Source of the DNA: Candidatus Eutrophobius brisbanensis
GTDB taxonomy: Bacteria > Pseudomonadota > Gammaproteobacteria > Eutrophobiales > Eutrophobiaceae
Assembly: GCA_038131795.1 (NCBI GenBank)
Contig: JAYPQE010000003.1
Coordinates: forward strand, 1,446,048-1,510,047
Direction: 5' to 3'
DNA length: 64,000 bases
Part shown: positions 1 to 64,000 of the stretch, piece after piece
Numbering within the stretch: position 1 is the first letter of the stretch
How the letters are laid out: every line of letters begins with the position of its first letter
Position numbers and translations under genes: made by a program
The notes under the pieces: model-generated
Told to the model about the DNA's origin: nothing
What the model saw: the letters and a program-made list of their open reading frames with translations, nothing else
The model's database searches: none

Positions 1-470
1 GAATTCATAATCCATACCGGCGTATGGGCCGCCAGGGCAACCGCACCATCGATCCCATCTGAGAAGTCCTCTGCCGTTGCCAGGGTGACATGCCCTCCCC
101 CTGAACAACCATATTGAATGACTTTATCTGGTGTACCATACTTTTCAACAAACATGTTTTGTACCACCCTCAGATTACCGATCTCATGGGCCGGGTCATA
201 CTGCCATTTGCGCAATGCATGGCGTGCCGTGCCGGCAACTGCATAACCATTCTCCAGTAATCCCATGACACGGTCCTCATTAGGCCCCATCATGTTCGTG
301 ACAAAATCCAGATCCCGTATCAGTACTTTATTCCAGTTATCGGGCACGGTGATTCGATATGCCGTCCCGTCCGCCAAGGTCCCGGATTCATCTTCATACT
401 GTGCGAATACATTTGAACCCCATAAAACCATGGAAAAAATTCCGACAAAAAATAATATGCGTGATTTCAT
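1..470 (-). CDS. Secreted alpha/beta-hydrolase-like protein; the 3' end runs off the window
   Basis: The reverse-complement reading frame starts at the ATG at 470. It encodes the signal peptide MKSRILFFVGIFSMVLWGSNVFAQ and a G-C-S-G-G nucleophile-elbow motif (QYGCSGGGH). The frame stays open to position 1. Confidence 0.5.
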   Translation of the reverse strand, partial: MKSRILFFVGIFSMVLWGSNVFAQYEDESGTLADGTAYRITVPDNWNKVLIRDLDFVTNMMGPNEDRVMGLLENGYAVAGTARHALRKWQYDPAHEIGNLRVVQNMFVEKYGTPDKVIQYGCSGGGHVTLATAEDFSDGIDGAVALAAHTPVWIMN

Positions 471-635
471 AATCAATTTACTCACCCCTTCTCTATGTAA
501 GCTGATAATTGTGTGGAGAGAAATATTCCATTTCTGCCACTGTTAAGATTTAAAATTTATTATCACTTACGTTCACCCATAAGTGAAATATGAATTCATT
601 GAGACAGGAAATATATTGCAGAAAGAGTAAAAGAA

Positions 636-950
636 TTAAGAGTCTGATACTTGCTCAAGATAAGCCCAGAACGACTCACCCTCAATGTGCTCCCTCTGGT
701 CAACAAGTTCTGTCTCAAGATCTGTTAAATATTGATCGAATACAGTCTGCCTTTCATGTTCCAGGGGTGATGGGCAATAACAGGTTTCATACCATTCAAT
801 AATGCCCGGCCCAGTCAATTTGGCGCGTTTCATTGATGACACAATTTCCCTGCCATCGGGTTGTTGATTTAAAACAGTGCCATCAGTTAACGCTTTACAA
901 AATGTCGACATCCTTTCATCTATTATTCTGGCCCTGACTTTATATTCCAT
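636..950 (-). CDS. Hypothetical protein of 104 aa
   Basis: Taken from the ORF track. It lies co-directionally downstream of the BASS transporter gene. I recognised no motif. Confidence 0.3.
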   Translation of the reverse strand: MEYKVRARIIDERMSTFCKALTDGTVLNQQPDGREIVSSMKRAKLTGPGIIEWYETCYCPSPLEHERQTVFDQYLTDLETELVDQREHIEGESFWAYLEQVSDS

Positions 951-958
951 AATGCTTT

Positions 959-2065
959 TTAACTATTCCTGTTTTCTGGGACGCCTTTTCCTCTCCACCA
1001 GGAAGCCAGAGAGGAACCTGTGATGTTCATTATGGGCCCGAATACCGCCGACGCCAGGCCAACGGTCGCAACCTTACCCATCTCCAGTGCAATTCCACTT
1101 GCCAGGCCGCCGTTTTGCAGTCCGACCTCCAGGGCAATGGTACGACAGGACTGTTCATCCATTTTCAATAACCTGCAGCCCCAGTATCCAAAGAGGTAGC
1201 CAGCCAGATTATGTATTAAACAGGCAAGGATCAGCAGGAACCCGATGCTCAACAGGCTGTCCCTTCCTGCAGCAGTAATAATGGAGATGATGACCGCAAT
1301 ACCCACCATGGAGAGCATAGACATAATCCGGTTTATCAATTCCTTTCTCCCCTTCTGGTCAAACCGGACTACCAGGGCATTGAATATCAATCCGGCGATG
1401 ATGGGTAAAATAACAATCTTGATGATGGTCATCATCATGCCACCCAATTCAATGGGTACATACTGACCGGCAAGCATCTTCATGAGGAGCGGAGTCATCA
1501 ATGGTGCCATTAAAGTGGCCACTGCAGTCAAGGTCACGGAGAGCGCCAGGTTGGCCCGGGCAATATAGGCCATGACATTGGATGCCAATCCACTGGGCGA
1601 GGCCCCCACCAGGATTATTCCGGCTGCAATTTCAGGTGGAAAACCAAAACCCTTGGCGATACTGAAACCCAATAAGGGCATGATACTGAACTGACAGACT
1701 ATACCCACAAATACGCCCTTTGGCATTCTCACTACATCAACAAAATTACTGAGACTGAGTTGAGAGCCCATGCCAAACATTATAATCTGGATTAATGGGA
1801 CGATTAACGTTTTAAGTTCAAAGTCACCAATTTTCTGAAACGGCCCGGGATAGGTCATGGCAGTGGTCACTGCAGCAAATATCCAGATAGTAAACGCGAG
1901 ATTATTTAGCTTTTTATTGCTGTGAAAGCTGAGTGCGAGCAAAATGAAAAAAACCGCCAGCATTGGGCCGATGAGCCCTGATCTATCTGAAAATATAGAA
2001 AGGATAGCGCCCAGTAGGAATATCAATGCAATACAGAGGAGGATTTTAAAACTGTTTCTGGGCAT
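959..2065 (-). CDS. Bile acid:sodium symporter (BASS) family transporter
   Basis: Multi-pass membrane protein carrying the BASS signature GASPSGLASNVMAYIARANLALSVTLTAVATLMAPLMTPLL. Confidence 0.8.
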   Translation of the reverse strand: MPRNSFKILLCIALIFLLGAILSIFSDRSGLIGPMLAVFFILLALSFHSNKKLNNLAFTIWIFAAVTTAMTYPGPFQKIGDFELKTLIVPLIQIIMFGMGSQLSLSNFVDVVRMPKGVFVGIVCQFSIMPLLGFSIAKGFGFPPEIAAGIILVGASPSGLASNVMAYIARANLALSVTLTAVATLMAPLMTPLLMKMLAGQYVPIELGGMMMTIIKIVILPIIAGLIFNALVVRFDQKGRKELINRIMSMLSMVGIAVIISIITAAGRDSLLSIGFLLILACLIHNLAGYLFGYWGCRLLKMDEQSCRTIALEVGLQNGGLASGIALEMGKVATVGLASAVFGPIMNITGSSLASWWRGKGVPENRNS

Positions 2066-2150
2066 AATTAATTTCTGATAGCTTAATAAATATAAACTAT
2101 ATCAGCCTGACCAATACAAGTCTCACCATAAATATTATATATTCTGAACC

Positions 2151-2927
2151 ATGAGCGAACTGGAAAATAAAATTGCAATTGTCACTGGTGGTGGCAGTGG
2201 TATAGGTAAGGCTACCGCCGAGGCCCTTGCTGCTAAAGGTGCGACGGTATACATACTGGATGTCCAGCCGGAACAAGGACAGGAAACCGAAACAATTATC
2301 AAAAACAACGGTCACCAGTCCCGGTTTCTTGCCGCTGATGTCACGAATCATCAGGAAACACAGAGTGTAATTGAGCAAATATTTTCAGATTCAGGCCGGC
2401 TCGATATATTGGTCAATAATGCGGGGATAGCCCACATTGGAACTATTGAAACCACCTCGGAAACTGATTTTGATAAAGTCTATCAGGTGAATGTCAAAGG
2501 AATGTATAACTGCATGCACGCCTGTATTCCTTATATGAAAAAATCAGGAGGCGGTGTGATCATCAACATGGCATCTATCGCAGCATCCGTCGGGCTGCCT
2601 GACCGCTTTGCCTATTCCATGAGCAAGGGTGCCGTGGTATCCATGACCTATTCAGTTGCAAGAGACTATATCAATGACAACATCCGGTGTAATGCCATCT
2701 CCCCAGCGCGGGTACATACTGCATTGGTTGATGGCTACCTCAAGAATAACTATCCTGGCCAGGAAAAAGAAATGTTTGAAAAACTTTCAAAAACGCAACC
2801 CATTGGACGGATGGGCAAACCCGAAGAAGTTGCTGCGCTCATCTCATATTTATGCAGCGACGAAGCTGCTTTTATTACTGGAAGTGTCTATCCCCTGGAT
2901 GGCGGATTTGTTACATTAAATACCTAA
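2151..2927 (+). CDS. Short-chain dehydrogenase/reductase (SDR) family oxidoreductase
   Basis: TGGGSGIG Rossmann motif, NNAG motif, and a Tyr/Lys catalytic pair (YSMSKGA). Confidence 0.9.
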   Translation: MSELENKIAIVTGGGSGIGKATAEALAAKGATVYILDVQPEQGQETETIIKNNGHQSRFLAADVTNHQETQSVIEQIFSDSGRLDILVNNAGIAHIGTIETTSETDFDKVYQVNVKGMYNCMHACIPYMKKSGGGVIINMASIAASVGLPDRFAYSMSKGAVVSMTYSVARDYINDNIRCNAISPARVHTALVDGYLKNNYPGQEKEMFEKLSKTQPIGRMGKPEEVAALISYLCSDEAAFITGSVYPLDGGFVTLNT

Positions 2928-2947
2928 CCATATAAAAGAAATATACT

Positions 2948-3802
2948 ATGAAATTAATCAGATTTGGTGATAAAGGCGCAGAAAAACCCGGCGTCATTGT
3001 TAATGGCGAGCGCAAGGACTGCTCTGGACATTTCGAAGACTGGAACCAGAAATTCTTCATGGACGACGGGCTTGAAAGGCTCTCTCAACTTATCGATGCT
3101 GAAGGTGACAATCTACCTACTGTGCCCGATACCAGCCGTTGGGGATCCTGCGTGGCCCGACCTAATATGATCATTTGTGTGGGGCTTAACTATTCAGACC
3201 ATGCCATTGAATCCGGCATGGATCTACCCAGAGAACCCGTCATATTTATGAAGGCGAACAATACCATTGCCGGCCCATATGATGACATTACCATTCCAAA
3301 AAACAGTGTAAAGACTGACTGGGAAGTGGAACTGGCCATTGTCATAGGCAAGGACAGTCTGTACCTGGAAAGTGAAGAAGAGGCAAAAGACTCTATCGCG
3401 GGTTATTGTGTGATGAATGATATTTCCGAGCGAGAATTCCAGATGGAGCGAGAAGGTCAATGGGTAAAAGGGAAATCCTGTCCGGACTTCAGTCCCGTCG
3501 GACCTTACCTGACTACTCAGGACGAAATTGATAACATTGAAAACCTGCAGTTGAAATTGTCAGTCAATGACAAGGTGATGCAAAACGGTAATACCAACAA
3601 AATGGTCTTCAAGCCCTATTTTCTGGTCTATTACATTTCCCAATTCATGAAACTGGAAGCCGGCGACATTATCTCAACAGGGACACCCCCTGGCGTTGGT
3701 TTTGGAATGAATCCTCCAATCTACCTTAAGCCTGGTGATTTGGTGGCGCTATCTATTGAGGGACTTGGGGAACAGAAACAGAGATTCATAGCGTATAATT
3801 AA
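2948..3802 (+). CDS. Fumarylacetoacetate hydrolase (FAH) family protein (2-keto-4-pentenoate hydratase/HpcE-like)
   Basis: Conserved FAH-fold blocks: ICVGLNYSDHA, EVELAIVIGK, MNDISEREFQ, GKSCPDFSPVGP. Confidence 0.85.
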   Translation: MKLIRFGDKGAEKPGVIVNGERKDCSGHFEDWNQKFFMDDGLERLSQLIDAEGDNLPTVPDTSRWGSCVARPNMIICVGLNYSDHAIESGMDLPREPVIFMKANNTIAGPYDDITIPKNSVKTDWEVELAIVIGKDSLYLESEEEAKDSIAGYCVMNDISEREFQMEREGQWVKGKSCPDFSPVGPYLTTQDEIDNIENLQLKLSVNDKVMQNGNTNKMVFKPYFLVYYISQFMKLEAGDIISTGTPPGVGFGMNPPIYLKPGDLVALSIEGLGEQKQRFIAYN

Positions 3803-3813
3803 TCTAAGCAATT

Positions 3814-3857
3814 GCCGCGCCCGGAAGGATTCGAACCTCCGACCCCCTAGTTCGTAG
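3814..3857 (-). repeat. 44-nt duplicate of the 3' half of a tRNA-Arg (att-like direct repeat; the left boundary of the islet)
   Basis: tgccgcgcccggaaggattcgaacctccgaccccctagttcgtag matches the minus-strand tRNA-Arg at 5884-5927, covering the T-arm and acceptor 3' strand down to the anticodon stem. The T-stem carries compensatory changes. The match diverges into AT-rich DNA immediately after the anticodon-stem position. Confidence 0.6.
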
Positions 3858-4005
3858 ATATATAGTTAATTTCCTAAATAACTAATACTAATAATAAGTT
3901 ATTAAATGATAATGTCCCAAAAATCCGCATCAACGTGTTCTGTAACTAATTGATATTTCTCTGGTGACATTAAACCAATGGGACAACACAGTAGGCTTAC
4001 TGACT

Positions 4006-4284
4006 TCACTCGGCCATGTTTTTTAATTCTTCTACCTCATCTTCAGATAACTCATATTCGCCGAATGCAAGAGAGGTCTTATTCCCATTTACAGCTGCAA
4101 TAAGCGCTGTTGCAATTTCGTTTTCTATTTGCGTTCCATTACCATCAGGAAAATAGAGTAGCCAATATACCCCTCCATGGAAACTATACTCGAGCTCCAA
4201 GTACGCTTCGTTACCTAACTCTATTTGAATGGTTTGAACCCTGGTCTCAATACTTTTGAGAAATTCATCAGTCTCTGTTGTCAT
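4006..4284 (-). CDS. Small acidic hypothetical protein of 92 aa (companion to the DGQHR protein)
   Basis: ORF with Glu/Asp-rich ends, co-directional with and 79 bp downstream of the DGQHR gene. The flanks are AT-rich. Confidence 0.4.
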   Translation of the reverse strand: MTTETDEFLKSIETRVQTIQIELGNEAYLELEYSFHGGVYWLLYFPDGNGTQIENEIATALIAAVNGNKTSLAFGEYELSEDEVEELKNMAE

Positions 4285-4362
4285 TTAAAATATTTCTCCT
4301 GATATTATTCAGAATAGTTGCCCTGCCAGCCTAACTGAATACAGGGCAACTTGACATGCACC

Positions 4363-5607
4363 CTATGCAGCTTCTAATGCTATTTCTTGGCCTGTTGGAT
4401 CTATATGCGAATAGATTAGCTTGTATAATGCCGTATACAATTGCTTCTGACCCGCAAAGCCTGCCTGTGACGCCATCCAGGGATTGTCTTCCCTCTTCTC
4501 CCAATCTATTAGTTCAAGGGGTTTCATTTTCTTATGCATAGCCTTGTCGATATTAATATCATAGTCTTGATGAGCCTCCAGTGCGCTTGTGACAATATCC
4601 CTACCCAACCTTGACAAAGAAGCAACGCCCACCAATTCTTTCAAGCGATATTTAATTTCCACTTCCTCTTCTTCACCGGTATCCGGGTCTACTTCAATTC
4701 TTGTTTTACCGTTCCATGCATCTGGAGAAAACTCAGAGATTAACTTCCAAAATGGTTTTGCAAAATCCTCTAGCGGATTCATACTCAACGATTCAATCCT
4801 TTCAAGAACCTCATTTGTAAACATATTTGAAACAGAACGCCTTAAACCTTCATAGGTAACTGCATAGTTAGGATTCCTGGCGCCTGTCATGTTTACGCTT
4901 TCAAACCATACGGAATTTTTGTCTCTTACAAGGCCAAATGCTATCTCTCGAATCTTCTGAGAATGAGATTTATCAGAAGTTTCAGTAATATCACCTTTCG
5001 TGACTTCAATTAACGCTTTCGGCAGCTTTCTCTGAGTGCTGTTAATGACATTAAATATTTCTGCTTCATCCTCAATGTTAAGTCTGAAAAAAAACTCAAT
5101 AGGCACAACGGGGTCAAAATCATCATAGTGTTGACGTGCCCACAATAAACCTCCCCTTCTATGTTGACCATCAATAACAGACATTACAGCCCCTCCCCAC
5201 TTCTTTTTAATAGCTTTGTATTCCTTATCCTGAAATAACCCTACGAATTCGCTAATGTCTGCATCAGACTTTAGCCTAACCGAGATTAGCAAAGGAGGAA
5301 TATTGGCTTTGTGGTCATAGTAGTATCTACCGATCTGAGGAAACCGCTTCTCATCAGGATTCCTTTGATAACCATGATTTCTTGGGGCAGGTGAATCAGG
5401 ATCATTAGAATCATATGTGCTAATAAAAAGCTCTTTTAAATCATAGGCTTCCAAGCAACTACTTGCTTGACGGAATGGTGATGTCCACGTCACCTTATTT
5501 GGTACTGGCAAAATATCTATATTATTCATGGGCTTATCTCCTAAATTATAATTAGTAACAATGTGCATGCTTGCGATAAGTTTGCTTAACGTTTTGTACA
5601 ATGTCAA
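4363..5607 (-). CDS. DGQHR-domain protein (DndB-like, ParB/Srx nuclease-like superfamily)
   Basis: Contains the literal motif VIDGQHRRGG. Its length (414 aa) is typical for DndB-like DGQHR proteins. It lies inside the tRNA-Arg-bounded AT-rich islet, and no dndACDE or ssp genes are nearby. Confidence 0.7.
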   Translation of the reverse strand: MTLYKTLSKLIASMHIVTNYNLGDKPMNNIDILPVPNKVTWTSPFRQASSCLEAYDLKELFISTYDSNDPDSPAPRNHGYQRNPDEKRFPQIGRYYYDHKANIPPLLISVRLKSDADISEFVGLFQDKEYKAIKKKWGGAVMSVIDGQHRRGGLLWARQHYDDFDPVVPIEFFFRLNIEDEAEIFNVINSTQRKLPKALIEVTKGDITETSDKSHSQKIREIAFGLVRDKNSVWFESVNMTGARNPNYAVTYEGLRRSVSNMFTNEVLERIESLSMNPLEDFAKPFWKLISEFSPDAWNGKTRIEVDPDTGEEEEVEIKYRLKELVGVASLSRLGRDIVTSALEAHQDYDINIDKAMHKKMKPLELIDWEKREDNPWMASQAGFAGQKQLYTALYKLIYSHIDPTGQEIALEAA

Positions 5608-5883
5608 TTATTAATTTATTTACATTGTTCCGATTATTGTATATTTTAAAATTACAGGTAATTTATTCAAATTTCTGTATATTTTTAGGGACTCATTACC
5701 TATGGATAACATATGTATACAGGCAAAGATTACGAAAATAACCTTAAAAAACTCCACACCTTAAGCCCGAGACAAAAGTCAGATCTCCATGAAATTGAGC
5801 AAAAAGCCATTGCAAGATTTCAGGGCATGTTCGATGAACTGGAGGCTGCCTTAGGCATGCTAAGGATTGGGCATCATGTAGGT

Positions 5884-5960
5884 TGGCGCGCCCGGAGAGA
5901 TTCGAACTCCCGACCCCCTAGTTCGTAGCCAGGTACTCTATCCAACTGAGCTACGGGCGC
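5884..5960 (-). tRNA. tRNA-Arg (anticodon ACG)
   Basis: Reverse complement: GCGCCCGTAGCTCAGTTGGATAGAGTACCTGGCTACGAACTAGGGGGTCGGGAGTTCGAATCTCTCCGGGCGCGCCA. It folds as a cloverleaf with a GGTTCGAATC T-loop and an encoded CCA. The anticodon loop reads CT-ACG-AA. Confidence 0.9.
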
Positions 5961-6060
5961 GTATCTGGTAATGCAGAGGGGGAATTCTAGCATTGTTATT
6001 CGATTGATTCACTACGTCATATTCCATTAATTATGTGCCTGCGGCACGATAAATTGATTA

Positions 6061-6129
6061 GATTCTGGCTTTCGCCAGAATGATGAGTTTATTTTTACAA
6101 TGAGTTTCCCGCTTTCGCGGGAATGACGG
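6061..6129. repeat. Two adjacent small palindromic repeat units (GATTCTGGCTTTCGCCAGAATGA and TTCCCGCTTTCGCGGGAATGAC)
   Basis: Inverted repeats ttctggc/gccagaa and tcccgc/gcgggaa with a gaaagc-type loop, flanked by the gaatgac motif. The same family recurs at 12742, 13186, 13267, 13378 and 15182. Confidence 0.6.
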
Positions 6130-6155
6130 TGGGGGCGTGGAATGACAAGAAACTG

Positions 6156-7094
6156 TTAAATCGACTGCATGAATTCCAGCATATGCCGACGTTCTGTCTG
6201 ATCCGGGAGTCTGCCATACCCTGCCCAGGCATTGTCCAGCATGTGTCCTGCATTACTGGTAGCGGGGATGGCGCAGGTGATGTCTGGATTACCCAGAATC
6301 CATTTCAGAGTAAATTGCGCCCAGCTATCGCAATCAAAATCTTTGGCCCATTCCGGTAATGTCTTCCCCCGCACACGCCTGAAATAACCACCATTACCAA
6401 AGGGACGGTTGGTGACGATGGCGGCCCCCTTGTCCCTGGCTAGTGGGATGAGTAATTCATCTGCCCGGGGTTCTAAAATGGAGTAGTTAATCTGCATAAA
6501 GTCTATACCACTGGCACTTCTAAGGAATGCTTCCATTTCGTCAAAATTTCGATAGCTGGATATGGTAACGCCTATGTATCGCACCTTCCCTGCCGCCTTC
6601 CATTCCTGCAGGTTTTGCCACTGGGTATCAAGGTCATTCAGGTTATGAACATAAATAAGATCCAGCGGTGCCTTTACCATGACCCTGGCGGATTCTAGCA
6701 TCTGATCTATACCTGCCTGTTTGGTATTAAACAACACACGCCTCAAGCTGATCTTGGTGGCAATGAATAGTTGCTGCTGAATATTCATTTCAGAAAAAAG
6801 TTTGCCGAGTACCGATTCTGAATTGCCGTAGGTCGGGGCGGTATCCACCATATTAGCTCCATTATCGAGCAGGATATTTAATACCGCTTTGAGATCATCC
6901 AGATTTTCAGAAGTATTTCGTTCGAACTCATCGGAGGTACCTAGGCCTATCACCGGAATAGATTCACCGCTGGAGGGAATTTCTCTATGCATCATGGTCT
7001 GCTGTGCAATAGATTTATGGGCTGTTGCAAGGGACATGGCGCTTCCTGCGGAGACTTGTAGAAACTGACGCCTGTTTAAACCTGATATCACCAT
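6156..7094 (-). CDS. Aldo/keto reductase with a Tat (twin-arginine) signal peptide
   Basis: N-terminal NRRQFLQVSAGSAMSLATA Tat motif, then an AKR (beta/alpha)8 fold with blocks such as GANMVDTAPTYGNSE and IGVTISSYR. Confidence 0.85.
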   Translation of the reverse strand: MVISGLNRRQFLQVSAGSAMSLATAHKSIAQQTMMHREIPSSGESIPVIGLGTSDEFERNTSENLDDLKAVLNILLDNGANMVDTAPTYGNSESVLGKLFSEMNIQQQLFIATKISLRRVLFNTKQAGIDQMLESARVMVKAPLDLIYVHNLNDLDTQWQNLQEWKAAGKVRYIGVTISSYRNFDEMEAFLRSASGIDFMQINYSILEPRADELLIPLARDKGAAIVTNRPFGNGGYFRRVRGKTLPEWAKDFDCDSWAQFTLKWILGNPDITCAIPATSNAGHMLDNAWAGYGRLPDQTERRHMLEFMQSI

Positions 7095-7261
7095 TAATCA
7101 CTCCTGATGTTAGTTTTATGGATATGTTTGCTATTTATACAATTAAATCATGTCAAAACCGGATTCAATTTGTCCATGTTCAATATTGTAAATATCATGA
7201 ATCTCACGAAAAGTGTAAAAATTGCGGGTAAAATATCAAAAAACTTTATCGATGGTGTTAG

Positions 7262-7945
7262 ATGATTGAATTAAAAGACCTGGGTATGTCCTACACCCTG
7301 GAATCAGGGACATTAAATGTCCTCAACAGTGTTGAGGTATTTATTGGTGATGGCGAGACCGTCGCCATAGTTGGCCCCTCAGGTTCTGGAAAGACCACAT
7401 TATTATTATTACTGGCAGGGCTGGAGTTACCTCAGCAGGGCGATATCAAGCTGGATGGGATCAGTTTGAGTGAACTGTCTTCCGATGAACTGGCCGATGT
7501 TCGCCGGGACAACCTGGGGATCATCTTTCAGTCATTTCACCTGGTCCCCAGCCTGACGGCTTTGGGCAATGTGACCTTACCCCTGGAGATCGCAGGCAAG
7601 GAAAATGCAAAACAACGGGCCAGTGAGTTACTTGAAAAAGTTGGTCTGGCTGAGCGCATGGACCATTACCCATCACAGTTGTCTGGTGGAGAGCAACAAC
7701 GCGTCGCCATTGCCCGTGCACTGGTGCATGCACCAAAGATGGTTCTGGCCGATGAACCTACCGGTAACCTTGATATAAAAACCGGTGCAAAAATCATCGA
7801 ACTTCTGTTTAATCTGAATGCAGATGCCAGCTCCACTCTGGTACTAGTGACCCATGATGAGGCCATTGCCAGGCGCTGCCAGCGGGTGCTCAGGCTCCAT
7901 GAGGGCAAATTGATTGAGGATGAATCCCATGCCCTTTCTAATTAA
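7262..7945 (+). CDS. ABC transporter ATP-binding protein (LolD/YbbA-like)
   Basis: Walker A GPSGSGKTT, signature LSGGEQQRVAIARAL, Walker B LADEPTGNLD. It overlaps the downstream permease gene by 32 nt. Confidence 0.9.
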   Translation: MIELKDLGMSYTLESGTLNVLNSVEVFIGDGETVAIVGPSGSGKTTLLLLLAGLELPQQGDIKLDGISLSELSSDELADVRRDNLGIIFQSFHLVPSLTALGNVTLPLEIAGKENAKQRASELLEKVGLAERMDHYPSQLSGGEQQRVAIARALVHAPKMVLADEPTGNLDIKTGAKIIELLFNLNADASSTLVLVTHDEAIARRCQRVLRLHEGKLIEDESHALSN

Positions 7946-10445
7946 CCTTGCCTGGCGGGACCTGAAATCCAGCGGCCGGTCTCTGTGGATCTTCTGTGCC
8001 TGCCTGGTATTGGGGGTAACCCTGGTATCGGCTTCCAGTGGTCTGTATCAACTCATTAACATAGGTCTACTTGCCGACACCCGTGCCTATATGGGGGGCG
8101 ATGTGGAAGTGGATTCCAAGCAACCCTTACCCGAATATGTAATCGACTGGATGAACCAGAATGGTGACGTCTCCATGGTCACTGAAGTGGACACCATGCT
8201 GGGTACCGATACCGGTTTCTTACGAGTGGAGCTGCAGAGTATGGACGAGCTGTACCCATTATATGGGGAGCTGGTCCTGGATCCTGCAAAACCCCTGCAG
8301 GAGATCACGGCCTTTGCAGATGGCTACTGGGGCGTCGCCATAGACCCTGTCCTGGCAGACCGGTTGGAGCTCGGGCTCGGTGACAGTGTATATGTAGGTG
8401 CATTAGAGATGAAGGTGCGGGCAATGGTGCTTAACCAGCCGGACCGTAATCTCAGTGCTGACTGGCGGGGCACACCGGTATTATTGAGTGAGACTGCATT
8501 ACAGGAATCAGAACTCATCCAGCCGGGCAGCAGAATTGATTATGACTATCACGTCAGGACAGACATGAATGCCTATACCTGGCAGGCCATGTTTTATGAT
8601 CAATACCCCTATGAAATCTGGGAAGTTCGTACATTCTATGACCGTAGCCGCAGGATCTCCGAGCGCCTGGGACAGATCGCATCGGGTCTTTTGATCATTG
8701 GTTTTAGTACCCTGTTTATCGGTGGCCTGGGGGTATTTAACAGTATCCAGACCTATCTGCAGGGCAAGCTGAAAACCATCGCTACCTTGAGGTCATTGGG
8801 GCTGCGAAATCGTCGCCTGGCCATTGTTTATCTGTTACAGGTGGGAATACTCAGTGGAGGTGCAAGTCTGTTTGGTGTTTTTCTTGGTGGTGGCCTGTCA
8901 TTAATCGGCGCAAAGGTGGTGGCTACCCAGATACCGGTGGCCATGACGGTATCGAGCTTGATCATTCCTAACCTTATTGCCCTGTTCTTTGGACTGTCTA
9001 CTGCGTACACCTTTGCCTTACCGGCAATCGGTCGCGCCCTGTCTGTCAAACCGGCGACCCTGTTCCGGGGCAGCGCGGAGACAGATAAAGGCACACCTTA
9101 TATGTGGCGAATCGCTACTATGACCTGTGGAATTTCTATCGTGTTGCTTGTCATTATCGCCCTTCCCGATCCCCTGTTTGGCCTGGGCTTTGTTTCAGTG
9201 GTGGGATTGTTGCTGTTATTACTGGATATGGTCGTCAAATTTATCCGCAATACCGCCAGGAAACTGGACCAATATCCGCTGGTAAACAATAAATTTGTGT
9301 TAAGGCTGGCCATCGCCAACCTGCACCGACCCGGTGCCCCGCTGAGGATTTCATTGTTATCACTGGGTTCTGCTTTGACCCTGCTGGTAGCATGTACCCT
9401 GGTGGTCACGTCCCTGGTCAGGACCATCAACGAAACTATCCCTGCGGAGTCCCCTGCCCTGGTGCTGTATGACGCCTCCAACGATCAGGTGGACGCGGTG
9501 GTCGCTGCCATAGAAGAATCGTCCAGTACCCGCCGGGTGGATACCACACCGCTGGTTCGTTCACGAATCTCAGCAGTTAATGGTATGGGTCTTGCGGAAC
9601 GTTATGACCTAAGTGAAGAACAGTTTCGGGATGCCTCCCAGGATGAATACAAACTGAGTTATTCATCCAATAATATCGATAATGTCACCCTGGTGGACGG
9701 TGCGTGGTGGGAAGGTGACATCACCGGGTTGCCGAAGATGGCCATGGAAGACCGCGAGGCGGGCCAACTGGACCTGAAGGTGGGGGACGTGATTACCTTT
9801 GACATAGAAGGTCGTACTCTTGATGCTGAGATCGCTGCTATCTTCAGTCAAAAGGGTGTGCAGACCAAGTTCTGGTTTGAAGGTATTCTGTCCAATGGCG
9901 CCCTGGACAGTTTCATCAACCGCCATGTGGGTGCGGCGTATATGGATGATAACGAGGCCATTGCCGCCCAGCAAAGGATTGCGAGAGTTGCACCTAATGT
10001 AATTTCTGTGCGCACCGCCTCCCTGCTGGCATCCGCCCGGAACATACTGGGCAAGGCCACGGCAGGCCTGACCGTGGTTGCCGCCGTCAGTCTGAGTGCC
10101 AGCCTCCTGGTATTGATAAGCGTCATGGCAGCCGGGCGAACGAGACAGATCTATGACGCCACGGTGTTATATTCTCTTGGGACCCGCATGTCGGCAATCA
10201 AGAAGAGCCTGCACATGGAATATATCCTGCTGGCAATTGTGACTTCCCTGTTTGCAGTGTTACTGGGTGCCGCCATTGCCCTGCCCTTATTACACATTCG
10301 GCTAAAACTCCCGTCAGAAGACCTGCTCTGGGTGGGCCTCCTGGTTGCGGTATCTGTCAGTGGAATTTCCCTCAGCCTGGGATCGAAATATTTATTGAAA
10401 AGATTGCAGGTTAAACCTGCCGTCCTGTTACGTGGCGGAAACTGA
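7914..10445 (+). CDS. ABC transporter permease with duplicated FtsX domains (YbbP-like)
   Basis: 843-aa protein with two FtsX-type four-helix transmembrane blocks and large periplasmic loops. It is translationally coupled to the ATPase. Confidence 0.85.
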   Translation: MRMNPMPFLINLAWRDLKSSGRSLWIFCACLVLGVTLVSASSGLYQLINIGLLADTRAYMGGDVEVDSKQPLPEYVIDWMNQNGDVSMVTEVDTMLGTDTGFLRVELQSMDELYPLYGELVLDPAKPLQEITAFADGYWGVAIDPVLADRLELGLGDSVYVGALEMKVRAMVLNQPDRNLSADWRGTPVLLSETALQESELIQPGSRIDYDYHVRTDMNAYTWQAMFYDQYPYEIWEVRTFYDRSRRISERLGQIASGLLIIGFSTLFIGGLGVFNSIQTYLQGKLKTIATLRSLGLRNRRLAIVYLLQVGILSGGASLFGVFLGGGLSLIGAKVVATQIPVAMTVSSLIIPNLIALFFGLSTAYTFALPAIGRALSVKPATLFRGSAETDKGTPYMWRIATMTCGISIVLLVIIALPDPLFGLGFVSVVGLLLLLLDMVVKFIRNTARKLDQYPLVNNKFVLRLAIANLHRPGAPLRISLLSLGSALTLLVACTLVVTSLVRTINETIPAESPALVLYDASNDQVDAVVAAIEESSSTRRVDTTPLVRSRISAVNGMGLAERYDLSEEQFRDASQDEYKLSYSSNNIDNVTLVDGAWWEGDITGLPKMAMEDREAGQLDLKVGDVITFDIEGRTLDAEIAAIFSQKGVQTKFWFEGILSNGALDSFINRHVGAAYMDDNEAIAAQQRIARVAPNVISVRTASLLASARNILGKATAGLTVVAAVSLSASLLVLISVMAAGRTRQIYDATVLYSLGTRMSAIKKSLHMEYILLAIVTSLFAVLLGAAIALPLLHIRLKLPSEDLLWVGLLVAVSVSGISLSLGSKYLLKRLQVKPAVLLRGGN

Positions 10446-10456
10446 TTATTTAGTAA

Positions 10457-10485
10457 AAGGGGGCAAACTTATGTCTGTCCCCCTT
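10457..10485. repeat. Imperfect palindrome GGGGGCAAACTTATGTCTGTCCCCC (a terminator-like stem-loop that belongs to a repeat family with 13422-13445)
   Basis: Stem ggggg...ccccc with one mismatch and no T-tract. It lies 10 bp after the permease stop. A near-identical perfect palindrome sits at 13422-13445. Confidence 0.4.
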
Positions 10486-10560
10486 GTCCCAGATCATGGC
10501 GGTTCAGACTGAGAAATGCTTTAATTCAGCCAATTAAATATAGAACTTACGGAGTGACTT

Positions 10561-11193
10561 ATGAAAATTCTTATAAACTCGATTCTACTTACATTTATTG
10601 GTTTGTCCCTGTCATGTGCCCAGACACAGAAGCAAAATGTACACGAGGCCCATCACGCCAGTCTCGATGCCCATCTAACCCATATTCAACAGATCAAAGA
10701 CCCTGCAGAACGTAAAAGGATGTTACGTATGCATATACAGATGATGAAGGAACAGATGGAATCCATGGCATCAATGGGACATGGCGGAATGGGCGGTGGC
10801 ATGGACCATGGCGGTGGCGGTATGGGCGGTGGTATGGGCGGCATGGACCACGGTGAAGGTGGTATGGGTGGATGTAACATGTGTAGCGGTGGTATGGATG
10901 GTATGAACATGGGAGGTGATGGCCCAAGTGGCGGCATGGGAGGTATGGGTCAGGGTAGCAGTGCCCCTGTCACCCCTCCCCATGGAGACAGGGGAGAATG
11001 CTCAAATTGCCATAGTGATGGCCGGGGCCAGGCTTCAGGTAATATGAGCGGTGGCATGGGCGGCATGGACCACGGCGGTGGCGGTATGGGTGGTGGCATG
11101 GGCGGTATGATGCAACACCATAATATGATGGTAAACATGATGAAACAGATGATCAGTGTCCAGGAGTTACTACTGGATATGGTAGATGATTAG
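10561..11193 (+). CDS. Periplasmic ZraP/CpxP/Spy-family-like protein with Gly-Met-His-rich metal-binding repeats
   Basis: Signal peptide, then an N-terminal helical region with LTHIQQ- and MxxM-type motifs. The tail carries GGMGGGMDHGGGGMGGGMGGMDHGEGGMGG repeated twice, plus CNMCSGG and CSNCH. This resembles the GMGMGYGGCGGGGHMGMGHW tail of ZraP. Confidence 0.45.
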   Translation: MKILINSILLTFIGLSLSCAQTQKQNVHEAHHASLDAHLTHIQQIKDPAERKRMLRMHIQMMKEQMESMASMGHGGMGGGMDHGGGGMGGGMGGMDHGEGGMGGCNMCSGGMDGMNMGGDGPSGGMGGMGQGSSAPVTPPHGDRGECSNCHSDGRGQASGNMSGGMGGMDHGGGGMGGGMGGMMQHHNMMVNMMKQMISVQELLLDMVDD

Positions 11194-11249
11194 TCTGTCC
11201 AGATAACCGGGCCACCCTCTACTCAGGAGAGGCCACAAGCAGTACATTA

Positions 11250-11278
11250 ATGTGCGCCTACGGCGCACATATTTTTTA
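11250..11278 (+). terminator. Rho-independent terminator
   Basis: Perfect hairpin ATGTGCGCC-tac-GGCGCACAT followed by TTTTTT, 57 bp after the stop of the Gly/Met-rich protein gene. Confidence 0.7.
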
Positions 11279-11486
11279 TTGGGCCCTGATTTGAAGTGCA
11301 TGCCCATCGTTTTAGTAACAGGGTGACGGGTTTTGCTTTTACTGGAATAAAGTGTAGAAGAGACTTGCCAAAAAATCATAATCGACATTTTAGCCCTTAC
11401 TCTTCACTCGTCACACCTCACTCCTAACTTATCACCTACTCATGTACAATACGCTCATTAGATGAAGTTAACCCAAGGACAACCCA

Positions 11487-12728
11487 TTGACCAACGGACC
11501 TGACGAGCGCACTGATCGCGCATTTAAATACCCAAATTTTAGAAATTTTGTAGTTGCAAAGTTCTGTACGATCTTTGCGGTACAGATGCAAAGTGTCGCC
11601 ATTGGCTGGCAGGTCTATGAAATTACCGGAGACCCCCTGGACCTTGGTTTAATCGGTCTCGCGCAGTTTCTACCTTTTGTGATTTTGATTCTCCCTGCAG
11701 GACAGGTGGCCGATAGATTAAACCGACGATTGATACTGGGTTTTTGTTATGCAACTGAGGCCATTTGTGCCGCGTTATTACTTGCATTGACCTTTATTGG
11801 TATTACCACCGTCTGGCCGGTACTTGCGGTGCTAGTATTGTTCGGCTCGGCCCGTGCATTTTCCCAGCCTGCCTCACAGGCCATAACCCCAAACCTGGTT
11901 CCCGCATCAGCGTTCCCAAATGCTATTGCGCTGAATTCGTCTTCTGGACATGTTGCAAGAATAGCCGGACCTGCGGCAGGTGGAATGTTATATATCCTGG
12001 GACCTAATGTCGTCTATTCCAGTGTTGCATTCATGCTCTGCTGTTCAGTCTTCCTGATGACCAGGGTCAAACTACCGGAAATCATTCGCGCAAAAGAGCC
12101 GGCCAGCTGGCATACCGTATTTGAAGGTTTACGTTTCGTAAAATCCCGTCCCATGATCCTGGGGGCAATCTCTCTGGATTTATTTGCGGTTTTATTTGGT
12201 GGCGCGGTGGCATTATTACCTGCATATGCCAGTGACATTCTGCACACCGGGCCAGAGGGGCTGGGGATATTACGTACAGCACCAGCCATCGGTGCGGCCA
12301 TCACCGCAGCAATTCTTGCCTATAGTCCCGTTATTCGAAATGTAGGTAACTGGTTATTTGGTGGTGTGGCTGTATTTGGCGTGGCGATTATTGTTTTTGG
12401 TCTTTCTGAAACGTTTCTATTATCACTTGCTGCCCTGATTGTTATGGGTGCAGGAGACATGGTTAGTGTGTATATCCGTCATATGCTGGTACAGCTTGAA
12501 ACACCGGATGAGATCCGTGGCCGGGTCAGTGCAGTAAATGGGGTGTTCATTGGTGCTTCGAATGAATTAGGTGAGTTTGAATCCGGCGTCACCGCCGCCT
12601 GGTTTGGCCTGGTACCTGCCGTTGTCATTGGTGGTGCGGCCACCTTGATAGTGACCGGGCTGTGGATGAAATTTTTTCCGCAACTGAGCAAAATGGACAG
12701 ACTGCCGGGGCATTATAAGGACAGGTAG
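11487..12728 (+). CDS. MFS transporter (EntS/enterobactin-exporter-like)
   Basis: 12-TM MFS fold. The N-terminal region resembles the EntS family (QVADRLNRRLIL motif between TM2 and TM3). Confidence 0.75.
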   Translation: MTNGPDERTDRAFKYPNFRNFVVAKFCTIFAVQMQSVAIGWQVYEITGDPLDLGLIGLAQFLPFVILILPAGQVADRLNRRLILGFCYATEAICAALLLALTFIGITTVWPVLAVLVLFGSARAFSQPASQAITPNLVPASAFPNAIALNSSSGHVARIAGPAAGGMLYILGPNVVYSSVAFMLCCSVFLMTRVKLPEIIRAKEPASWHTVFEGLRFVKSRPMILGAISLDLFAVLFGGAVALLPAYASDILHTGPEGLGILRTAPAIGAAITAAILAYSPVIRNVGNWLFGGVAVFGVAIIVFGLSETFLLSLAALIVMGAGDMVSVYIRHMLVQLETPDEIRGRVSAVNGVFIGASNELGEFESGVTAAWFGLVPAVVIGGAATLIVTGLWMKFFPQLSKMDRLPGHYKDR

Positions 12729-12741
12729 AATATCTCTCCTT

Positions 12742-12757
12742 CGTCATTCCCGCGAAG
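12742..12757. repeat. Half unit of the palindromic repeat family (CGTCATTCCCGCGAAG)
   Basis: It matches the left arm of the unit at 6103-6129 and lies 14 bp after the MFS transporter stop. Confidence 0.4.
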
Positions 12758-12794
12758 AGTAATATTGAATTATTTATTATCCTGTAATTCCTTT

Positions 12795-12829
12795 TAAATC
12801 CTGTTAATCCTGTCTATTTTTTTCATAAA
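12795..12829. repeat. First copy of a ~26-bp direct repeat (ATCCTGTTAATCCTGTCTATTTTTTT)
   Basis: Second copy at 13309-13344 (ATCTTGTTAATCCTGTCTATTTTTTT, 25/26 identical). Together they flank phhB and a cluster of palindromic units. Confidence 0.5.
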
Positions 12830-13157
12830 CAGCATCTGTCCTGGCTGCCATAATAAAATCATTTTGGTGCAGGCCACCTATCTTGTGTGTCCACCAGGAG
12901 ACTTCCACACTGCCCCATTCTATTAGTACTGCAGGATGATGGTCTTCAGCTTCTGCCAATTCTCCCACCTGGTTGGTAAACGCCAGTGCAGTAACAAAAT
13001 TGTTAAAGATGTATTTTCGGACCAGGCGTTTAATACCGTCGACTTCGATGACATTCCACCTCGGAACTTCGGGTTTAAGGTCATTAATTTCGTCATCGGT
13101 TAATCTGGGAGCGTCCACCCGGCAGGCTTCGCAGTGTTGTGAGGTTAGATTAGACAT
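12804..13157 (-). CDS. phhB: Pterin-4a-carbinolamine dehydratase
   Basis: [12 protein letters not shown]...[23 protein letters not shown]...[10 protein letters not shown] aligns along its whole length with PhhB/PCD. I placed the start at the second ATG (13157) on the basis of that homology. The upstream ATG at 13190 lies inside a repeat unit. Confidence 0.75.
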
Positions 13158-13185
13158 TTTTGGTTCGCCATGATTTTTATTAGCC

Positions 13186-13222
13186 GTCATTCCGGAATTT
13201 GCATAGCAAGTATCCGGAATCC
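13186..13222. repeat. Palindromic repeat unit variant (GTCATTCCGGAAT...TCCGGAATCC)
   Basis: Two copies of the self-complementary ATTCCGGAAT separated by a 16-nt loop, with a GTCATTC flank. Confidence 0.5.
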
Positions 13223-13266
13223 AGTTTAATTAAAGAACGCCCATAGGGCGTATATATTAATTATTG

Positions 13267-13290
13267 GATTCTGGCTTTCGCCAGAATGAC
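13267..13290. repeat. Palindromic repeat unit (GATTCTGGCTTTCGCCAGAATGAC)
   Basis: Identical to the unit at 6061-6084 except for the last base. Confidence 0.6.
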
Positions 13291-13308
13291 GTTATTTTTC
13301 TTTTTTAA

Positions 13309-13344
13309 AATCCTGTCAATCTTGTTAATCCTGTCTATTTTTTT
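13309..13344. repeat. Second copy of the ~26-bp direct repeat
   Basis: See 12795-12829. Confidence 0.5.
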
Positions 13345-13377
13345 ATGTTTGCCCTTCGGGCAATTTTTGTTTACTGG

Positions 13378-13400
13378 ATACTGGCATTCGTCAGTATGAC
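13378..13400. repeat. Degenerate palindromic repeat unit (ATACTGGCATTCGTCAGTATGAC)
   Basis: Same architecture (stem actggc/gtcagt, loop attc, GAATGAC-like flank) as the other units. Confidence 0.4.
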
Positions 13401-13421
13401 GGTAACAACCTATAAGGGGAC

Positions 13422-13445
13422 AGACTTAAGTCTGTCCCCTATACA
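13422..13445. repeat. Perfect 24-bp palindrome GGGGACAGACTTAAGTCTGTCCCC
   Basis: It lies immediately after the PQQ-dehydrogenase stop and has no T-tract. It is related to the stem-loop at 10457-10485. Confidence 0.5.
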
Positions 13446-15140
13446 TTATTCAGGCAACGCAAACACCATCAACATACTGCTGCCAAACTGAACATTCAGT
13501 TCCGGATACATGGTGGCAAAGTGGCGGGTACCGGCAGAACCACCGCCTATGGCAACGGCCACATACTGCTTGCCATTGGCTTCATAACTGATGGGATAAC
13601 CGGTAATGGCAGACCCCAGGCCAATCTCCCAGAGTTCCTCTCCGGATTCGGCATCCACGGCACGAAAATAACGGTGCAGATCACCGTAAAACACCAGGTT
13701 ACCGCCTGTTGCCAGCACCGATCCCAACGCAGCCCGTTGGTCCAGGTTCCAAAGCAGATTCCCGGTATTTGCCGATATAGCCGACAGCCTGCCCACCTGT
13801 TCATTGGTGCCTTGCATGAAATGCAGACCACCATAATCCAGACCGGAACGGCTTTGTTCTAACGGGACAACCTTGAATTCTGAACAGGAACTGGAGATTG
13901 GGCTATACACAACCTGGGTCTTTGGACTATAGGCGTTAGTCTGAAATAATTTCCCGCCTCGCATACCGGGACAGACCAGGTGAACATCCCCTACCTGCCT
14001 GGGAATAATGGCCTCATTGGGTGTAATTGCACCGGTCTCAGGATCAATATTGGAATATAGATTCTGGTATTCCACCAGTTGCTTGTTCCACAGGTGTTCA
14101 CCAGTCTCGCGGTCAAATGCCCAGAGGATGCCGGGCTTACCCAGAAGATAAATCACCTTGCGCATGGTGCCGCCGATCATGACATCGGCCAGGATGGGGT
14201 TGTCCTGGTGGTCCATGTCGTAATTGTCCCGTGGCTGCATCTGGTAAAACCACCGAATCTTTCCGGTCTCTGCTTCCAGTGCGAGGACAGAGTTGGTGTA
14301 AAGCAGATCACCGTCCCCTGTGCCTTTGAGAATACCCGGATAGGGATAGGGACTGGCAGTAGACCAGTAAACCAGTTTCAAATCCGGATCATAACTGCCG
14401 GATAACCAGAATGAGGCCTTCCTTCTACCTTCATAAGGTACCCCACCCCAGCTATTGAAGTGTTCTGGCGGATCATCGGGACCAGCGACGGAGGAACGAC
14501 GCCATAATTCCTGACCGGTATTGGCATCATGGGCAATGAGGGCACAGGCTTTGGATGTTCCCACACCGCAGGTCTGGCCGGCAAATATAATCCCATCGCC
14601 CACAATGGGTGGCGATGAATAATTGACCCGATCATCTGGATCCCCGGTCTGGATCTCCCAGACCATCTCCCCTGTTTTTGCATCCAGGGCAACGAGAAAG
14701 GCATCATCTGTAGTGAATAAAATCTTTTCCTGGTAGATGGCCAACCCACGGGTGGTACCATTCATACCCCTGGGCAGGCGGCGCTGGTATTCCCAAATCA
14801 AATTTCCATTACTGGCGTCCAGGGCCTGGACCTTACCACCAGCATGGGAAAGAAACATGATACCGTTATAAACGATTGGCTCCTGCTCGGTTTCACCATC
14901 ATTAAGATTCCATGCCCACGCCAACTGCAGGTTTTTAACATTGTCAGCATTGATCTGCTCCAGCGGACTATATCCATTGGCATTATGGTTTCCGCGCCAG
15001 CGTAACCAGTTGGCAGGATCGGGATTATTAATGGCCGCATCATTGACCGGCGTAAAGTCCTGTAACTGCGCGAAACTGATCTGAGAAAAAAAAGTTAATA
15101 TTGCAAAAACCAGAAGTGTGCCTCTTCGAATTAAAGTCAT
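13446..15140 (-). CDS. PQQ-dependent dehydrogenase (quinoprotein alcohol/sugar dehydrogenase family), periplasmic
   Basis: Signal peptide, then W-rich eight-bladed beta-propeller repeats typical of PQQ enzymes (LQLAWAWNLNDGE, GNLIWEY, GEMVWEIQTGD, GQELWRR, GKIRWFYQ, GEHLWNKQ, GNLLWNL, GEELWEIGLG). The adjacent-Cys pair of MxaF/ExaA is not visible. Confidence 0.7.
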   Translation of the reverse strand: MTLIRRGTLLVFAILTFFSQISFAQLQDFTPVNDAAINNPDPANWLRWRGNHNANGYSPLEQINADNVKNLQLAWAWNLNDGETEQEPIVYNGIMFLSHAGGKVQALDASNGNLIWEYQRRLPRGMNGTTRGLAIYQEKILFTTDDAFLVALDAKTGEMVWEIQTGDPDDRVNYSSPPIVGDGIIFAGQTCGVGTSKACALIAHDANTGQELWRRSSVAGPDDPPEHFNSWGGVPYEGRRKASFWLSGSYDPDLKLVYWSTASPYPYPGILKGTGDGDLLYTNSVLALEAETGKIRWFYQMQPRDNYDMDHQDNPILADVMIGGTMRKVIYLLGKPGILWAFDRETGEHLWNKQLVEYQNLYSNIDPETGAITPNEAIIPRQVGDVHLVCPGMRGGKLFQTNAYSPKTQVVYSPISSSCSEFKVVPLEQSRSGLDYGGLHFMQGTNEQVGRLSAISANTGNLLWNLDQRAALGSVLATGGNLVFYGDLHRYFRAVDAESGEELWEIGLGSAITGYPISYEANGKQYVAVAIGGGSAGTRHFATMYPELNVQFGSSMLMVFALPE

Positions 15141-15181
15141 TCCTGCTCCTCCACTATTTTAAAGTATTATTATTTTGACTA

Positions 15182-15205
15182 GATTCTGACTTTCGCCAGA
15201 ATGAC
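15182..15205. repeat. Palindromic repeat unit (GATTCTGACTTTCGCCAGAATGAC)
   Basis: One mismatch from the units at 6061 and 13267. It sits between the cytochrome c gene and the PQQ dehydrogenase gene. Confidence 0.55.
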
Positions 15206-15248
15206 GACGAAGTTTTTATTCTTGTTCTATAGTCTTAAGATCGCCGTA

Positions 15249-15524
15249 TTACTTTTTCAAACCAAAATTATTTGAAAGATAGTCGACTACGATATCTATT
15301 TCATAGTCCTGTAACGGTGCACCCTGCATGACCATCTGGTTAACCACAAAGCGCCATTGTTCAGGACTACGACTTGAGTCTGTGATATTTGTCAGGTCAT
15401 GACACATGGTACAGACATCATCAACGATATCACTGCCCTCACCTTCCGGCAGGGCCGTTTGTGAAATTACGGGCGTTGTAAAAATATACAACAATAGCAG
15501 GGAAAGGATACGTCCTGTTTGCAT
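15249..15524 (-). CDS. Small periplasmic mono-haem cytochrome c
   Basis: Signal peptide plus a single CTMCH (CxxCH) haem-binding motif in a 91-aa protein. It lies 14 bp downstream of the ankyrin gene and upstream of the PQQ dehydrogenase. Confidence 0.65.
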   Translation of the reverse strand: MQTGRILSLLLLYIFTTPVISQTALPEGEGSDIVDDVCTMCHDLTNITDSSRSPEQWRFVVNQMVMQGAPLQDYEIDIVVDYLSNNFGLKK

Positions 15525-15538
15525 GCTCCCGGCCCGTG

Positions 15539-17137
15539 TTATTGAGGCTGAGCGGTGGCATCACCGTAATCGATGCTGATATCCCGACCAAAAAAGTTAG
15601 AATAGGCATCAGGAGTGTTCATTTCATCACGGGAAATTACTGTCGCGCCTAGCTTGACAAGTAATTCGGCTGTGTCTTCATGTACACCATATGCGCCCAC
15701 ATTATTGAAAGAGGGGGCAATACCCATAGACATACTCCACGCAGTCTCACCATTGGTATTTCTGGCATCCACCTCGGCACCGTGATCGACGAGATACTGA
15801 ACAACATTGGTGGTCCCGGTAAACGCGGCTTTGTGTAATGCAGTTTCACCATCTTCATTGACCTCGTTAACATCAACTCCCTGGGCCAGAATGGCCTTGA
15901 CAGCTTCCAGGGCCCGCGCCCTTTTTGCAGGGGAGGTATTGTCCTCCTGGTTCATACCGGTACAGGATGACCGGGCAGCCACCATTAATGGGGTATTGCC
16001 ATTTTTGGTGGTGATGGTCGCGTCTGCCTCGTATTTACTCAACATTTGTAGTAATTCTGCATCAGCGGAAACGGCGGCCAGGAAATAAGGTGTCGCACCC
16101 ACCATATTACTGACACTTTCACAGGAACTTCTAATGGCCGGTCCAATTAAATAACTCTTCTCAATCTGTGCATTGGGATCGGCACCGGCGTCCAACAGGG
16201 CCTTGACCAATTTAGGCTGGTTGCTTGGGCGAACCCGGTAGGAAGGATCATAGGTAATGCCATGCATGTACGACAGACCGTTCTGATGGGCATGATGCAG
16301 GGCCGTTACTCCATTCTCATCTTTGGATTCATGATCGGCACCGGACTTAAGAAGAAAAATTGCCAGATCTTCGTGACCGCTGGCAGTGGCGATTACCAGC
16401 GGGTTTCCGTATTCAGCTGTTGCTTCATTGATATTGGCACCGGCATCAAGTAACAAGCTTGCGGTTTCAATATCACCGGCACGGGCAGCATACATCATTG
16501 CAGTAAATCCACCGGGCGAGGGTTTCCATTCACATATACGACAGGTATTGGGAACTCGTTCCTCTGACGGTAAGGTTTTTGGAGAAATATCAGCACCGTG
16601 CTCCAATAACAACCGGGTGATTTCAGCGTAACCACCTGCAGCCGCCCACATTAGCGGTGTCTGCCCCATTTTGTTTTCAGCTACATTCGGATTGGCACCG
16701 GCTTTCAATAACGCCGCCACAGCATCGGTGGTCCCGGTACGAACACAATCCATAAGCAAGGTTTCACCTGACCATTTTTCGGCATTGGCATCGGCACCGG
16801 CATCCAGCAAAATCTTCACCACTTCACTGTTGCGGTTGGTGCAGGCCAGGGATGCAGGCGTTACACCATACACGTTCTCCGCATCCGGGTCTGCGCCTTT
16901 CTTTACCAGTGCTTTAATCGTATCGATATCATTCCGATGCACAGCGTAGTGTAATGCCGTTGTGCCATCTGCTTTCTTGCTATTGACATCAAGCTTTGAT
17001 TTCAGCATTGCCTGAATAATTTCCGAATCACCTTTCTTAACGGCATTGATAAATTCCATTCCGGAATCTGCAAGTACTGTTGTAGAAATGGCTGAAAACA
17101 GAAATACTGATAATGCATTTCGTAAAGACTGGTTCAT
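15539..17137 (-). CDS. Secreted ankyrin-repeat protein (third gene of module 1)
   Basis: Multiple 33-aa ANK repeats (e.g. DGTTALHYAVHRNDIDTIKALVKKGADPD). I placed the start at the ATG at 17137, which begins a signal peptide (MNQSLRNALSVFLFSAISTTVLA) and is preceded by the Shine-Dalgarno sequence GGGAGA. The ORF track extends to 17188. It is paralogous to 30033-31514 and 35450-36931. Confidence 0.8.
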   Translation of the reverse strand: MNQSLRNALSVFLFSAISTTVLADSGMEFINAVKKGDSEIIQAMLKSKLDVNSKKADGTTALHYAVHRNDIDTIKALVKKGADPDAENVYGVTPASLACTNRNSEVVKILLDAGADANAEKWSGETLLMDCVRTGTTDAVAALLKAGANPNVAENKMGQTPLMWAAAGGYAEITRLLLEHGADISPKTLPSEERVPNTCRICEWKPSPGGFTAMMYAARAGDIETASLLLDAGANINEATAEYGNPLVIATASGHEDLAIFLLKSGADHESKDENGVTALHHAHQNGLSYMHGITYDPSYRVRPSNQPKLVKALLDAGADPNAQIEKSYLIGPAIRSSCESVSNMVGATPYFLAAVSADAELLQMLSKYEADATITTKNGNTPLMVAARSSCTGMNQEDNTSPAKRARALEAVKAILAQGVDVNEVNEDGETALHKAAFTGTTNVVQYLVDHGAEVDARNTNGETAWSMSMGIAPSFNNVGAYGVHEDTAELLVKLGATVISRDEMNTPDAYSNFFGRDISIDYGDATAQPQ

Positions 17138-17168
17138 AAGGTCTCCCTGCTCTGTCTCTCGTAATTGT

Positions 17169-18506
17169 TTATGATACGGACAAGGCATTCAACGTGCCTG
17201 TACTGTCACCAAAGTTCTCGATTTCCAGACCGAGCTTATCTAACAAGGTCAGGTAAAGATTGCTGATTGGTGTGTCATCCGTATAGCGGATATGTTTACC
17301 ACCTTTCAATTGACCTGATCCGCCGCCAAAGAGAATACATGGCAGGTCTTGCAACAGATGATCATTACCATCACTCATTGAACATGCATACATGAGCATC
17401 ATATTATCCAGCAGGTTTCCTTCGATATCAGGGGTTGAGGCCAGTTTATCGAGGTAATGGACCATTAACTCTGAGTGATAAAGGTTAATCTTGTACAGTT
17501 TCTCCAGGCTGATCTCATTGCCCTGGTGGTGTGACAGAGAATGGTGAACGTCTGGCACGCCAATCTCAGGATAGGTGCGGTTACTCTGCTCCGGTCCCGT
17601 CATCAAGGTAATCACCCGGGTCATGTCCGTTTGATAGGCCATAACATTGAGATCAAACATCAATTTCAGGTGCTCGGCAAAATCTTCCGGGATTCCGGCC
17701 GGTGGTGATTCCAGTGACAGGCCCTGGCCCGTCTGTTGCTCGGCCAGTTCGATTCGATGTTCGATATCACGCATGCCGTCCATATATTCTGTCAGTCTCA
17801 GCTTGTCTTCTGGACTGACCTGTTTCATCAGGTCTTTCGCTGCCTCACTGACTGAATCCAGGATGCTCTGCTCTTTCTTGATCCGTTCCAGTCTCATGGC
17901 AGGATTGGTGCTGTCGCCAAAAAGGCGCTCGAAGACAGCACGTGGACGGTTTTCGATCGGCAGTGGCTGGGTGGGTGTCTTCCAGGAAAGGGTACTGATA
18001 AAGGCGCAGCTCCAGCCCTTCTCACATTGACCCACGGCATCGCTGCTGTGCAGGCCCAGTTCCAGTGACGCCAGCTGGGTCTTTTTACCCAGTTCCTGTG
18101 CAGCAATCTGGTCGATTGACGTTCCTACCACGCCCTCCCGTTTGGGATGAACACCCGTGAGGAATACCGCACCGGCACGTTCGTGGGGTGCCGATTCACC
18201 TTCACCAGGTTTGGCATAGCCCTCCATATTGGCCATACCACTTAGGACGGTCATTCTGTCCTTGTACGCCGCCAATGGCTGCATGATGGGTGTCAGTTCA
18301 TAGTTCGTACCTGTTTCCGTGGGTGTCCATTTAGTCATGTTCATGCCATTCGGTGCATAAACAATGGACAGCCTTCTTGGTATCTCTGCCCGATCTTTGA
18401 CAGATGCCAATGCAGGAAACATGGCATCCAGGACCGGCAAGGCGATGCTTGCACCCGCGCCTTTTAAAAATGTCCTTCTGGGGATAGATTTCTTAAATAT
18501 CAACAC
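17169..18506 (-). CDS. DUF1552 (HXXSHH) family protein with a Tat signal (second gene of module 1)
   Basis: Tat motif SIPRRTFLKGAGASIALPVLDA and the HXXSHH motif (DVHHSLSHH). GTG start, preceded by GAGGAGGG. It overlaps the upstream gene by 14 nt. Confidence 0.8.
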   Translation of the reverse strand: MLIFKKSIPRRTFLKGAGASIALPVLDAMFPALASVKDRAEIPRRLSIVYAPNGMNMTKWTPTETGTNYELTPIMQPLAAYKDRMTVLSGMANMEGYAKPGEGESAPHERAGAVFLTGVHPKREGVVGTSIDQIAAQELGKKTQLASLELGLHSSDAVGQCEKGWSCAFISTLSWKTPTQPLPIENRPRAVFERLFGDSTNPAMRLERIKKEQSILDSVSEAAKDLMKQVSPEDKLRLTEYMDGMRDIEHRIELAEQQTGQGLSLESPPAGIPEDFAEHLKLMFDLNVMAYQTDMTRVITLMTGPEQSNRTYPEIGVPDVHHSLSHHQGNEISLEKLYKINLYHSELMVHYLDKLASTPDIEGNLLDNMMLMYACSMSDGNDHLLQDLPCILFGGGSGQLKGGKHIRYTDDTPISNLYLTLLDKLGLEIENFGDSTGTLNALSVS

Positions 18507-20901
18507 GGTCCGGGACCCTCCTCGTTTGATAAGATGAACTGTTTACAATGGCAACAACCAGAGACGGCAGGCTGTGTTGCTCGGCCTTTGTCTCCTCAAT
18601 AATTGATCTGATTATAGGTGCATCGGTATGGCGAATTTCCCTGCCCAATGCATAGGTGAGCATTTTTTCAACCAGGGTAAAGGTAAAGTCATACTGCCTT
18701 TTTTCACTGAGCACCTGTTTGAGCTCTGATGGTCCTTCAAATGCTGTTCCATCTGGCAGGGCGCCTGTGGAATTAATAGGTGCAGCTGATTCACCATCAA
18801 CTGTTCGCCATTTACCAATGGCGTCAAAGTTTTCCAGGGCAAACCCCAGTGGATCCATGATCTTGTGGCAACTGGCACAAACTGGGTTTGCGCGGTGCAT
18901 TTCCATACGTTCGCGCATGGTCAATATCACACCTGCTTCGTTTTTGTCCTGTAGTCCTGGGACATCATTTGGCGGTGGCGGTGGCGGTACACCCAGTATG
19001 TTCTCCAGAATCCACTTGCCGCGTATAGTCGGTGCGGTGCGGTTGGCATAGGACGTCACCGTCAGGATGCTTCCCTGGCCCAGTAATCCACCACGGCCTT
19101 CACCATCCAATGCTACTTTACGAAAATGGTTTCCAAAGATACCGTCGATTCCATAGTGACCCGCAAGCCTTTCATTTAGAAAGGTGTAGTCAGCCGTCAA
19201 CATTTCCATTAACGGGCGTTCTTCACGCATGATATGGTCGATAAACAACTCAGTCTCTGTACGAAAAGCCTCTCTCAAGTTATCGTCAAAATACGGGAAG
19301 ATATCGATGTCCGGTGCAGCCACATTCAATTTCCCAAGTGTCAGCCATTGGGAGGCGAAGTTTTTCACCAGGGCAATCGAGCGCGGGTCATCAAGCATAC
19401 GCCTGACCTGCTTTTCCAGAACTTTCGGGTCGTTTAACTCACCTGACTCGGCCGCGGCCAGGAGTTCCTCATCAGGAATACTGCTCCAGATAAACAATGA
19501 CAGGCGGCTTGCCAATTCGAGATCGGGTAAATCATAAATCTCACCTTTAGCCACGTTCACAGGGACTTTTTCGGTAATAAATAAAAACTCAGGTCCTGCC
19601 AGCATTCTTTCGATGGCAACACCGATGCCCTGTTCAAATCCACCATTGGCAACTCCCTGGTCAAAAAATCCCATCAAGACGTCAACTTCTTTTACGGTGG
19701 GTGACCGACGGTAGGCCTTGCGTGCCAGGGACGAAAGGATGGCCCTGGCACAATCTGTGTCCTGGTTATTTTGCGGACTGCAGATAAGAATTTTTTCCCT
19801 GCTCGCTGTCTCCCCCGGACCGCGAACCTCATAGGGACCGCCTATGGCAATGGTCCGAACACCAGGATTCCCTCCCTTAAACTGGGTGTAGTCGTACATG
19901 GTATGGTCAGGAATTAGTGGCCCTTCCGGTAAAAATATATCTTGCAAGAAAGAAGCAGTAATCAACTGTTCACCGGCCTTTGCAGTAAACCGCACTTCAA
20001 GGTCCTGATCGGAATAGCGTTCATAGGCCTCCTGCCTGATATCCCCCTGTGCCGAGGTGGAATACAACTGGGATGATTTACCGAATTTCTGTCCGCCTAC
20101 GGTATACAGCTTCAAGCGTTCATCATTCATCCGAATATCAAGCTGGTGCGGCCGGTTGGTCATCCCGCGAATATAGTCGCGGTAGTTTCGCTGCAGCCTG
20201 ACCTGGATCACATACTCACCATCCATGGGAAAATGATGCCGAACTGCCATGCCTCCACGGGAACCAAACGGCATGTCTTCATTCATGCGCTCGTCCTGCT
20301 TTAAGGCCTGGGGTAATGTGTAATATTCAAATGCAGGTGTGATATCAGGATCACCCAGGGCCTGGTTACGGACCTTACGTGCAGCGGCAATATAGCGCTC
20401 AATCAATAACGGTGACAGGGTCAATACACCGCCGATGTTATCAAAATTGAACATGATGGCATCAGGTGGCAATAAGGTGTCACCATTGATGTCTACCGCA
20501 AACAGATCCCGGATGGCATTGACATACTCTGTCCTGTTCAGGCGCCGCATGGACGGCCTGCCAGGCTCAGGATTTTGTCTGGCGTGTCGGTTCAGGCCAT
20601 TTTCAAGGAAGCTGACAAAAGATTCATAGGTGGCTTCATCTGGTCTTGGCATGCCCGATGGCGGCATGGCCTTGGCACGCAATTTACGTAACACCTTCTC
20701 CCAGCTTTCACCATCAGCACCCAGATTGCTGGTATCAACTTGCTGTAGACTAAATGCCGCTGTCTTTAATGTATCGTTATGGCAACCAACACAATATTGG
20801 TTGACCGTATCTTGATAAAACCCGGCATCCTGTTGTGCCAGGACTGAGTTTGAAATAAGTAGCAGCGCGCTGCCCAAGAATGCGATAAGACCTTTTACCA
20901 T
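18493..20901 (-). CDS. Secreted DUF1587/DUF1592/DUF1595/DUF1588/DUF1585-type protein with two CxxCH motifs (first gene of module 1)
   Basis: Signal peptide, N-terminal CVGCHND and C-proximal CASCHKIMDPLGFALENFD motifs, and a G/P-rich linker (PPPPPP). It is 802 aa long. The family is planctomycete-type and typically pairs with DUF1552. Confidence 0.8.
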   Translation of the reverse strand: MVKGLIAFLGSALLLISNSVLAQQDAGFYQDTVNQYCVGCHNDTLKTAAFSLQQVDTSNLGADGESWEKVLRKLRAKAMPPSGMPRPDEATYESFVSFLENGLNRHARQNPEPGRPSMRRLNRTEYVNAIRDLFAVDINGDTLLPPDAIMFNFDNIGGVLTLSPLLIERYIAAARKVRNQALGDPDITPAFEYYTLPQALKQDERMNEDMPFGSRGGMAVRHHFPMDGEYVIQVRLQRNYRDYIRGMTNRPHQLDIRMNDERLKLYTVGGQKFGKSSQLYSTSAQGDIRQEAYERYSDQDLEVRFTAKAGEQLITASFLQDIFLPEGPLIPDHTMYDYTQFKGGNPGVRTIAIGGPYEVRGPGETASREKILICSPQNNQDTDCARAILSSLARKAYRRSPTVKEVDVLMGFFDQGVANGGFEQGIGVAIERMLAGPEFLFITEKVPVNVAKGEIYDLPDLELASRLSLFIWSSIPDEELLAAAESGELNDPKVLEKQVRRMLDDPRSIALVKNFASQWLTLGKLNVAAPDIDIFPYFDDNLREAFRTETELFIDHIMREERPLMEMLTADYTFLNERLAGHYGIDGIFGNHFRKVALDGEGRGGLLGQGSILTVTSYANRTAPTIRGKWILENILGVPPPPPPNDVPGLQDKNEAGVILTMRERMEMHRANPVCASCHKIMDPLGFALENFDAIGKWRTVDGESAAPINSTGALPDGTAFEGPSELKQVLSEKRQYDFTFTLVEKMLTYALGREIRHTDAPIIRSIIEETKAEQHSLPSLVVAIVNSSSYQTRRVPDRVDI

Positions 20902-21100
20902 TACCTTAAGCCCCCGGTTGGTATTAATTACATTGGAATCGTTAGAATTATAGCGGATTAACCGTTATACATTAAATAAGATTAGCCGGGATGAGAATGA
21001 TTCTCTATAACTCACTAGTTTATATTTTTACATATATTTCAGTATGTTATATATAATTCATGTTGAATGTGAAGCAATTATGACCATCCCTTTAAATTGC

Positions 21101-22861
21101 TTAATCCGGTCTAACCATCAGATTGATGGGATTGGATATACCGCCCTCCGGTGGCGGGTTATAGGCATGGATTTCAATTCCCCGGAATCCCACAATATTA
21201 AACTCCTGAAAGGGACCCGGTGACCGGTAGGGATCCGGTGTCGCCTTCGCAAATAGACCGGTAGGTAGGTCAAACTCTACCCGTCTTGGACTTATAAATT
21301 CCGTCTTAACTGAGATCCCATTCACCCTCACCAGGGTTGTCATCTGAAAGCCGCTACCCTCCAGGGCAATACGCCGATCTTCTCCTCCCGCCACCACATA
21401 GGAAGGGAGTACAGAACTGATGACAGGGGCAAAGGTGGAACCGGCGATTGACCGTGGGGGCTTTGTGAATGTGTAATATTCTGGATGGTAACCCAGCTCA
21501 ACCCATTCACCATTTTTCATCACACTCGATACTGATCTGGAATGATAGATATCCACCAGGGGATTTTTGTCCAAAACCACCAGATCGGCAAACTTCCCTG
21601 GCTCAATAGAACCTACATTTGCTGCCCCCCGTTTCCCGTCAATGCCTTCCAGTTGCTCCGCAGACCAGCGGGTAGCAGATTTGATGGCCTGCATGGGAGT
21701 TAATCCTGTCTCCACCAGCATACGCATTTCCTGGTGCAGCCCCAGACCCGGGACACCGGCAGTAATGGCATCAGTCCCGGCCTGGACTTTACCGCCTGCT
21801 GCCATCCAGCGGCCCATAAATTCCTTGATATTTTCAAAACCTTTCTCAAATTCAAGCCGGTCTGCTTGAGGTAATTTATTTACCATGGGCAGGTTTCCGT
21901 AACGTTTTGAAAAATTCTTGATTTGCCGGTGCTTGGCAAACAGACTGAATTTAATATTATCTGGAAAATAAACAAGATCTGGGTCACGCAGGGTCAGATA
22001 GTCATCTATTTCGCGTTGCGTGGCATCACGACTCATCCCGCCCCATTCGTAGACCAGGGTAGGATTTAAATACTTATCCTGCGCTACGGCATCCTCAATG
22101 ATCTTATCGATATCATCCCAGCGTTCTGACATGAATGTGGCCCAGGTTAGATGCTCCCCACCCTGAAAGGCAGCGAGTTCTTGATCGGGCATGACTGCCT
22201 GGGTAAACCCCCAGATATGCTCAATAATATCGTGACCATCCCGGGTGCTATTGGGGACGTTTTCAGCATGACCAAAGACCATAAAACCATGCCGCTGAAC
22301 TTCGCGGGCAGCCAGGGCATAAGCCTCACTGATCTGCTCATTGTGGGTGGGAAAATGGGCGATGTCCGGTTCGTTCTCAAGCCACTGGTCTATGATCTGG
22401 CGCATCTCCCGTTGCGTGGTATCAGCATTAAAGGGTGGACGATTGCCACTATGAAACAGTCTTGGCAGACCATGTGAACTTTGACTTTCAGTACGCATGG
22501 ATTTTTCAAGATTTGTCAGGGCAATGACAGAGGTTACACCATGATTAACATATAGCTCACCCATCCAGTCCAACCAATGGACGTGAGAGTCTATCAGGCC
22601 AGGGATAATATATTTTCCTTCCAGGTCAATCCGTTCCAGATTACCTTCTGCGGATTCACCCGGGGGCAGGATTTCCTTTATCAGGTTATCTTCAATCAGG
22701 ATCGAATAACCTCTTAATGGTGAGTCTGATACGCCATCTATAATGGTCGCCCCTTCAAGGAGTAACCTTGACGTGTTCTCCTGTGCCGATACTGGTGTGA
22801 CGAATAAAATAAAGATAAGTAATGTATGTATTAACTGAAAAGGACTGCCAAACTTTTTCAT
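21101..22861 (-). CDS. Secreted amidohydrolase-family metallo-hydrolase with a C-terminal Ig-like domain
   Basis: Signal peptide, an IDSHVHW metal-binding motif, and a C-terminal beta-rich domain (IPT/TIG-like). Confidence 0.7.
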   Translation of the reverse strand: MKKFGSPFQLIHTLLIFILFVTPVSAQENTSRLLLEGATIIDGVSDSPLRGYSILIEDNLIKEILPPGESAEGNLERIDLEGKYIIPGLIDSHVHWLDWMGELYVNHGVTSVIALTNLEKSMRTESQSSHGLPRLFHSGNRPPFNADTTQREMRQIIDQWLENEPDIAHFPTHNEQISEAYALAAREVQRHGFMVFGHAENVPNSTRDGHDIIEHIWGFTQAVMPDQELAAFQGGEHLTWATFMSERWDDIDKIIEDAVAQDKYLNPTLVYEWGGMSRDATQREIDDYLTLRDPDLVYFPDNIKFSLFAKHRQIKNFSKRYGNLPMVNKLPQADRLEFEKGFENIKEFMGRWMAAGGKVQAGTDAITAGVPGLGLHQEMRMLVETGLTPMQAIKSATRWSAEQLEGIDGKRGAANVGSIEPGKFADLVVLDKNPLVDIYHSRSVSSVMKNGEWVELGYHPEYYTFTKPPRSIAGSTFAPVISSVLPSYVVAGGEDRRIALEGSGFQMTTLVRVNGISVKTEFISPRRVEFDLPTGLFAKATPDPYRSPGPFQEFNIVGFRGIEIHAYNPPPEGGISNPINLMVRPD

Positions 22862-22974
22862 TATGCTCCCCCGCGTAAATTCAAACTACTGTACCTGGAC
22901 CATTTCTGGTTAAATACTCATATAATTGTAAAATTATAAATATTTACGGGCACAATTAGAACTCAATCATTGCC

Positions 22975-24261
22975 ATGGACCCAAAATTAATCACACCATT
23001 AAACCGTAAATCCAGGGTGGTGATCATTGGCTCTGGATTTGTCGGACTGGCAGCGACTAAACAACTGGCTTCAACAAATGTAGACATCACTCTGATTGAC
23101 AAGAATAATCATCATGTCTTTCAACCATTGCTTTACCAGGTTGCTACCGCTGCACTGTCCCCTGCATAGATTGCCCAACCCATCAGGACGATCGTAAAAA
23201 ATCAGAAAAATTGTACCGTAGAGCTTGCCGAGGTGATAGATATAGATACACACCAGAAACAGGTAATCTGTAAAGACTTTTCAGTTCACTATGACTACCT
23301 GGTAATCGCGACCGGGGCCACCCATACCTACTTTAACCATGATGAATGGTCGAGGTTTGCACCGGGGATTAAATCCATAGATGACGCTCTGCATGTTAGA
23401 AAAAAAATCCTGTGTGCATTTGAATGGGCTGAAATTAGCATCGATCCTGAGGTCCGAAAGAAATATATGACATTCGTCCTTATTGGTGGCGGCCCCACTG
23501 GGGTTGAAATGGCCGGTGCCATTGCAGAGCTTGCAAGGCATACCCTGGTTGAAGAATTTCGCAATATTAATACAGCAGATGCCAGAGTTATATTAATCGA
23601 GGGAGATAAAAGGATATTACCAGCATTCCCGAAACCATTATCAGTCCGGTCTCAGCAGGACCTGGAAGAACTGGGCGTAGAAGTCATTACCGGGGAGGTA
23701 GTAACCGATTGCAATAATAACGGCGTCATTATCAATGATGAATTCGTTGCCTGTCACACCATCATCTGGTGCGCCGGCGTCAAGGCATCACCCGCGGCGG
23801 ACTGGTTAAACGTTAAGCCTGATTACGCAGGGCGTGTGATTGTCAATCCGGACCTGTCTATCCCGGATCACCCTGATGTATTCGTGGTGGGTGATACCGC
23901 CCATGTGATAGATGATACCGGCAGGCAGGTACCGGGATTATGCCCCGCCGCCGTACAGCAGGGACAATATGTGGCACGGGTCATAACTCAAAAACTAAAC
24001 AATCAAACGCAACCCAGACCATTTCGCTATCAAGACAAGGGAATCATGGCAACGATTGGTCGCGGCAAGGCCGTAGCCCATTTAAAAATCATGAATGTCA
24101 TCGGTTTCATTGCCTGGTGCATGTGGGGGGCAATCCACCTGGTGCCGCTGGTGGGATTTCGTAACCGGTTAGTTGTGGCTTTGGACTGGTTGTGGTCATA
24201 TCTAACCAGTGACCGGGGGGTAAGATTAATTACCACAACCACTGATCAAGATATAGAATAA
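22975..24261 (+). pseudogene. ndh: Type II NADH:quinone oxidoreductase (NDH-2), interrupted by a single in-frame TAG
   Basis: 22975-23166 encodes VVIIGSGFVGLAA...HHVFQPLLYQVATAALSPA, then TAG at 23167-23169. The same frame continues IAQPIRTIVKNQKNCTVELAEV...GGGPTGVEMAGA... through to 24261. Canonical Ndh reads LSPxDIAQPIRS across this point. Confidence 0.7.
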
Positions 24262-24263
24262 TT

Positions 24264-25205
24264 TCAGGTAATCAGGTTGATGGGTTTGTTGTCCAGCCAG
24301 GCAAGCAGGTTATCGTAAGTTTGTTGATAAAACACTTTGAAGGTATCCACACTGCAATAGCCCTTATGTGGCGACAGGATGACGTTAGGTAAGGTACGCA
24401 GTTCATCATCTTCACCAAGTGGTTCTGTCTCAAATACATCCAGCGCAGCGCATATCCTGCCGGTCTGCAGTTCACTTAATAATGCCGACATGTCAATAAT
24501 GGGGGCCCGCGAGGTATTGATGATCCAGCTGCCTTCCTTCATCATGGCGAGGTCCTCAGCTTTAACCAGGTGGTGGGTATGGTCTGACAACCGCAAATGG
24601 ATAGTCATGAAGTCGCTCCGGGACATCAGTTCCTGCTTACTAACATACTCAACGCCACACTCCTCCGTTCGTTCCCTGGTAAGGTTCGTGCTCCAGGCAA
24701 TAACATTCATCTCCATTGCCTGCGCATACTTGGCCACCAGTCCACCGATCCTGCCAAGGCCCATCACACCCAATGTGCGGCCTTTCAAATTCCCCCCCAG
24801 GGCCGACTGCCAACCACCGCCTCGCATATGATTATGCTCGGTGATTACACCTTTCGCTGCTGCCAGTATCAATGCGAATGTCAGTTCGGCAGTACCGTAA
24901 CCAGGCGAATCGGTACCACATACGGTTATGCCTGCTGATTTGCAGGCGTCCATGTCAATGACATCGTTGCGCCTGCCGGTGGTAACGATTAATTTTAGAT
25001 TAGGTAATTGCTCAATGACCTGTGCCGGGAAGGCTGTCCTCTCCCGCATCACCAAGAGGACATCAAACCCACGCAGTGTTTTAACTAAATCGTCCCCGGC
25101 AATACCTTCAGAAAACACACTGAGTTGATGTGCCGGTCCCAGGTCTTGAAATGGCGCATACTTCAGCGCCACCTCAAGATAATCATCCAGAATTGCAATT
25201 TTCAT
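24264..25205 (-). CDS. D-isomer-specific 2-hydroxyacid dehydrogenase (NAD-binding)
   Basis: GVMGLGRIGGLVA Rossmann motif and the catalytic-domain blocks of the 2-Hacid_dh family. Confidence 0.85.
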   Translation of the reverse strand: MKIAILDDYLEVALKYAPFQDLGPAHQLSVFSEGIAGDDLVKTLRGFDVLLVMRERTAFPAQVIEQLPNLKLIVTTGRRNDVIDMDACKSAGITVCGTDSPGYGTAELTFALILAAAKGVITEHNHMRGGGWQSALGGNLKGRTLGVMGLGRIGGLVAKYAQAMEMNVIAWSTNLTRERTEECGVEYVSKQELMSRSDFMTIHLRLSDHTHHLVKAEDLAMMKEGSWIINTSRAPIIDMSALLSELQTGRICAALDVFETEPLGEDDELRTLPNVILSPHKGYCSVDTFKVFYQQTYDNLLAWLDNKPINLIT

Positions 25206-25226
25206 CTTTCTTCCCTGATCTGTAAA

Positions 25227-25910
25227 TTATTGTAAAGTTGATGGCCTGTCGTACGGCAGATGGACATCGAACATAAACAACAGAAAAAAACTGTTCATAC
25301 CCCCACCCATTAATTCGGTGATTTGAATCAGGTCTTTACGACCAAAATGTTCAGTCAGTTCTGCATAGGTCTCGGAGCTAACCTCATGATCCTGGAACAC
25401 CTCTCTAACCATCTGAATAACGGCTGCCTCATCCTCCGGCACACCCGACAATGATCGCTTGTACTTAATGACATCGATGGTTTGCTGACTCAGACCTTCT
25501 TTCAGCGCCACCGGCTCATGCATGGTCCATTCAAAATCCTGATCCATCTCCCGAGAAATAGCCAGTCTCACCAGTTCGCGAATCCGGGGCGTCACTTTGG
25601 ATGGGCTTTTATCTGTACTGGCATGCAATCTGATGCCTCCCGGACCCTGTATACCGGCAAGTGAGGTTGAATCTGGTGACATATAACGGTCATACCGTGT
25701 CTTGCCATCATCATCCAGATCAGCGCGATTGACAATGGATAGCCGCCCCCTTGATTCCGGGTGGACATCATCCGGCAGTGATGCGTTAAATTCGGCCTCG
25801 GTTATGGGCCTGTCTGTCGTTATATCTTCATAGTAGGTCTTAACCGTAGAACACCCATAAAGCCCTGCAGATATTAAAAAAACTAAAATCCTGTAATGTT
25901 TGTTATTCAT
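25227..25910 (-). CDS. Lipoprotein/secreted protein, one of a tandem paralog pair (fold possibly CMD/AhpD-like)
   Basis: Lipobox-like LYGCST. It is about 45% identical to the neighbour at 25944-26639 (shared EFNASLPDDV, ELVRL..SREM, FEWT.HEPVALK blocks). Confidence 0.45.
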   Translation of the reverse strand: MNNKHYRILVFLISAGLYGCSTVKTYYEDITTDRPITEAEFNASLPDDVHPESRGRLSIVNRADLDDDGKTRYDRYMSPDSTSLAGIQGPGGIRLHASTDKSPSKVTPRIRELVRLAISREMDQDFEWTMHEPVALKEGLSQQTIDVIKYKRSLSGVPEDEAAVIQMVREVFQDHEVSSETYAELTEHFGRKDLIQITELMGGGMNSFFLLFMFDVHLPYDRPSTLQ

Positions 25911-25943
25911 TATGATTCCCCCTGATAAATTAATATAATCAAA

Positions 25944-26639
25944 CTATGGAAGTGGTAACAAAGGCTCCCGTTGGTAAGGCAGATGTGCGTCAATAGTATG
26001 TAATAATATTGCAGTAGTAGCGTAATTTCCCATGTAAGTAGTGAGATCAATAAGATCGCGTTTACCTACATTCTTTAATACCCGTGCAAATGTTTCAGGT
26101 GTAACACTGTATGTTTGAAACAATTCCCTTCCCCACTGGATTAAAGAGGCCTCACGCTCAGGCACACCATCCAGCGGTTTCCGGTATCTAATTACATCAA
26201 TTATCTTAGGCTCAAGGCCATTCTTGAGGGCAACCGGTTCATGCAGGGTCCACTCAAATGGCTGATTCATCTCTCGTGAGACGACCAACCTCACCAGTTC
26301 CTGTGTGCGTTTATCAACCCTGGATTCCCTTAAACTGGGGCTACCATGTAATCTAACCGAGCCCGGTCCCCGGATTCCACCCAGGGATGTTGAGCCCGAT
26401 GCCCGTCGACTATCGTAAAACTCACGTTGTTCATCCGACAGGAGTTTATCGCGTTTAACGAAAGGCAGACGACTCCCCGAGTCGGGATCCACATCATCTG
26501 GTAATGATGCTGCATATTCTTCTTGTGTCACAGGCCAGTCGAGTTTGTAATATGCCGGTACCATGGTGTTCCCTGCGCAGCCATAGGTAAGAACAGAAAG
26601 AACTACCATTAATAATTTGATATTATTCTGCATATTCAA
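25944..26639 (-). CDS. Lipoprotein/secreted protein, tandem paralog of 25227-25910
   Basis: LTYGCAGN lipobox-like start, and the same conserved blocks as its neighbour. Confidence 0.45.
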   Translation of the reverse strand: MNMQNNIKLLMVVLSVLTYGCAGNTMVPAYYKLDWPVTQEEYAASLPDDVDPDSGSRLPFVKRDKLLSDEQREFYDSRRASGSTSLGGIRGPGSVRLHGSPSLRESRVDKRTQELVRLVVSREMNQPFEWTLHEPVALKNGLEPKIIDVIRYRKPLDGVPEREASLIQWGRELFQTYSVTPETFARVLKNVGKRDLIDLTTYMGNYATTAILLHTIDAHLPYQREPLLPLP

Positions 26640-26731
26640 TCTCCATGAATATTATTACTGTTTTAATTATTATCCAATATAACCATACATAAATAAAAAA
26701 AATAATAAACCAATCAAAATACGGGTGAATC

Positions 26732-27652
26732 TTGCAACCGATAATTTCCGTCAAGGAACTCAACAAAACCTACAGTAATAATTTCGTCGCCCTGGAAAAT
26801 ATCGATCTAGATATCTTTAAAGGCGAGATTTTTGCCTTACTTGGGCCGAATGGCGCGGGAAAAACAACCTTAATCAATATCATTTGTGGAATCATCAATC
26901 CATCTTCCGGAACTATTCAGGCTAATGGATACGATATTATCTCAGACTATCGAAAGGCCCGAAGTGAGATTGGCCTGGTTCCGCAGGAACTCTCCACGGA
27001 TACGTTTGAAACTGTACTAGCATCCGTCAATTTCACTCGTGGTCTGTTTGGGAAATCACCAAACCCTGAATTAGTGGAAAAAATCCTCAGACAATTGTCA
27101 TTATGGGACAAAAGAAACTCAAGAATTATGACCCTTTCAGGCGGAATGAAGCGCCGGGTCATGATCGCCAAGGCCCTGTCACACGAGCCCAAGATACTTT
27201 TTCTTGATGAGCCAACCGCCGGGGTGGATGTGGATCTGCGCCAGGGCATGTGGGAAATGGTCAGGGAACTGCGCGAAAATGGCGTGACGATCATTCTCAC
27301 CACACACTACATCGAGGAAGCCGAAGACATGGCTGATCGCATAGGCATTATCAGCAAGGGAAAGATAATCCTGGTAGATGAAAAACATACACTTATGCAA
27401 AAGCTGGGAAAAAAACAGTTAAAACTCCATCTGCAGTCTGCATTAACCGATCTGCCGTCTGAACTAAGTGAATTTAACCTTGAGCTGACCAATGACGGGG
27501 TTGAATTGATTTATACATTCGATTCGCAAAGTGAACATACTGGCATTGCAATACTGCTAAGAAAATTAAACGAACATGGAATCGACTTCAAAGATTTACA
27601 ATCAACTGAAAGTTCATTGGAAGAAATCTTCGTGAGCCTGGTACGTAACTAG
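26732..27652 (+). CDS. ABC transporter ATP-binding protein (ABC-2 type exporter)
   Basis: Walker [10 protein letters not shown], signature LSGGMKRRV, Walker [15 protein letters not shown] start. It is followed 2 bp later by an ABC-2 permease gene. Confidence 0.9.
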
Positions 27653-27654
27653 CT

Positions 27655-28416
27655 ATGAATATCTACGCCATCATTGCCATATTTAAATTTGAAATATCCC
27701 GCACCAGGCGGACCCTGATGCAGAGTATCGCCTCCCCGGTAATTTCAACATCGTTATATTTTGTCGTATTTGGCGCGGCCATTGGTTCACGTATGGGACA
27801 GATTGAAGGGGTTAGTTATGGTGCCTTCATCATTCCTGGACTAATCATGTTGTCCATATTAAATGAAAGTATTTCCAATGCTGCATTTGGAATTTACCTG
27901 CCGCGATTTATGGGAACCATATACGAATTATTTTCAGCCCCGGTCTCATACATTGAAATCGTAATCGGTTATGTGGGGGCCGCGGCAACCAAATCCCTGA
28001 TACTGGGTATTTTAATCCTTATCACCGCAAAGTTTTTTGTCAATTATGAGGTGCTTCACCCGGTATGGATGTTTTGCTTTTTGTTTCTCACCGCCATCAC
28101 CTTCAGCCTGCTGGGATTTATCATTGGCATCTGGGCAGACGGATTTGAAAAACTACAAATTGTGCCATTGATGATCATCACACCATTGACATTTCTGGGC
28201 GGCAGCTTTTATACCATTGATATGCTTCCTCCTGTCTGGCAAAAGATTACCCTGTTAAATCCAGTGGTATATCTTATTAGTGGTTTTCGCTGGAGCTTTT
28301 ATGGTATCTCAGATGTCCAGGTTGGCATCAGCCTGGGCATGATTATGGTGTTTCTTGTTATATGCCTGACACTGGTGTGGTGGATATTCAAGACTGGCTA
28401 TCGTATCAAACAATAA
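27655..28416 (+). CDS. ABC-2 family transporter permease
   Basis: Six-TM hydrophobic protein immediately downstream of the ATPase. Confidence 0.85.
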
Positions 28417-28437
28417 TTTTTACCTTCGGAGAATATT

Positions 28438-28791
28438 ATGCACTATGTAATATCAACCACCTGGGGCCCAACCGATCCAACCCGTGCCTCTCTACCATTT
28501 ATCTTCGCTGATACTGCCCTGCAGGCAGGTGATACAGTGACGATTATGTTATTTCATGATTCAGTCACCGTGGCAGTAAAAGGTTCACATGAAAAAATGA
28601 TCCCGGTAGGACCATCGCAAAAATTCGAACCCGTGCTAAATCATCCCAATGCCAGGGTGCTGGTGTGTAAACCCTGCGCTGATGCCAGGGGAATCACAGT
28701 TGATATGCTAGTAGAAAATACTAACATGGCAGGCATGAATGATTACCACGCCGAATTGTCCAGACAAGACAGCAAAGCAGTCAACTTTTAG
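28438..28791 (+). CDS. DsrE/DsrF (YchN)-like family protein
   Basis: The size (~117 aa) and a C-terminal VLVCKPCADARGI block resemble the DsrE-like sulfur-relay fold. This call is tentative. Confidence 0.4.
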   Translation: MHYVISTTWGPTDPTRASLPFIFADTALQAGDTVTIMLFHDSVTVAVKGSHEKMIPVGPSQKFEPVLNHPNARVLVCKPCADARGITVDMLVENTNMAGMNDYHAELSRQDSKAVNF

Positions 28792-28799
28792 TACATATT

Positions 28800-29444
28800 C
28801 TATTTCGCTTTATTCTGATACTTTGGATCAGCATATTTATCCATGGCCGAGATCCTTTTGATTATTCCTTTTTCCAGTAATAATTGAGATATTTGCCGGT
28901 ATCCATCCGGACTGAGAGTACCGTACCTGACGATGCCATGCTTTACAAAGGCCTCATAGCCCCCATTGAGGGTATCCCTTTTATCACCTCCGATATTCAC
29001 GGCAATATCCATGGCCTCTTCCCGGTTGGCCTCATCAAGCAACCATTCCGTAGCTCGGATATATGCTGTTAAGTACTTCACAAGTATATCTTCATTAGCT
29101 TCAGCCCAGTCCCTGCGTGTGGCAATGGAAGAGGCAGGAAACTCTGGATAATGTTCTGACAGACTGGTCAGCCGGGTATAGCCTTCGGCTTCAATACTGG
29201 CGGGTGGGTTCATATAGGTCACGTCGGCCCTACCCTCACGCAGGACTTGCATGCGCATTGCCGGACCACCGGAATTGGCAATTACCTGATAGTCGCCTGG
29301 GTTGACCCCATTTGCTCTCAGAACTTTATCAAACATTAACCAGTAACTGACATTCAGATTTGCCAGGGCAAAAGTTTTGCCTCTTAGATCGCGATAAGAT
29401 TTGATACCAGGACCAACCAACAGGTCATTTGTCGCCTCTTTCAA
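28800..29444 (-). CDS. ABC-type substrate-binding protein (NMT1/SsuA-like), C-terminal segment of a split gene
   Basis: It starts in a region homologous to the end of the ORF at 29508-29909 (SYRDLRGKTFALA compared with SYEDLRGKTIALL) and continues through the second lobe of the binding protein. Confidence 0.5.
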   Translation of the reverse strand: MKEATNDLLVGPGIKSYRDLRGKTFALANLNVSYWLMFDKVLRANGVNPGDYQVIANSGGPAMRMQVLREGRADVTYMNPPASIEAEGYTRLTSLSEHYPEFPASSIATRRDWAEANEDILVKYLTAYIRATEWLLDEANREEAMDIAVNIGGDKRDTLNGGYEAFVKHGIVRYGTLSPDGYRQISQLLLEKGIIKRISAMDKYADPKYQNKAK

Positions 29445-29507
29445 TGGCCCGAACGATATGGCCTGCTGCCTGGTGTCCGAATTCCAGTTCCTTATTTCTC
29501 AACATAG

Positions 29508-29909
29508 CTAATTGAACAGTAGCAGGGCGATTGTCTTCCCCCTGAGATCTTCATAACTGTCATATTTCGGTCGCACGATTAAATCATTGGCCGCGCGGGT
29601 GATGGTATGCAGGATAACGTATTCTTTTCCGTCTTCTATCTCGCGTACAAAATGATCAGCCGCCTGATGGAAGATCTCCAGCTGCTCAGAATCCACCATA
29701 TCCAGCTGGTGTTCCGATTCACCCGTTACTGTGACCTGGACATCAAGCCCTTCAGCATCAAAGAAACCTTTAGATTCAGCAATCCATAATGGCCAGTTAT
29801 TGATGGACTGGCTGATAGTACCAACACGGATAGTCTGGGCAGATAATCCAGACGACAGAAAGGAAAAACAAATTAAAAATCCAGCACACAAAATATCGTG
29901 CATTTTCAT
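29508..29909 (-). CDS. ABC-type substrate-binding protein (NMT1/SsuA-like), N-terminal segment with signal peptide
   Basis: Signal peptide and the first lobe, ending just after the DLRGKT motif. A stop follows, then a 63-bp gap before the next ORF. Confidence 0.5.
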   Translation of the reverse strand: MKMHDILCAGFLICFSFLSSGLSAQTIRVGTISQSINNWPLWIAESKGFFDAEGLDVQVTVTGESEHQLDMVDSEQLEIFHQAADHFVREIEDGKEYVILHTITRAANDLIVRPKYDSYEDLRGKTIALLLFN

Positions 29910-30032
29910 TTACATTCCTCCACATATTTAACACTTGGTTTAAAAGCCACAGAGGGCACAGAGTTCATAGAGTTGATATCTTTTCTCTGTGTGCTCTGTG
30001 CCCTGTGTGGCTAATTAATTCTTTTGGGATTT

Positions 30033-31514
30033 TTACTGGCCTGGCGGCGGTGGGGCATTGGAATCCATCGCATCCCGGCTGGTGGTATTGGCACCAAGTT
30101 GTTCAAGGAGTTTGGCCGTACTTTCATGATAGCCGTAAAGACCTCGATACCTGAGCACAGGACTTATGCCGGACGCCATGCTCCAGGGGGTTTCCCCATA
30201 GTTATCTGTTACATTGATGTCAGCCCCCATCTCAGCAAGATATTTGACCACCATATCATTTCCGGTAAATGCCGCCATATGCATAGCAGTCTGGCCTTCT
30301 TCATTTTTAGCGTCAATATCAATCCCTATTTCAACAACAGCCTTCACGGCTTCAAAGGATTTCTGAATGTCCTTATCATTGGCCTGGTTGCCACCTTTAA
30401 AGGCACACGCCCCGGTACATGCGGCGCGGGCTGCCGCCATTAACGAGTTAATCCCGCCCTTTGCAGCAATATTCTGATCTGCTTCATACGATTTGAGCAT
30501 TTCCATCATCTGGATATCGGCAGAAATGGATGCAAGTAGAAAGGGGGTTGCCCCGACCATATCAAAAGGGCTACCGTCCGGCCCAAGGCGTTTACTTTTT
30601 TTGATCTGAATATTCGGATCAGCGCCTGCCTCAAGAAGAGCATGTACTAACCTGTGTAAATTATCAGGGATTTGTCTGTATACGGGGTCATAACGGACAC
30701 CATTCAAGGCGGCCATACCACTCGCCATGGAATGATGCAGCGCAGAAATACCATTTTCATCCGTCGCATCCGGGTCTGCTCCCACACTCAACAGATATAG
30801 CCCCAGGTCTTCATGACCTCCTGCAGCGGTGATAACCAGTGCAGTCCCATACTCTGGCGTAGATTCATTGGGATCGGCACCTGCATCTATGATTGCCCGG
30901 GCTGAAACAACATCACCGGAACGGGCGGCAAACAGCAGTGGCGTAAACCCGGAACTCGATCTGGCGTGGATATCTGCACCATGTTCCACCAGCAGCTGAC
31001 TGATTTCACCATGACCTTCTGCCGCTGCCCACATAAGGGCCGTTTGGTCCTTCTTGGTTTCCTTTGCATTTGGATCAGCGCCTTTTGCAAGTAGTGCAGC
31101 AACTGCCTCCGTTGCCCCAGTCTTGGAACAATTCATCAATACAGTTTCACTACTCCACAATGCAGCATTAGGGTTGGCACCAGCAACAAGCAGTTTTTTT
31201 GCCAACTCATTATTACGATTAGTGCAGGCAAGATATAAAGGTGTTACTCCATAATCATTTGTCGCATTAACATCAGCATCAGCAAACAGCAACTTTTCAG
31301 AAATCTCCATGTCATTTCGATGAACCGCCCAATGTAATGCGGTGGTCCCATCTGCCTCTGCTTGATTGATGCCTGCAGATTGACCAATCAATTCGCCCGC
31401 TGCTGCAGAGTCTCTCCTTTTAACTGCATCGATCAATGGATGGTCGCCAACAGCATATGCGGGCGCCGTTATAATACAAATTAAAATATATCGGTATAAC
31501 CAGTTCATCATCAA
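30033..31514 (-). CDS. Secreted ankyrin-repeat protein (third gene of module 2)
   Basis: Signal peptide plus ANK repeats. It shares the ACTGxC...GGNQ block with its paralogs. Confidence 0.8.
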   Translation of the reverse strand: MMMNWLYRYILICIITAPAYAVGDHPLIDAVKRRDSAAAGELIGQSAGINQAEADGTTALHWAVHRNDMEISEKLLFADADVNATNDYGVTPLYLACTNRNNELAKKLLVAGANPNAALWSSETVLMNCSKTGATEAVAALLAKGADPNAKETKKDQTALMWAAAEGHGEISQLLVEHGADIHARSSSGFTPLLFAARSGDVVSARAIIDAGADPNESTPEYGTALVITAAGGHEDLGLYLLSVGADPDATDENGISALHHSMASGMAALNGVRYDPVYRQIPDNLHRLVHALLEAGADPNIQIKKSKRLGPDGSPFDMVGATPFLLASISADIQMMEMLKSYEADQNIAAKGGINSLMAAARAACTGACAFKGGNQANDKDIQKSFEAVKAVVEIGIDIDAKNEEGQTAMHMAAFTGNDMVVKYLAEMGADINVTDNYGETPWSMASGISPVLRYRGLYGYHESTAKLLEQLGANTTSRDAMDSNAPPPPGQ

Positions 31515-31522
31515 AATTCCTT

Positions 31523-32860
31523 TTATACGTTTAACAGATTGACCAATCCGATACTGTCACCAAACTTTCCTTCCTGCACACCCAGTTTGTCCATAATCGT
31601 CAGGTATAGATTTGAAATGGGTGTCTCATCCGGATACCTGATGTGCTGGTTACCTTTCAATTGGCCTGAACCGCCACCCACCAGCATGATGGGCAGGTTC
31701 TGCAGCAGATGCTCATTACCATCACTCATGGCGCTGCCGTACATAACGATCATATTGTCCAGCAGGTTTCCTTCTATATCCGGTGTTGCCCTTAACTTAT
31801 CCAGGTAGTATGAGAATAACTGTGTGTGATAGACATCAATCTTGGCAATCTTCTCCAGAAATACAGGGTCATTCCGGTGGTGTGACAGGGAATGATGTAC
31901 ATCGGGAATACCGATTTCTTCATAGGTTCTGTTGCTCTGTTCGGGACCGGTCATAAAGGTAATCATTCGGGTCATATCCGTCTGGAAGGCCAATACCTGC
32001 AGGTCGTACATCAGTTTCAGGTGGTCGGCAAACTCTGATGGCACACCAGAAGGTCTTTCAAAGGAAGGGATTTCTCTGCCGGATTGTTGCTCGGCCAGCT
32101 GGATACGCCTCTCCACATCACGCATACCCTCCATATATTCAGTAAGACGGGACTTGTCCTCCACACCAACCTTTTTCATTAAACGGTTGGTCGCATCGGT
32201 CACCGAATCAAGGATACTCTGCTCTTTTTGAATACGTGCAAGCCTGATTGCAGGGTCAGTGCTACTATTGTCCCCGAATAATCTCTCAAACACGGCCCGT
32301 GGTCGGTACTCTATGGGTAATGGGGTGGTTGGAGACCGCCAGCTCAGTGTCATACGATAGGCGCAGCTCCAGCCTTTTTCACAACTCCCTACCACGTCTG
32401 TATTGTGTAGCCCCAGTTCCAGAGAGGCCAGCTGGGTTTTCTGCCCAAGTTCCCGCGCAATGATCTGATCTACAGACGTACCAACATGACCTTCTCTTAA
32501 TGGATGGACCCCGGTCAGGAAGACACCACCGGCCCTTTCGTGAGGTGCTGATTCACCTTCACCGGGTAACGCGTCCCCCTCACTATTATTCATCCCACCA
32601 AGCACCAGCATCTGGTCCTGAAAGGCGGCAAGTGGTTGCATGGTCCGGGGTAATTTGAAACCTGCCCCGGTCTGTTCCGGCGTCCAGTACTGCATGTTCA
32701 TTCCATTGGGAGAATAGACAATGGAAAAACGCCTGGGTATCTCTGCCTGTTTTCCAGCCGCAAGTGCTGGAAACATGGCATCCATCACTGGCAATGCAAT
32801 GCATGCGCCTGCACCACGAAGGAATGTACGGCGAGGTATGGATCGTTTAAATATCATCAT
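31523..32860 (-). CDS. DUF1552 (HXXSHH) family protein with a Tat signal (second gene of module 2)
   Basis: HHSLSHH motif and a Tat motif. I placed the start at ATGATG (32860), which is preceded by AGAGGAGGG. The ORF track extends to 32902. Confidence 0.8.
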   Translation of the reverse strand: MMIFKRSIPRRTFLRGAGACIALPVMDAMFPALAAGKQAEIPRRFSIVYSPNGMNMQYWTPEQTGAGFKLPRTMQPLAAFQDQMLVLGGMNNSEGDALPGEGESAPHERAGGVFLTGVHPLREGHVGTSVDQIIARELGQKTQLASLELGLHNTDVVGSCEKGWSCAYRMTLSWRSPTTPLPIEYRPRAVFERLFGDNSSTDPAIRLARIQKEQSILDSVTDATNRLMKKVGVEDKSRLTEYMEGMRDVERRIQLAEQQSGREIPSFERPSGVPSEFADHLKLMYDLQVLAFQTDMTRMITFMTGPEQSNRTYEEIGIPDVHHSLSHHRNDPVFLEKIAKIDVYHTQLFSYYLDKLRATPDIEGNLLDNMIVMYGSAMSDGNEHLLQNLPIMLVGGGSGQLKGNQHIRYPDETPISNLYLTIMDKLGVQEGKFGDSIGLVNLLNV

Positions 32861-35255
32861 GGCCGGGGGCCCTCCTCTTCTTAAACGGTGTACTCTCAAC
32901 AATCTCCAGGATCATCGAGGTAAGTTTGTAATCATTTTTTGCAGATTGCTTCAATATGGAACGCATAATAGGGGCGTCACGGTAATCCACTCCCCTGCCC
33001 AGTGCATAGGTCATCAACTTTTCAATGGAAGTCAGAACAAAATCCTCATAACGATTTTCTACCAGGACTTCCTTTAATTGAGCCATCCCTTCAAATGGCG
33101 TGCCGTCAGGTAATGCGCCAGTTGCGTCGATGGCAGAATCTGAAGCAGCGTCCACTAATCGCCATTTACCTATGGCATCATAGTTTTCCAGTGCAAACCC
33201 AAGGGGGTCCATGATCTTATGACAGCTTGCACATACCGGGTTGGCACGGTGCTGTTCCATCTGCTGACGCATATTCAGGACCTTGCCCTGTTCATTGGTG
33301 TCTTTGAGCGCAGGGATATTCGCCGGCGGTGGCGGTGGTGGTGCTCCAAGAATATTTTCCAGTACCCATTTCCCCCGTATGGTGGGGGCTGTCCTGTTGG
33401 GATAGGAAGTCAATGTCAGGATGCTGCCCTGGCCAAGCAGGCCTCCACGTGATGCGTCGGGCAGGTTCACCTTTCTGAAGTGGCTGCCATAAACACCGGG
33501 TATTCCATAGTGTCTCGCCAGTCGCTCATTCACGAAGGTATAGTCGGCATTGAGCAATTCCAGTACAGAACGATCATTCCTGAAGATATAATCGAAGAAA
33601 AGTTCAGTCTCTTTCTGAAAGGCCTGCCTAAGATTATCTTCGAAATAAGGGAACAGATCCGTGTTAGGTGCAGCTGCGTTTAAATTACCCAACTGCAGCC
33701 ATTGCGAGGCAAACTTCGATATGATGACTTCGGATCTGGGGTCTGACAGCATTCGCCTGACCTGTCCTTCCAGAACTTCCCGGTCTGATAACCTTCCGGC
33801 TTCGGCCAGGGCCAACAACTCATCATCGGGAGAAGACCGCCACAGGAAAAAGGATAATTCACTGGCGAGTTCCAGGTCTGAAATACTGAATATCTCGCCT
33901 GGCTTCACATCATCAGGACGATCAACAATGACAAACAGGAATTCAGGCCCTGCCAGCATACGTTCCATGGCAAGACCAATCCCTTCTTCAAAACTGGTGG
34001 ATTTCCCCTGGTGATAAAAGCCCATCAGGTCTTCCACTTCCTGGTTTGTTGGCGGCCTGCGATATGCCCTGTGAGCAAGGCTGGAAATAATTTCTTTTGC
34101 ACACTCTGCATCATTATTGTTTTTTGGCTTACATATTAGAATCTTGTCACGGCTTTCGGTCTGTCCAATACCTTTTGCATTATAGGGACCGCCTACGGCA
34201 ACGGTATGCACAGCGGGGACCCCGCCTTTATATTGTGCGTAGTCGTATAAGGTATGTCGCGGGTATTCAGGTTCTGCCGGGATAGTGGATTCTTTCAGGA
34301 CAGTGACCGTCAATTTATGCGTGCCTGCCTTTGAAGTAAAGCGTGCCTCCAGCGCATCATCCGCTGTCCTCTCATAATGCTCCTGTTCCACATCACCCGA
34401 CGAGCCTGATGAAAAGATGCCGGCTGAGCGACCATAAGTTTCCCCACCAATCGTAATCAGTTTTATCCTTTCACCATCGAGCCTAATATCAAACTGGTAA
34501 GGCTCTGTTAGCCCCCGTATGTATTCTCTTGAATTGCGTTGTAACTTGACCTGAACCACATATTCCCCGTCCATAGGAAAGTTATGGTTGACCGAGGTTC
34601 CACCCATGGAACCAAACGGCATGTCATCTCCCATGCGGTCATCCTGCATCAGGTAACCTGAAACTGTATAGATATCAAATACCGGCTGCATTTCAGGCTC
34701 ACCCAGGGCAAGTTTCCTGACCTTTCTGGCTGCCGAGATATACTGTTCTGTCAATAACGGTGAAAGTGTTAATACTTCACCGATATTATCAAAACCGTAC
34801 ATGGTGTCATCTGAAGGTAATATCGTGTCATTGGTAATCTCTATCGCAAACAGATCTCGCACGATATTGATATATTCAGTCTTGTTTAATCTTCGTATCG
34901 TTGGACCACCCGGCCTGGGGTCTGTCATGGCAAGTGAATCCAGCGAGGTTGTAATATAACTGGCCATAGACTGGTAGGTAGAGTCATCCGGCCTCGGCAT
35001 CCCCGATGGCGGCATCGACCTGGCCTTTAATTTACGTAGCACTTTTTCCCAGATTTCTGCATCTTCACCAACATTACTGGCATCCACGCCTTGTAGTGAA
35101 AGCCCTGCAGTGCGCAAGGCGTCATTATGGCAACCGACACAAAATTGATTAACTGTGGCCTGGTGCTCATCACCTGCAGATGATTGCTGAGCGCTTGCTC
35201 CCATGCTGACCAACAAAGAAAAAGCGATCAGACAAATCCTGAAAGATAAGGACAT
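32847..35255 (-). CDS. Secreted DUF1587/1592/1595/1588/1585-type di-CxxCH protein (first gene of module 2)
   Basis: CVGCHND and CASCHKIMDPLGFALENYD motifs. It is 802 aa long with a signal peptide. Confidence 0.8.
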   Translation of the reverse strand: MSLSFRICLIAFSLLVSMGASAQQSSAGDEHQATVNQFCVGCHNDALRTAGLSLQGVDASNVGEDAEIWEKVLRKLKARSMPPSGMPRPDDSTYQSMASYITTSLDSLAMTDPRPGGPTIRRLNKTEYINIVRDLFAIEITNDTILPSDDTMYGFDNIGEVLTLSPLLTEQYISAARKVRKLALGEPEMQPVFDIYTVSGYLMQDDRMGDDMPFGSMGGTSVNHNFPMDGEYVVQVKLQRNSREYIRGLTEPYQFDIRLDGERIKLITIGGETYGRSAGIFSSGSSGDVEQEHYERTADDALEARFTSKAGTHKLTVTVLKESTIPAEPEYPRHTLYDYAQYKGGVPAVHTVAVGGPYNAKGIGQTESRDKILICKPKNNNDAECAKEIISSLAHRAYRRPPTNQEVEDLMGFYHQGKSTSFEEGIGLAMERMLAGPEFLFVIVDRPDDVKPGEIFSISDLELASELSFFLWRSSPDDELLALAEAGRLSDREVLEGQVRRMLSDPRSEVIISKFASQWLQLGNLNAAAPNTDLFPYFEDNLRQAFQKETELFFDYIFRNDRSVLELLNADYTFVNERLARHYGIPGVYGSHFRKVNLPDASRGGLLGQGSILTLTSYPNRTAPTIRGKWVLENILGAPPPPPPANIPALKDTNEQGKVLNMRQQMEQHRANPVCASCHKIMDPLGFALENYDAIGKWRLVDAASDSAIDATGALPDGTPFEGMAQLKEVLVENRYEDFVLTSIEKLMTYALGRGVDYRDAPIMRSILKQSAKNDYKLTSMILEIVESTPFKKRRAPGHDDI

Positions 35256-35449
35256 TTAAAACCCCCGGTTTTTAAGACATAACAATTCGATATATACACG
35301 AGTAAGTATATAGCCTTTAATCTGAAAAATTAACTGAAACCCCTGGGTGACTTATGAAATTTCCGTGCATTTTCCCAGAGAAATGGGGGCTTGAATGAGA
35401 ATTACTCTCATATCCGAAAAAGCAACTGACTGTAATCAGGACGGGTGGT

Positions 35450-36931
35450 TTATTGGCCTGGAGGGGGCGGCGAACGATCGTCCATCTGGTCACGGGTGAC
35501 TACTTTTGCCCCCAGCTTACGCAATAATGCTGCTGTGCTTTCGTGGTTGCCGTACAGGCCCTGGTAACGGATCACCGGGCTGATTCCGGATGCCATACTC
35601 CAGGGGGTTTCTCCATAATTATCAGATACGTTTACCTCGGCGCCCTGATCATATAAATACTGGACAATTTCATCGGCACCAATAAATGCCGCCATGTGCA
35701 TTGCCGTTTGACCTTTTTCGGTCCTGGCATTGACGTCCACTCCCATCTCAACCGCTGTTTTCACTGCCTCCAGGGCTAGGCGACTTCTCTCACTATCTGA
35801 CTGGTTGCCCCCCTGAAAGGTACAGGACCCGGTACAGGCGGCCTGGGCTGCAGCGATTAACGGAGTAATACCTCCCTTTGCCACCAGACTGGGATTCGCT
35901 TCATATTCAGCCAACAGATTCATAAGTTCAACATCTGATGACAGGGCGGCAAGCATTAAAGGCGTGGCATAGGTCATCTCAAAGGCACTGCCGTCCGGGC
36001 CTAGCCTATGGCTTTTTTGAATCTGGGCATTAGGATCGGCACCGGCTTCAAGCAGGCTTTTAGTCAACCCCTGCATGTTCTTGGGCCTTACCCTGTACAC
36101 TGAATCGTAACGGACGCCATTGACAGTGGACATGCCATTACGAATGGAGTTATGCAATGCAGTGACGCCGTATTCATCGCCCGAATCGGGATTGGCCCCT
36201 TGTTGTAGTAAATATATAGACAATGCTTCATGACCACTGGCACTGGCAATCACCAGGGTGTTTCCCTGCTCTGGTGTACTTTCATTGGGGTTGGCGCCGG
36301 CTTCTATGAGATGCTTAGCCGTTTCAACATCACCCGATCGCGCGGCAAATAACAATGGTGTGAATCCATTATTCGATACTGCCTTTATATTAGCCCCATT
36401 GTCCAACAGTTGATGGACGACATCGGCGTGCCCCCCTGCTGCTGCCCACATGAGTACAGTCTGGCCTTTCTCTGTTTCACTTGCGTTAACATCTGCGCCG
36501 GCATTAATCATTGCGATGACTGCATCTGTTGCCCCTCTTTTCGCACAGTTCATCAAGGGGGTCTCACCAGACCAGAGGGCAACATTGGGGTTTGCCTTTG
36601 CCTTCAATAATATCCCTACCATTGCTGAACTCTTATTGGTACAGGCCAGATACAATGGTGTAATACCATAGTCATTGGCGATATTGACATCGGCCTTTTG
36701 TCGTACGAGCAGTTTAGCCAACTCCAGGTTGTCCCAGTGAGCCGCCCAGTGCAGCGCAGTGGTCCCATCATTATGGGCGGTATTTACATCCAGGCCATCG
36801 GCTTTAAGCAACACAGTGAACTTATCATTATCATTTTGTTTTGCAGCCTCAACCAATGGGGGAAGAGATGAGGCGATACTCACATATGTAATGCTGGAGA
36901 TGAGTAAAAACAGTAAAAATTTAATGTTCAT
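35450..36931 (-). CDS. Secreted ankyrin-repeat protein (third gene of module 3)
   Basis: Signal peptide plus ANK repeats. It is a paralog of 30033-31514. Confidence 0.8.
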   Translation of the reverse strand: MNIKFLLFLLISSITYVSIASSLPPLVEAAKQNDNDKFTVLLKADGLDVNTAHNDGTTALHWAAHWDNLELAKLLVRQKADVNIANDYGITPLYLACTNKSSAMVGILLKAKANPNVALWSGETPLMNCAKRGATDAVIAMINAGADVNASETEKGQTVLMWAAAGGHADVVHQLLDNGANIKAVSNNGFTPLLFAARSGDVETAKHLIEAGANPNESTPEQGNTLVIASASGHEALSIYLLQQGANPDSGDEYGVTALHNSIRNGMSTVNGVRYDSVYRVRPKNMQGLTKSLLEAGADPNAQIQKSHRLGPDGSAFEMTYATPLMLAALSSDVELMNLLAEYEANPSLVAKGGITPLIAAAQAACTGSCTFQGGNQSDSERSRLALEAVKTAVEMGVDVNARTEKGQTAMHMAAFIGADEIVQYLYDQGAEVNVSDNYGETPWSMASGISPVIRYQGLYGNHESTAALLRKLGAKVVTRDQMDDRSPPPPGQ

Positions 36932-36934
36932 AGG

Positions 36935-38275
36935 CTAGGCCGTCTCAATATCCAGGCGACCCGTGCTGTCTCCAAATGACTCCAGGTGCACACCCAGTTT
37001 GTCTAACAGGGTAAGGTACAGATTGGCAACCGGTGTCTTCTCCTGGTACCTGATGTGGATGCCACCATTTAGCTGACCTGCACCGCCACCGATAACAACC
37101 AGTGGCAGGTTTTGCATGAGGTGGTCGTTGCCATCACTAATGCCACTGCCATACAGGACAATGATGTTATCCAGCAATGTACCTTCCATATCCGGGGTGT
37201 CAGCCAGGCGGTCCAGATAATATCGCATTAACTCCATGTGATAATTATCTATTTTCTTAAGCTTGCCGAGTTTTTCAGGGCTACCCTGGTGATGGGAAAG
37301 GGAATGATGCACGTCAGGGATTCCAATCTCCTTGTAGGTGCGGTTACTCTGTTCCGGCCCCATCATAAAGGTAATGATACGGGTCATATCCGTCTGGTAC
37401 GCCAGTACCTGTAAATCAAACATTAATTTAAGGTGATCGGCAAAATTTGCCGGGACACCTGAAGGGCGTTCCACGGTTGGAATCTCACGGTCTGATTGCT
37501 GCTCAGCCATCTGGATCCTGCGTTCCACATCCCGCATTCCATCAAGGTATTCTGTAATCCTGACCCGGTCCTGGGGACCTACTTTCTTCATCATCCTTGA
37601 GGCGGCATCAGTTACCGCATCCAAAAGGCTCTTGTCTTTCTCTAACCTGGCCATCCGTACTTTGGGATCGGTGCTGTTATTATCACCAAATAACCTTTCA
37701 AATACTGCCCGGGGACGGTATTCAATGGGTAATGGTGTGGTGGGATTACGCCATGACAGGGTGTTCATAAAGGCGCAACTCCAACCTTTTTCACAGTGAC
37801 CGGTGACATCTGTTGAATGTAAACCCAGTTCCAGTGAGGCCAGCTGGGTATGTTGTCCAAGTTCCCTGGCAACGATTTGATCAACTGATATACCCGTCTC
37901 TCCGTAACGCAATGGATGCACACCGGTCAAAAATACACCACCTGCTCGTTCATGGGGTGCAGTTTCACCTTCCCCAGGTAGCGCATCACCTTCATTATTG
38001 TCCAACCCGGTGAGGACATGCAACTTGTCTTTATATTTTGCTATCGGTTCAAGAGAAGGACTTAATTCAAAATTTCTACCCGTAGCCTCAGGTGTCCACT
38101 GGGACATGTTCATACCATTAGGGGTATAGATGATAGAGAACCGGTTTACCTGGTCATGTTTATCTTTCGCAGCAGCCAGGGCGGGCACCATGGCATCGAG
38201 AAACGGTAATGCAATACTTGCACCGGTACCTTTGAGAAATGTTCTACGATCAATAGCTTTTTTAAATATCATCAT
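36935..38275 (-). CDS. DUF1552 (HXXSHH) family protein with a Tat signal (second gene of module 3)
   Basis: HHSLSHH motif. The start is at ATGATG (38275), preceded by GAGGAGGG. The ORF track extends to 38314. Confidence 0.8.
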   Translation of the reverse strand: MMIFKKAIDRRTFLKGTGASIALPFLDAMVPALAAAKDKHDQVNRFSIIYTPNGMNMSQWTPEATGRNFELSPSLEPIAKYKDKLHVLTGLDNNEGDALPGEGETAPHERAGGVFLTGVHPLRYGETGISVDQIVARELGQHTQLASLELGLHSTDVTGHCEKGWSCAFMNTLSWRNPTTPLPIEYRPRAVFERLFGDNNSTDPKVRMARLEKDKSLLDAVTDAASRMMKKVGPQDRVRITEYLDGMRDVERRIQMAEQQSDREIPTVERPSGVPANFADHLKLMFDLQVLAYQTDMTRIITFMMGPEQSNRTYKEIGIPDVHHSLSHHQGSPEKLGKLKKIDNYHMELMRYYLDRLADTPDMEGTLLDNIIVLYGSGISDGNDHLMQNLPLVVIGGGAGQLNGGIHIRYQEKTPVANLYLTLLDKLGVHLESFGDSTGRLDIETA

Positions 38276-40658
38276 GGCTGACGGCCCTCCTCGTCTGGAA
38301 AGGTGTACTTTCAACGATTGCTGTAATTAAAGAAGAAATCTTGTGTTTGTCATTTTTGGTCTTGCGCATAATCTCACGCATCGTGGCGGCATCCCGGTAA
38401 TTGACCTCTCTCCCCAACCCGTACGTCAGGATCTTTTCAACAAAGGTCAATATAAAATCTTCGCTGCGTTTTTCCAGAATGACCTCTTTGAGACCAGCAG
38501 GACCTGAAAATGGGGTACTGTCCGGCAATTCACCTGAGGGGTCAATGACTGAATCAGATGCAGCATCAACCGTCCGCCATTTGCCGATACCATCGTAATT
38601 TTCCAGGGCAAACCCAATGGGATCCATGACCTTGTGACAACTGGCACAGACCGGGTTGGCGCGGTGCTGTTCCATCCGCGCGCGCATGGACAACACCTTA
38701 CCCTGGTCATTTTTATCTCTTAATCCGGGTACATTAGGTGGCGGTGGTGGGGGGGGGGATCCCAGCAGGTTCTCCAGCACCCATTTACCCCGAATCACCG
38801 GTGATGTCCGGTTTGCATAGGAAGTAATGGTGAGTATGCTGCCCTGCCCCATCAGGCCACCCCTTGCCCTATCATCCAGATAGACCTTTCTAAAATGACT
38901 GCCATGAACATCCGGGATCCCATAAAAATTGGCCAGGCGTTCATTGACAAATGTATAGGGCGCATCAAGCATTTCCAGCAATGGTCGATCCTGCTTAATA
39001 ATATAATCAACAAACAACTCAGTTTCCTTTTTGAATGCGGCCCGCAAATTATCATCAAAATAAGGAAATAATTCAGTATCAGGCGCGACGGCATTTAACC
39101 GCCCGAGGTTTAGCCACTGCAGGGCAAAGTTATTCAACAGTGCATCGGCACGTGGATCATTTAACATCCGTTGTACCTGCTGGTTTAACACCTTTGAATT
39201 CTGGATTTTTCCGGACTCGGCTAATGCCAGTAATTCGTCGTCGGGGAAACTGCTCCAGATAAAAAGTGCTAATTTGGTTACCAGTTCATTAGGAGAGATT
39301 TTGAATGTTTCACCCTCTGCCAGACTACCTGGTTGTTCCTCGAGTATGAACAGGAATTCCGGTCCAGCGAGTATCCTTTCAACAGCCAGGCCGATCCCCT
39401 CATCAAAACTACCTTCTGACTGGCCGCGTTTAAAAAATGCCATTAATTCCTGCATCTCGCCATCCGCGGGCTGCCGCCTGAAGGCACGGGTTGCCAGTTT
39501 TCTCAAAATAGATTCCGCACATTTCACATCGTTGATACTCGATGGTTTGCAGCTATAAATCATTTCCCGGCTGATTGTCTCGGCCATGCCATCTCGATTA
39601 AATGGTCCGCCCACTGATACGGAGCGAATACCCGGCAATCCGCCCTTGTACTGTGAAAAATCGTAATTGGTATGCTTGGGATAGACAGGGGTTTCTGCGA
39701 TGGAATTATCTTTCAGGAACGTGGCAACAACCTGATGATACCCGGCTTCACTATAAAACCTGACATATAAAGCATCATCTGCAGACCGTTCATAATGCTC
39801 CTGGGCAATATCACCCTGCGATGCGGTGGAAAAGATCCCGGAAGATCGTCCATGCTTTTCGCCACCTATGCTAATCAGATCTAGTTGCTTGCCATCAAGA
39901 CGAAAATCTACCTTATGCGCGTAATCCTGAAGACCACGTATATAGTCCCGGGAGTTACGTTGTAATCGTACCTGAATTTCATATTCACCATTGGCCGGGA
40001 AGTAATGTTGTACCGCAATGCCTCCACGGGAACCAAAAGGTAGATCTTCACCCAGTCGTTCTTCCTGGCGTGTGTTATTTGTTAAGGTATATATTTCATA
40101 GACAGGTTGAATATTAGAATCGCCCAGGGCCTGCCGCCTGACCTTTCTTGCCGCGGCGATATATTGTTCCGTCAATACCGGTGACAAGGTCAAGACATTA
40201 CCTATATTGTTAAACCCGAACATAATATCATCCGGTGGTAATAAGGACTCTTCCTCGATCTCAACACCCAACAGGTCACGAATAACGTTGGCATACTCGG
40301 TCCGGTTAATCCTGCGCATTGCGGCACGGCCCGGTTGCGGATTGGCTCTGGCATAGTCATCCAGTCCACTTTCCAGAAATTGTGAAAAACCATTATAGGT
40401 TTCAGCATCTGGCCTGGGCATACCTGATGGAGGCATGGATCGTACTTTTAATTTACGTAAAACCTTCTCCCACTTCTCAGCACCGCCGCCTAAATCGCGG
40501 GTATTCACATCCTGTAATGTTAACCCCGCGGTTTTCAACTGGTCGTTATGACAAGTTACGCAATACTGATCCACCACTGACTGGTATTTTTCAGCCAGCG
40601 ACTGGGCTGAGCATGTCACGCTCAATATAGATAGTAGTATGAAATAGTAGATACGCAT
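38262..40658 (-). CDS. Secreted DUF1587/1592/1595/1588/1585-type di-CxxCH protein (first gene of module 3)
   Basis: CVTCHND and CASCHKVMDPIGFALENYD motifs. It is 798 aa long. Confidence 0.8.
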   Translation of the reverse strand: MRIYYFILLSILSVTCSAQSLAEKYQSVVDQYCVTCHNDQLKTAGLTLQDVNTRDLGGGAEKWEKVLRKLKVRSMPPSGMPRPDAETYNGFSQFLESGLDDYARANPQPGRAAMRRINRTEYANVIRDLLGVEIEEESLLPPDDIMFGFNNIGNVLTLSPVLTEQYIAAARKVRRQALGDSNIQPVYEIYTLTNNTRQEERLGEDLPFGSRGGIAVQHYFPANGEYEIQVRLQRNSRDYIRGLQDYAHKVDFRLDGKQLDLISIGGEKHGRSSGIFSTASQGDIAQEHYERSADDALYVRFYSEAGYHQVVATFLKDNSIAETPVYPKHTNYDFSQYKGGLPGIRSVSVGGPFNRDGMAETISREMIYSCKPSSINDVKCAESILRKLATRAFRRQPADGEMQELMAFFKRGQSEGSFDEGIGLAVERILAGPEFLFILEEQPGSLAEGETFKISPNELVTKLALFIWSSFPDDELLALAESGKIQNSKVLNQQVQRMLNDPRADALLNNFALQWLNLGRLNAVAPDTELFPYFDDNLRAAFKKETELFVDYIIKQDRPLLEMLDAPYTFVNERLANFYGIPDVHGSHFRKVYLDDRARGGLMGQGSILTITSYANRTSPVIRGKWVLENLLGSPPPPPPPNVPGLRDKNDQGKVLSMRARMEQHRANPVCASCHKVMDPIGFALENYDGIGKWRTVDAASDSVIDPSGELPDSTPFSGPAGLKEVILEKRSEDFILTFVEKILTYGLGREVNYRDAATMREIMRKTKNDKHKISSLITAIVESTPFQTRRAVSHDDI

Positions 40659-40929
40659 TCAATCCCCCTGCATGACCTGAAAAGATATTATTACTCAGGT
40701 ACTTAATGTCCAAGTATATGAAGTAAAATAGCTGATATCAAACCATACCTGCTAGTTTACCGATTTTATCGGGCGCCCGTTTTTTAACCGTAGGTAATGA
40801 TAAATATAATATTGTTTACTTTGGATAGCGGATATCTTGACATTAATCCGGTAATGGGTCATTTTCAGCTTACAAAGCATCATCATGTCGATCCATTTGA
40901 ATATCAAAATTATGATTGAGGGGCCATAA

Positions 40930-42789
40930 ATGAGCACAGATGAAAAAGGCAGTGAAAATACAATAAAAAGAAGAGAATTTATTAAAGGTGCTGGTATGGG
41001 CGCGGCAGCCGTTGTAGGGGGTAGCGCAATCAATACCGCATCTGCTCAATCAAGCCAGGTACCCGAATCATACAATATCCCTGACAATTGGGACCTTGAA
41101 GCAGATGTGGTCATTATCGGCTCTGGGCCAACTGGACTGGTTGCGGCAAATCGTGCCAGGGATGCAGGGGCCTCAGTCATTGTGGTCGATGCAAACTATG
41201 ATGTTGGTGGTCATGGCCTGATGAATGGTGGTCAAATCCATCTGGGTGGCGGAACGGCCATGCAAAAGAAATACGGGATTGAAGACGATCCGGACACCTA
41301 TTTCAAAGACCTCACTGACTGGTCGGTGGTGGAAACCAATGGCATGCCCGATTACCGTTACAACGACAGGGGTGTACAACGCGCTATTGCAGACAATGCA
41401 GCAGCTACGTTCGATTACCTGGTGGAAAATGGTGTTGAATTTGTAGATATGGCGCCGGCAACTGCCGGTGGGCATGCGGTGGGACTATCAGCACCTCGTG
41501 GACATTATGTAATCTGGACCAAAGGTCAAAGTGCAGAAAGCCCAAGGGGCGGCGGGGGTACGGCCATTTATCGAGCCCTGGAAGTCAGTGCCAGAAATAA
41601 AGGGGTAAAATTTGTCCTTAATTACCACATGGACGTTATCTACCGCGAACAACCCAACAAAGGACGGGTTCTGGGAATCAAGGCCCATCATTCCCCACGT
41701 TACCTCCCGGGTGAATCCACACCCATGAAGAGTTTTCACTCAAAAGGGAATGTTGATATGGACCGGCCACATATTACTGTGAAGGCCAAAAAATCTATCC
41801 TGGTGGGGACCGGTGGTCATACGGGCAACCTGAATTTTAGACGTATTTTTGATCCCAGGATGACTGAAGAATATCAACTGGCTGGCAGCCCCTTTTCGGA
41901 CCAAGATGCCAGCGGTGAAATCGCCGCCATGGAAATCGGCGCTTCGATATGGGGAGCAGCAAACCAGGTCATGGAACGAAACGGTTATTTCAGGAAACGT
42001 CCAGTCATTGGCTGTAAACATACCTATATTGAATGGACTCCGGACAGCATCCTGTTTCCATTTGTCAAAGCCACTGGCCTTAAGGTCAGGAGTTTCAGAA
42101 ATATGATCCTGGTCAACCAGATGGGTAAGCGATTCTACAATGAATTGGGGGCAAGCTGGCCCTACGGCACCCACCATGGAGACATTGATGGATATAAACA
42201 GGGTGACTGGCGCAACCCCATGAAACGACCATATAAACCTGACAACTGGCTGGATGCCGCCATTGCACCCAATGAAGGGTCAACTCCCCCTGATTATGCT
42301 GCTGGACCAATCTGGGCCATCTTTGATTCAGAAGCAGTTGCAAGGGAAAAATGGGACCTATCACCACCGGCAACGGACCCTGAATATTTCTTCAGCGCTG
42401 ATACGATTGAAGAATTGGCAAGAAAGATCAAAAAAAACCCGTATCAAAAAGTAGATATGCCGGAAGACAATCTCACTGCCACGGTAAAACGCTTTAACCA
42501 GATCGTGGAGTTTGGCTACGACCCTGATTTTGAGCAACCCAATCCCCGGTATAAGTTTAATGCCCCACCCTATTATGCTGCCTGGGCCACTCCGGTGATT
42601 CATGACACCTATGCAGGACTTCGCATTAATATGAAATGCCAGGTAGTAGATATGAATGGTGAAGTGATTGAAGGTCTGTACTGCGGCGGTGAATCTGCCG
42701 GCGGTTGCAGTCAGCACGGTCAGGGGCGATGTACCACCCAGGGTTATATCGCCGGCGGCCACCTTGCAAAAGAAAAGGCATGGAGCTAA
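40930..42789 (+). CDS. Tat-exported FAD-dependent oxidoreductase (fumarate reductase/KstD-like flavoprotein family)
   Basis: Tat motif RREFIKGAGMGAAAVV, the dinucleotide-binding motif VIIGSGPTGLVAA, and a C-terminal GGESAGG flavoprotein block. Confidence 0.75.
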   Translation: MSTDEKGSENTIKRREFIKGAGMGAAAVVGGSAINTASAQSSQVPESYNIPDNWDLEADVVIIGSGPTGLVAANRARDAGASVIVVDANYDVGGHGLMNGGQIHLGGGTAMQKKYGIEDDPDTYFKDLTDWSVVETNGMPDYRYNDRGVQRAIADNAAATFDYLVENGVEFVDMAPATAGGHAVGLSAPRGHYVIWTKGQSAESPRGGGGTAIYRALEVSARNKGVKFVLNYHMDVIYREQPNKGRVLGIKAHHSPRYLPGESTPMKSFHSKGNVDMDRPHITVKAKKSILVGTGGHTGNLNFRRIFDPRMTEEYQLAGSPFSDQDASGEIAAMEIGASIWGAANQVMERNGYFRKRPVIGCKHTYIEWTPDSILFPFVKATGLKVRSFRNMILVNQMGKRFYNELGASWPYGTHHGDIDGYKQGDWRNPMKRPYKPDNWLDAAIAPNEGSTPPDYAAGPIWAIFDSEAVAREKWDLSPPATDPEYFFSADTIEELARKIKKNPYQKVDMPEDNLTATVKRFNQIVEFGYDPDFEQPNPRYKFNAPPYYAAWATPVIHDTYAGLRINMKCQVVDMNGEVIEGLYCGGESAGGCSQHGQGRCTTQGYIAGGHLAKEKAWS

Positions 42790-42875
42790 TAACACGGGGC
42801 AAGGGTAAATACATATTCAATCTATAATAAAACCTGAACCGTCAGGACGGCATGGTTTGTCCTGAACAAAATCTA

Positions 42876-43346
42876 ATGGTGACGATAAAACAGTCTGGCC
42901 AATACCAACCTGGATTTACCCTGGTCGAGTTCTCCATCGCCATACTTGTGGCTGCCCTGGTAATCGGTACGGCAACACCAGCATACATTTATCTCGTCAA
43001 CAAAGCGCGTACAACTAAAACCATTGATGAAATTAGAAGTATGCAACGGAAAATTGATCGCTACGAAAGAAAGAATAATCGCTATCCCGATTCTTTACTG
43101 GATATATACCCTCAACAACCCATGGATGCCTGGGGTAATTTTTATGAGTACCTGAATATCAGGAATGCAACAAATCCAAATCTGATTAACCCTAGAACTG
43201 ATAATAATTTTAAAAAATTAAATATCGATTATGACCTCTTTAGTACAGGCGCAGATGCCCTTAGCCTGGGTCCCATTGGCGCCAGTGAAAGTCAGGACGA
43301 TATATTACGCGGTGATAATGGTGATTATATCGGTCTGGCCAGATAA
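42876..43346 (+). CDS. Prepilin-type N-terminal cleavage/methylation domain protein (pseudopilin/pilin-like)
   Basis: Class III leader ...QPG|FTLVEFSIAILVAALVIG, with Gly at -1 and Glu at +5. It stands alone, with no secretion genes adjacent. Confidence 0.6.
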   Translation: MVTIKQSGQYQPGFTLVEFSIAILVAALVIGTATPAYIYLVNKARTTKTIDEIRSMQRKIDRYERKNNRYPDSLLDIYPQQPMDAWGNFYEYLNIRNATNPNLINPRTDNNFKKLNIDYDLFSTGADALSLGPIGASESQDDILRGDNGDYIGLAR

Positions 43347-43448
43347 TATTAGTCCATAATCCATATTATTTTCACTTATTTAGTCAGCAATAAAGACTTA
43401 TATTAGGTATTATTGCGCCACTTTTTTCTTGTCTGAGGTCAGGCCCGC

Positions 43449-45560
43449 ATGAAGTCGATTTGTCGCAATTCGAAATTTATATGTATATATCTTATCGCCT
43501 ATTCTGTATCTGTCTTTTCCCAGACCAGCGAAGTCTCCCCCCCTGATGATAGCGATGCTCAGGTTGTCAGTTACCCTGCGTCTTTTTTTGAACGATACCA
43601 ACCCAGTACTGCACTGGAGATCGTCAACCAGGTCCCGGGGTTTATTTTAAATGATGGAGATTCCGAACGGGGGTTTGGCGGTTCAGTAGGAAATGTACTC
43701 ATCAACGACAGACGACCCAGTGCCAAACAGGACCCTCCTTCTCAAATCCTCAGCCGTATCCCGGCCAGCCTGGTTGAACGGGTGGAATTAATCAGGGGGC
43801 AGGTTAGAAATATCGACCTTCAGGGATTTACCGTAGTGGCCAATGTTATCATCCTGCAGGATGCAGAAGCCGCGGCACGCTGGGAGTCAGCGATGCGATA
43901 TAACTTTTCTGTTTTCCCGGTGACCTGGTCAGGTGGTGTCTCTGTATCTGATAAATGGGGTGATATTGAGTTCAATGCAGGAATAAGCGGCAGGACGGGT
44001 TCATCCGGTGACTCCGGCACGGATGATGAATTTGATGCAACAGGCACACTGACAGAATCTATCATTGAAAGCTTTATAAACAAAGCGGACAGTGGATCAG
44101 GCAACCTGAATGCATCCACCTGGTTTGGAGAAACCTTTGTCCAGCTAAATACCGAATTATTTTTTGAACAGCGGGATATGCATCGCAGCACTCATATCTT
44201 CCCTCAACTCCTGGGAGAATCCCAAAGCAGGGAAACCATAGATGGCGATTCAAACCTCTACCGTTTTGAACTGGGCATGGATGCGGAACGCCTGCTACAG
44301 ACAGACCTTCTGGGAAAGGCCATCTTTCTTTTTTCATATGAAGATTATGAACGAGTGAATGATGAGCTGAATTTCAATGCCTCAAACATCGAAGTCCTGC
44401 AACAAATTGCTGATGAAGATACCGAGACAACAGAGATCATCTCAAGACTGGAGTTTGATTGGGTCAGGTGGCAGAACCATACAGTGCAGGCAAACTTTGA
44501 AGTTGCCTACAACGTTCTGGACAACTCGCTGGCACAGACACGAGATACTGGCGCAGGTCCGGTTGAACGCGTAGTTCCTGGAGCAAACTCCAAGGTGAAG
44601 GAAATTCGTGGGGATTTTGAAGTACAGGACACCTGGTCACTGGGGGCATTTGAACTGGAGCTGGGACTGGGTGGAGAAGTTTCCAATATCTCGCAGTCAG
44701 GGGATGCGGTTGAAGAACGAGACTTTTTCTTCTTGAAGCCCCTGGCCAATTTCACCTATTCACCAAATCAACAATCGCAGACCCGGGTAAGGCTGTTTAG
44801 AGAAGTCGCCCAACTAGACTTTAATGATTTTGTCAGTACGGTAGTATTTGAGGATGATGAACGGGCACTGGGTAATCCCAATCTCAGACCCGAAACCACC
44901 TGGATAAGTGAAGCAAGTCATGAACGACGGTTCGGAGATGTTGGTGTGGTAACTGTAACGGCCTTTCATCACTGGATATCTGATGTTCAGGACTTGTTAC
45001 CAGTCACGGAAGAAGATGAAGTGCCAGGCAATATTGGAAATGGCCGACGTTGGGGACTGGAACTGGAGAGCGCATTTCCACTGGACTGGATTGGTCTTGA
45101 AAGCAGTCGATTGGATATTCAAACAAGATGGCAGGATTCATCAGTTACCGATCCCGTGACTAACCAGAAACGGGTCTTAACCTCCTCACGAGGATACCCC
45201 AAACCCCTGCCCTTCAGAGATGAACTGGAGTTCATTATCATTGCCAAATTCAGACAGGATTTTAAAGACGCCAAAGTCTCATGGGGAATTGAAGGTAGAG
45301 AACGCAGCAGTCGTCCTATCTTCAGAGTGGATGAACTGGAAGTATTCAATGAAACTACAGAGGTTAATGCCTTTATCGAGACAACACGTTTCTGGGATAT
45401 GAAGATCCGCCTGGAAGGACAGGATATTCTCGATTTCAACCAATGGCGAAACCGTACGTTTTTTGCCGGCAGACGGGATTTAACGCCCGTTCAAAGTCGA
45501 ATGCGTATTTTGCGACACGATGGCGCAAGATTGTTTTTATCGGTTAGCGGCAACTTCTGA
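43449..45560 (+). CDS. TonB-dependent outer-membrane receptor
   Basis: Signal peptide, plug-domain blocks (ALEIVNQVPGF, NVLINDRRP, VERVELIRG), a long beta-barrel region, and a C-terminal aromatic residue (GNF). Confidence 0.75.
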   Translation: MKSICRNSKFICIYLIAYSVSVFSQTSEVSPPDDSDAQVVSYPASFFERYQPSTALEIVNQVPGFILNDGDSERGFGGSVGNVLINDRRPSAKQDPPSQILSRIPASLVERVELIRGQVRNIDLQGFTVVANVIILQDAEAAARWESAMRYNFSVFPVTWSGGVSVSDKWGDIEFNAGISGRTGSSGDSGTDDEFDATGTLTESIIESFINKADSGSGNLNASTWFGETFVQLNTELFFEQRDMHRSTHIFPQLLGESQSRETIDGDSNLYRFELGMDAERLLQTDLLGKAIFLFSYEDYERVNDELNFNASNIEVLQQIADEDTETTEIISRLEFDWVRWQNHTVQANFEVAYNVLDNSLAQTRDTGAGPVERVVPGANSKVKEIRGDFEVQDTWSLGAFELELGLGGEVSNISQSGDAVEERDFFFLKPLANFTYSPNQQSQTRVRLFREVAQLDFNDFVSTVVFEDDERALGNPNLRPETTWISEASHERRFGDVGVVTVTAFHHWISDVQDLLPVTEEDEVPGNIGNGRRWGLELESAFPLDWIGLESSRLDIQTRWQDSSVTDPVTNQKRVLTSSRGYPKPLPFRDELEFIIIAKFRQDFKDAKVSWGIEGRERSSRPIFRVDELEVFNETTEVNAFIETTRFWDMKIRLEGQDILDFNQWRNRTFFAGRRDLTPVQSRMRILRHDGARLFLSVSGNF

Positions 45561-46598
45561 GTTGATTTTTATATCAGCAACTACTCGAATAATATGGTCT
45601 TCAATCAGGTCGGTTAATATCCGCCTATGACTGCGGCGCTCCTGGTGTGGCGTGCTGCTTGATGTAGTTACGATCACCAGATCAAGTTTCGGTACCAGGA
45701 TGATGTATTGCCCGCCATATCCCCAGGCATAACTCGTCTCAAAACCGGCCATTTGTTTAAGCCACCAGCCATAGCCGTAGTAACGGCCTCTTTCCCGCGT
45801 GGAAATGGCATGCTTTTGAAATGATCGACTTATCCAGTCTACAGTTACAATCTGTTGGTTTTTAAATTGTCCGCCATTTAGAAATAACTCGCCGAATTTC
45901 AACATTTGCCTGGCCGTCATTTCCATATCATTACCACCGAAATAAATACCTTGCGGGTCCTGTGGCCAGGACGCCAGCCTAAACTCCAATGGTTTCCCCA
46001 GGTATTCCCTTGCAAACTCCAGCGTACTTATACCAGTTGCCCTCGTTAATATGGCAGATAACAAATGTGTGTTAGCGGTACTGTAGCGCATTACCGTACC
46101 CGGGCTGGCTTCCATGGGCTGTGAAAGTGCGAATTCTATCCAGTCTTTACTCAGGACCCATGCGCCATAATTTCTATTACTGGTAGGCCTTAACCCTGAT
46201 TGCATAGTGAGTAGATCTGCGATCGTGATATTATTTTTTTCATCGCTAAAATTATCTGCAGGTATATTATCGAAATACTTATTGATCGGCTCATTCACGC
46301 CTTGTATATACCCTTGCTCTACAGCGATACCAATTAATGCAGAAATTATACTTTTTGATGCAGATTTAATATTGAACAGTTTATTTTTGTTACTGCCATT
46401 AAAATATTCTTCCAGATAAATGTCACCATCCACACTGACGATGACACCATATAATCTGTCCATTTCGCTGGCCACCTTCAGGAACTGACTAAAATCAACA
46501 GCATGATGGGAGCGCGCTTCCTGCTCTGCAATCACCAAATTTGGCAAAAAACTACAGACAGCAAGTATCAATCCGAAAATATATTTTTCTATTCGCAT
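45537..46598 (-). CDS. Serine hydrolase of the beta-lactamase/transpeptidase-like fold
   Basis: Signal peptide and an S-x-x-K active-site motif (KSASKSI). It converges on and overlaps the TonB receptor gene by 24 nt. Confidence 0.75.
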   Translation of the reverse strand: MRIEKYIFGLILAVCSFLPNLVIAEQEARSHHAVDFSQFLKVASEMDRLYGVIVSVDGDIYLEEYFNGSNKNKLFNIKSASKSIISALIGIAVEQGYIQGVNEPINKYFDNIPADNFSDEKNNITIADLLTMQSGLRPTSNRNYGAWVLSKDWIEFALSQPMEASPGTVMRYSTANTHLLSAILTRATGISTLEFAREYLGKPLEFRLASWPQDPQGIYFGGNDMEMTARQMLKFGELFLNGGQFKNQQIVTVDWISRSFQKHAISTRERGRYYGYGWWLKQMAGFETSYAWGYGGQYIILVPKLDLVIVTTSSSTPHQERRSHRRILTDLIEDHIIRVVADIKINSEVAANR

Positions 46599-46680
46599 AT
46601 TTATCTACAATTAGTTTTACAAACAGGAACAAAATACAATCATATTGTAAATCTCATCAATATTCATTAATTTAGGGCCA

Positions 46681-47300
46681 TGTCTGATTTGATTAACGGG
46701 AAAAGTAATTACCTATTTCTGGCGGGAAATGAGAATGCTGTTATCAGATAACATACCGGAGACAGACTACTAAATGAACGCCAATTAACCAAATAGGTTA
46801 ATGTAATACAAAACCGAAAAATATATTTAGATAATAATAGTATTAATTATTACTTACAAGTGATTCCGGATAAACATGCTGTCTACACACAATTTCTTCC
46901 TGACGATATCATATTTGGAAAGAGATGTAATATAGACTTATTTCTGGAAGCCGTCAGTCCAGTCTTGCAAACCCGTTTAAATTATCCACTTGATGTAATC
47001 AAAGCTGAAAGTACTCAACATCAGGTTTATTTCAAATAGGATCCCCATTGGACTGACAGTGGAGCATATATAGCTTACCTAGAATTAATGAAAATAATAT
47101 AAGAGGATTTACATGAGTTAAATATCATAGACAACCCTGTCTTTACTCCTGGCACATTCTAGGGTGACCTTGCAAGAATGGCGGAAATTGAGACTGAAGT
47201 CGGCGTGACCATATTGGCCGAACCTCGTTCATCTCCCGCCCCCCATTTGGATGGACAGCGCTCAGCTTCACTGGCGATTTCCCAATCTTGTGCCATTACA
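46681..47300 (+). pseudogene. Decayed AlgJ/AlgX-like (DHHW-motif, SGNH-like) O-acyltransferase gene remnant
   Basis: Across frames 1 and 3 (one frameshift) I read KSNYLFLAGNENAVIR*, then ...VIPDKHAVYTQFLPDDI...QVYFK*DPHWTDSGAYIAYLELMKII*. These resemble the conserved blocks of AlgJ/DHHW-family proteins, but several stops and a frameshift interrupt them. The region is AT-rich and has no intact ORF. Confidence 0.4.
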
Positions 47301-47359
47301 TTTGTTTGAAGAAAAAAAAGAGGCATAAATGCAATGCCTATCATTTGGAATCTAGACAT
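47159..47359 (-). CDS. Possible small secreted protein of 66 aa
   Basis: It has a signal-peptide-like N-terminus and lies directly downstream of the amidase gene. I have no other support for it. Confidence 0.2.
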   Translation of the reverse strand: MSRFQMIGIAFMPLFFLQTNVMAQDWEIASEAERCPSKWGAGDERGSANMVTPTSVSISAILARSP

Positions 47360-47382
47360 GGTCGAAGCTCCTTATCATTTGC

Positions 47383-49032
47383 TCATTTAATAATAGCAGG
47401 TAATAGTGGTGGAGCTTTACGTTTATTACTTGCCTGTTCATAGGCATAAGCATAGCCAATGATGGGTCCATCATCATAGGGTTTGCCGAAGAATGCCAAG
47501 GCCATTGGTAACCCCTGGCTACCGTGCCCCATAGGCACAACGATGCATGGAAAACCAATCGAGTTGTAACCAGCGAGTGTGGAAGGCACGGGCACATCTG
47601 AATCGACAAAACTGGGATCCTCCAATGAATATACCGGGTTACTGATGACGCTTGCAAAACGGGTTTCATACGGGAAGACCAGGACATCCAGATCATTCGA
47701 GTTAAAAATTTCCAGTTTATCTGCTGTGGCCTTAGGTAAGAGAACCTTAACAAGGTTTTGATAAGCTTCCTCTTCAGTAGAATGTTCCAATGAAGTTCTA
47801 AGCAGTCTCATAACACTCTCTCGAACGGGAAGATCTGATTGATTAACTACGGTCTCATAAATTTCAATAAACTCTTCAACGGTTTTTGGCGCACCTGGTA
47901 ATGTTTCCAGATAGGACTCCCAGTCTCTACGAAATCGATAGTCTGCGGTCCGGCGAATATAGCGACTACCTTCTCCGAGATATCGCTTAATAAAATCTTC
48001 ACTTAGTTCCACATTTACAAGGACACCGCCAAGATTCTCAATGACGTCTAGTGCTTCTTCAGCCATATTGTCTATCTCGGGATCACCTCCAAACAGCGTT
48101 CTGACCACACCTATCCTTTTACCCTTAATTGCCTGCTTATCCAGATATTGTGTGAAATCGACATGACCGCCAGTGACATTGTATTTATTTCTTACCTTGG
48201 ACCACACATCAGAACTGATTGGGTCTACGCTATCTTCTACAGCAATGGTACTTAGCATATAGGCCACGTCTGTCACAGTCCGCGCCATAGGGCCGGCGCT
48301 ATCAAACTCCAGATCTTTCGGTGCTATTCCATCACGGCTGATTAATCCCGTGGTAGGCCTTAAACCAACAATGCCATTAAATGCCGCCGGCCCTCTGACA
48401 GAAGTACTGGTATCGGTACCGACTGCAAGGACAGCAAAATTTGCTGCAATTGCAGATGCCGAACCACTGCTGGACCCACCAGTATCACGTTTTAAGTTAT
48501 AGGGATTCACCTGCTGACCGATTACAGTGTTATAACTGCCGCTAGCAAACTCTCCCATTGCAGCCTTACCTAGAATTATGGCACCGGCTTCCCTCAGTTC
48601 TCTTGTCAACGTTGCATCATCGGGTGGAATGATGTCTTTAAGGATAGCGGATCCATTACTGGTAGGCATATCATATGTGTCAATATTGTCCTTGAGCAGT
48701 ACCGGTATGCCATGTAACGGCCCCCTGCTTCTTCCAGCCTGACGTTCCCTGTCCAGCTGTTCAGCAATCTGTAACGCATCAGGGTGAACGGTAATAATAG
48801 AATTAATCTCAGGCCCGCTTTTATCATATTCATTAATGCGGTCCAGGTAACTTTCGATCAGTTCAATTGTTGTCAATTCACCAGCATCATATGCTGACTG
48901 GATATCTTCAATAGTCGTCTCAAGTAAGGTGAATTGCCGATTGTTGGTTTTCTTATCTGCGGTCATTACGCACCCGGACAAACCAAAAATAAGAATGGAG
49001 AAACATAAAATACGATTAATTTTAGTATTCAC
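47383..49032 (-). CDS. Amidase (amidase-signature family), lipoprotein
   Basis: Amidase-signature block GGSSSGSASAIAANFAVLAVGTDTSTSVRGPAAFNGIVGLRPT, and a lipobox LSGCV. Confidence 0.85.
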   Translation of the reverse strand: MNTKINRILCFSILIFGLSGCVMTADKKTNNRQFTLLETTIEDIQSAYDAGELTTIELIESYLDRINEYDKSGPEINSIITVHPDALQIAEQLDRERQAGRSRGPLHGIPVLLKDNIDTYDMPTSNGSAILKDIIPPDDATLTRELREAGAIILGKAAMGEFASGSYNTVIGQQVNPYNLKRDTGGSSSGSASAIAANFAVLAVGTDTSTSVRGPAAFNGIVGLRPTTGLISRDGIAPKDLEFDSAGPMARTVTDVAYMLSTIAVEDSVDPISSDVWSKVRNKYNVTGGHVDFTQYLDKQAIKGKRIGVVRTLFGGDPEIDNMAEEALDVIENLGGVLVNVELSEDFIKRYLGEGSRYIRRTADYRFRRDWESYLETLPGAPKTVEEFIEIYETVVNQSDLPVRESVMRLLRTSLEHSTEEEAYQNLVKVLLPKATADKLEIFNSNDLDVLVFPYETRFASVISNPVYSLEDPSFVDSDVPVPSTLAGYNSIGFPCIVVPMGHGSQGLPMALAFFGKPYDDGPIIGYAYAYEQASNKRKAPPLLPAIIK

Positions 49033-49489
49033 TGATTAAATACCTTTGTGAATTTAATCTAATACTAACGAGGAATTAATGATAAGTCATTAACCAGGAT
49101 AACGAGATGAATTTATAGTGAAATAGCCCTTGAAATAATTATATTTCAGTCAGATTTTCTAAAACCCTGATTCCCTAATAAAAACGGAGGCGACAGTTTT
49201 ATAGAAATAACGTAATAAACTTTCCGCGCGACCTTCTATATACATATTGCCAACGACAACCTTATCAATAGGCCCTGGGTCTTCTGTCGGCACAAGTTTT
49301 ACATTGATTTTATTATTTTTTTGAACAACGGAATAAATAGCAAATTGGTCCCATTGCACTTCAGGGCGTGAAGATGTATTAGATGCTTTTATGCGTACTC
49401 GAAATGAGTGAGAAAAGCCTGCATTAATAGAAGAAATTAATCGGAAGGTTTTAAATCAAAAATACTTTATCTTTTTGTTTTTAATATAT

Positions 49490-49861
49490 TTATTTCTCTC
49501 GGGTAAAGATTTTAACGCCCCCCAACACTATCATCAAGGATGTGAAGATCAGTACAAGAATTAGTCCAACAGATGTGCTTTTAGAATCTCCCTCAAAATT
49601 ATCTGCCAGGGTATTTTTATTAATACTTTCAGCAAGTTGTGTAATATTCGCTGGCGGGTTGTCAGTTACAGACAATTCATCGGGCGGTAGGAAAAATCCG
49701 GTCTCAGGGTCAAATTCTGCATAGGGCGTCAGCATATCTTCGTCCCCTGCTTCTGCCGGTTGCAAAAGCAGGGGTGTCAGACAAAAAAGCAAAAAAATCA
49801 CTCTATACATGGTCTTAAATCCGCCCTGGAAATCCATCGGGCCTGATGGCAGGACAGACAT
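49490..49861 (-). CDS. Hypothetical small protein with a C-terminal membrane anchor
   Basis: ORF with an N-terminal signal and a C-terminal hydrophobic helix. It overlaps the start of the upstream amidohydrolase by 47 nt. Confidence 0.3.
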   Translation of the reverse strand: MSVLPSGPMDFQGGFKTMYRVIFLLFCLTPLLLQPAEAGDEDMLTPYAEFDPETGFFLPPDELSVTDNPPANITQLAESINKNTLADNFEGDSKSTSVGLILVLIFTSLMIVLGGVKIFTREK

Positions 49862-51716
49862 TCGGTGGGCCTTTAAATATGAACCGGGTCTCCAGTGGTC
49901 TTAATGGCCAGGTCGCAGGTCCCACCGGATCCATTCCAAGTTCATCACCCAGCCCCTCTAGGAGATGCAGGGTTTTACCTCCCAATACTGTCATTTGCAC
50001 CTTTACATGAGGTATGTCCTCGGTGGGAATTGTCATAATATCTCTATCCAGCACCATAAAATCAGCCAGCTTACCCTGTTCAAGGGATCCTATGCGATTT
50101 TCTCTTAGTAAATAATATGCACCCCAGATGGTTGATGCCTTTAATTGGGTGACGAGATCTGTCCCTTCTTCTTCTGCATAGTACCGTCCGCAGGGTTCAT
50201 TGTACCGTGTCATACCCACCCAGATGTTGTAGAACATAAAATGGGGTAATGGTCGATCGATTTCCTGGCTGTTCATAATCCCGGCCTTTGTTACACTATT
50301 TCTGGGGACGATATAGTGTGCATATTCCTCACCGTAATTCTTTACCCGGTAAGATGCATCATAACCACGATTATTTTCCCATAACATGGTATTTAACATG
50401 CTGATCATCATGCCCAGGCGTTTGATCCTTGGCATCTGATCGGGACGAGGTGCACCTGATGCATGATCAAATCCGTGTCTAAGAGCACGTATCTGATCCA
50501 GGGTAAATCCAGCAGCTGCGCTTTGCTCTTCAATGATATCCATTAGGTAATCAATGTCCTTATCGCCACCAGAATGCATCGCTGCAATCCTGCCGCCGCT
50601 ACGGACAATATCTTCCTTTACCCTTCTTCCCTGGGTACCATGTTCAAGATTACATCGCTCTATTTGTTTAATCCTTTCTGATGCAGGCAATGTGGTACAA
50701 CTGCCGCCGGAAAATTCACCATGGGCACCGATGTTCCATAAATAATCTGAGCCTGTGCCGAGCAAGGCAGACACCAGTCTAATGGTATGATAGTGCAGGT
50801 CCGGCCCCGTATAACTCCATCCAAAGCGCCCTGTCATGCGGTTTTCATTGTCCAATTTGGTTAAAGCAGCAAGGTTATTAATGGTATAAGGCGCTGATCC
50901 AAATGAAGTTATTCCATGGGCCGTCCACAGCTCCAGTTCTGCTTCAAGAAGATTGGCATTAACATCGACCTTGTTGTGCAGCATAACATCGGGTTCCAGC
51001 ATTCTACCGGTTGGACCTCGATTTCCCCTGGCAGTGTAATTAGGAAATACTCGTTTTGATTCCTCCATCCCCCGGGTATTGAGCATCCCATCAACCGTAC
51101 TGTTTTTTATACGAACGGGGTTGTTTGGTGCCAATTCATCCAGCCTTTCTACTGTAATATGACGCCAGAAATCCACAATCAATTTGGGCATATGTTCATA
51201 ATTCCCCCCCCAGTTACTGCCCAATAAAATCCACTGACCAGGTTTCGCAACTTCTACTGCTTCCTGTAATACAGTTTCCCAACTGGCAATTTGTTGTTCT
51301 GCGGTGCCTTCAAGAATTCGAACCACCATATGTTCATTTCCTTCTGGCAACACATGGCGCAGAGCATAACCACCCGCCTCCCAGATCCTGTCGGTGGGAT
51401 GGCCATGGGTTAGAATAAAACCAGGTAAGACTGTTCGCCCAGCAAGGTCAATCACCTGGGTTGATGGTCCGACCAATTTAAGCATGTCATCACTACTGCC
51501 CAGGGCAAGAATTTCTCCGCCTCTAACGACCAATGCCTCAACAATAGTCCCCGGGTTTAAGGTAAAGGAATCATCATCCATGGTGACTATTTTTGCATTA
51601 TGAATAATCATATCCGGATAGCCCAGGATGGAAGTAATTGAACGATCCTGTGCAGACGATATCGATGGAAAGGTGCAATAAATTAAAAGCAAGAAAATAT
51701 TAAAGATAATTTTCAT
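49815..51716 (-). CDS. Secreted amidohydrolase-family protein (Amidohydro_3-like)
   Basis: Signal peptide, an N-terminal HxH-type metal motif (ILTHGHP), and a size and block order typical of large amidohydrolases. Confidence 0.65.
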   Translation of the reverse strand: MKIIFNIFLLLIYCTFPSISSAQDRSITSILGYPDMIIHNAKIVTMDDDSFTLNPGTIVEALVVRGGEILALGSSDDMLKLVGPSTQVIDLAGRTVLPGFILTHGHPTDRIWEAGGYALRHVLPEGNEHMVVRILEGTAEQQIASWETVLQEAVEVAKPGQWILLGSNWGGNYEHMPKLIVDFWRHITVERLDELAPNNPVRIKNSTVDGMLNTRGMEESKRVFPNYTARGNRGPTGRMLEPDVMLHNKVDVNANLLEAELELWTAHGITSFGSAPYTINNLAALTKLDNENRMTGRFGWSYTGPDLHYHTIRLVSALLGTGSDYLWNIGAHGEFSGGSCTTLPASERIKQIERCNLEHGTQGRRVKEDIVRSGGRIAAMHSGGDKDIDYLMDIIEEQSAAAGFTLDQIRALRHGFDHASGAPRPDQMPRIKRLGMMISMLNTMLWENNRGYDASYRVKNYGEEYAHYIVPRNSVTKAGIMNSQEIDRPLPHFMFYNIWVGMTRYNEPCGRYYAEEEGTDLVTQLKASTIWGAYYLLRENRIGSLEQGKLADFMVLDRDIMTIPTEDIPHVKVQMTVLGGKTLHLLEGLGDELGMDPVGPATWPLRPLETRFIFKGPPNVCPAIRPDGFPGRI

Positions 51717-51940
51717 AATTAATCCCCCTCGAATATTTCAATAAACTTTAGCACAAGATGCTTACAGCGACACAAGATAGTAAGGAATAAATATGTACAA
51801 TCAAACGAAATACAAATTACATTTATCATGATGGAAAGAGCGGATTAGAATTGCACCATCAATTGCGTGCGTCCAAGTCTGCTCCCGGCAGATTTGTCGA
51901 ACCGAAGGGCCCTCATCAAACCTATGCACTCAGCAGATAT

Positions 51941-51970
51941 AAAAAAGGGGACCGTTGGTCCCCTTTTTTA
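51941..51970. terminator. Bidirectional rho-independent terminator
   Basis: AAAAAA-GGGGACC-gtt-GGTCCCC-TTTTTT. It lies immediately downstream of tRNA-Ser on the minus strand. Confidence 0.65.
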
Positions 51971-51974
51971 TATC

Positions 51975-52065
51975 TGGCGGAGAGAGAGGGATTCGAACCC
52001 TCGATGGGCTTTTGACCCATACTCCCTTAGCAGGGGAGCGCCTTCAGCCACTCGGCCATCTCTCC
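51975..52065 (-). tRNA. tRNA-Ser (anticodon GCT)
   Basis: Reverse complement: GGAGAGATGGCCGAGTGGCTGAAGGCGCTCCCCTGCTAAGGGAGTATGGGTCAAAAGCCCATCGAGGGTTCGAATCCCTCTCTCTCCGCCA. It has a long variable arm, the anticodon loop CT-GCT-AA, and an encoded CCA. Confidence 0.9.
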
Positions 52066-52141
52066 GATTAATTTAATGATTAAACAATAACAGCTGGAAT
52101 TACCAAACCTTTCAACAAACTATTATTAACAAATGATCTAA

Positions 52142-52351
52142 TTATTCCTCGGGATCATTTTCTGTTTTGCTTCCTTGCCCATCAGGTGTTTCATGTTGAA
52201 TCTTATCGTAGATTTCTTCACGATGGACTGCAATATCTTTAGGTGCGTTTACACCTATACGTACCTGGTTCCCTCTAATCCCCAACACTGTGACATTGAT
52301 ATTGTCTCCAATCATCAATGATTCACCTATCCTACGTGTCAATATTAACAT
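52142..52351 (-). CDS. csrA: Carbon storage regulator CsrA/RsmA
   Basis: [48 protein letters not shown] is canonical CsrA. Confidence 0.95.
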
Positions 52352-52528
52352 GGCTGTTAACTCCTTTATGTCCCTGATACATCCGATTGTAACCCAATGA
52401 GAATTCTATAATAACTATTTCATATTATAGATGGTGATTTATTTAGCTTCAGACACTGATTCGAGCTGACAAGTTTATGAATCACAGACTTGTAAAAATA
52501 ACCAAAATCAGCTAACAAAGGGCTATTT

Positions 52529-53755
52529 TTATACAAAGCCATCCTTCTCAAGGCCAAATGCAGTATGCAAAGTCCTGACACCCAGTTCCAAATACTTCTC
52601 ATCAACCACAACCGACACTTTAATCTCTGAGGTTGAAATCATTTGTATATTGATCCCTTCATCAGCCAATGCCTTGAACATATTGCTGGCAATCCCCGCA
52701 TGGGAACGCATACCAACCCCAACAATTGAAAGCTTTGCAATTTTACTATCGCCAGTGACTGCCCTTGCACCTAGATCCCTTGCAAGTTTATCCAGTATGT
52801 CCATGGCCTTATCAAAGTCATTTCGATGTACGGTAAACGTGAAGTCTGTTGTACTATCTTCACCCACGTTTTGGACAATCATGTCCACTTCTATATTGGC
52901 TTCGGCAATAGGCCCCAGAATATTATGGGCAATACCTGGCTTGTCTGGCACGCCTACCATTGTGAGTTTTGCTTCATCTCGATTATGTGCAATACCTGAT
53001 ATTAATGCTTGTTCCATTTCTTCATCCTCATCAGTTATCAATGTACCATCGCCCGGATTGAAACTCGACAATACCCTCAAGGGAACTTTATATTTGTTTG
53101 CGAACTCAACGGAACGTATCTGCAATACTTTTGAACCCAGGCTGGCCATCTCCAGCATTTCCTCATAGCTGACCCTGGACATACGGCGGGCATCCGGGAC
53201 AATCCTGGGATCTGCGGTGTACACACCATCTACATCTGTATAAATCCTGCATTCATCTGCCTTCATTGCAGCTGCCAGCGCCACTGCGCTGGTATCACTA
53301 CCACCCCTGCCCAGGGTAGTAATATTTCCTTCATTGTCTATCCCCTGAAATCCGGCTACCACAACAATCTGTCCATTATCCAGGGCCTGCTGAATATTCT
53401 GTGTATCAATTTTTTCTATGCGTGCCTTATTGTGAGCATTATCAGTGTGGATACTGATCTGACTCCCGGTAAATGATTTTGCGGCAATACCTTTGGATTG
53501 TAATGCGATGCACAACAATGCGATGGAGACCTGTTCACCCGTGGATAACAAGACATCCATTTCTCTGGGGACCGGATTGGCAGAAATTTCCTTTGCCAGT
53601 GAAATCAGGCGATCAGTTTCCCCCGCCATGGCAGACAAAACAACTATTACCTGGTTTCCCCCATTGTAGGTTTCCAGGACACGATCCGCCACCGACTGAA
53701 TCCGTTCGATGGATCCGACTGAGGTACCACCATATTTTTCGACAATGAGTGCCAT
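52529..53755 (-). CDS. lysC: Aspartate kinase
   Basis: N-terminal KYGGTSVGS kinase motif plus C-terminal ACT domains. The position between alaS and csrA matches pseudomonad synteny. Confidence 0.9.
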   Translation of the reverse strand: MALIVEKYGGTSVGSIERIQSVADRVLETYNGGNQVIVVLSAMAGETDRLISLAKEISANPVPREMDVLLSTGEQVSIALLCIALQSKGIAAKSFTGSQISIHTDNAHNKARIEKIDTQNIQQALDNGQIVVVAGFQGIDNEGNITTLGRGGSDTSAVALAAAMKADECRIYTDVDGVYTADPRIVPDARRMSRVSYEEMLEMASLGSKVLQIRSVEFANKYKVPLRVLSSFNPGDGTLITDEDEEMEQALISGIAHNRDEAKLTMVGVPDKPGIAHNILGPIAEANIEVDMIVQNVGEDSTTDFTFTVHRNDFDKAMDILDKLARDLGARAVTGDSKIAKLSIVGVGMRSHAGIASNMFKALADEGINIQMISTSEIKVSVVVDEKYLELGVRTLHTAFGLEKDGFV

Positions 53756-53826
53756 ATTAATTTGTTCTGTCTTTGCTAAAAAGGCCGCGAATTCTAACGG
53801 ATTTTAGAGGGAACACAAGTGTTCCT

Positions 53827-56433
53827 TCATGATAGTTGTTGTTTTACCCAATCTGGAACGCCCCTGAGGGCATTGGGTAATGCAGCGGGGTCGTTTCCTC
53901 CTGCCTGTGCCATGTCGGGTCGACCACCCCCGCGGCCACCAACCTGCTCGGCAACAAAATTAACCAGATCGCCTGCCTTAATCTTATTCGTGGCATCCTT
54001 CGTCACCCCGGCTACCATACTGACTTTGCTACCATTGACACTGGCTAGCACTATGGCCCCGGTTCCCAGCTTATTCTTTAACTGATCCAGGGTTTCACGC
54101 AAGGATTTCTGATCGATATCGTCCAGAGATTTTGCCAGTACCTTGATACCATCAATTTCAACCGCCTCAGATATCAGATCACCGCCCGCCTTACTGGCCA
54201 TGGATGCCTTGAGCCGGTTGATTTCCTTATCCTGACTCTTGACCTTATCTAATATCTGTTGGAGCTTAGACTCTAAACTCGCCTGATCTGCCTTTAACAA
54301 ATCTGCCAGGGAATGCATGATTGTTTCATTCTCCCGGACATACCGGATGGCCTCATTACCTGTCAGGGCCTCTATACGCCTGACCCCTGCAGCCACACCC
54401 GCTTCAGAAATAATTTTAAACAGGCCAATATCACCGGCGTGATTAACATGGGTACCACCACAGAGCTCAACAGAAAAATCTCCACCGATTTTTAATACCC
54501 TCACAGTTTCACTATACTTCTCACCAAACAGTGACATGGCACCGGATTTTTTTGCTTCGTCCAGGTCCATAATGTCAGTCGTTACACGGGTATTTTCCAG
54601 TATCTTCTGATTGACCAGATCTTCAATCTGAATCAATTCCTCATGGGTAACAGCATCGGCGTGAGAGAAGTCAAACCGTAAGCGCGCGGCTTCCACCAAT
54701 GATCCTTTCTGGGTGACATGTATTCCCAGGACCTGGCGTAATGCAGCATGTAATAAATGTGTGGCTGAATGATTACGAACAATGTCCTGCCTAAGATCGG
54801 CATCGACGACCGCCCTGAGTTTCTGCCCTACTTTAATTGCACCTTGTGCTAAAACTCCATGATGAAAATGGGCATTGCCCGCTTTTTGAGTATTTATAAC
54901 ATTGAAGTTGACATCGTCACATTGAAGCCGCCCTGTATCTCCCACCTGTCCACCGGACTCGGCATAAAATGGTGTCTCACCCAGAATAATGCCCGCCTGA
55001 TCACCTTCATCAATATTATCAACGGGTTTGCCATCCTTTATGAGTGCCACTACTTCCACATCTCCCTGAAGGTTTCCATAACCAGTAAATTGGGTGGTGT
55101 AACTAAACCCGGCACTATCTACAGACATATCCATTTCAAATTTGCTGGCTGCCCGCGCCCGGTCACGTTGGGCCTCCATTGCTTGTTCAAATCCTGCCAT
55201 ATCCATTTCAAGATGACGTTCCCTGGCAATATCCGAGGTCAAGTCCACGGGGAATCCATAGGTATCATATAGCTTGAATATATCTTCACCTGGGATGATA
55301 TTATCTTTCAAGGACGCAATAGAATCTTCCAGGTGTTTCAAACCCAGCTCCAAAGTCTCGGCAAAACGTTCTTCTTCCTGTAGCAGGTTTTTTTCGACGA
55401 ATTCTTTTCTGTCTGCAAGCACTATACCCATATCCCCCATGGCTTCGGCCAGTGGCGTAACCAGTTTAAAGAAAAATGGTTTACTAAATCCCAGCTTATT
55501 CCCATGCCGGATTGCGCGTCGGATAATCCTTCTCAGCACATAACCCCTGCCTTCATTCGACGGCACGACACCATCTGCAATTAAAAACGCACAGGATCGT
55601 ATGTGATCTGCAATTACCCTTTGAGACGTTAAATCTTCTACATTGCACAAACCATCCAAAGATTGAATTGCAGCAATGATATGTTTGAAGGTATCTATGT
55701 CATAATTATTATGGACCCCCTGCATAACCGCTGAGATCCGCTCAAGACCCATGCCGGTATCCACTGACGGTTTAGGTATCTCTGTTAATGTTCCATCCTT
55801 GCTACGATCATATTGCGTAAACACCAGGTTCCAGATCTCAATGTAGCGGTCACCTTCTGCATCTGGACTTCCCGGAGGGCCGCCCGGAATGGACTCGCCA
55901 TGGTCATAAAAGATCTCACTGCAAGGCCCACATGGCCCGGTGTCCCCCATGGCCCAGAAGTTTTCTGATTCTCCGCAACGACTGAATCGGTCTTTGCTAA
56001 CCCCCATATCTTTTAACCAGATATCTGCAGCCTCGTCATCGTTCTCAAAAACGGTAACCCAGAGTTTCTCTTCAGGAATACCTAACTCCTTCGTTAAGAA
56101 TTCCCAGGCAAACTCTATTGCATCCCGCTTGGAATAGTCGCCAAAACTGAAATTACCCAGCATCTCAAAAAAAGTGTGGTGCCTGGCCGTATAACCCACA
56201 TTTTCCAAGTCATTGTGTTTGCCACCGGCCCGGATACAACGCTGGGAACTGGCAGCCCGGCTGTATGACCGGGTTTCCTTGCCTAGAAAAAGTTCCTTGA
56301 ACTGGACCATACCGGCATTAGTAAATAACAAGGTGGGATCGTTAGCGGGCACCAGCGGACTACTGGGAACAACCTCATGTCCCTTTCCCTGGAAGTAATC
56401 CAGAAATGCTTTCCTGATCTCGTTACTGGTCAT
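53827..56433 (-). CDS. alaS: Alanine--tRNA ligase
   Basis: 868 aa carrying class II aaRS motifs, the editing-domain HxxxH/CxxxH blocks, and a C-terminal DHHA1 domain. Confidence 0.95.
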
Positions 56434-56436
56434 TGT

Positions 56437-56805
56437 TCACCGTTGATAAAGTTTTCGAATCTGCTCAGAAGTAAATCCGCGATATTGCAAAAAACGGGAT
56501 TCCTTCGCCTGCTCCTTATAATCCTTTGGTATCGTCTCACCAAATTTTTTCTTTCTCACTTCAGTCAGCCTTTCAGTCCAGTCAATCTCCAGGTTTTCCA
56601 GACTGTTTTCAATGGTTACATCATCGACACCACGTTCTTTTAATTCCTGGTTTAGCCTGACTGGCCCGTAGCCTTTCTGTAAGCGGCTATAAAGATAGGA
56701 ATCAGCATAACGGGCATCGCTTTGCAGGCCTTCCTGGCTTAACTGGTCAAGTAAGGGTTCGACTAACTCTGAGTCATATCCTTTGGCCCTGAGCTTACGA
56801 CTCAA
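56437..56805 (-). CDS. recX: Recombination regulator RecX
   Basis: 122-aa helical repeat protein located between recA and alaS. Confidence 0.8.
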   Translation of the reverse strand: MSRKLRAKGYDSELVEPLLDQLSQEGLQSDARYADSYLYSRLQKGYGPVRLNQELKERGVDDVTIENSLENLEIDWTERLTEVRKKKFGETIPKDYKEQAKESRFLQYRGFTSEQIRKLYQR

Positions 56806-56876
56806 TTCCCTGCGACTGTGTTCCCGACGGGCAAGGAGACCAATGACAATTTCTCTGGCCTGCCGCGTATCATCAC

Positions 56877-57926
56877 TCAGGTTTCTGTCTCCTCTTCTTC
56901 CGGCTTCGGTGACCTGGTGGTTTCTGATAATACCTTTTCACGGATTTTTGCTTCTATTTCTTCAGCAATGTCAGGATTATCTTTTAAATAAACCCTAACA
57001 TTTTCCTTACCCTGTCCAATCCGCTCACCGTTATAACTGTACCAGGCACCGGATTTCTCCAGAATATCATGCTGGGTGCCCAGATTAATGATCTCACTTT
57101 CTCTTGAAATCCCTTCACCATAAAGGATGTCAAATATAACCTCCTTAAATGGTGGTGCCACCTTGTTCTTCAATACCTTGACCCGGGTCTCATTGCCAAT
57201 GATCTCATCTGTCTTTTTAATGGCCCCTATGCGGCGAATATCCAGCCGTACTGACGCATAAAATTTCAAGGCATTACCACCCGTTGTGGTTTCAGGGTTT
57301 CCAAACATCACACCAATCTTCATGCGGATCTGGTTGATAAAGATCACCAGGGTATTTGAACGCTTGATATTGGCTGTGAGTTTTCTTAACGCCTGAGACA
57401 TCAGCCGGGCCTGCAGGCCCATATGACTGTCCCCCATGTCGCCTTCAATTTCCGCCTTGGGTGTCAATGCGGCCACTGAATCGATTATCACCAGATCAAC
57501 CGCACCGGATCTCACCAGCATATCGGTGATTTCCAGGGCCTGTTCACCGGTATCCGGTTGAGAAATCAGTAGATCCTCGATTTTGACTCCCAGTTTTTCA
57601 GCATACTTGGGGTCCAGGGCATGTTCGGCATCAACAAATGCCGCCGTTCCACCGGACTTCTGAATTTCTGCGGCTGCATGTAAAGCAAGGGTGGTCTTAC
57701 CTGAAGATTCCGGACCATATATCTCCACCACCCTGCCACGGGGAAAGCCACCTATCCCCAGGGCAATGTCCAACCCTAATGAACCTGTTGAGACCGCTTC
57801 GACATCCTGAACTATACTGTCTTCGCTCATACGCATTATTGACCCTTTGCCAAACTGCTTTTCAATCTGGCCCAGGGCTATATTTAATGCCTGTTTCTTT
57901 TTCTCATCCATTGATCTAATCTCCAC
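56877..57926 (-). CDS. recA: Recombinase RecA
   Basis: GPESSGKTT Walker A, loop L1/L2 blocks, and conservation along the full length. Confidence 0.95.
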
Positions 57927-57969
57927 GTTATTGGTTTACTGAAGCTGTGATTATCCCATAAAAATGACT

Positions 57970-58482
57970 TCAGGTAAGTGGCCAGGTATGAAGTATTTTG
58001 TAGTTTGCGCCTTGTGGCAGGGTTTTTGATTCCACCAGGTGGAAGTTTGATACTGGCCAGCGCATAGTAACCGGGGGTAATGAGTTGGTTGACCTGGTCT
58101 TTCTCGCGAGTGTGACATGTGGCCGGTAGGGACGCTCATCAATAGAAATATTATTTTTAACTGCAAGATCTGAAAGATTGTTAACAAGTTTGATTAACTC
58201 ACCCGGATAACTATCAGGTGCCAACCAAAAGACACCGGATCGCTTAAAGCTGCCATATTCTGTGAGATTCAGTGTAAATTTCTTTCCCCGTATTGTATTT
58301 GTCCCGGCAACCAGGGAATGACTAATTTCCGCGTTAATTTGCCCCAAAAACAGTAAGGTTATATGGAGATTATCCTTTGGGACAACCTTACCCATCTTTA
58401 TTTGCTTTGAGACTGAGACTAATTGCTTCTGGACATTCATTTCTGGCCAAATGGCATAAAACAGTCTCTTTACAACAGTCAT
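57970..58482 (-). CDS. thpR: RNA 2',3'-cyclic phosphodiesterase (2H family, ThpR/LigT)
   Basis: Two H-x-T-x motifs (HITLLF and HVTLAR) in a ~170-aa protein. Confidence 0.75.
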   Translation of the reverse strand: MTVVKRLFYAIWPEMNVQKQLVSVSKQIKMGKVVPKDNLHITLLFLGQINAEISHSLVAGTNTIRGKKFTLNLTEYGSFKRSGVFWLAPDSYPGELIKLVNNLSDLAVKNNISIDERPYRPHVTLARKTRSTNSLPPVTMRWPVSNFHLVESKTLPQGANYKILHTWPLT

Positions 58483-58528
58483 AAATTATATGCTACAGTC
58501 CTTACTCTTAACTATTTATTGACTTGAA

Positions 58529-59038
58529 TTAGTTATTTTCCAATTTTGTGAGTTTTTCAACCAGTTCTGACAAGCCCTGAATAGCCATCAGGAACGACTG
58601 TTCTCTGACTTCGTTTCTTTCACCATCGAAATTAGATATAGCATGTAATGTTGGAGTATTTCTTGCACCCCAGGCAAAACAAACTGTCCCCACGGGCTTT
58701 TCATCTGTGCCGCCATCCGGGCCGGCAATCCCTGTCACGGCCAGGCCAACGTGAGCATGACTGTTTTGCAAGGCCCCTTCGACCATTTCCGTTGCCGTTT
58801 CTATACTGACGGCACCATGATCATCGAGTGTTTGTCTTGTAACATTTAACATTTCTATTTTCGACTCATTGGAATAAGTTACAAACCCCCTGTCAAACCA
58901 ATTTGAACTGCCGGGCAAACTGGTCATTGCCTTGGCAACACCCCCGCCTGTACAGGACTCTGCCACAACAATTTTCCACTTTCTGGCAATTAATTTTTCT
59001 GCAAGGTCTGTAAGAATTATATCTATTGAATATTCCAT
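58529..59038 (-). CDS. pncC: CinA C-terminal domain protein (nicotinamide-nucleotide amidohydrolase PncC-like)
   Basis: VVAESCTGGGVAKAM motif of the CinA C-terminal domain. Confidence 0.8.
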   Translation of the reverse strand: MEYSIDIILTDLAEKLIARKWKIVVAESCTGGGVAKAMTSLPGSSNWFDRGFVTYSNESKIEMLNVTRQTLDDHGAVSIETATEMVEGALQNSHAHVGLAVTGIAGPDGGTDEKPVGTVCFAWGARNTPTLHAISNFDGERNEVREQSFLMAIQGLSELVEKLTKLENN

Positions 59039-59041
59039 AAC

Positions 59042-59491
59042 TTATCGACGCGCTTGAAAAAACAGTTTTAATAAATCTACACATTCCGATTCTAAAACAC
59101 CGCCACTGATGGTTGCATGGTGATTTATCCTGTTATTCGAAAAAAGATCGATGACGCTTCCTGCACTTCCGGCCTTTGGATCATATGCACCAAAAATGAC
59201 TCGTTGTATACGGGCATGAAAGATTGCCCCGGCACACATCACACACGGCTCCATGGTACAATATAATGTGGCGTTTTCCAGGCGATAGTTGCCTGTTTTG
59301 CTTGTGGCCGATCGAATTGCCTGAATCTCGGCATGGGCTGTGGGATCACTCAGTGAGATAGGTTTGTTCCATCCCTCACAAACCGGTTCATTATCAATGA
59401 CAATTAATGCCCCAACCGGTACCTCACCTTCCTGCTCAGCCTGTTTGGCGTGCGTGATAGCCTGACGCATCCAGTATTCATCATCATGCAT
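59042..59491 (-). CDS. tadA: tRNA-specific adenosine deaminase
   Basis: HAEIQAI and PCVMCAGA zinc-binding motifs of the cytidine/adenosine deaminase fold. Confidence 0.85.
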   Translation of the reverse strand: MHDDEYWMRQAITHAKQAEQEGEVPVGALIVIDNEPVCEGWNKPISLSDPTAHAEIQAIRSATSKTGNYRLENATLYCTMEPCVMCAGAIFHARIQRVIFGAYDPKAGSAGSVIDLFSNNRINHHATISGGVLESECVDLLKLFFQARR

Positions 59492-59524
59492 GGTCTACTG
59501 GCGATACCCGGTTTTTACCGGATG

Positions 59525-61993
59525 TTAGTCCTTGTTGGTAAGTTGAGATGATATATCAGATAACAGGTCATTATTGGCGTCTTCTGCGGCTTTCTTGGCG
59601 GCCATGGCCCGTTCGCGGATACGCTTCATATGTTCCAGCTGGGTGGTTGAATTGGCATATTCGCGCTCCTGCTCTTCAAGCTCCTCTTTAAAGTCTGCAA
59701 GATCTGCCTGAAGTTGTTTGGCCAATGCCTCCTCTTCGGCCTTTTTCTTGACCAGATCTTCCTGGTTGACCTTTTGTGCCACTGCCACTTCTTCTTGCTT
59801 TTTTTCTGCTTCTGTGGCCTTTTCTGAGGCCTTGGCAAGTTTTTCCTGTGCGGTTTTAATCTTGGATTGCATCTGTTCTTTAACCGCATCACTGGTGGTC
59901 ACATCGGCCTTTGATTGCGCCTGTTTGGCTTTGAGCGCAGTCACTTCTGCCAATGCCGCCCTTTTTAATGCTTCTGCTTCCGCCTTGGCCTTATGCACTT
60001 CCTGTAATGCAGCCTGGATCTTTTTCTGCTCTACTTCAAGCTTCAAGCGCTCTTCCCTGAGTTGTTTCTCCTGCTCTTCCTTCGATTGCTCCTGCTTTGA
60101 CTGCATCTCCTTGATCATTAATTCTGCTTCTTGCTTGGCAGCTGCCCTCGCGGCTTCTGCAATGGCCTTTTCCCTGCGCGCCTTTTCAATTTCCTCATTA
60201 TTTTTTGCAACCTGTTCAGCCAGCTTTCGGCGCTCCATTTCAATCTTCTTCCTGGCCTCTATTTCGATCTTCTTGCGCATCTCTTCCTGGGCCTGTTGCT
60301 GTTTTGGCGTGGCCTCCTCCATGGCTTTTTTAGCCGCCTCCATTTCTGCGCGGATCTTCTCAGCATCCTGCTTATTTTTTCTTGCCTCTTCGGCTTCTTT
60401 CTCCAGGCGTTCCTGTTCTGCTTTCAGCTTTGTCTCAGCCTCGGCCTTAAGCTGCTCAAGTTTTTCCATTTCTTCTGCATTTTTGGCATAGACATCTTCG
60501 ATCTTTTTCTTTTCTGCCTGCATGCGTTGTTCAGCTTCCTGCTGAAGTTTTTTGAGCCGCTCTTCCTCCTGTTGACGCATTTGCTGGATTTCAGTTTCAA
60601 ACTTGGCCCTTTCAGCATTTAACCTTGCCTTATCTTCCTCGAGCTTTTTAGCTGCTTCCTGATTCCGAATGACCGTCTGATCTGATTTTTTCGCGCGTTC
60701 AATTTCCATATTGGTCCGGGTCAGTTCAGCCTCAATGACTGTGGCCTTTATTTCCGGATCCATTTCCTCATCATCGTCATCTGCTGGAGGTGGGGGGGCT
60801 TTGACTTCTGGTTTTGCAGATGGTTTGGGCGTCTCTGGTGTAGTTTCCACAGGTGGCGGTTTTGGAATCTGTGTAACCTCATCCTCTGGATTAAGGTCAG
60901 GATGATTAACCAGGCCTCCGTCGAGGTATTGAGCATTGAGTCCACGATCAGTTAACAGAAATGCACCCGCTGAACTTCTCCCTCCGGTATCACAATACAA
61001 TACATAATTAATATTTGGGTCCAACTTGTCTGCCTGCATTCTAAGAATGTTTAGCGGAATATGAATTGCGTCTTCAATATGGCTTCTTTCATATTCATTT
61101 TTGAATCTGACATCCAGCCATTTTCCACCCTGCTCGACAATCTCTTCCGCCTTGTTTGCAGAAACTGTCTGTAACATCGTTTTTTGAATTAAAGAAACAA
61201 AATTTTCCTTTGTCAGATGGGCGACAATACCATCTGTCTTCATTCTGATAGTGGCATTACGGACGGTTTCCGTTATCAATGCCTCTTCACCAAACCCATC
61301 TCCGGCCGACAACTCAGCCAATTTAAGCTCCTTGGCACCGGGTTTGGTTTGACGCAGTACATCACATTTACCTTCCTGGATGATGTAATAATTTTCACCC
61401 GTCTCTCCCTGGATGATAATATTGTCACCTTTTTTATACTCAACCGGTTCTAATAGTGCAAATAGCTGATGCATATTTGAGGTGGGCATACTTGCAAATA
61501 TTTCTGACTGCAACATCCGTGTCATCCAGTCAATACTTTCATCTTCATCACCTTCGATGACATCCACTTCTACGACAGATGATGCGTCACCCAGGCCATC
61601 TCCAAATTCATCTTCAGCACCACCTTGCCCCTGATGTACAACCAGCAACTTATCAAGCGTATTTCGATCAATTCTCATCACCACAGAATTTACATTGGCA
61701 ACTCCGGAAAATTGACGGGGTTGTAACTGGGCCATGGGATATTTTGAGCGATCTGTTGCAGCCTTGATTGAACTGCTTACCTGACCATTTGCAACCAAAT
61801 TGATCTCACCATCAATTAGATAAAATGAATAGCCGTCCCGGTCACCCTGATTAAATACCTGGCCCTTCTTTTTCAGCTCGATTAAGTCGGCCTTGGTAAT
61901 AATGTCATTTTGTACTTGTGCTGGTAATTCATTGATCGGAATCAACTGGCGTATTACATCAGCGTATTGTTGTTTTTCTTCAGGTATGGCCAT
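59525..61993 (-). CDS. Multidomain protein: two cyclic-nucleotide-binding domains, a rhodanese-like domain, a Pro-rich linker and a long Lys/Glu/Ala-rich coiled coil
   Basis: CAP_ED blocks (FGEEALI...RNATIRM), a rhodanese block (YVLYCDTGGRSS), PKPPPVETTPETPKP, then about 400 aa of AEAEAKLKAEQER-type repeats. Confidence 0.65.
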   Translation of the reverse strand: MAIPEEKQQYADVIRQLIPINELPAQVQNDIITKADLIELKKKGQVFNQGDRDGYSFYLIDGEINLVANGQVSSSIKAATDRSKYPMAQLQPRQFSGVANVNSVVMRIDRNTLDKLLVVHQGQGGAEDEFGDGLGDASSVVEVDVIEGDEDESIDWMTRMLQSEIFASMPTSNMHQLFALLEPVEYKKGDNIIIQGETGENYYIIQEGKCDVLRQTKPGAKELKLAELSAGDGFGEEALITETVRNATIRMKTDGIVAHLTKENFVSLIQKTMLQTVSANKAEEIVEQGGKWLDVRFKNEYERSHIEDAIHIPLNILRMQADKLDPNINYVLYCDTGGRSSAGAFLLTDRGLNAQYLDGGLVNHPDLNPEDEVTQIPKPPPVETTPETPKPSAKPEVKAPPPPADDDDEEMDPEIKATVIEAELTRTNMEIERAKKSDQTVIRNQEAAKKLEEDKARLNAERAKFETEIQQMRQQEEERLKKLQQEAEQRMQAEKKKIEDVYAKNAEEMEKLEQLKAEAETKLKAEQERLEKEAEEARKNKQDAEKIRAEMEAAKKAMEEATPKQQQAQEEMRKKIEIEARKKIEMERRKLAEQVAKNNEEIEKARREKAIAEAARAAAKQEAELMIKEMQSKQEQSKEEQEKQLREERLKLEVEQKKIQAALQEVHKAKAEAEALKRAALAEVTALKAKQAQSKADVTTSDAVKEQMQSKIKTAQEKLAKASEKATEAEKKQEEVAVAQKVNQEDLVKKKAEEEALAKQLQADLADFKEELEEQEREYANSTTQLEHMKRIRERAMAAKKAAEDANNDLLSDISSQLTNKD

Positions 61994-62140
61994 TTTTAAA
62001 AAGAATCTGGTGGTTTATTAGAATATTCCTGGAAATTCCATTTCTAGCATTTTATAAAAACGAAATAAAACAGTATGCTTTCATTATATTAGGGGTAAAA
62101 ATGCTACAGTATTCAAAACCTTTGGGAAACCCGTTTTCTG

Positions 62141-62833
62141 GTGAATTTTTCAACTATGTTTGGTAATTTCCCTCAAATTGATAATTTTTTTGTTTTTCCC
62201 GTAATAATCCTAGGGGTGTTTGGCCTGTTGTTTTTCATACTTGGGCTATTTGCCCTGGCCAATAAGCGAATTATCAAATGCTGCACCCTAAGTGCAATTT
62301 CCTTGGGCTTTCTTTTCACCTCAATACTCATCACCTTAATTGGGGTTAATTTTTATACTTATCATAGACTTAACAAAGAGGCACTGATTGCCTCCATAAA
62401 ATTCTGGCAATTCGGCCCACAGCAATTTCTTGCCGTCCTCTCACAGGGATCTGGAGATGACGTACAAAGCTATCTAATTAATGGGGATGAATGGCAGGTT
62501 GATGCTCGTATCTTGAAATTGAAGTCAACAGCGATAATTGCCGGACTGGATTCAAGATACCGACTGGAGAGGTTATCTGGCCGTTACCGGAATATAGATC
62601 AGGAAAGATATGACCAGCGCAGTGTATTTGATCTGTCTACAGAGCCAGGCCTGGATATTTGGCCATTATTACTGACGCTGCAAAATTATCTGGACTGGAT
62701 AGACACATATTACGGTAACAGTGTTTATTTACCCATGGCTGATCAAGCTAATTATCAAATTGTCCTGACACAATCTGGTATTTTAAGTAGACCGGAAAAT
62801 GAACAAGCAAGGCGAGCAGTTGTTAACTGTTAG
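62141..62833 (+). CDS. Hypothetical membrane protein
   Basis: GTG start and two or three N-terminal transmembrane helices. I recognised no motifs. Confidence 0.4.
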   Translation: MNFSTMFGNFPQIDNFFVFPVIILGVFGLLFFILGLFALANKRIIKCCTLSAISLGFLFTSILITLIGVNFYTYHRLNKEALIASIKFWQFGPQQFLAVLSQGSGDDVQSYLINGDEWQVDARILKLKSTAIIAGLDSRYRLERLSGRYRNIDQERYDQRSVFDLSTEPGLDIWPLLLTLQNYLDWIDTYYGNSVYLPMADQANYQIVLTQSGILSRPENEQARRAVVNC

Positions 62834-64000
62834 CTAAGTTATCAGGAAACGCCATTGTAATTTTTACACCGTTGTTCTCAGGCAGGTTCTCTGCCGTTAC
62901 CGTACCACCATGAAACTCAACCACAAGACGTACAATGTACAAGCCGAGACCCAAGTGTGGTTCTATGTCGTCTTTTTTATCCCGAAAAGATATCATAGAG
63001 TTAAATAGTTCTCTATCCATGGATTCTGGCAATACCTGACCAAAATTCTCCACACTAACTATCCAAAAATCTTCATTCTCTTCCAGTCCAATCTGGATTG
63101 GCGAATCAGGAGATTTAAAGTCTATTGCATTCTTGATTACTTTATCCAACATCTGCACAAATATATCTGCCGCTATATTTTTTGAATGCACCTGACCTGT
63201 AATATTCAGAACAAACTCTACATCGGGAAATGCCACTCTATAGCCTTCAGTGCATTTCGTGACAAGATCACCTATTTCCTCCTGGCGAAATTCGGTGGTT
63301 TGCAGGGCCTGTTCAAGTCTGGTGGCCTCACTTAAACGAACCACAATGGTGTTCAGTCTATGTATCCCTTCCCGGGCTCGTTCAAGATAGGTTGTTTTAT
63401 CATGTTCATCATGGGTTTCCTTCAGTTGGTCCAATGATGACTGCACCACCGTCATAGGAGTACGCAATTCATGGGACAACCTGCCGGCCAATTTTTCTAG
63501 ATACTGGTTATACTCCTTCAATCTGTCTAGCATTGCGGCATAATTTCGTGATAAGTCACCGATTTCATCTGTAGACTTGCTGGTTTTAAAACTGCCGACT
63601 ACCCGACCATGTTGATCGATTGCCGATGCAGCATCACGTTCCAGTTGTCTGATACGAATAGATAAGCGGGTGGCAAAGATAAGCAGTAATAAGGTGACGA
63701 ATATAAAAACAAATAATGACTTGTTAAATAATGATGCCATGGCCTGCCGTTGCTGAATCTGAATATGCGAGGTGGTCTCTTCCACCACGACCACTCCGTT
63801 TGGTCTATCATTTATCATGACCGGTGCGGCGGCCGAGACAATGATTGCCCTGTCATCTGGCGAAGTACGCCATCTACTGCCGGGGATTCCCTGTAATGCT
63901 GTACTGATTTCATCGCCTTGTAGTCGGGATGCCCCCGATAGATCATCACTGAATCTTTGATGGACTGGAGGCAACAATAAACTATAGAGCAAATTAAAAG
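62823..64000 (-). CDS. Sensor histidine kinase (5' end probably beyond the window)
   Basis: HisKA H-box SHELRTPM, HATPase_c G-box blocks, and a TM helix LFVFIFVTLLLLIFA. The frame is still open at the window edge. Confidence 0.8.
   Translation of the reverse strand, partial: FNLLYSLLLPPVHQRFSDDLSGASRLQGDEISTALQGIPGSRWRTSPDDRAIIVSAAAPVMINDRPNGVVVVEETTSHIQIQQRQAMASLFNKSLFVFIFVTLLLLIFATRLSIRIRQLERDAASAIDQHGRVVGSFKTSKSTDEIGDLSRNYAAMLDRLKEYNQYLEKLAGRLSHELRTPMTVVQSSLDQLKETHDEHDKTTYLERAREGIHRLNTIVVRLSEATRLEQALQTTEFRQEEIGDLVTKCTEGYRVAFPDVEFVLNITGQVHSKNIAADIFVQMLDKVIKNAIDFKSPDSPIQIGLEENEDFWIVSVENFGQVLPESMDRELFNSMISFRDKKDDIEPHLGLGLYIVRLVVEFHGGTVTAENLPENNGVKITMAFPDNLANS

Follow-up and report, generated by a model that had tools for sequence, protein, structure and literature searches.

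A compact integrase-less islet at tRNA-Arg(ACG) carries a solitary DGQHR (DndB-like) protein in Candidatus Eutrophobius brisbanensis

Features of the locus

We analyzed a window of 64,000 nucleotides from Candidatus Eutrophobius brisbanensis (GCA_038131795.1, contig JAYPQE010000003.1, positions 1,446,048 to 1,510,047), in which a short islet adjoins a tRNA-Arg(ACG) gene (Table 1). The islet is AT-rich, as had been remarked from the letters alone, with a GC content of 38.1% vs 46.4% for the window, and it holds two co-directional minus-strand genes that lie 78 nt apart, one encoding a DGQHR protein and the other a 92-aa acidic protein. A 91-nt spacer between them (MFE -30.3 kcal/mol, z = -3.45) contains a stem-loop, which is not followed by a U-tract and is therefore not a canonical terminator. 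Upstream of the DGQHR gene, the divergent intergenic region contains a promoter-like site (TTGAAT-16-TAAAAT, 5670 to 5643) that is a consensus match only, at a count not above that in shuffles. The sequence-only reading had counted just two genes in the islet; both are indeed present and co-directional, but we also identified a third, doubtful ORF of 71 aa that reads into the tRNA. This ORF has no match in Pfam, NCBIfam, PADLOC, PHROG, or plasmids and no similarity to integrases; its location is the one that the integrase occupies in related elements. An Rfam scan of the islet returned the tRNA only, and the short direct and inverted repeats near the DGQHR gene are AT-rich and chance-like.

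Table 1. Features of the tRNA-Arg locus (positions within the window)
Feature	Position	Strand	Basis
Displaced native 3' half of tRNA-Arg (distal att site)	3812..3857	-	repeat and L005 alignment
Inserted islet, 2,026 bp, 38.1% GC, absent from L005	3858..5883		empty-site comparison
Gene for 92-aa acidic protein, pI 4.05, five-member family	4006..4284	-	homolog searches
Intergenic stem-loop, 10-bp perfect stem	4316..4351	-	inverted repeat and folding
DGQHR/DndB-superfamily gene, 388 aa (P0001), AGGAG RBS	4363..5529	-	profiles, fold
Segment missing from metagenome contig L034, 959 bp	4814..5772		alignment
AT-rich divergent intergenic region upstream of DGQHR gene	5530..5712		consensus match
Doubtful 71-aa ORF, pI 9.6, reads into tRNA	5713..5928	+	no homolog
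Intact tRNA-Arg(ACG)	5884..5960	-	ARAGORN and Rfam tRNA (62.3 bits)

A recent insertion between two tRNA half-sites

The intact tRNA and a direct repeat of its 3' half (3812-3857 vs 5883-5928; 46 nt, 89% identity) bound the insert, an arrangement that is characteristic of tRNA-integrated islands and that agrees with the earlier description of an intact tRNA-Arg, here recognized by ARAGORN and Rfam, with a 44-46-nt duplicate of its 3' half at the far end of the islet. Within the repeat lies an identical 19-nt core, CCGACCCCCTAGTTCGTAG, present in exactly two copies in the window vs 0 expected (100 shuffles). The tRNA and the distal copy differ at five positions in total. Four of these five mismatches combine into two base pairs of the T-stem that are changed in a compensated way (GGGAG/CTCTC in the intact tRNA vs GGAGG/CCTTC in the copy), bearing out the earlier remark that variants in the copy are stem-compatible, while in the distal copy the fifth affects the CCA end. 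Because the T-stem differences are compensated, the two half-sites are of different origin.

A corresponding empty site was found in a MAG contig (L005, GCA_038139235.1) that is 97.7% identical to the window over 1.9 kb. In this relative the islet is absent and the tRNA 3' half directly abuts the same FAH-gene flank as that of the window. Moreover, a single base in the CCA end is all that distinguishes its tRNA 3' half from the window's distal copy, and the flank of the distal copy (3811 downward) continues exactly as L005 does after its tRNA. Since L005 has an empty site that matches both the distal copy and its flank, the islet entered this position recently by site-specific insertion, and this comparison, which had been suggested from the sequence, upholds the proposal that the repeats are attL and attR generated by integration into a tRNA gene. 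A three-way alignment with the empty-site locus further resolves the intact tRNA into an element-derived segment (5884-5909, the T-arm and acceptor 3' strand) and the 19-nt identical crossover core (5910-5928). The tRNA-proximal half-site was thus brought in by the element.

The comparison shows that an element recombined at the 19-nt core within the 3' half of tRNA-Arg(ACG), such that the tRNA was rebuilt with the element's own 26-nt 3' end and the native 3' half was displaced 2 kb away. The product is the present integrase-less islet of 2.07 kb, with attL and attR kept and recombination genes absent.

Element class and erosion of the islet

Neither the islet nor the 64-kb window contains an integrase (PF00589), a resolvase, or an integrase remnant, and a dedicated remnant search of positions 5530-5960, 3800-4010, and the whole window using four integrases likewise found nothing. 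Genes of the dnd, dpd, and ssp systems are absent from the islet and the window (49 window ORFs checked), as is any tgt-like/DpdA gene; the earlier statement that known partner genes (dnd, ssp) and an integrase are missing therefore holds for the islet and for the full 64 kb. The exact element-type tRNA-Arg 3' end, however, occurs on 39 IMG/VR contigs, mostly as 45-49-nt partial copies of the same extent as here, and all three of the viral contigs examined (L118, L130, and L134) encode a PF00589 tyrosine integrase at a distance of 15-45 nt from the att site. Comparison of the islet with the 39 att-sharing viral contigs (blastn, tblastx) revealed no similarity outside the tRNA segment.

These features resemble those of a CIME (cis-mobilizable element), a decayed ICE or IME in which attL and attR are kept while integration and transfer genes have been lost (PMC5704250). 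The islet retains both att sites at the 3' end of a tRNA gene, with the 19-nt identical core, and has no recombinase or transfer gene; it differs in that the window contains no accretion partner or helper integrase, and its descent by deletion is one that we infer. Loss of sequence from the islet is evident in metagenome contig L034, where the junction of a 959-bp deletion shows 100% identity on both sides and 2-nt microhomology. This variant, represented by one short de Bruijn-graph contig, lacks the promoter together with the first 239 aa of the DGQHR protein (the ParB domain) and has kept the 92-aa gene. In another DGQHR island (L027), the copy of the DGQHR gene is frameshifted.

The sequence-only reading had offered a decayed remnant of a larger island as a second option, and this fits better, given the att-adjacent tyrosine integrase of viral contigs that is missing here and the erosion seen in L034, but it is not accompanied by any trace of a deleted integrase. 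For that reason, decay from a larger element is indistinguishable from a minimal element mobilized in trans. We consider it probable that the locus is a CIME-like, integrase-less remnant of a tyrosine-integrase-type element that carries two unrelated cargo genes, including one for a solitary DGQHR protein that would act on DNA in an NTP-dependent manner.

A DGQHR/DndB-superfamily protein distinct from DndB and DpdB

The DGQHR ORF spans 414 aa from a TTG codon, while an RBS-preceded ATG at 5529 yields a protein of 388 aa that is identical to a database protein (P0001). The literal DGQHRRGG motif reported earlier is present, but the length given then, 414 aa, is reached only from the upstream TTG, and 388 aa is the likelier length. 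The protein exceeds the cutoffs of both TIGR03187 (DGQHR; 84.8 bits vs 58.85) and Pfam DndB (PF14072; 49.3 bits vs 29.1), the latter match spanning residues 73-387 and hence both domains. Its N-terminal domain has the NTP-binding ParB/Srx fold, with PadC and KorB as the top structural matches, and its C-terminal domain is helical and of the DndB type; a PDB sequence search using the DGQHR profile returned no match. Across 26 aligned homologs, Q55-R56, D120-G-Q-H-R124, and F159...N163 are invariant, among 78 invariant columns in the alignment; these correspond to the QR, DGQHR, and FxxxN motifs described in PMC4619093. Judged by profiles and predicted fold, the protein is a true member of the DGQHR/DndB superfamily with a ParB/Srx fold, as had been proposed from its motif.

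Conversely, scores against models for specific systems are low. The Dnd-linked equivalog TIGR04172 gives 37.9 bits vs a cutoff of 450, and the DpdB equivalog NF041060 gives 21 bits vs 300, values that place the protein outside both DndB proper and DpdB; its sole PADLOC match is a weak one to DpdB (6.3e-06). It shares with DndB the superfamily, the motifs, and the two-domain architecture, but it is solitary and islet-borne, and neither it nor any homolog has dndCDE or dndA alongside. DndB itself, a component of the DndABCDE phosphorothioation systems, regulates in an ATP-dependent manner and may also work as an effector (PMC10853773). A DGQHR domain is also common to the islet protein and DpdB, the DGQHR ATPase that partners DpdA in 7-deazaguanine DNA modification, but no DpdA/tgt-like or other dpd gene is adjacent here.

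Two further groups offer parallels outside the DGQHR family. Orphan ParB-CTPase-fold proteins and stand-alone proteins of the Osa and KorB type likewise have a stand-alone ParB/Srx fold and occur on mobile elements and phages, whereas the islet protein belongs to the DGQHR family, not PF02195 ParBc, and has no parS, ParA, or KorA partner. A survey has found orphan ParB-fold proteins to be frequent on mobile elements and describes a DndB-like one that binds ATP/GTP (bioRxiv 10.1101/2025.10.10.680097). The DUF262 (DGQQR) sensor NTPases of GmrSD, SspE, BrxU, and Menshen NsnA are found in defence islands and have a related ParB/Srx fold, in which a DGxQR-type phosphate-binding motif is followed by a helical domain (PMC4619093, PMC12065111). 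Unlike these, the islet protein is neither fused to nor flanked by a DUF1524/HNH nuclease or an ABC ATPase partner, and it matches DGQHR rather than DUF262 models.

Distribution of the DGQHR clade

A search of 185,579 species genomes recovered only 20 loci with a homolog of the DGQHR protein, and a search of 72,556 plasmids recovered none. In phages, the clade is represented by a syntenic gene of four Arthrobacter jumbo phages, which is gene 5 in Racecar and gene 4 in Atuin, and synteny with phage Racecar extends to about 12 metagenome loci. Several bacterial copies sit in small islands bounded by tRNA or tmRNA genes: 6 kb at tRNA Gly (L012), 10.5 kb at a tmRNA with an integrase (L017), and 3 kb (L027) and 5.8 kb (L041/L042) at tRNA Phe. 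Searches of Pfam and PHROG with the tRNA-proximal ORFs of L012, L027, and L042 gave no match. The closest homologs (57% identity) stand alone, and the Thermomonas homolog is solitary.

Defence-type genes do lie beside homologs, including those for HmaA, HerA, an Eco57I-like methyltransferase, an REase-like protein, PRTase III-A, and AriA/Old/GajA-like ATPases, an association that is qualitative. All-versus-all clustering of neighbours, however, revealed no family common to bacterial DGQHR loci. Dnd, Dpd, and Ssp proteins do not recur near homologs in the 20 genomes, and none of 145 neighbours matches Dnd; one DpdF-like helicase lies near a single homolog. In three Chloroflexia genomes, the gene forms a 1.6-kb repeat-bounded single-gene block. 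Rfam detected only tRNAs in the conserved Chloroflexia leaders, and the Chloroflexia CCGGACCCCTG motif has no analogue around the DGQHR gene of the window. From these comparisons, the clade is rare, tightly conserved, and partner-less, occurring as single-gene cargo of small tRNA/tmRNA-bounded islands that are often located by restriction or defence genes.

Possible roles of the cargo genes

We hypothesize that the DGQHR protein alone may bind or process DNA under the control of an NTP, much as DndB and KorB do in regulation or Osa does as an ATPase/DNase, and that it would most likely be used in conflicts between mobile elements and their host (defence, exclusion, or counter-defence). The islet as a whole is best described as a stripped-down mobile-element remnant rather than a demonstrated defence system, because its two genes are not a conserved pair.

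A credible, if rather unlikely, alternative is that the DGQHR protein acts alone as an anti-phage or anti-plasmid effector or sensor, such as an Osa-like ATPase/DNase or a nucleotide depleter, which would make the islet a minimal defence cargo element and the 92-aa gene an irrelevant passenger. The frequent placement of bacterial homologs in tRNA islands by restriction or defence genes speaks for it, as does a solitary gene that is sporadic across phyla and highly conserved, a pattern typical of conflict genes. Moreover, ParB-superfamily proteins including DndB have been proposed as possible effectors (PMC10853773), and in SspE, GmrSD, and Menshen the sensor is a related DUF262 domain (PMC12065111). 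On the other side, the weak DpdB hit is all that PADLOC returned, no effector domain is attached, and decaying copies occur in this population and in L027, while conservation of a syntenic gene in lytic-type jumbo phages fits a phage-side function equally well. Somewhat more tentatively, the whole solitary clade may constitute a new single-protein conflict system, a partner-less ParB/Srx NTPase that senses or attacks foreign DNA or nucleotides and is common to bacterial defence islands and Arthrobacter jumbo phages, in which the phage copy could serve exclusion or counter-defence.

The sequence-only reading had preferred a minimal two-gene defence or toxin-immunity module formed by the DGQHR protein and its acidic neighbour. 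Their adjacency and shared direction inside a horizontally acquired islet invite this idea, as do the acidity of the small protein (pI 4.05) and a relative (P0132) in which its domain is fused to an XRE-type HTH. Fusions to XRE HTH domains are seen in many antitoxins. Since the genes are co-directional, 78 nt apart, and separated by a hairpin that lacks a U-tract and may permit read-through, co-transcription and a lineage-specific pairing could still apply. The proposed survey of co-occurrence nevertheless went against a dedicated unit: across 83 DGQHR-homolog loci, which total 728 kb, not one relative of the 92-aa protein is encoded, and its own family has two loci that are informative (L029 and L033; the other contigs are <1.7 kb), both of which lack a DGQHR gene and have different genes alongside. 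The solitary state of the closest DGQHR homologs and the lack of a shared neighbour family point the same way. The 92-aa family itself is very small, with five members among 5.8 billion clusters; a word-seeded search recovered only the query, exhaustive HMMER found four relatives, and a profile search with the family added no more. The small protein has no match to PADLOC, Pfam, or NCBIfam models, and its structural model (pLDDT 84) gave no significant fold match (Z no higher than 5.7). The co-occurrence data show that the two genes are unrelated cargo rather than a dedicated pair, with the 92-aa protein being independent cargo, and we regard the two-gene module as improbable.

More improbable still is that the protein is an orphan DndB/DpdB-type regulator or accessory ATPase for a Dnd, Ssp, or Dpd system encoded elsewhere. 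Its superfamily membership and weak match to the DpdB profile would suit such a role, and DndB is a trans-acting regulator (PMC4507180), but both equivalog scores fall far under their cutoffs and Dnd, Dpd, and Ssp proteins are neither present in the 64-kb window nor recurrent near homologs in 20 genomes. The gene also arrived on a 2-kb islet that its 97.7%-identical relative lacks. We further regard it as highly doubtful that the DGQHR protein helps to move the minimal cassette that encodes it; hints in that direction come from the present tRNA islet and that of L027, neither with a recognized integrase, and from the repeat-bounded Chloroflexia block. Finally, an ancestral locus with a chance or locally duplicated repeat and no insertion scar, which integrase absence alone would favour, can practically be dismissed given the precise empty site in L005, the three-way tRNA alignment that already refutes it, the differing origin of the half-sites, the fall in GC within the islet, and the many integrase-bearing viral contigs that use the same att.

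Significance

This locus is a very clean example of integration at a tRNA site, in which one can see the unoccupied site, the native half-site after its displacement, and the compensated T-stem borne by the element, and it illustrates that recognizable att-bounded islets can shrink to ~2 kb without a recombinase. The analysis also defines a rare, sharply conserved, and partner-less clade of DGQHR (DndB-like) proteins that travels, as a single cargo gene, between defence-island-like tRNA islets and jumbo phages. To our knowledge, earlier work on DGQHR proteins has been confined to the Dnd and Dpd modification systems. If the solitary protein is active by itself, for example in NTP-gated DNA binding, as a nuclease, or in nucleotide depletion, it would be a minimal addition to the ParB/Srx conflict repertoire and would offer a tractable handle on the biochemistry of the DGQHR module.

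Insertion of the islet at tRNA-Arg

The islet described by the sequence-only reading, an AT-rich, two-gene segment of about 2 kb lying between tRNA-Arg(ACG) and a duplicate of its 3' half and encoding a DGQHR protein, was confirmed in the present analysis. The two 46-nt direct repeats are 89% identical and share a 19-nt core, CCGACCCCCTAGTTCGTAG, which occurs twice in the 64 kb and in none of 100 shuffles. Four of their five mismatches form two compensated T-stem base pairs (GGGAG/CTCTC in the intact tRNA versus GGAGG/CCTTC in the distal copy), and the fifth is in the CCA end of the distal copy. Between the repeats, 2,026 bp with a GC content of 38.1% (versus 46.4% for the window) hold two co-directional minus-strand genes, separated by a hairpin with a 10-bp stem. 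The larger ORF has the 414 aa first reported when read from a TTG start, and 388 aa, matching the database protein P0001, from an ATG at 5529 with AGGAG upstream. An additional 71-aa ORF has no homolog and no family match, and is doubtful as a real gene.

An empty site was identified in L005 (GCA_038139235.1), a contig from a related MAG that is 97.7% identical to the window across 1.9 kb, from an aldo/keto-reductase gene to the tRNA. The 3' end of an FAH-family gene directly follows tRNA-Arg in L005, whereas in the window the same gene end sits beyond the distal repeat. In a three-way alignment, the tRNA 3' half of L005 matches the distal copy (3814-3857), while the T-stem of the window's intact tRNA differs from both. 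The empty site proves that the islet is a site-specific insertion, polymorphic inside a species-level group, and bears out the proposed attL/attR; together with the alignment it rules out an ancestral locus holding the same genes without att duplication. Integrase recombination between a host tRNA and an element attP mimicking the tRNA 3' half classically produces such a half-site arrangement, and the distal position of the native half, with a foreign T-stem in the intact tRNA, conforms to that outcome. The crossover occurred inside the 19-nt core, the element supplying a new 26-nt tRNA 3' end and the native half being pushed to the far end of the islet.

Similarity of L005 (2236-9882) to the FAH-family gene ends after ~300 bp and is followed by MFS-transporter and Rieske-dioxygenase genes, both missing from the window, a difference explained by a rearrangement or by chimerism of the MAG contig. 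Immediately upstream of tRNA-Arg lie palindromic repeat units of the GGAATGAC type (e.g. tcccgctttcgcgggaatgacgg), and similar tandem 29-nt CGGGAATGACGG units adjoin tRNA genes in a gammaproteobacterial MAG (L009); both may be REP-like elements. The window also carries a second tRNA gene and three paralogous modules, labelled PDC-M72A and Ankyrin by PADLOC.

Coordinates of features in the window and of related loci
Sequence	Feature	Position	Strand	Details
Window	Direct repeat, distal copy	3812-3857
Window	Direct repeat, tRNA copy	5883-5928
Window	92-aa protein gene	4006-4284	-	product pI 4.05
Window	DGQHR gene	4363-5529	-	identical to P0001
Window	71-aa ORF	5713-5928	+	runs into tRNA; doubtful
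Window	tRNA-Arg(ACG)	5884-5960	-	ARAGORN and Rfam in agreement
Window	Palindromic units	6040-6140
Window	Three-gene modules	15539-20901, 30033-35255, 35450-40658	-	each: ankyrin-repeat, DUF1552 (HXXSHH) and ~800-aa PSD/PSCyt (DUF1585/1587/1588/1592/1595) proteins
Window	tRNA-Ser(GCT)	51975-52065	-
L009	29-nt tandem units	16593-16692
L012	Island at tRNA-Gly			6.0 kb; repeat 42 nt; Eco57I-like methyltransferase adjoining
L012	Third tRNA-Gly 3'-end copy	12549-13929		degenerate
L017	Island at tmRNA			10.5 kb; repeat 27 nt; integrase adjacent; HerA-like ATPase
L027	Island at tRNA-Phe			3.0 kb; repeat 45 nt; DGQHR gene frameshifted
L041/L042	Island at tRNA-Phe			5.8 kb; repeat 23 nt (weaker); encloses an HNH protein; SacI-type REase immediately beyond
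L011	Chloroflexia block	7520-9190
L012	Chloroflexia block	7500-9175
L022	Chloroflexia block	7440-9130
L035 (phage Racecar)	Phage-type homolog	1985-3634
Metagenome L046, L054, L060, L067-L073, L076-L078	Phage-type homologs

An element without an integrase

The islet encodes no recombinase. With four tyrosine integrases as tblastn queries, no integrase remnant was found in the islet ends or the whole window, nor was an integrase among the best 25 of 78 families in a Pfam scan of the window's ORFs. The exact 32-nt element-type 3' end of tRNA-Arg(ACG) is nevertheless present in 39 IMG/VR viral contigs (L097-L135), most with a 45-49-nt partial tRNA copy of the same extent as in the islet, and in all three contigs examined (L118, L130, and L134) the att has a PF00589 tyrosine integrase 15-45 nt away. 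A large integrase-bearing element family thus uses the islet's site, and the islet is without an integrase gene at the exact position where these viral elements carry theirs. In two of the contigs the 3' end occurs twice, as would fit the ends of a prophage.

Retention of attL and attR with loss of integration and transfer genes defines a cis-mobilizable element, or CIME (PMC5704250), and the islet matches this definition. Its integrase-less state may reflect either deletion or mobilisation in trans all along, as no integrase remnant is detectable. The fallback suggestion of a decayed remnant of a larger island is the favoured reading, and the islet is CIME-like, an element of an already known kind.

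A solitary DGQHR protein

The sequence-only reading had suggested that the DGQHR and 92-aa proteins could form a two-gene defence or toxin-immunity unit, a proposal that the distribution of their homologs does not support. A word-seeded search with the 92-aa protein found no homolog; scanning 1.84 billion representatives exhaustively with HMMER yielded four relatives (P0129, at 60% identity, P0130, P0138, and P0132, whose copy of the domain is placed after an XRE-type HTH). A profile search with this family returned no further members, and the predicted fold gave no significant structural match. The two informative loci of these relatives (L029 and L033) lack a DGQHR gene and have different genes as neighbours. 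Among 83 DGQHR loci (728 kb) collected from genomes, metagenomes, and viral contigs, none contains a 92-aa relative at tblastn E <= 1, and all-versus-all clustering of neighbour ORFs revealed no family common to the bacterial loci. In Thermomonas and a gammaproteobacterial MAG, which have the closest relatives (57% identity), the DGQHR gene stands by itself, flanked by housekeeping genes and a Fic gene. Dnd, Dpd, and Ssp proteins, whose dnd and ssp genes had already been reported absent along with an integrase, were found nowhere in the 64-kb window and are not recurrent near DGQHR homologs. As co-occurrence is lacking on either side, the two genes do not make up a conserved module and the DGQHR protein truly stands alone; its 92-aa neighbour is regarded as cargo in its own right.

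The DGQHR/ParB-Srx identity of the larger protein is upheld by scores above cutoff for Pfam DndB (49.3 bits versus 29.1, spanning residues 73-387) and TIGR03187 DGQHR (84.8 versus 58.85 bits). The Dnd-linked equivalog TIGR04172 (37.9 bits; cutoff 450) and the DpdB model NF041060 (21 bits; cutoff 300) remained below theirs, and PADLOC gave a weak DpdB match only. An AlphaFold model built with 26 homologs as input reached a pLDDT of 88, viral structure matches were DndB-like, ParB, and GmrSD-N proteins, and a PDB sequence search found no relative. Across Gammaproteobacteria, Chloroflexia, Actinomycetota, Gemmatimonadota, Planctomycetota, and phages, the alignment has a mean column identity of 47% and 78 invariant columns, which makes the clade an unusually tight one. 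Invariant features include a QR pair (Q55-R56), DGQHR at 120-124, F159/N163, and the clade-specific motifs HGYQR, QRKLPKAL, EGxRR, YRxKxLVGVA, and NPW..SQAGFAGQ; with all of these kept, the window's protein looks functional. An N-terminal sigma-70 region-4 HTH in some homologs points to sequence-specific DNA binding.

Distribution and erosion of the clade

The clade is rare, with 20 loci in 185,579 species genomes (pattern-limited scan), none in 72,556 plasmids, and 2 in IMG/VR. Four Arthrobacter phages (~194 kb) carry the homolog twice per record, consistent with a terminal-repeat location, and the gene runs opposite to its neighbours near the genome end. Since ~12 soil-metagenome loci are syntenic with phage Racecar, the group of jumbo phages to which it belongs (~190 kb) has conserved this gene. 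The phage homolog has a long basic N-terminal extension and is variously annotated as 'hypothetical protein' or 'ParB-like nuclease domain'.

Bacterial copies recur within small islands flanked by tRNA or tmRNA 3'-end repeats. HmaA, a PRTase III-A-like protein, an REase-like protein, and AriA/Old/GajA-type ATPases are among the further neighbours, qualitatively a defence-island signature. At L012, the third tRNA-Gly copy (86%, 37 nt), 1.3 kb past the distal repeat, suggests tandem accretion of two elements. Three Chloroflexia MAGs share a ~1.6-kb block at 75-80% nucleotide identity with unrelated flanks, consisting of a TTGACA promoter, the motif CCGGACCCCTG(CAAGC) close to the likely transcription start, a leader, a DGQHR homolog with an N-terminal sigma70_r4 HTH, a terminator hairpin, and GTCCGTTnCCGGACCCCTG, which recurs exactly at the end of homology. 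The conserved ~100-nt leader has no Rfam match; the motif could be an operator or parS-like site, or could mark the two ends of a cassette with a single gene.

In the Logan contig L034 (SRR26337544_158597), window position 5773 is fused to 4813 with 100% identity on both sides and 2-nt microhomology. This 959-bp deletion (4814-5772) takes out the putative promoter and, with residues 1-239, the entire ParB/Srx domain, leaving the 92-aa gene in place. Along with the frameshift at L027, this variant, one short assembly contig, suggests that the DGQHR gene is dispensable and deteriorates once it has been transferred. L034 and L008, from the same run, both stop within the distal att copy.

Proposed role

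The DGxxR loop of the ParB/Srx fold binds NTP phosphates, and Osa-type ParB/Srx proteins act as ATPases and DNases. DndB is a DNA-binding autoregulator modulated by ATP (PMC4507180, PMC10853773). Mobile elements commonly carry orphan ParB-fold proteins, and a DndB-like protein binds both ATP and GTP (bioRxiv 10.1101/2025.10.10.680097). In SspE, GmrSD, and Menshen, the NTPase sensors are DUF262 relatives (PMC12065111). By analogy with these families, the chances of any conflict role for the DGQHR protein appear about even; a regulatory or maintenance function seems rather unlikely, and bacterial single-gene defence, a subset of the conflict role, improbable. We infer from this family knowledge that the protein, a partner-less, uncharacterised variant of the DGQHR/DndB superfamily, may act on its own where mobile elements and hosts are in conflict, binding or processing DNA in an NTP-gated manner.

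Follow-up and report, generated by a model that had tools for sequence, protein, structure and literature searches.

CGTC-tagged REP units of the dRS3/NTS/SRM family, recently inserted into gene spacers of an apparently uncultured gammaproteobacterium

The short intergenic repeats in the 64-kb stretch of DNA analysed here (the window) are CGTC-tagged REPs of the family CGTC-1, the same family as dRS3, NTS and the Ssn-related motifs (SRM), to which both their sequence and their structure assign them. They are an ordinary new occurrence of an already described and very widespread family, and their insertion into otherwise syntenic spacers is recent and lineage-specific. Taken as a whole, they are probably best explained as CGTC-1/SRM repeats that are recognised as single-stranded DNA (ssDNA) by a cognate Ssn nuclease.

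Four clear units, two diverged units and two 5' half units are present in the window (Table 1), every one of them intergenic and confined to 6-15.2 kb. The seven units listed in an earlier note on this DNA were all recovered, no more than a few bases from where it had placed them, and all lie between genes, as it had claimed. The unit is oriented and comprises an unpaired YGTC tag (typically CGTC), an 8-bp stem starting with an A-T and a T-A pair, a GAAA loop and a C(C/T)A tail. The tag reads CGTC in U2, U4, U5, U6, U7 and the half unit at 12742, and CATC in U1. A ATTCTGGC/GCCAGAAT stem with GAAA loop is found in U1, U5 and U7; seven of the eight stem pairs form in U2 and likewise in U6, there with a GAAT loop, and U4 departs from the 4-nt loop with one of 13-18 nt. 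The tail is CCA in U4, U5 and U6 and CTA in U1 and U7, while that of U2 (ACT) misfits. From the palindrome GTCATTC-stem-GAAAGC-stem-GAATGAC proposed earlier, the hairpin stands and the symmetry does not: the GTCAT tag is found at one end only, with the C(C/T)A tail at the other, and the flanking GAATGAC is this tag read on the opposite strand. The inverted dimer 13185-13292 is the only structure with a tag on either side.

Table 1. Repeat units and associated features in the window, with covariance-model (R1) E values and predicted ssDNA folds.
Feature	Position	Strand	Sequence and remarks	R1 E value	Predicted fold
U1	6057..6086	-	Sense strand UCAUCATTCTGGCGAAAGCCAGAATCTAAT; hairpin perfect, tag decayed (CATC vs CGTC)	2.6e-6	-7.8 kcal/mol, z=-5.9
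U2	6100..6129	-	CCGTCATTCCCGCGAAAGCGGGAAACTCAT; canonical CCCGC stem type; outermost A-T pair broken	4.6e-9	-8.6 kcal/mol
5' remnant	6134..6147	-	TGTCATTCCACGCC; begins 9 nt past aldo-keto reductase stop codon; read from sequence
5' half unit	12742..12757	+	CGTCATTCCCGCGAAG; 13 nt past MFS transporter stop codon		no unit-like fold
Companion repeat	12776..12823	+	ATCCTGTNA 9-mer array ending CTATTTTTTT; overlaps last phhB codons
'HH' (tags-outside) heterodimer	13185..13292	.	U4 + 37-nt spacer + U5; just upstream of phhB		single structure, -26.9 kcal/mol, z=-6.7
U4	13185..13225	+	Long-loop variant CGTCATTCCGGAAT-[TTGCATAGCAAGT]-ATCCGGAATCCAG; left dimer arm	0.02 (13186-13225)	-9.1 kcal/mol, z=-4.7
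U5	13263..13292	-	ACGTCATTCTGGCGAAAGCCAGAATCCAAT; right dimer arm	9.9e-9	-7.8 kcal/mol
Second ATCCTGTNA 9-mer array copy	13308..13344	+	One 9-mer longer than first
U6	13373..13402	-	Diverged, CCGTCATACTGACGAATGCCAGTATCCAGT; loop GAAT, one mismatched pair; recognised by reading the letters	0.096
U7	15178..15207	-	UCGTCATTCTGGCGAAAGTCAGAATCTAGT; stem G-T wobble; between cytochrome c and PQQ dehydrogenase genes	8e-8	-4.3 kcal/mol

A degenerate 20-mer pattern of the unit, allowing up to three mismatches, has five matches in the window versus 0.08 expected from shuffles. The model R1, for which copies from unrelated genomes and other phyla were the sole input and no window sequence was used, detects the four clear units at E=4.6e-9 to 2.6e-6; across the 64 kb it yields no further credible unit, the next match falling within an ORF. 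Secondary-structure prediction, a check proposed in the earlier note, returned the expected ssDNA hairpin for five of the six full units (-4.3 to -9.1 kcal/mol, z=-3.1 to -5.9). Support for U6 is weak because a small hairpin other than the expected one (z about -2) is its most favourable fold; in one of its stem pairs both bases have changed, from T-A to A-T, which is also the state in the published NTSvar. Taken alone, the remnant at 6134..6147 only faintly suggests a piece of a unit. Beyond the window, the pattern TTCNNNCTTTCGNNNGAATGAC was matched 144 times in species-representative genomes, with NNN fully complementary in 124 of the matches and conservation extending into the unconstrained flanks (Y before GTCAT, TCCAG after the stem). 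Among 96 distinct copies, 95.7% of the stem cells are paired and 38 cells have changed on both sides, a covariation score reached by none of 500 shuffles and collapsing when the register is slid.

The Neisseria repeat dRS3 has been classified within the CGTC-1 REP family (PMC3733652; Di Nocera, De Gregorio and Rocco 2013, BMC Genomics 14:522), which is defined by an 8-bp stem with AT in the first two pairs, a 4-nt loop, a CCA tail and an organisation mostly as HH dimers with spacers of 20-100 bp; the tag is an unpaired terminal CGTC at one end only, with TGTC or CCTC tolerated (PMC3733652). Tag, stem, tail and HH dimer are all found among the window units, with individual exceptions in U1, U4 and U2. 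NTS and SRM are the longer oriented form (PMC11893778; Chenal et al. 2025, Nat Commun 16:2388), and the consensus that we recovered from many phyla equals the published NTS CGTCATTCCCGCGMAVGCGGGAATCYRG (PMC11893778). The REP-like character and the resemblance to Neisseria dRS3/NIME suspected earlier are borne out by both of these results, and the observation that units lie near gene 3' ends agrees with a published property of CGTC REPs (PMC3733652). Strict published strings, in contrast, find none of the units: the NTS string with up to one mismatch has no match in the window (the best is U2, with three mismatches), and neither the SRM expression HGTCWYN(0-2)YYVSBRHN(0-5)WNVSBRGN(0-2)RNCYNB without mismatches nor the exact dRS3 form ATTCCC-N8-GGGAAT, from which U2 differs by one mismatch, is matched there. 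With one substitution, the SRM expression matches five true units together with nine noise matches; what it misses in good units is a single position each (tail, tag or wobble pair), so that SRM counts obtained with this string may be underestimates.

Relatives with conserved synteny and a DNA identity of about 73-75% lack the units and have compact spacers; in L244-L247, which are unit-free, the PQQ-DH/phhB spacer measures 34 nt and the ends of phhB and the MFS gene overlap. Therefore, the window units are lineage-specific insertions. The related species L248 has some units; U2 and U7 are absent from the orthologous places, which argues for a recent gain, and U7 is missing from the corresponding spacer in both L248 and L244. 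The U1 ortholog is present in L248 with the tag CACC, likewise departing from CGTC, and the GTCATTC of the 6134..6147 remnant is also retained at that place. The half unit 12742..12757 sits in a block of roughly 100 nt that is absent in relative L245. Two same-species assemblies (L251, L252) carry the identical unit set within the stretch that they cover.

The window contains one HH dimer, the remaining units being single or tandem. The dimer spacer carries a stem-loop of its own (13237-13251), and the dimer architecture is kept in L248 and in the metagenome locus L193, in which the long-loop variant of U4 also recurs. In about 240 other loci, 133 neighbouring unit pairs are arranged tags-outside, versus 38 tags-inside and 29 direct, with a spacer mode of about 19-25 nt. 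A 27-mer of the companion 9-mer array occurs twice in the window versus zero expected, and a comparable array lies near an SRM in locus L240.

The best-documented mechanism for such units, recognition of the ssDNA hairpin by Ssn, was missing from the options of the earlier note. SsnA is a 94-aa GIY-YIG nuclease that binds NTS only as ssDNA and only on the sense strand, cutting a few bases upstream; dsDNA, the RNA form and the antisense strand are not bound (PMC11893778). Sequence and structure both matter for recognition: binding depends critically on the C that follows the palindrome, and cleavage on the three bases that precede it (PMC11893778). All six full window units retain the C behind the stem, and five of them, U1 (ATC) being the exception, have GTC in front of it. 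Of the loci fetched with the repeat, eleven encode 91-96-aa single-domain proteins matching Pfam GIY-YIG, with a sense unit 11-33 nt upstream in nine and an antisense unit 3-66 nt downstream in ten of them. Many of these flanking units are the exact window unit GTCATTCTGGCGAAAGCCAGAATC, and an identical copy of the U5 24-mer flanks GIY-YIG genes in L203, L139, L192 and further loci. Judging from Pfam match, size, single-domain layout and flanking pattern, these genes in metagenome contigs are candidate ssn genes. As to whether the repeats are parts of IS terminal repeats, which had been raised earlier, they are not catalogued IS ends, yet elsewhere they flank candidate ssn genes in the manner of terminal inverted repeats.

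Since the 64-kb window has no GIY-YIG (ssn) gene and the strict strings are unmatched in it, the nuclease mechanism is one that we infer for this organism. A matching Ssn would presumably be encoded elsewhere in this genome; it would cut the window units, and the cutting would have its biological consequence there. Given that SsnA recognition depends on sequence, the CTGGC stem would need its own matching Ssn. In DNA that is single-stranded during replication or repair, or on arrival as transforming DNA, the sense strand would form the hairpin, and the cognate Ssn (single-domain GIY-YIG, about 94 aa) would bind it and nick a few nt 5' of the tag. In Neisseria, Ssn cutting leaves incoming homologous ssDNA shorter and makes recombination around flanked genes less frequent (PMC11893778). 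The nuclease is also a candidate spreader of the repeats, both single ones and tags-outside dimers, the latter mimicking what an ssn gene cassette would be minus its gene; in the literature, Ssn-driven mobilisation is a hypothesis and not a demonstrated activity. It is possible, if doubtful, that tags-outside dimers (e.g., 13185-13292) are non-autonomous mobile elements that derive from ssn cassettes, in which a GIY-YIG gene stands between a sense and an antisense unit, and are moved in trans by Ssn via a single-stranded intermediate. If this were true, Ssn/SRM would be a GIY-YIG-based counterpart of the RAYT/REPIN system, Ssn would be the 'missing transposase' not found for CGTC repeats by Di Nocera et al., and traces of that activity would be seen in the filled and empty orthologous spacers and in U2, which apparently inserted immediately 5' of the older U1.

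The absence of an ssn gene from the window would also be expected if the units were orphan relics, i.e., members of the CGTC/SRM family that decay as inactive passengers in a genome that has lost, or never had, a matching Ssn. Damaged copies fit such a history (the U1 tag, also in L248, the U6 mismatch, the U7 wobble and the two half units), as does the finding of an SsnA homologue in 81%, not all, of the genomes with more than 200 SRMs (PMC11893778). However, U2, U5 and U7 are intact, two of these (U2, U7) appear recently gained from their absence in L248, and the stems have diverged via compensated and not random changes, so that we regard this explanation as unlikely.

Still less probable is that the hairpins function mainly in RNA, where they would terminate or attenuate transcription or stabilise the 3' end of the preceding message. 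In favour of this, units are found 9-44 nt past the AKR, MFS, cytochrome c and PQQ-DH stop codons, and Di Nocera et al. argued that many REPs are transcribed, given their location near 3' ends, between ORFs that are unidirectional or convergent (PMC3733652). No T-run follows any unit on the transcribed strand; 13268-13287 scores terminator-like on the + strand, but this sole call is on the strand without an upstream gene. An RNA hairpin needs no conserved asymmetric tag and tail flanks, SsnA does not bind the RNA form (PMC11893778), and the equivalent operon junctions of relatives are unit-free spacers of 34-67 nt. In the roughly 240 loci, orientation relative to transcription is unbiased (58 same vs 50 opposite, with crude ORF calling). 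The earlier list of attenuator, mRNA stabiliser, and recombination or IS target is generic and finds no support here.

IS1111/IS110 elements insert into REPs, and the units could be attachment or target sites for site-specific recombinases of IS110/IS1111-type IS or filamentous prophages. A report cited in PMC11893778 describes dRS3 as a phage recombinase target in Neisseria. Since no unit is interrupted, the ORFs scanned in the window include no transposase, integrase or prophage gene, and site use would not account for origin or spread, this is very improbable. Mobilisation as classical REPs/REPINs by a RAYT (IS200/IS605-like tyrosine transposase) shares the architecture of oriented hairpin, unpaired tag and inverted dimers and is nonetheless hardly credible, given the tag CGTC instead of GTAG, the lack of a RAYT association for CGTC repeats found by Di Nocera et al. 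(PMC3733652), the absence of RAYT and Y1 transposase genes among the window ORFs scanned, and the GIY-YIG identity of the gene flanked in the fetched loci.

For annotation, the assignment to CGTC-1/SRM means that such spacers can be labelled as CGTC-REP/SRM units instead of unknown repeats, and that start codons inside the ATGACG tag deserve distrust. In this species, the called phhB gene is 11-15 codons too long. As the comparison of filled and empty spacers shows, a free-living environmental lineage has recently gained these repeats; this gain and the gene-flanking pattern bear on the question of whether the sites that Ssn nucleases target are spread by the nucleases themselves.

Compared with known systems, the window units share with CGTC-1 the CGTC/TGTC tag, the 8-bp stem starting A-T, T-A, the 4-nt loop, the CCA-type tail, the HH dimer with a stem-loop in its spacer and the intergenic position near 3' gene ends. 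They differ in the stem core (CTGGC/GCCAG in three units, versus the commoner CCCGC or CCGGC), in the structured 13-18-nt loop of one unit, and in the host, an apparently uncultured gammaproteobacterium, whereas CGTC-1 has been described mainly in Alphaproteobacteria. With NTS/SRM they have in common the oriented consensus CGTCATTCC.GCGAAAGC.GGAATCCAG, including GTC ahead of the palindrome and the critical C behind it; the NTS-ssn-NTS layout is seen for the identical unit in other organisms, whereas the window has no ssn gene. U2 (ATTCCCGCGAAAGCGGGAAA) is a single base from Neisseria dRS3 and, as in NIME, the units occur in clusters in which a second repeat (here the 9-mer array) is interspersed, although the Neisseria RS units are absent from the window and the clusters are small (up to four units). 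With the GTAG REP/REPIN-RAYT system, the family shares the logic of a tagged ssDNA hairpin with inverted dimers as the likely mobile form, as well as a single-copy enzyme gene flanked by repeats; there, however, the tag is GTAG and the enzyme an HUH tyrosine transposase, whereas here the tag is CGTC and the enzyme GIY-YIG.

The hairpin repeats of the window constitute a real family, well above chance, with five matches to a degenerate pattern against 0.08 expected. All seven units listed in the earlier note are present, together with a further remnant (see table). The symmetric architecture described there did not hold; the unit is asymmetric: a CGTC(AT) tag occupies one end, and the opposite end has a C(C/T)A(G) tail. 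Secondary-structure prediction confirmed the hairpin for five of the six full units, which as single-stranded DNA (ssDNA) adopt the 7-8-bp form expected, at energies well under those of shuffled sequences; the best ssDNA fold of U6, a diverged unit, is another small hairpin. U4 and U5 form a tags-outside inverted pair (HH dimer); the spacer between them contains a separate stem-loop, and the complete dimer has a folding energy of -26.9 kcal/mol (z=-6.7).

Repeat units and further features of the window
Feature	Position	Strand	Sequence or content
U1	6057-6086	-	sense TCATCATTCTGGCGAAAGCCAGAATCTAAT
U2	6100-6129	-	sense CCGTCATTCCCGCGAAAGCGGGAAACTCAT
Further remnant	6134-6147	-	TGTCATTCCACGCC
Half unit	12742-12757	+	sense CGTCATTCCCGCGAAG
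U4	13185-13225	+	sense CGTCATTCCGGAAT[TTGCATAGCAAGT]ATCCGGAATCCAG
U5	13263-13292	-	sense ACGTCATTCTGGCGAAAGCCAGAATCCAAT
U6	13373-13402	-	sense CCGTCATACTGACGAATGCCAGTATCCAGT
U7	15178-15207	-	sense TCGTCATTCTGGCGAAAGTCAGAATCTAGT
HH dimer	13185-13292		U4, spacer, U5
9-mer arrays	12776-12823; 13308-13344		ATCCTGTNA 9-mers ending in CTATTTTTTT
DGQHR-domain gene	4363-5607		
tRNA-Arg(ACG)	5884-5960		
Gly/Met/His-rich ORF	10561-11193		210 aa (GGMGGMDHGG...)
Three-gene clusters	15539-20901; 30033-35255; 35450-40658		ankyrin-repeat (493-549 aa), HXXSHH-domain (445-459 aa) and PSD/PSCyt-domain (~800 aa) proteins
Adjacent ORFs	28800-29909	-	133 aa and 214 aa
A/T-run hairpin	51934-51976		CAGATATAAAAAAGGGGACC GTT GGTCCCCTTTTTTATATCTG
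tRNA-Ser(GCT)	51975-52065		

The units are surrounded by ordinary chromosome (G+C content, 46%), with genes including tRNA-Arg, LolD/YbbP-like ABC transporter genes, phhB, PQQ dehydrogenase (PQQ-DH), recA, alaS and aspartate kinase. Homologues of the window's AlaS at 65-67% identity bear the name "Gammaproteobacteria bacterium". Without exception, the units are intergenic; unit starts lie 9-44 nt 3' of the stop codons of AKR, MFS, cytochrome c and PQQ-DH genes, and upstream of the true phhB start, at a distance of 28 nt, lies U4. The leading strand, to judge by GC skew, is the minus strand, on which most of the genes lie, as do five of the six full sense units; this was given no weight, since the units are too few. 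Genes for a transposase, RAYT, integrase or GIY-YIG protein are absent from the 64-kb window, where the GIY-YIG nuclease was sought by regular expression and by tblastn with three seeds.

Several other features were observed along the window. The three-gene clusters are paralogous (65-79% DNA identity), and relatives possess at least one copy. The Gly/Met/His-rich repeat protein, 134-218 aa long among relatives, has no NCBIfam match; it possibly binds copper or some other metal. The perfect hairpin with a 20-bp stem and A/T-run arms directly adjoins the end of the tRNA-Ser(GCT) gene and has the appearance of a terminator acting in both directions. The adjacent ORFs at 28800-29909 correspond to successive segments of the NMT1/THI5 profile, which suggests a gene split by a frameshift or internal stop. 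DGQHR domains are associated with DNA phosphorothioation systems, and the DGQHR gene adjoining tRNA-Arg(ACG) may mark the edge of an island.

When TTCNNNCTTTCGNNNGAATGAC was scanned against a set of species-representative genomes, at least 120 stretches were retrieved. The NNN positions are fully complementary in 124 of the 144 matches listed (chance, 1 in 64), and among these matches the unconstrained flanks are conserved as YGTCATTCC.GCGAAAGC.GGAATCCAG. Covariation in the stem includes 38 double-sided changes; none of 500 shuffles scores as high, and slid registers collapse. Hosts among the matches listed comprise Alpha-, Beta-, Gamma- and Deltaproteobacteria, Dehalococcoidia, Bacteroidota, Planctomycetota, Verrucomicrobiota, candidate-phyla-radiation MAGs and Neisseria lactamica. 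Near-identical copies of the 28-nt consensus unit were also seen on contigs binned as Nanoarchaeota and as candidate-phyla-radiation bacteria, namely Paceibacteria, Parcubacteria and Nomurabacteria (L071, L022, L026, L076); genuine breadth, horizontal transfer and mis-binning are possible explanations.

A covariance model trained on 96 foreign copies (R1) detects the four good units of the window (E=4.6e-9 to 2.6e-6) as well as the two diverged units (E=0.02 and 0.096), with no other credible match in the window. Because the pattern used to fetch the training set fixed 16 bases, conservation at these positions is by construction, and independent evidence comes solely from the flanks and from the three stem positions left free. 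A match of R1 at 22496-22530, inside an ORF, was taken as chance, as were the occurrences of GTCATTCC at 15136, 31868 and 58315, all within coding sequence. R1 was used in place of a loose structural scan (GTCAT with at most one mismatch, any 7-of-8 stem, loop of 3-15), which was dropped because it was too noisy (27 matches against a shuffle mean of 16). An Rfam scan of 5.5-15.8 kb with E up to 1 returned no family for the units, and no match in the window was obtained with the stringent search strings of the literature (exact dRS3; NTS with at most one mismatch; SRM regular expression), every good unit missing the SRM expression by one base.

A full-text literature search with GTCATTCCCGCG led to Chenal et al. 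2025, in which the 28-nt NTS (CGTCATTCCCGCGMAVGCGGGAATCYRG), containing dRS3, and NTS-related "Ssn-related motifs" (SRM) found across phyla are described (PMC11893778). The motif typically flanks ssnA, whose 94-aa GIY-YIG product binds the sense strand exclusively in ssDNA form and cleaves a few nucleotides upstream; in N. meningitidis, the SsnA/NTS pair reduces transformation by NTS-bearing DNA (PMC11893778).

In at least 11 loci fetched with the repeat, an ORF of 91-96 aa matches Pfam GIY-YIG, with a sense unit 11-33 nt upstream in 9 of 11 and an antisense unit 3-66 nt downstream in 10 of 11; many of these flanking units are identical to the window unit GTCATTCTGGCGAAAGCCAGAATC. Among pairs of neighbouring units in the loci listed, the tags-outside arrangement dominates (133 versus 38 and 29; spacer mode ~19-25 nt), so that a dimer resembles an ssn cassette lacking its gene. 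The dimer architecture of the window recurs in the orthologous spacer of the syntenic relative L248 and in L193 (77% identity), the only locus sharing the dimer among the matches listed from a metagenome scan with the window's own unit variant (at least 120 loci). None of the metagenome loci listed belongs to the window's own organism. Exact window units also occur on several metagenome contigs in regular tandem arrays with a period of 105-117 bp (L189:44-417, L196:1720-1968, L198:4831-5063, L163:2097-2333), an arrangement absent from the window.

Recognition of CGTC-1/SRM hairpins by Ssn is the best-supported reading, and we infer that an active Ssn is present in Candidatus Eutrophobius brisbanensis. 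A cognate nuclease, with its gene at another place in the genome, would recognise the units in ssDNA form, which would likely affect recombination of single-stranded DNA and possibly also the spread of the repeats themselves.

Syntenic contigs were obtained via PQQ-DH homologues. Two assemblies of the same species (L251, GCA_038121685.1; L252, GCA_038140555.1), with 97-98% DNA identity, contain the window's units across the stretch covered. At 75-82% identity, L248 possesses a U1 orthologue, the tag of which is likewise not CGTC, and, in the same PQQ-DH/phhB spacer, a dimer made of different types of unit; U2 and U7 are absent. The relatives L244-L247 (73-75%) have no units; in L245, the phhB and MFS genes overlap and the PQQ-DH/phhB spacer measures 34 nt (window, 288 nt). 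These filled versus empty or compact spacers indicate that the units are lineage-specific insertions, some old and some recent. At the U2 and U7 junctions, which are too blurred by sequence divergence to be delimited, no clear target-site duplications were found. A reading of the dimers as non-autonomous elements moved by Ssn is compatible with the filled and empty sites, which do not prove it.

Relative to L245, an insertion between the convergent MFS and phhB genes (12700-12830) has taken the place of the final codons of both; the MFS protein stops 10 residues sooner, and PhhB ends in a 10-residue string as opposed to ...NAILGN, its last codons and stop coming from the 9-mer repeat. The reverse complement of the U4 CGTCAT tag introduces an ATG in frame with phhB (13157-13190), 11 codons ahead of the conserved start. 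Gene-called phhB measures 128 aa on two contigs of the species (L001, L252) and 132 aa on a third (L251), versus 113 aa in relatives; the longer calls are probably artefacts that the repeat causes in annotation. Two copies of one 27-mer of the 9-mer arrays are present in the window (0 expected); the arrays may constitute a companion repeat like that of Neisseria NIMEs, or else serve protein binding. A similar array lies ~100 nt from an identical hairpin unit on an unrelated metagenome contig (L240:1511-1540), and CAGGAT repeats occupy the corresponding phhB/MFS spacer of L248 (12310-12380).

Alternatively, the units might be orphan relics, which is a real possibility, or conceivably serve as recombinase targets. 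A main role as terminators is rejected, and several observations speak against any main role at the RNA level, including the transcription attenuation listed in the earlier note: the transcribed strand lacks T-runs after the units, orientation is unbiased with respect to transcription (58 versus 50 across the loci listed, with crude ORF calling), an RNA hairpin does not need conserved asymmetric flanks, and relatives manage without units. Against RAYT-type REPs speak the wrong tag, the lack of a RAYT gene in the 64-kb window and the GIY-YIG nature of the unit-flanked enzyme.

The window repeats thus belong to an already known kind. As revealed by a literature search for dRS3, CGTC-tagged REPs were defined by Di Nocera et al. 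in 2013, with dRS3 as a member of CGTC-1 (PMC3733652); neither that study nor dimers are mentioned by Chenal et al. (PMC11893778). CGTC-1 repeats have an 8-bp stem opening with AT pairs, a 4-nt loop and a CCA tail, occur mostly as HH dimers near the 3' ends of ORFs and, according to these authors, apparently lack a dedicated transposase (PMC3733652). The window units agree with the CGTC-1 definition point by point. The earlier note was right to perceive a resemblance to dRS3, and the assignment of the units to the CGTC-1/SRM hairpins is shown.

Follow-up and report, generated by a model that had tools for sequence, protein, structure and literature searches.

ZraP has a short Gly/Met/His tail that also contains Cys, and the magnetochromes of MamP function in Fe(II) oxidation. 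The only MFS copper transporter known to us is CcoA. In SilE, HxxM and MxxH motifs placed on helix faces bind Ag+, and the protein folds into helices on binding (PMC5008109); PcoE has been described as a first-line Cu sponge (PMC7558416). In CueO, a partly disordered Met-rich domain facilitates Cu+ recruitment (PMC11494321). The magnetochrome motif, with a minimal unit of [P/T/H]HX5-9CX2CH, has been called endemic to magnetotactic bacteria (PMC3971196). Here we compare with these systems a secreted protein encoded in a 64-kb window, the whole stretch of DNA that was analysed (Table 1).

Table 1. Coordinates of the gene, its encoded features and its neighbours in the window.
Feature	Position	Strand	Remarks
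YbbA/YbbP-type ABC ATPase	7262..7945	+	upstream
Double-FtsX permease	7914..10445	+	upstream
Shine-Dalgarno-like GGAG	10551..10554	+	6 nt 5' of ATG; direct sequence reading
Complete ORF, 210 aa + stop	10561..11193	+	ATG start
Signal peptide, aa 1-20, MKILINSILLTFIGLSLSCA	10561..10620	+	invariant A20/Q21 in close family
His-rich N-terminus and two predicted helices (aa 29-43, 48-78)	10642..10794	+	AlphaFold2 pLDDT 75-86
First Gly/Met/His/Asp repeat block, aa 75-104	10783..10872	+	7-aa (21-nt) units GGMDHG(G/E), GGMGGGM
CNMC, aa 105-108, CxMC(S)G module	10873..10884	+	
Magnetochrome-like c-type haem-attachment motif (putative), TPPHGDRGECSNCH, aa 138-151	10972..11013	+	
Second Gly/Met/His/Asp repeat block, aa 161-183	11041..11109	+	holds second 17-aa exact copy
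C-terminal Met/His-lined helix, aa 179-209, GGMMQHHNMMVNMMKQMISVQELLLDMVDD	11095..11187	+	AlphaFold2 pLDDT 74-81
Terminator-like hairpin, 9 bp (6 G-C), 3-nt loop, then ATTTTTTATT T-run	11250..11280	+	
MFS_3 transporter (EntS-like, H+ antiporter type), 413 aa	11487..12728	+	NCBIfam TIGR00900 E 2.7e-51, EntS E 5.8e-45; both scores under their cut-offs

The ORF encodes a product of 24% Gly, 16% Met and 7% His. A first-pass annotation had treated it as a genuine gene, and its presence in two independent assemblies and in about 25 close relatives bears this out. The frame conserved among the relatives is the plus-strand one; the minus-strand ORFs within the gene are 62-83 aa long and rich in P, H and T. 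In two contigs from other sequencing runs the gene differed by 1 and 2 nucleotides and the protein was identical, and an orthologue in a Gammaproteobacteria MAG (locus L015) showed 72% identity (tblastn) with unchanged architecture. An assembly artefact, which the annotation had named as a possible refutation, is contradicted by these independent contigs and by the L015 orthologue, all of which keep the gene and its architecture.

The hydrophobic N-terminal signal sequence described previously is present, and signal peptidase I cleavage just before Q21 is probable. A lipoprotein anchor was considered as a family trait and rejected: the pre-cleavage Cys is missing in many relatives, and the A/S-Q junction is retained. 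Since distant members without this Cys still keep x-[YF]-[AS] followed by Q, the lipobox is not conserved. His is abundant in the mature N-terminus, and distant members start with QDH. The clean terminator reported earlier was also recovered, as a GC-rich hairpin with a T-run 3' of the gene, at 11250-11270, and loci L015, L017, L019 and L021 have a hairpin at the equivalent position. An Rfam scan of positions 10350-11600 returned no riboswitch and no other family. Comparison of the orthologous upstream regions by eye revealed no shared motif and no regulator or metal-responsive operator.

The mature protein contains two Met/His-lined helical segments. The His/Met-rich helical segment quoted in the annotation is present as described: the first of these helices, RKRMLRMHIQMMKEQMESMASMGH, has invariant H58, M61 and M62 and nearly invariant M72 and H74. 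In the C-terminal helix, M183, M184, Q185, H187 and M190 are invariant and H186 and M197 nearly so. HxxM motifs start at aa 58, 74, 186 and 187, and MxxH motifs at aa 183 and 184. AlphaFold2 gave three-helix models of moderate confidence (pTM 0.38) in which the first Gly/Met/His/Asp repeat block is disordered (pLDDT <50), and a Foldseek search with the predicted model, at this pTM of 0.38, gave no match at E<2.

The linker between the helices required two corrections. Where about 140 residues had been described as almost pure G/M/H/D, the low-complexity region covers aa 72-190 (119 aa), of which about 105 aa lie between the helices; 73% of it is G/M/H/D, and about 30 aa in its middle are non-repeat sequence. 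The 30-aa block said to occur twice, GGMGGGMDHGGGGMGGGMGGMDHGEGGMGG, has a single occurrence, at aa 75. No exact repeat is longer than the 17-aa GGMDHGGGGMGGGMGGM, whose copies lie at aa 79 and 167. Its two 51-nt DNA copies (10795-10845 and 11059-11109) are 90% identical and belong to a set of degenerate 21-nt (7-aa) units. The Cys motifs do lie between the repeat blocks as annotated, CNMC at aa 105-108 and CSNCH at aa 147-151. The CxMC module is variable among relatives: it reads CSMCSG in the L015 orthologue and in family member P0008, is C-x5-C in P0004 and is absent in P0005.

The first-pass annotation likened the protein to the ZraP/Spy/CpxP family, which would make it a chaperone of the periplasm whose metal-binding tail resembles that of ZraP but is expanded. 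The protein shares with ZraP its secretion, its helical character and a Cys-containing Gly/Met/His tail, and it contains one LTxxQ-like string, LTHIQ (aa 39-43). This string is not conserved, however, and relatives have LAHVQ, LEHVQ, LEHIS or LERIR at the same position. When the profile check was run, none of 17 members matched PF07813 (LTXXQ) or PF13801 (Metal_resist) at E<=10, and no CpxP, Spy, ZraP or CnrX chain was returned in three solved-structure sequence searches at E<=10. Weak LTXXQ matches were seen in 6 of 40 wider-family members (best E 4.2e-5); six wider-family members re-scanned singly, which may differ from those six, gave no LTXXQ match. In one relative, P0277, the family N-terminal module is fused to a Metal_resist/LTXXQ domain (LTXXQ match aa 182-268), but this domain is distinct and separate from the homologous part. 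Comparison by hhalign with genuine LTXXQ domains (P0006 and P0277) gave probabilities of 0.2-3% or a trivial 16-column match outside the domain. The link of P0277 to LTXXQ is best read as association, not homology. With profile, motif and solved-chain comparisons all against it, a ZraP/Spy/CpxP identity is refuted at the sequence level, and we consider a chaperone of this type highly improbable.

Searches of the known families were similarly unproductive. Apart from MCR/MamP and helical matches due to chance, comparison of the window protein and the 17 members with Pfam and NCBIfam at E<=10 yielded nothing. Neither SilE nor PcoE was matched in these libraries at E<=10, although the libraries may not include models of them. 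Among solved-structure sequences, searches with two family profiles and with the full-length protein brought up no meaningful relative.

By profile comparison, the window protein belongs, as a diverged branch, to a large superfamily that has no name. Its members are small secreted proteins, which share a layout of a Met/His-lined helix, a Gly/Met linker and a second Met/His-lined helix. With the low-complexity region taken out first, hhalign aligned the family profile with a 40-member wider-family profile at 98.4% probability (E 4.6e-15) over 71 columns that include both helices. The family profile found 163 cluster representatives by hmmsearch at E<=1e-3 (50% clustering level), many over most of the profile. 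The wider family gave 193 matches at E<=1e-5, all of them unannotated, and neither Pfam nor NCBIfam has a model for it. Many of its members carry one or two Cys inside Met runs (MxCPMM, MMKCH). A single weak NCBIfam match to PtrA, a periplasmic copper-induced Pseudomonas protein, was noted among the 40 wider-family members.

Members of the wider family occur largely in copper loci. Metagenome contigs were scanned with a profile built from nine closer sequences, and P1B-ATPases, CusA-like RND proteins and multicopper oxidases were counted as copper-type genes. A wider-family member lay at most 7 kb from such a gene in 21 of 30 metagenome loci of at least 5 kb, and a P1B-ATPase was present in 17 of the 30. 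Four of the five genomic contexts examined for superfamily members were copper or heavy-metal loci. In Azoarcus the gene order is DUF2933, ICMT, the wider-family member and a YHS-type P1B-ATPase; in Pelomicrobium the member adjoins a CopA oxidase, CopB, a cupredoxin and a P1B-ATPase. The Thiobacillus member is flanked by a Cus-like RND pump and an HMA-type P1B-ATPase, and the Variovorax member, the sole wider-family find in the plasmid collection, lies within a plasmid cop island. The window protein itself had no match in that collection.

These contexts support the general idea of the first-pass annotation, a secreted periplasmic protein for metal buffering or chaperoning with Met-rich chemistry of the Cu(I)/Ag(I) type. 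We judge it slightly better than even that the protein works in the periplasm like SilE and PcoE, as a sponge or chaperone for Cu(I)/Ag(I). It would be exported by Sec as a soluble periplasmic protein, with a core of two amphipathic helices whose faces carry Met and invariant His, HxxMM in the first and MMxHHxxM in the second, joined by a long flexible Gly/Met/His/Asp linker of GMDHG-type units. Thioether and imidazole side chains may capture Cu(I) and possibly Ag(I), and His and Asp could hold Cu(II). The bound metal, presumed to be one of these, would be buffered in the periplasm or handed to a partner, as with SilE, PcoE and the Met-rich insert of CueO/CopA.

The window's own branch lies outside copper loci, which counts against a copper role. 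Copper-gene queries against the 64-kb window (tblastn) gave no match, and the window and all loci of this branch have an MFS_3 neighbour and no copper genes. Some relatives adjoin HupE/UreJ Ni/Co-type permeases, so the metal could be other than copper. One such gene lies directly upstream of the L015 orthologue (E 6.2e-12) and two lie upstream in L020, and TonB/ExbBD genes occur near the members in L019 and L020. Together with the His-rich mature N-terminus and the QDH start of distant members, these neighbours are consistent with a nickel/cobalt binder, or a general His-rich buffer of divalent metals, serving uptake and not copper detoxification. However, the window lacks HupE/UreJ genes, and their place beside the gene is not conserved. 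The conserved positions are mostly methionine, which by established coordination chemistry favours soft Cu(I)/Ag(I), and the wider family goes with copper-type ATPases, oxidases and Cus-like pumps. We consider an uptake buffer of this kind very unlikely.

A role with no specific metal was also weighed, in which the protein is a sacrificial methionine sink for periplasmic oxidants or a Met-bristle chaperone for unfolded clients. Its Met content and the Met that forms the hydrophobic faces of both helices would suit such a role, and the oxidation and repair of periplasmic Met is a recognised theme in copper and chlorine stress (PMC9302797). This explanation leaves the invariant His and the GMDHG units unaccounted for, and the genes that accompany the superfamily are those of metal efflux and oxidation; neither Msr nor oxidative-stress genes were seen in the Azoarcus, Pelomicrobium and Thiobacillus contexts. 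We give it very little probability at all and retain the Cu(I)/Ag(I) sponge or chaperone as the preferred reading.

The annotation had placed the gene between an ABC exporter and an MFS exporter. Both are present, but only the MFS_3 gene is a conserved neighbour: it lies directly downstream on the same strand in every close-family locus with downstream DNA. The ABC/FtsX pair is confined to the window's clade (loci L003-L013 and L015), and in the distant clade an amidohydrolase and an unknown gene take its place. The MFS_3 proteins are 71-98% identical across the close-family loci. Their invariant residues, listed with no MFS_3 background for comparison, include C87, C94, D324-M325 and H332-M333 and contain no pair of MxxxM and HxxxM. 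A functional link between the protein and the transporter is inferred from this arrangement.

In the window's lineage the linker carries two additions, the CxMC pair and a motif of about 13 residues, P-H-x-D-R-G-x-C-x-x-C-H. The stretch PHGDRGECSNCH (aa 140-151) fits the minimal magnetochrome unit, as do the corresponding stretches of the L015 orthologue, P0004 and P0005. The Pfam MCR model (PF18509) was matched at E 7.8e-4 and 19.4 bits, under the curated gathering cut-off of 30.4 bits; it was matched by all three CxxCH-bearing members in a 17-sequence alignment, for which this E value was the best. A stricter published pattern, a regular expression with an upstream hydrophobic cap and a hydrophobic residue after CHx (PMC3971196), was matched by no family member. 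The residues after CH in the window protein are S-D, whereas the strict pattern requires x-[IVMLFY]. The closest solved-structure matches of the motif were both haem sites, in the Shewanella small tetrahaem cytochrome (E 0.053) and in MamP (4jj0, E 0.062), and were marginal. MPHRDRGPCAACH of MamP aligns to PPHGDRGECSNCH with equal spacing, and the motif and the second haem site of MamP have P, H, D, R, G, C, C and H in common.

The motif is conserved among its bearers. PPHGDRGECSNCH is kept in four members (the window protein, the L015 orthologue, P0004 and P0005) whose overall identity is only about 47-54%, and motif bearers occur in both branches of their clade's basal split. The 24 aa around the motif are identical in the window protein and the L015 orthologue, and 21 of 25 haem-motif codons are identical between them, too alike for a meaningful dN/dS ratio. 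Most family members are without CxxCH, and CxxCH is therefore not central to family function. Other CxxCH proteins with a signal peptide are encoded in the window, so the host evidently matures c-type cytochromes. Because it matches both the minimal magnetochrome unit and the second haem site of MamP, PPHGDRGECSNCH probably serves as a site for c-type haem. H141 is proposed as its distal ligand, with C147, C150 and H151 as the other ligands. The site would be a minimal bis-His site of the magnetochrome kind, and haem attachment there would make the protein redox-active.

The presence of CxxCH agrees with the first-pass annotation, but a metal-thiolate reading does not hold up as well, since the conserved P-H-x-D-R-G-x-C-x-x-C-H fits a c-type haem site better. 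That the Cys motifs are haem-free is nevertheless a possible alternative, in which CNMC and CSNCH are thiolate/His/Met sites for Cu(I)/Zn(II) or a disulfide pair in what is otherwise the same metal sponge. Cys is a recurrent ligand-type residue in the Met runs of many wider-family members and occurs in the tail of ZraP, P0008 carries the CxMC module without CxxCH, and the MCR score falls short of its cut-off. A metal-thiolate site, however, would not require the eight conserved positions, which mirror the spacing and residues of the crystallographically defined haem site of MamP. All four motif-bearing members have an invariant His straight behind the second Cys, and an exported CxxCH of any kind is a substrate of the cytochrome c maturation machinery. 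We regard the haem-free alternative as doubtful.

The haem site and the metal sponge could also act together. The protein might then be a minimal cytochrome, with a magnetochrome-like, solvent-exposed bis-His haem c set inside a disordered Met/His copper trap in a non-magnetotactic host and exchanging electrons with thioether-held copper. The haem might turn Cu(I) into Cu(II) with no need for oxygen or a multicopper oxidase, or it might serve uptake by reducing Cu(II); in either case it might work jointly with the adjacent MFS_3 transporter. We consider this combined function unlikely; if true, it would make the magnetochrome a general metal-redox module and not a magnetosome speciality.

If confirmed, three points of wider significance would follow, concerning the family, the magnetochrome and the MFS pairing; they stand on sequence and genomic context. 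The superfamily would probably be an overlooked periplasmic part of bacterial copper and silver handling, found mostly in copper-resistance loci. A conserved single magnetochrome copy within a copper-type protein would extend the known distribution of the smallest haem-binding unit to ordinary Gammaproteobacteria, marine or host-associated, and tie that unit to a second metal. We know of no earlier case in which an EntS-like MFS transporter constantly accompanies a Met-rich protein of the periplasm, and this pairing suggests a two-part system.

Like ZraP, Spy and CpxP, the window protein is predicted to be secreted, helical and periplasmic. CcoA was considered because the one constant neighbour of the window family is an MFS transporter; unlike CcoA, this neighbour is of the MFS_3/EntS-like exporter type, and no CcoA-like MxxxM/HxxxM pair (PMC7558416) was seen among its invariant residues. 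With the MCR domains of MamP, MamE, MamT and MamX the protein shares the minimal unit, with the five-residue spacing of MamP (PMC3971196). It differs from them in having a single copy where they have a tandem pair, in being a soluble secreted protein with no membrane anchor, PDZ or protease domain, and in lacking the hydrophobic capping residues of the full domain. The window has no mam genes, and the relatives come from ordinary Gammaproteobacteria MAGs.

The GMDHG unit is shared with the CueO/CopA oxidases: four are found in the Met-rich insert of a CopA oxidase in L028, one of the wider-family loci, and three in the window protein. In contrast to these oxidases, the Met-rich segment of the window protein is free-standing, with no oxidase domain, and any redox activity would stem from haem and not from copper centres. 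To our knowledge, SilE and PcoE contain no Cys motifs and no CxxCH, whereas the window protein has both. It also differs from them in having a Gly/Met repeat linker between two long helices and in its location outside a sil/pco operon. Like SilE and PcoE, the window protein is small, secreted and largely disordered, with His and Met spaced i to i+3/i+4 on predicted helices and with HxxM and MxxH motifs on the helix faces, and its wider family is found in metal-efflux loci.

The ORF of the window protein has a GGAG 6 nt 5' of its ATG and encodes 210 aa of extreme composition (51 Gly, 33 Met and 14 His). Every string quoted in the first-pass annotation was found in the protein. However, the 30-aa block said to occur twice was present as a single copy, the longest exact repeat being 17 aa, and the low-complexity region, put at some 140 aa consisting almost wholly of G/M/H/D, measured 105-119 aa and was 73% G/M/H/D. 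At the DNA level the repeat region consists of degenerate 21-nt (7-aa) units, and its two best-matching 51-nt copies share 90% identity. The proposed terminator was confirmed as a hairpin with a T-run. Contigs from two other sequencing runs carried the gene with 1 and 2 nt differences and an identical protein, and an orthologue in a Gammaproteobacteria MAG (L015; 72% identity by tblastn) had modules identical in kind and order. The assembly artefact considered in the first-pass annotation was thus dismissed.

Coordinates of features in the window, the window protein and related loci (aa, residues of the protein named; other positions, nt)
Feature	Position	Strand	Remark
Met-rich ORF	10561-11193	+	
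Signal sequence	aa 1-20		hydrophobic
His-rich stretch			HEAHHAS, after signal sequence
Predicted helices	aa 29-43 and 48-78		AlphaFold2
Disordered stretch, ~100 aa	aa 75-180		AlphaFold2 pLDDT <50
C-terminal helix	aa 179-209		AlphaFold2
Copies of 17-aa repeat	aa 79 and 167		
CxMC (CNMC) pair	aa 105-108		
Magnetochrome match (putative haem motif)	aa 138-151		contains CSNCH
Hairpin and T-run	11250-11270		terminator
Met-rich/MFS spacer	11194-11486		~300 nt; 6430-6723 in L015
Region collinear with L015	6155-12721		83-88% DNA identity
DGQHR-domain gene	4363-5607	-	
PQQ-dependent dehydrogenase gene	13446-15140	-	methanol/ethanol family
91-aa ORF	15249-15524	-	
Three-gene cassettes	15539-20901, 30033-35255, 35450-40658	-	tandem, paralogous
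HupE/UreJ-family gene in L015	5066-5737		between FtsX permease and Met-rich genes
Recurrent gene string in L026	6079-7474		
Metal_resist/LTXXQ domain of P0277	aa 150-268		

Querying with the full-length protein in a word-indexed search gave 5 relatives. With the low-complexity linker left out, a profile built on the two helical segments added 11, and a genome scan a further 2. All family members share a signal peptide ending in x-[YF/C]-[AS] and followed by Q, an N-terminal helix (LDAxLxxI...RKxMLxHHxQMM), M-x-G-M-D-H-[GS] units of varying copy number and a C-terminal helix (MMQHHxxMVxMMxxMxxxQExxL). The invariant residues were mostly Met or His (H58, M61, M62, M183, M184, H187 and M190), with M72, H74, H186 and M197 nearly invariant. 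A methionine-sink or chaperone role is a minor possibility for the window protein. Because the Cys of the signal region is missing from many relatives, we read the protein as probably soluble and periplasmic rather than a lipoprotein.

The first-pass annotation had described the protein as ZraP/Spy-like, and the profile, hhalign and motif tests of ZraP/Spy/CpxP membership all came out against this. None of 17 family members matched PF07813 or PF13801 at E<=10, and searches of solved structures with the protein and with two family profiles turned up no CpxP, Spy, ZraP or CnrX at E<=10. Against two genuine LTXXQ domains, hhalign probabilities were 0.2-3%, or the match was trivial and fell outside the domain. 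The single LTHIQ string was not conserved among relatives. Fold searches with predicted structures were uninformative. Membership was effectively excluded at the sequence level, and we regard it as very improbable. On the other side, weak LTXXQ matches were seen in 6 of 40 wider-family members (best E 4.2e-5), and one wider-family protein of 293 aa (P0277) is a natural fusion in which the family N-terminal module and a Gly/Met linker precede a separate Metal_resist/LTXXQ domain of Spy/CpxP type. This fusion is the only link to LTXXQ and points to functional relatedness rather than shared ancestry.

We searched 1.84 billion cluster representatives exhaustively by profile and obtained 163 proteins at E<=1e-3, most of them 110-180 aa long and many matched across most of the profile; a second search with 40 of these as query returned 193 more. 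The architecture comprises a signal peptide, often followed by AEDAHHPE, a first helix (MQxxMxxIRxTxDPxERxxLLxEHMQxMxEQMxxMRGM), a Gly/Met linker, frequently with one Cys, and a second helix (MExRxDMMQxMMEQM). No member had a Pfam domain or a name beyond 'hypothetical protein'. The window-family profile, with low complexity removed, aligned to the wider profile over both helices (98.4% probability, E 4.6e-15), and on this alignment we take the window protein to belong to a large superfamily without a name, as a branch that has diverged and become elaborated.

The wider family was co-located with copper-type genes in both genomic contexts and metagenome loci. Members were flanked by DUF2933 plus ICMT and a YHS-type P1B-ATPase in Azoarcus sp. 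KH32C, adjoined CopA multicopper oxidase, CopB, cupredoxin and P1B-ATPase genes in Pelomicrobium, stood between a Cus-like RND pump and an HMA-type P1B-ATPase in Thiobacillus, and lay inside a cop island on a Variovorax plasmid. No metal genes were found near the Pseudomonas putida member. We searched 80 metagenome loci by tblastn with the neighbours from these genomic contexts and counted the 30 that were 5 kb or longer. A copper-type gene lay within 7 kb of the member in 21 of the 30 (P1B-ATPase in 17, CusA-like in 9, ICMT in 8, cupredoxin in 6 and multicopper oxidase in 4), and an MFS_3 or FtsX neighbour in none. The gene string DUF2933, ICMT-like methyltransferase, Met-rich protein and P1B-ATPase recurred in L026 and in metagenome loci (L034-L113). 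On the Variovorax plasmid, a cytochrome c3-family gene lies directly upstream of the member.

The copper-gene queries had no match in the 64-kb window. Every locus of the window's branch with downstream DNA carried an EntS-like MFS_3 transporter gene immediately downstream on the same strand, usually with a hairpin between. The transporter was 71-98% identical across these loci, while the small Met-rich protein diverges fast. Upstream neighbours varied. The window's clade has an ABC system of YbbA/YbbP type, the distant clade has an amidohydrolase gene together with one of unknown kind, and two branch loci have HupE/UreJ permeases. Ni/Co buffering is a minor possibility here. The constant MFS_3 neighbour may form a functional pair with the Met-rich protein or may reflect gene order kept in a rather narrow lineage, although rearrangement has affected genes to either side of the pair.

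The closest genomic relative, L015, is collinear with the window around the gene and carries an extra HupE/UreJ-family (Ni/Co-type permease) gene; L020, a locus with a distant family member, has two HupE_UreJ genes upstream. Judged by eye, the Met-rich/MFS spacer was conserved between window and L015 about as well as flanking coding sequence. Within it lie the terminator hairpin, whose loop differs between the two, and, preceding a TACAAT-like box, a tract rich in pyrimidines; the spacer had no Rfam match. Further upstream, the DGQHR-domain protein is DndB-like, of the DNA phosphorothioation-associated type (E 8.3e-24, above cut-off). Since related loci carry phage-integrase, SIR2 and HerA-like (DUF87) genes on the corresponding side, upstream of an aldo-keto reductase gene, a variable defence or mobile-element hotspot is suggested.

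The only notable Pfam match of the window protein was a magnetochrome domain (E 7.8e-4; 19.4 bits against a cut-off of 30.4), which was matched in all three CxxCH-bearing members of the alignment. The motif fits the published minimal unit, [P/T/H]HX5-9CX2CH (PMC3971196), with the five-residue spacing of MamP; it does not fit a stricter pattern with hydrophobic caps. When a 39-aa segment was compared with solved structures, the four best matches were all c-type haem sites, led by Shewanella small tetrahaem cytochrome (E 0.053) and MamP (E 0.062), whose MPHRDRGPCAACH aligned to PPHGDRGECSNCH. P-H-x-D-R-G-[ED]-C-x-x-C-H was kept in the window protein, the L015 orthologue and two close relatives (P0004 and P0005), the surrounding sequence being otherwise hard to align. 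Because these four bearers fall on both sides of the clade's basal split when the helical segments are placed in a neighbour-joining tree, the insert was probably ancestral to the clade and lost in shorter members. Beyond the clade CxxCH is rare: it was absent from all 81 wider-family ORFs of the metagenome loci. Among 279 proteins examined, the only wider-family member with CxxCH was P0105 (265 aa), a natural fusion of a Met-rich N-terminal module to a C-terminal extension with YCSQCH, which weakly matched a dihaem-cytochrome-c domain (PF09626, E 0.005, below cut-off). These patterns are consistent with a minimal c-type haem site added in the window's clade, and we put haem attachment just short of an even chance. 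The main rival, in which the Cys motifs form a thiolate metal site or disulfides, appears rather unlikely. The CxMC module is independent of CxxCH: the close relative P0008 has CxMC alone, and P0005 lacks it.

Further secreted CxxCH proteins are encoded in the window, namely the 91-aa ORF by the PQQ dehydrogenase and three PSD/PSCyt proteins, so the host presumably has c-type cytochrome maturation machinery. The 91-aa product has a signal peptide, one CxxCH and no Pfam match; the equivalent gene in related loci weakly matched Dehyd-heme_bind, and the product is probably the cytochrome c partner of the adjoining dehydrogenase. Each of the three cassettes encodes a PSD/PSCyt3-domain protein (~800 aa, two CxxCH motifs), a DUF1552 (HXXSHH) protein (445-459 aa) and a protein with ankyrin repeats (493-549 aa). 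Among bacteria, ankyrin-rich genomes typify host-associated symbionts, such as those of sponges.

What is said here of function we infer from sequence and genomic context. We lean slightly towards a metal-binding role for the window protein, which is the best-supported explanation: it would be a sponge or chaperone for soft metals in the periplasm, with Cu(I) the likeliest of them. Met/His-rich periplasmic metal binders are a known kind of protein; the family is undescribed. No literature description was found of a very long Gly/Met linker with a magnetochrome-like CxxCH in a host without signs of magnetotaxis, or of such a protein paired with an MFS_3 transporter. The present host shows no such sign, since the window holds no mam genes and the relatives are ordinary Gammaproteobacteria MAGs.

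The protein would act in the manner of SilE/PcoE and Met-rich oxidase inserts. SilE binds Ag+ via HxxM/MxxH motifs, folding from disorder into helices (PMC5008109), and PcoE is regarded as a first-line copper sponge (PMC7558416). The Met-rich domain of CueO, equivalent to the CopA insert, is partly disordered and helps to recruit Cu+ (PMC11494321). The window protein resembles SilE in the HxxM and MxxH motifs of its helices, MamP in the spacing of its magnetochrome unit, and the CopA oxidase of wider-family locus L028 in the GMDHG unit, with 3 copies against 4 in the Met-rich insert of the oxidase.
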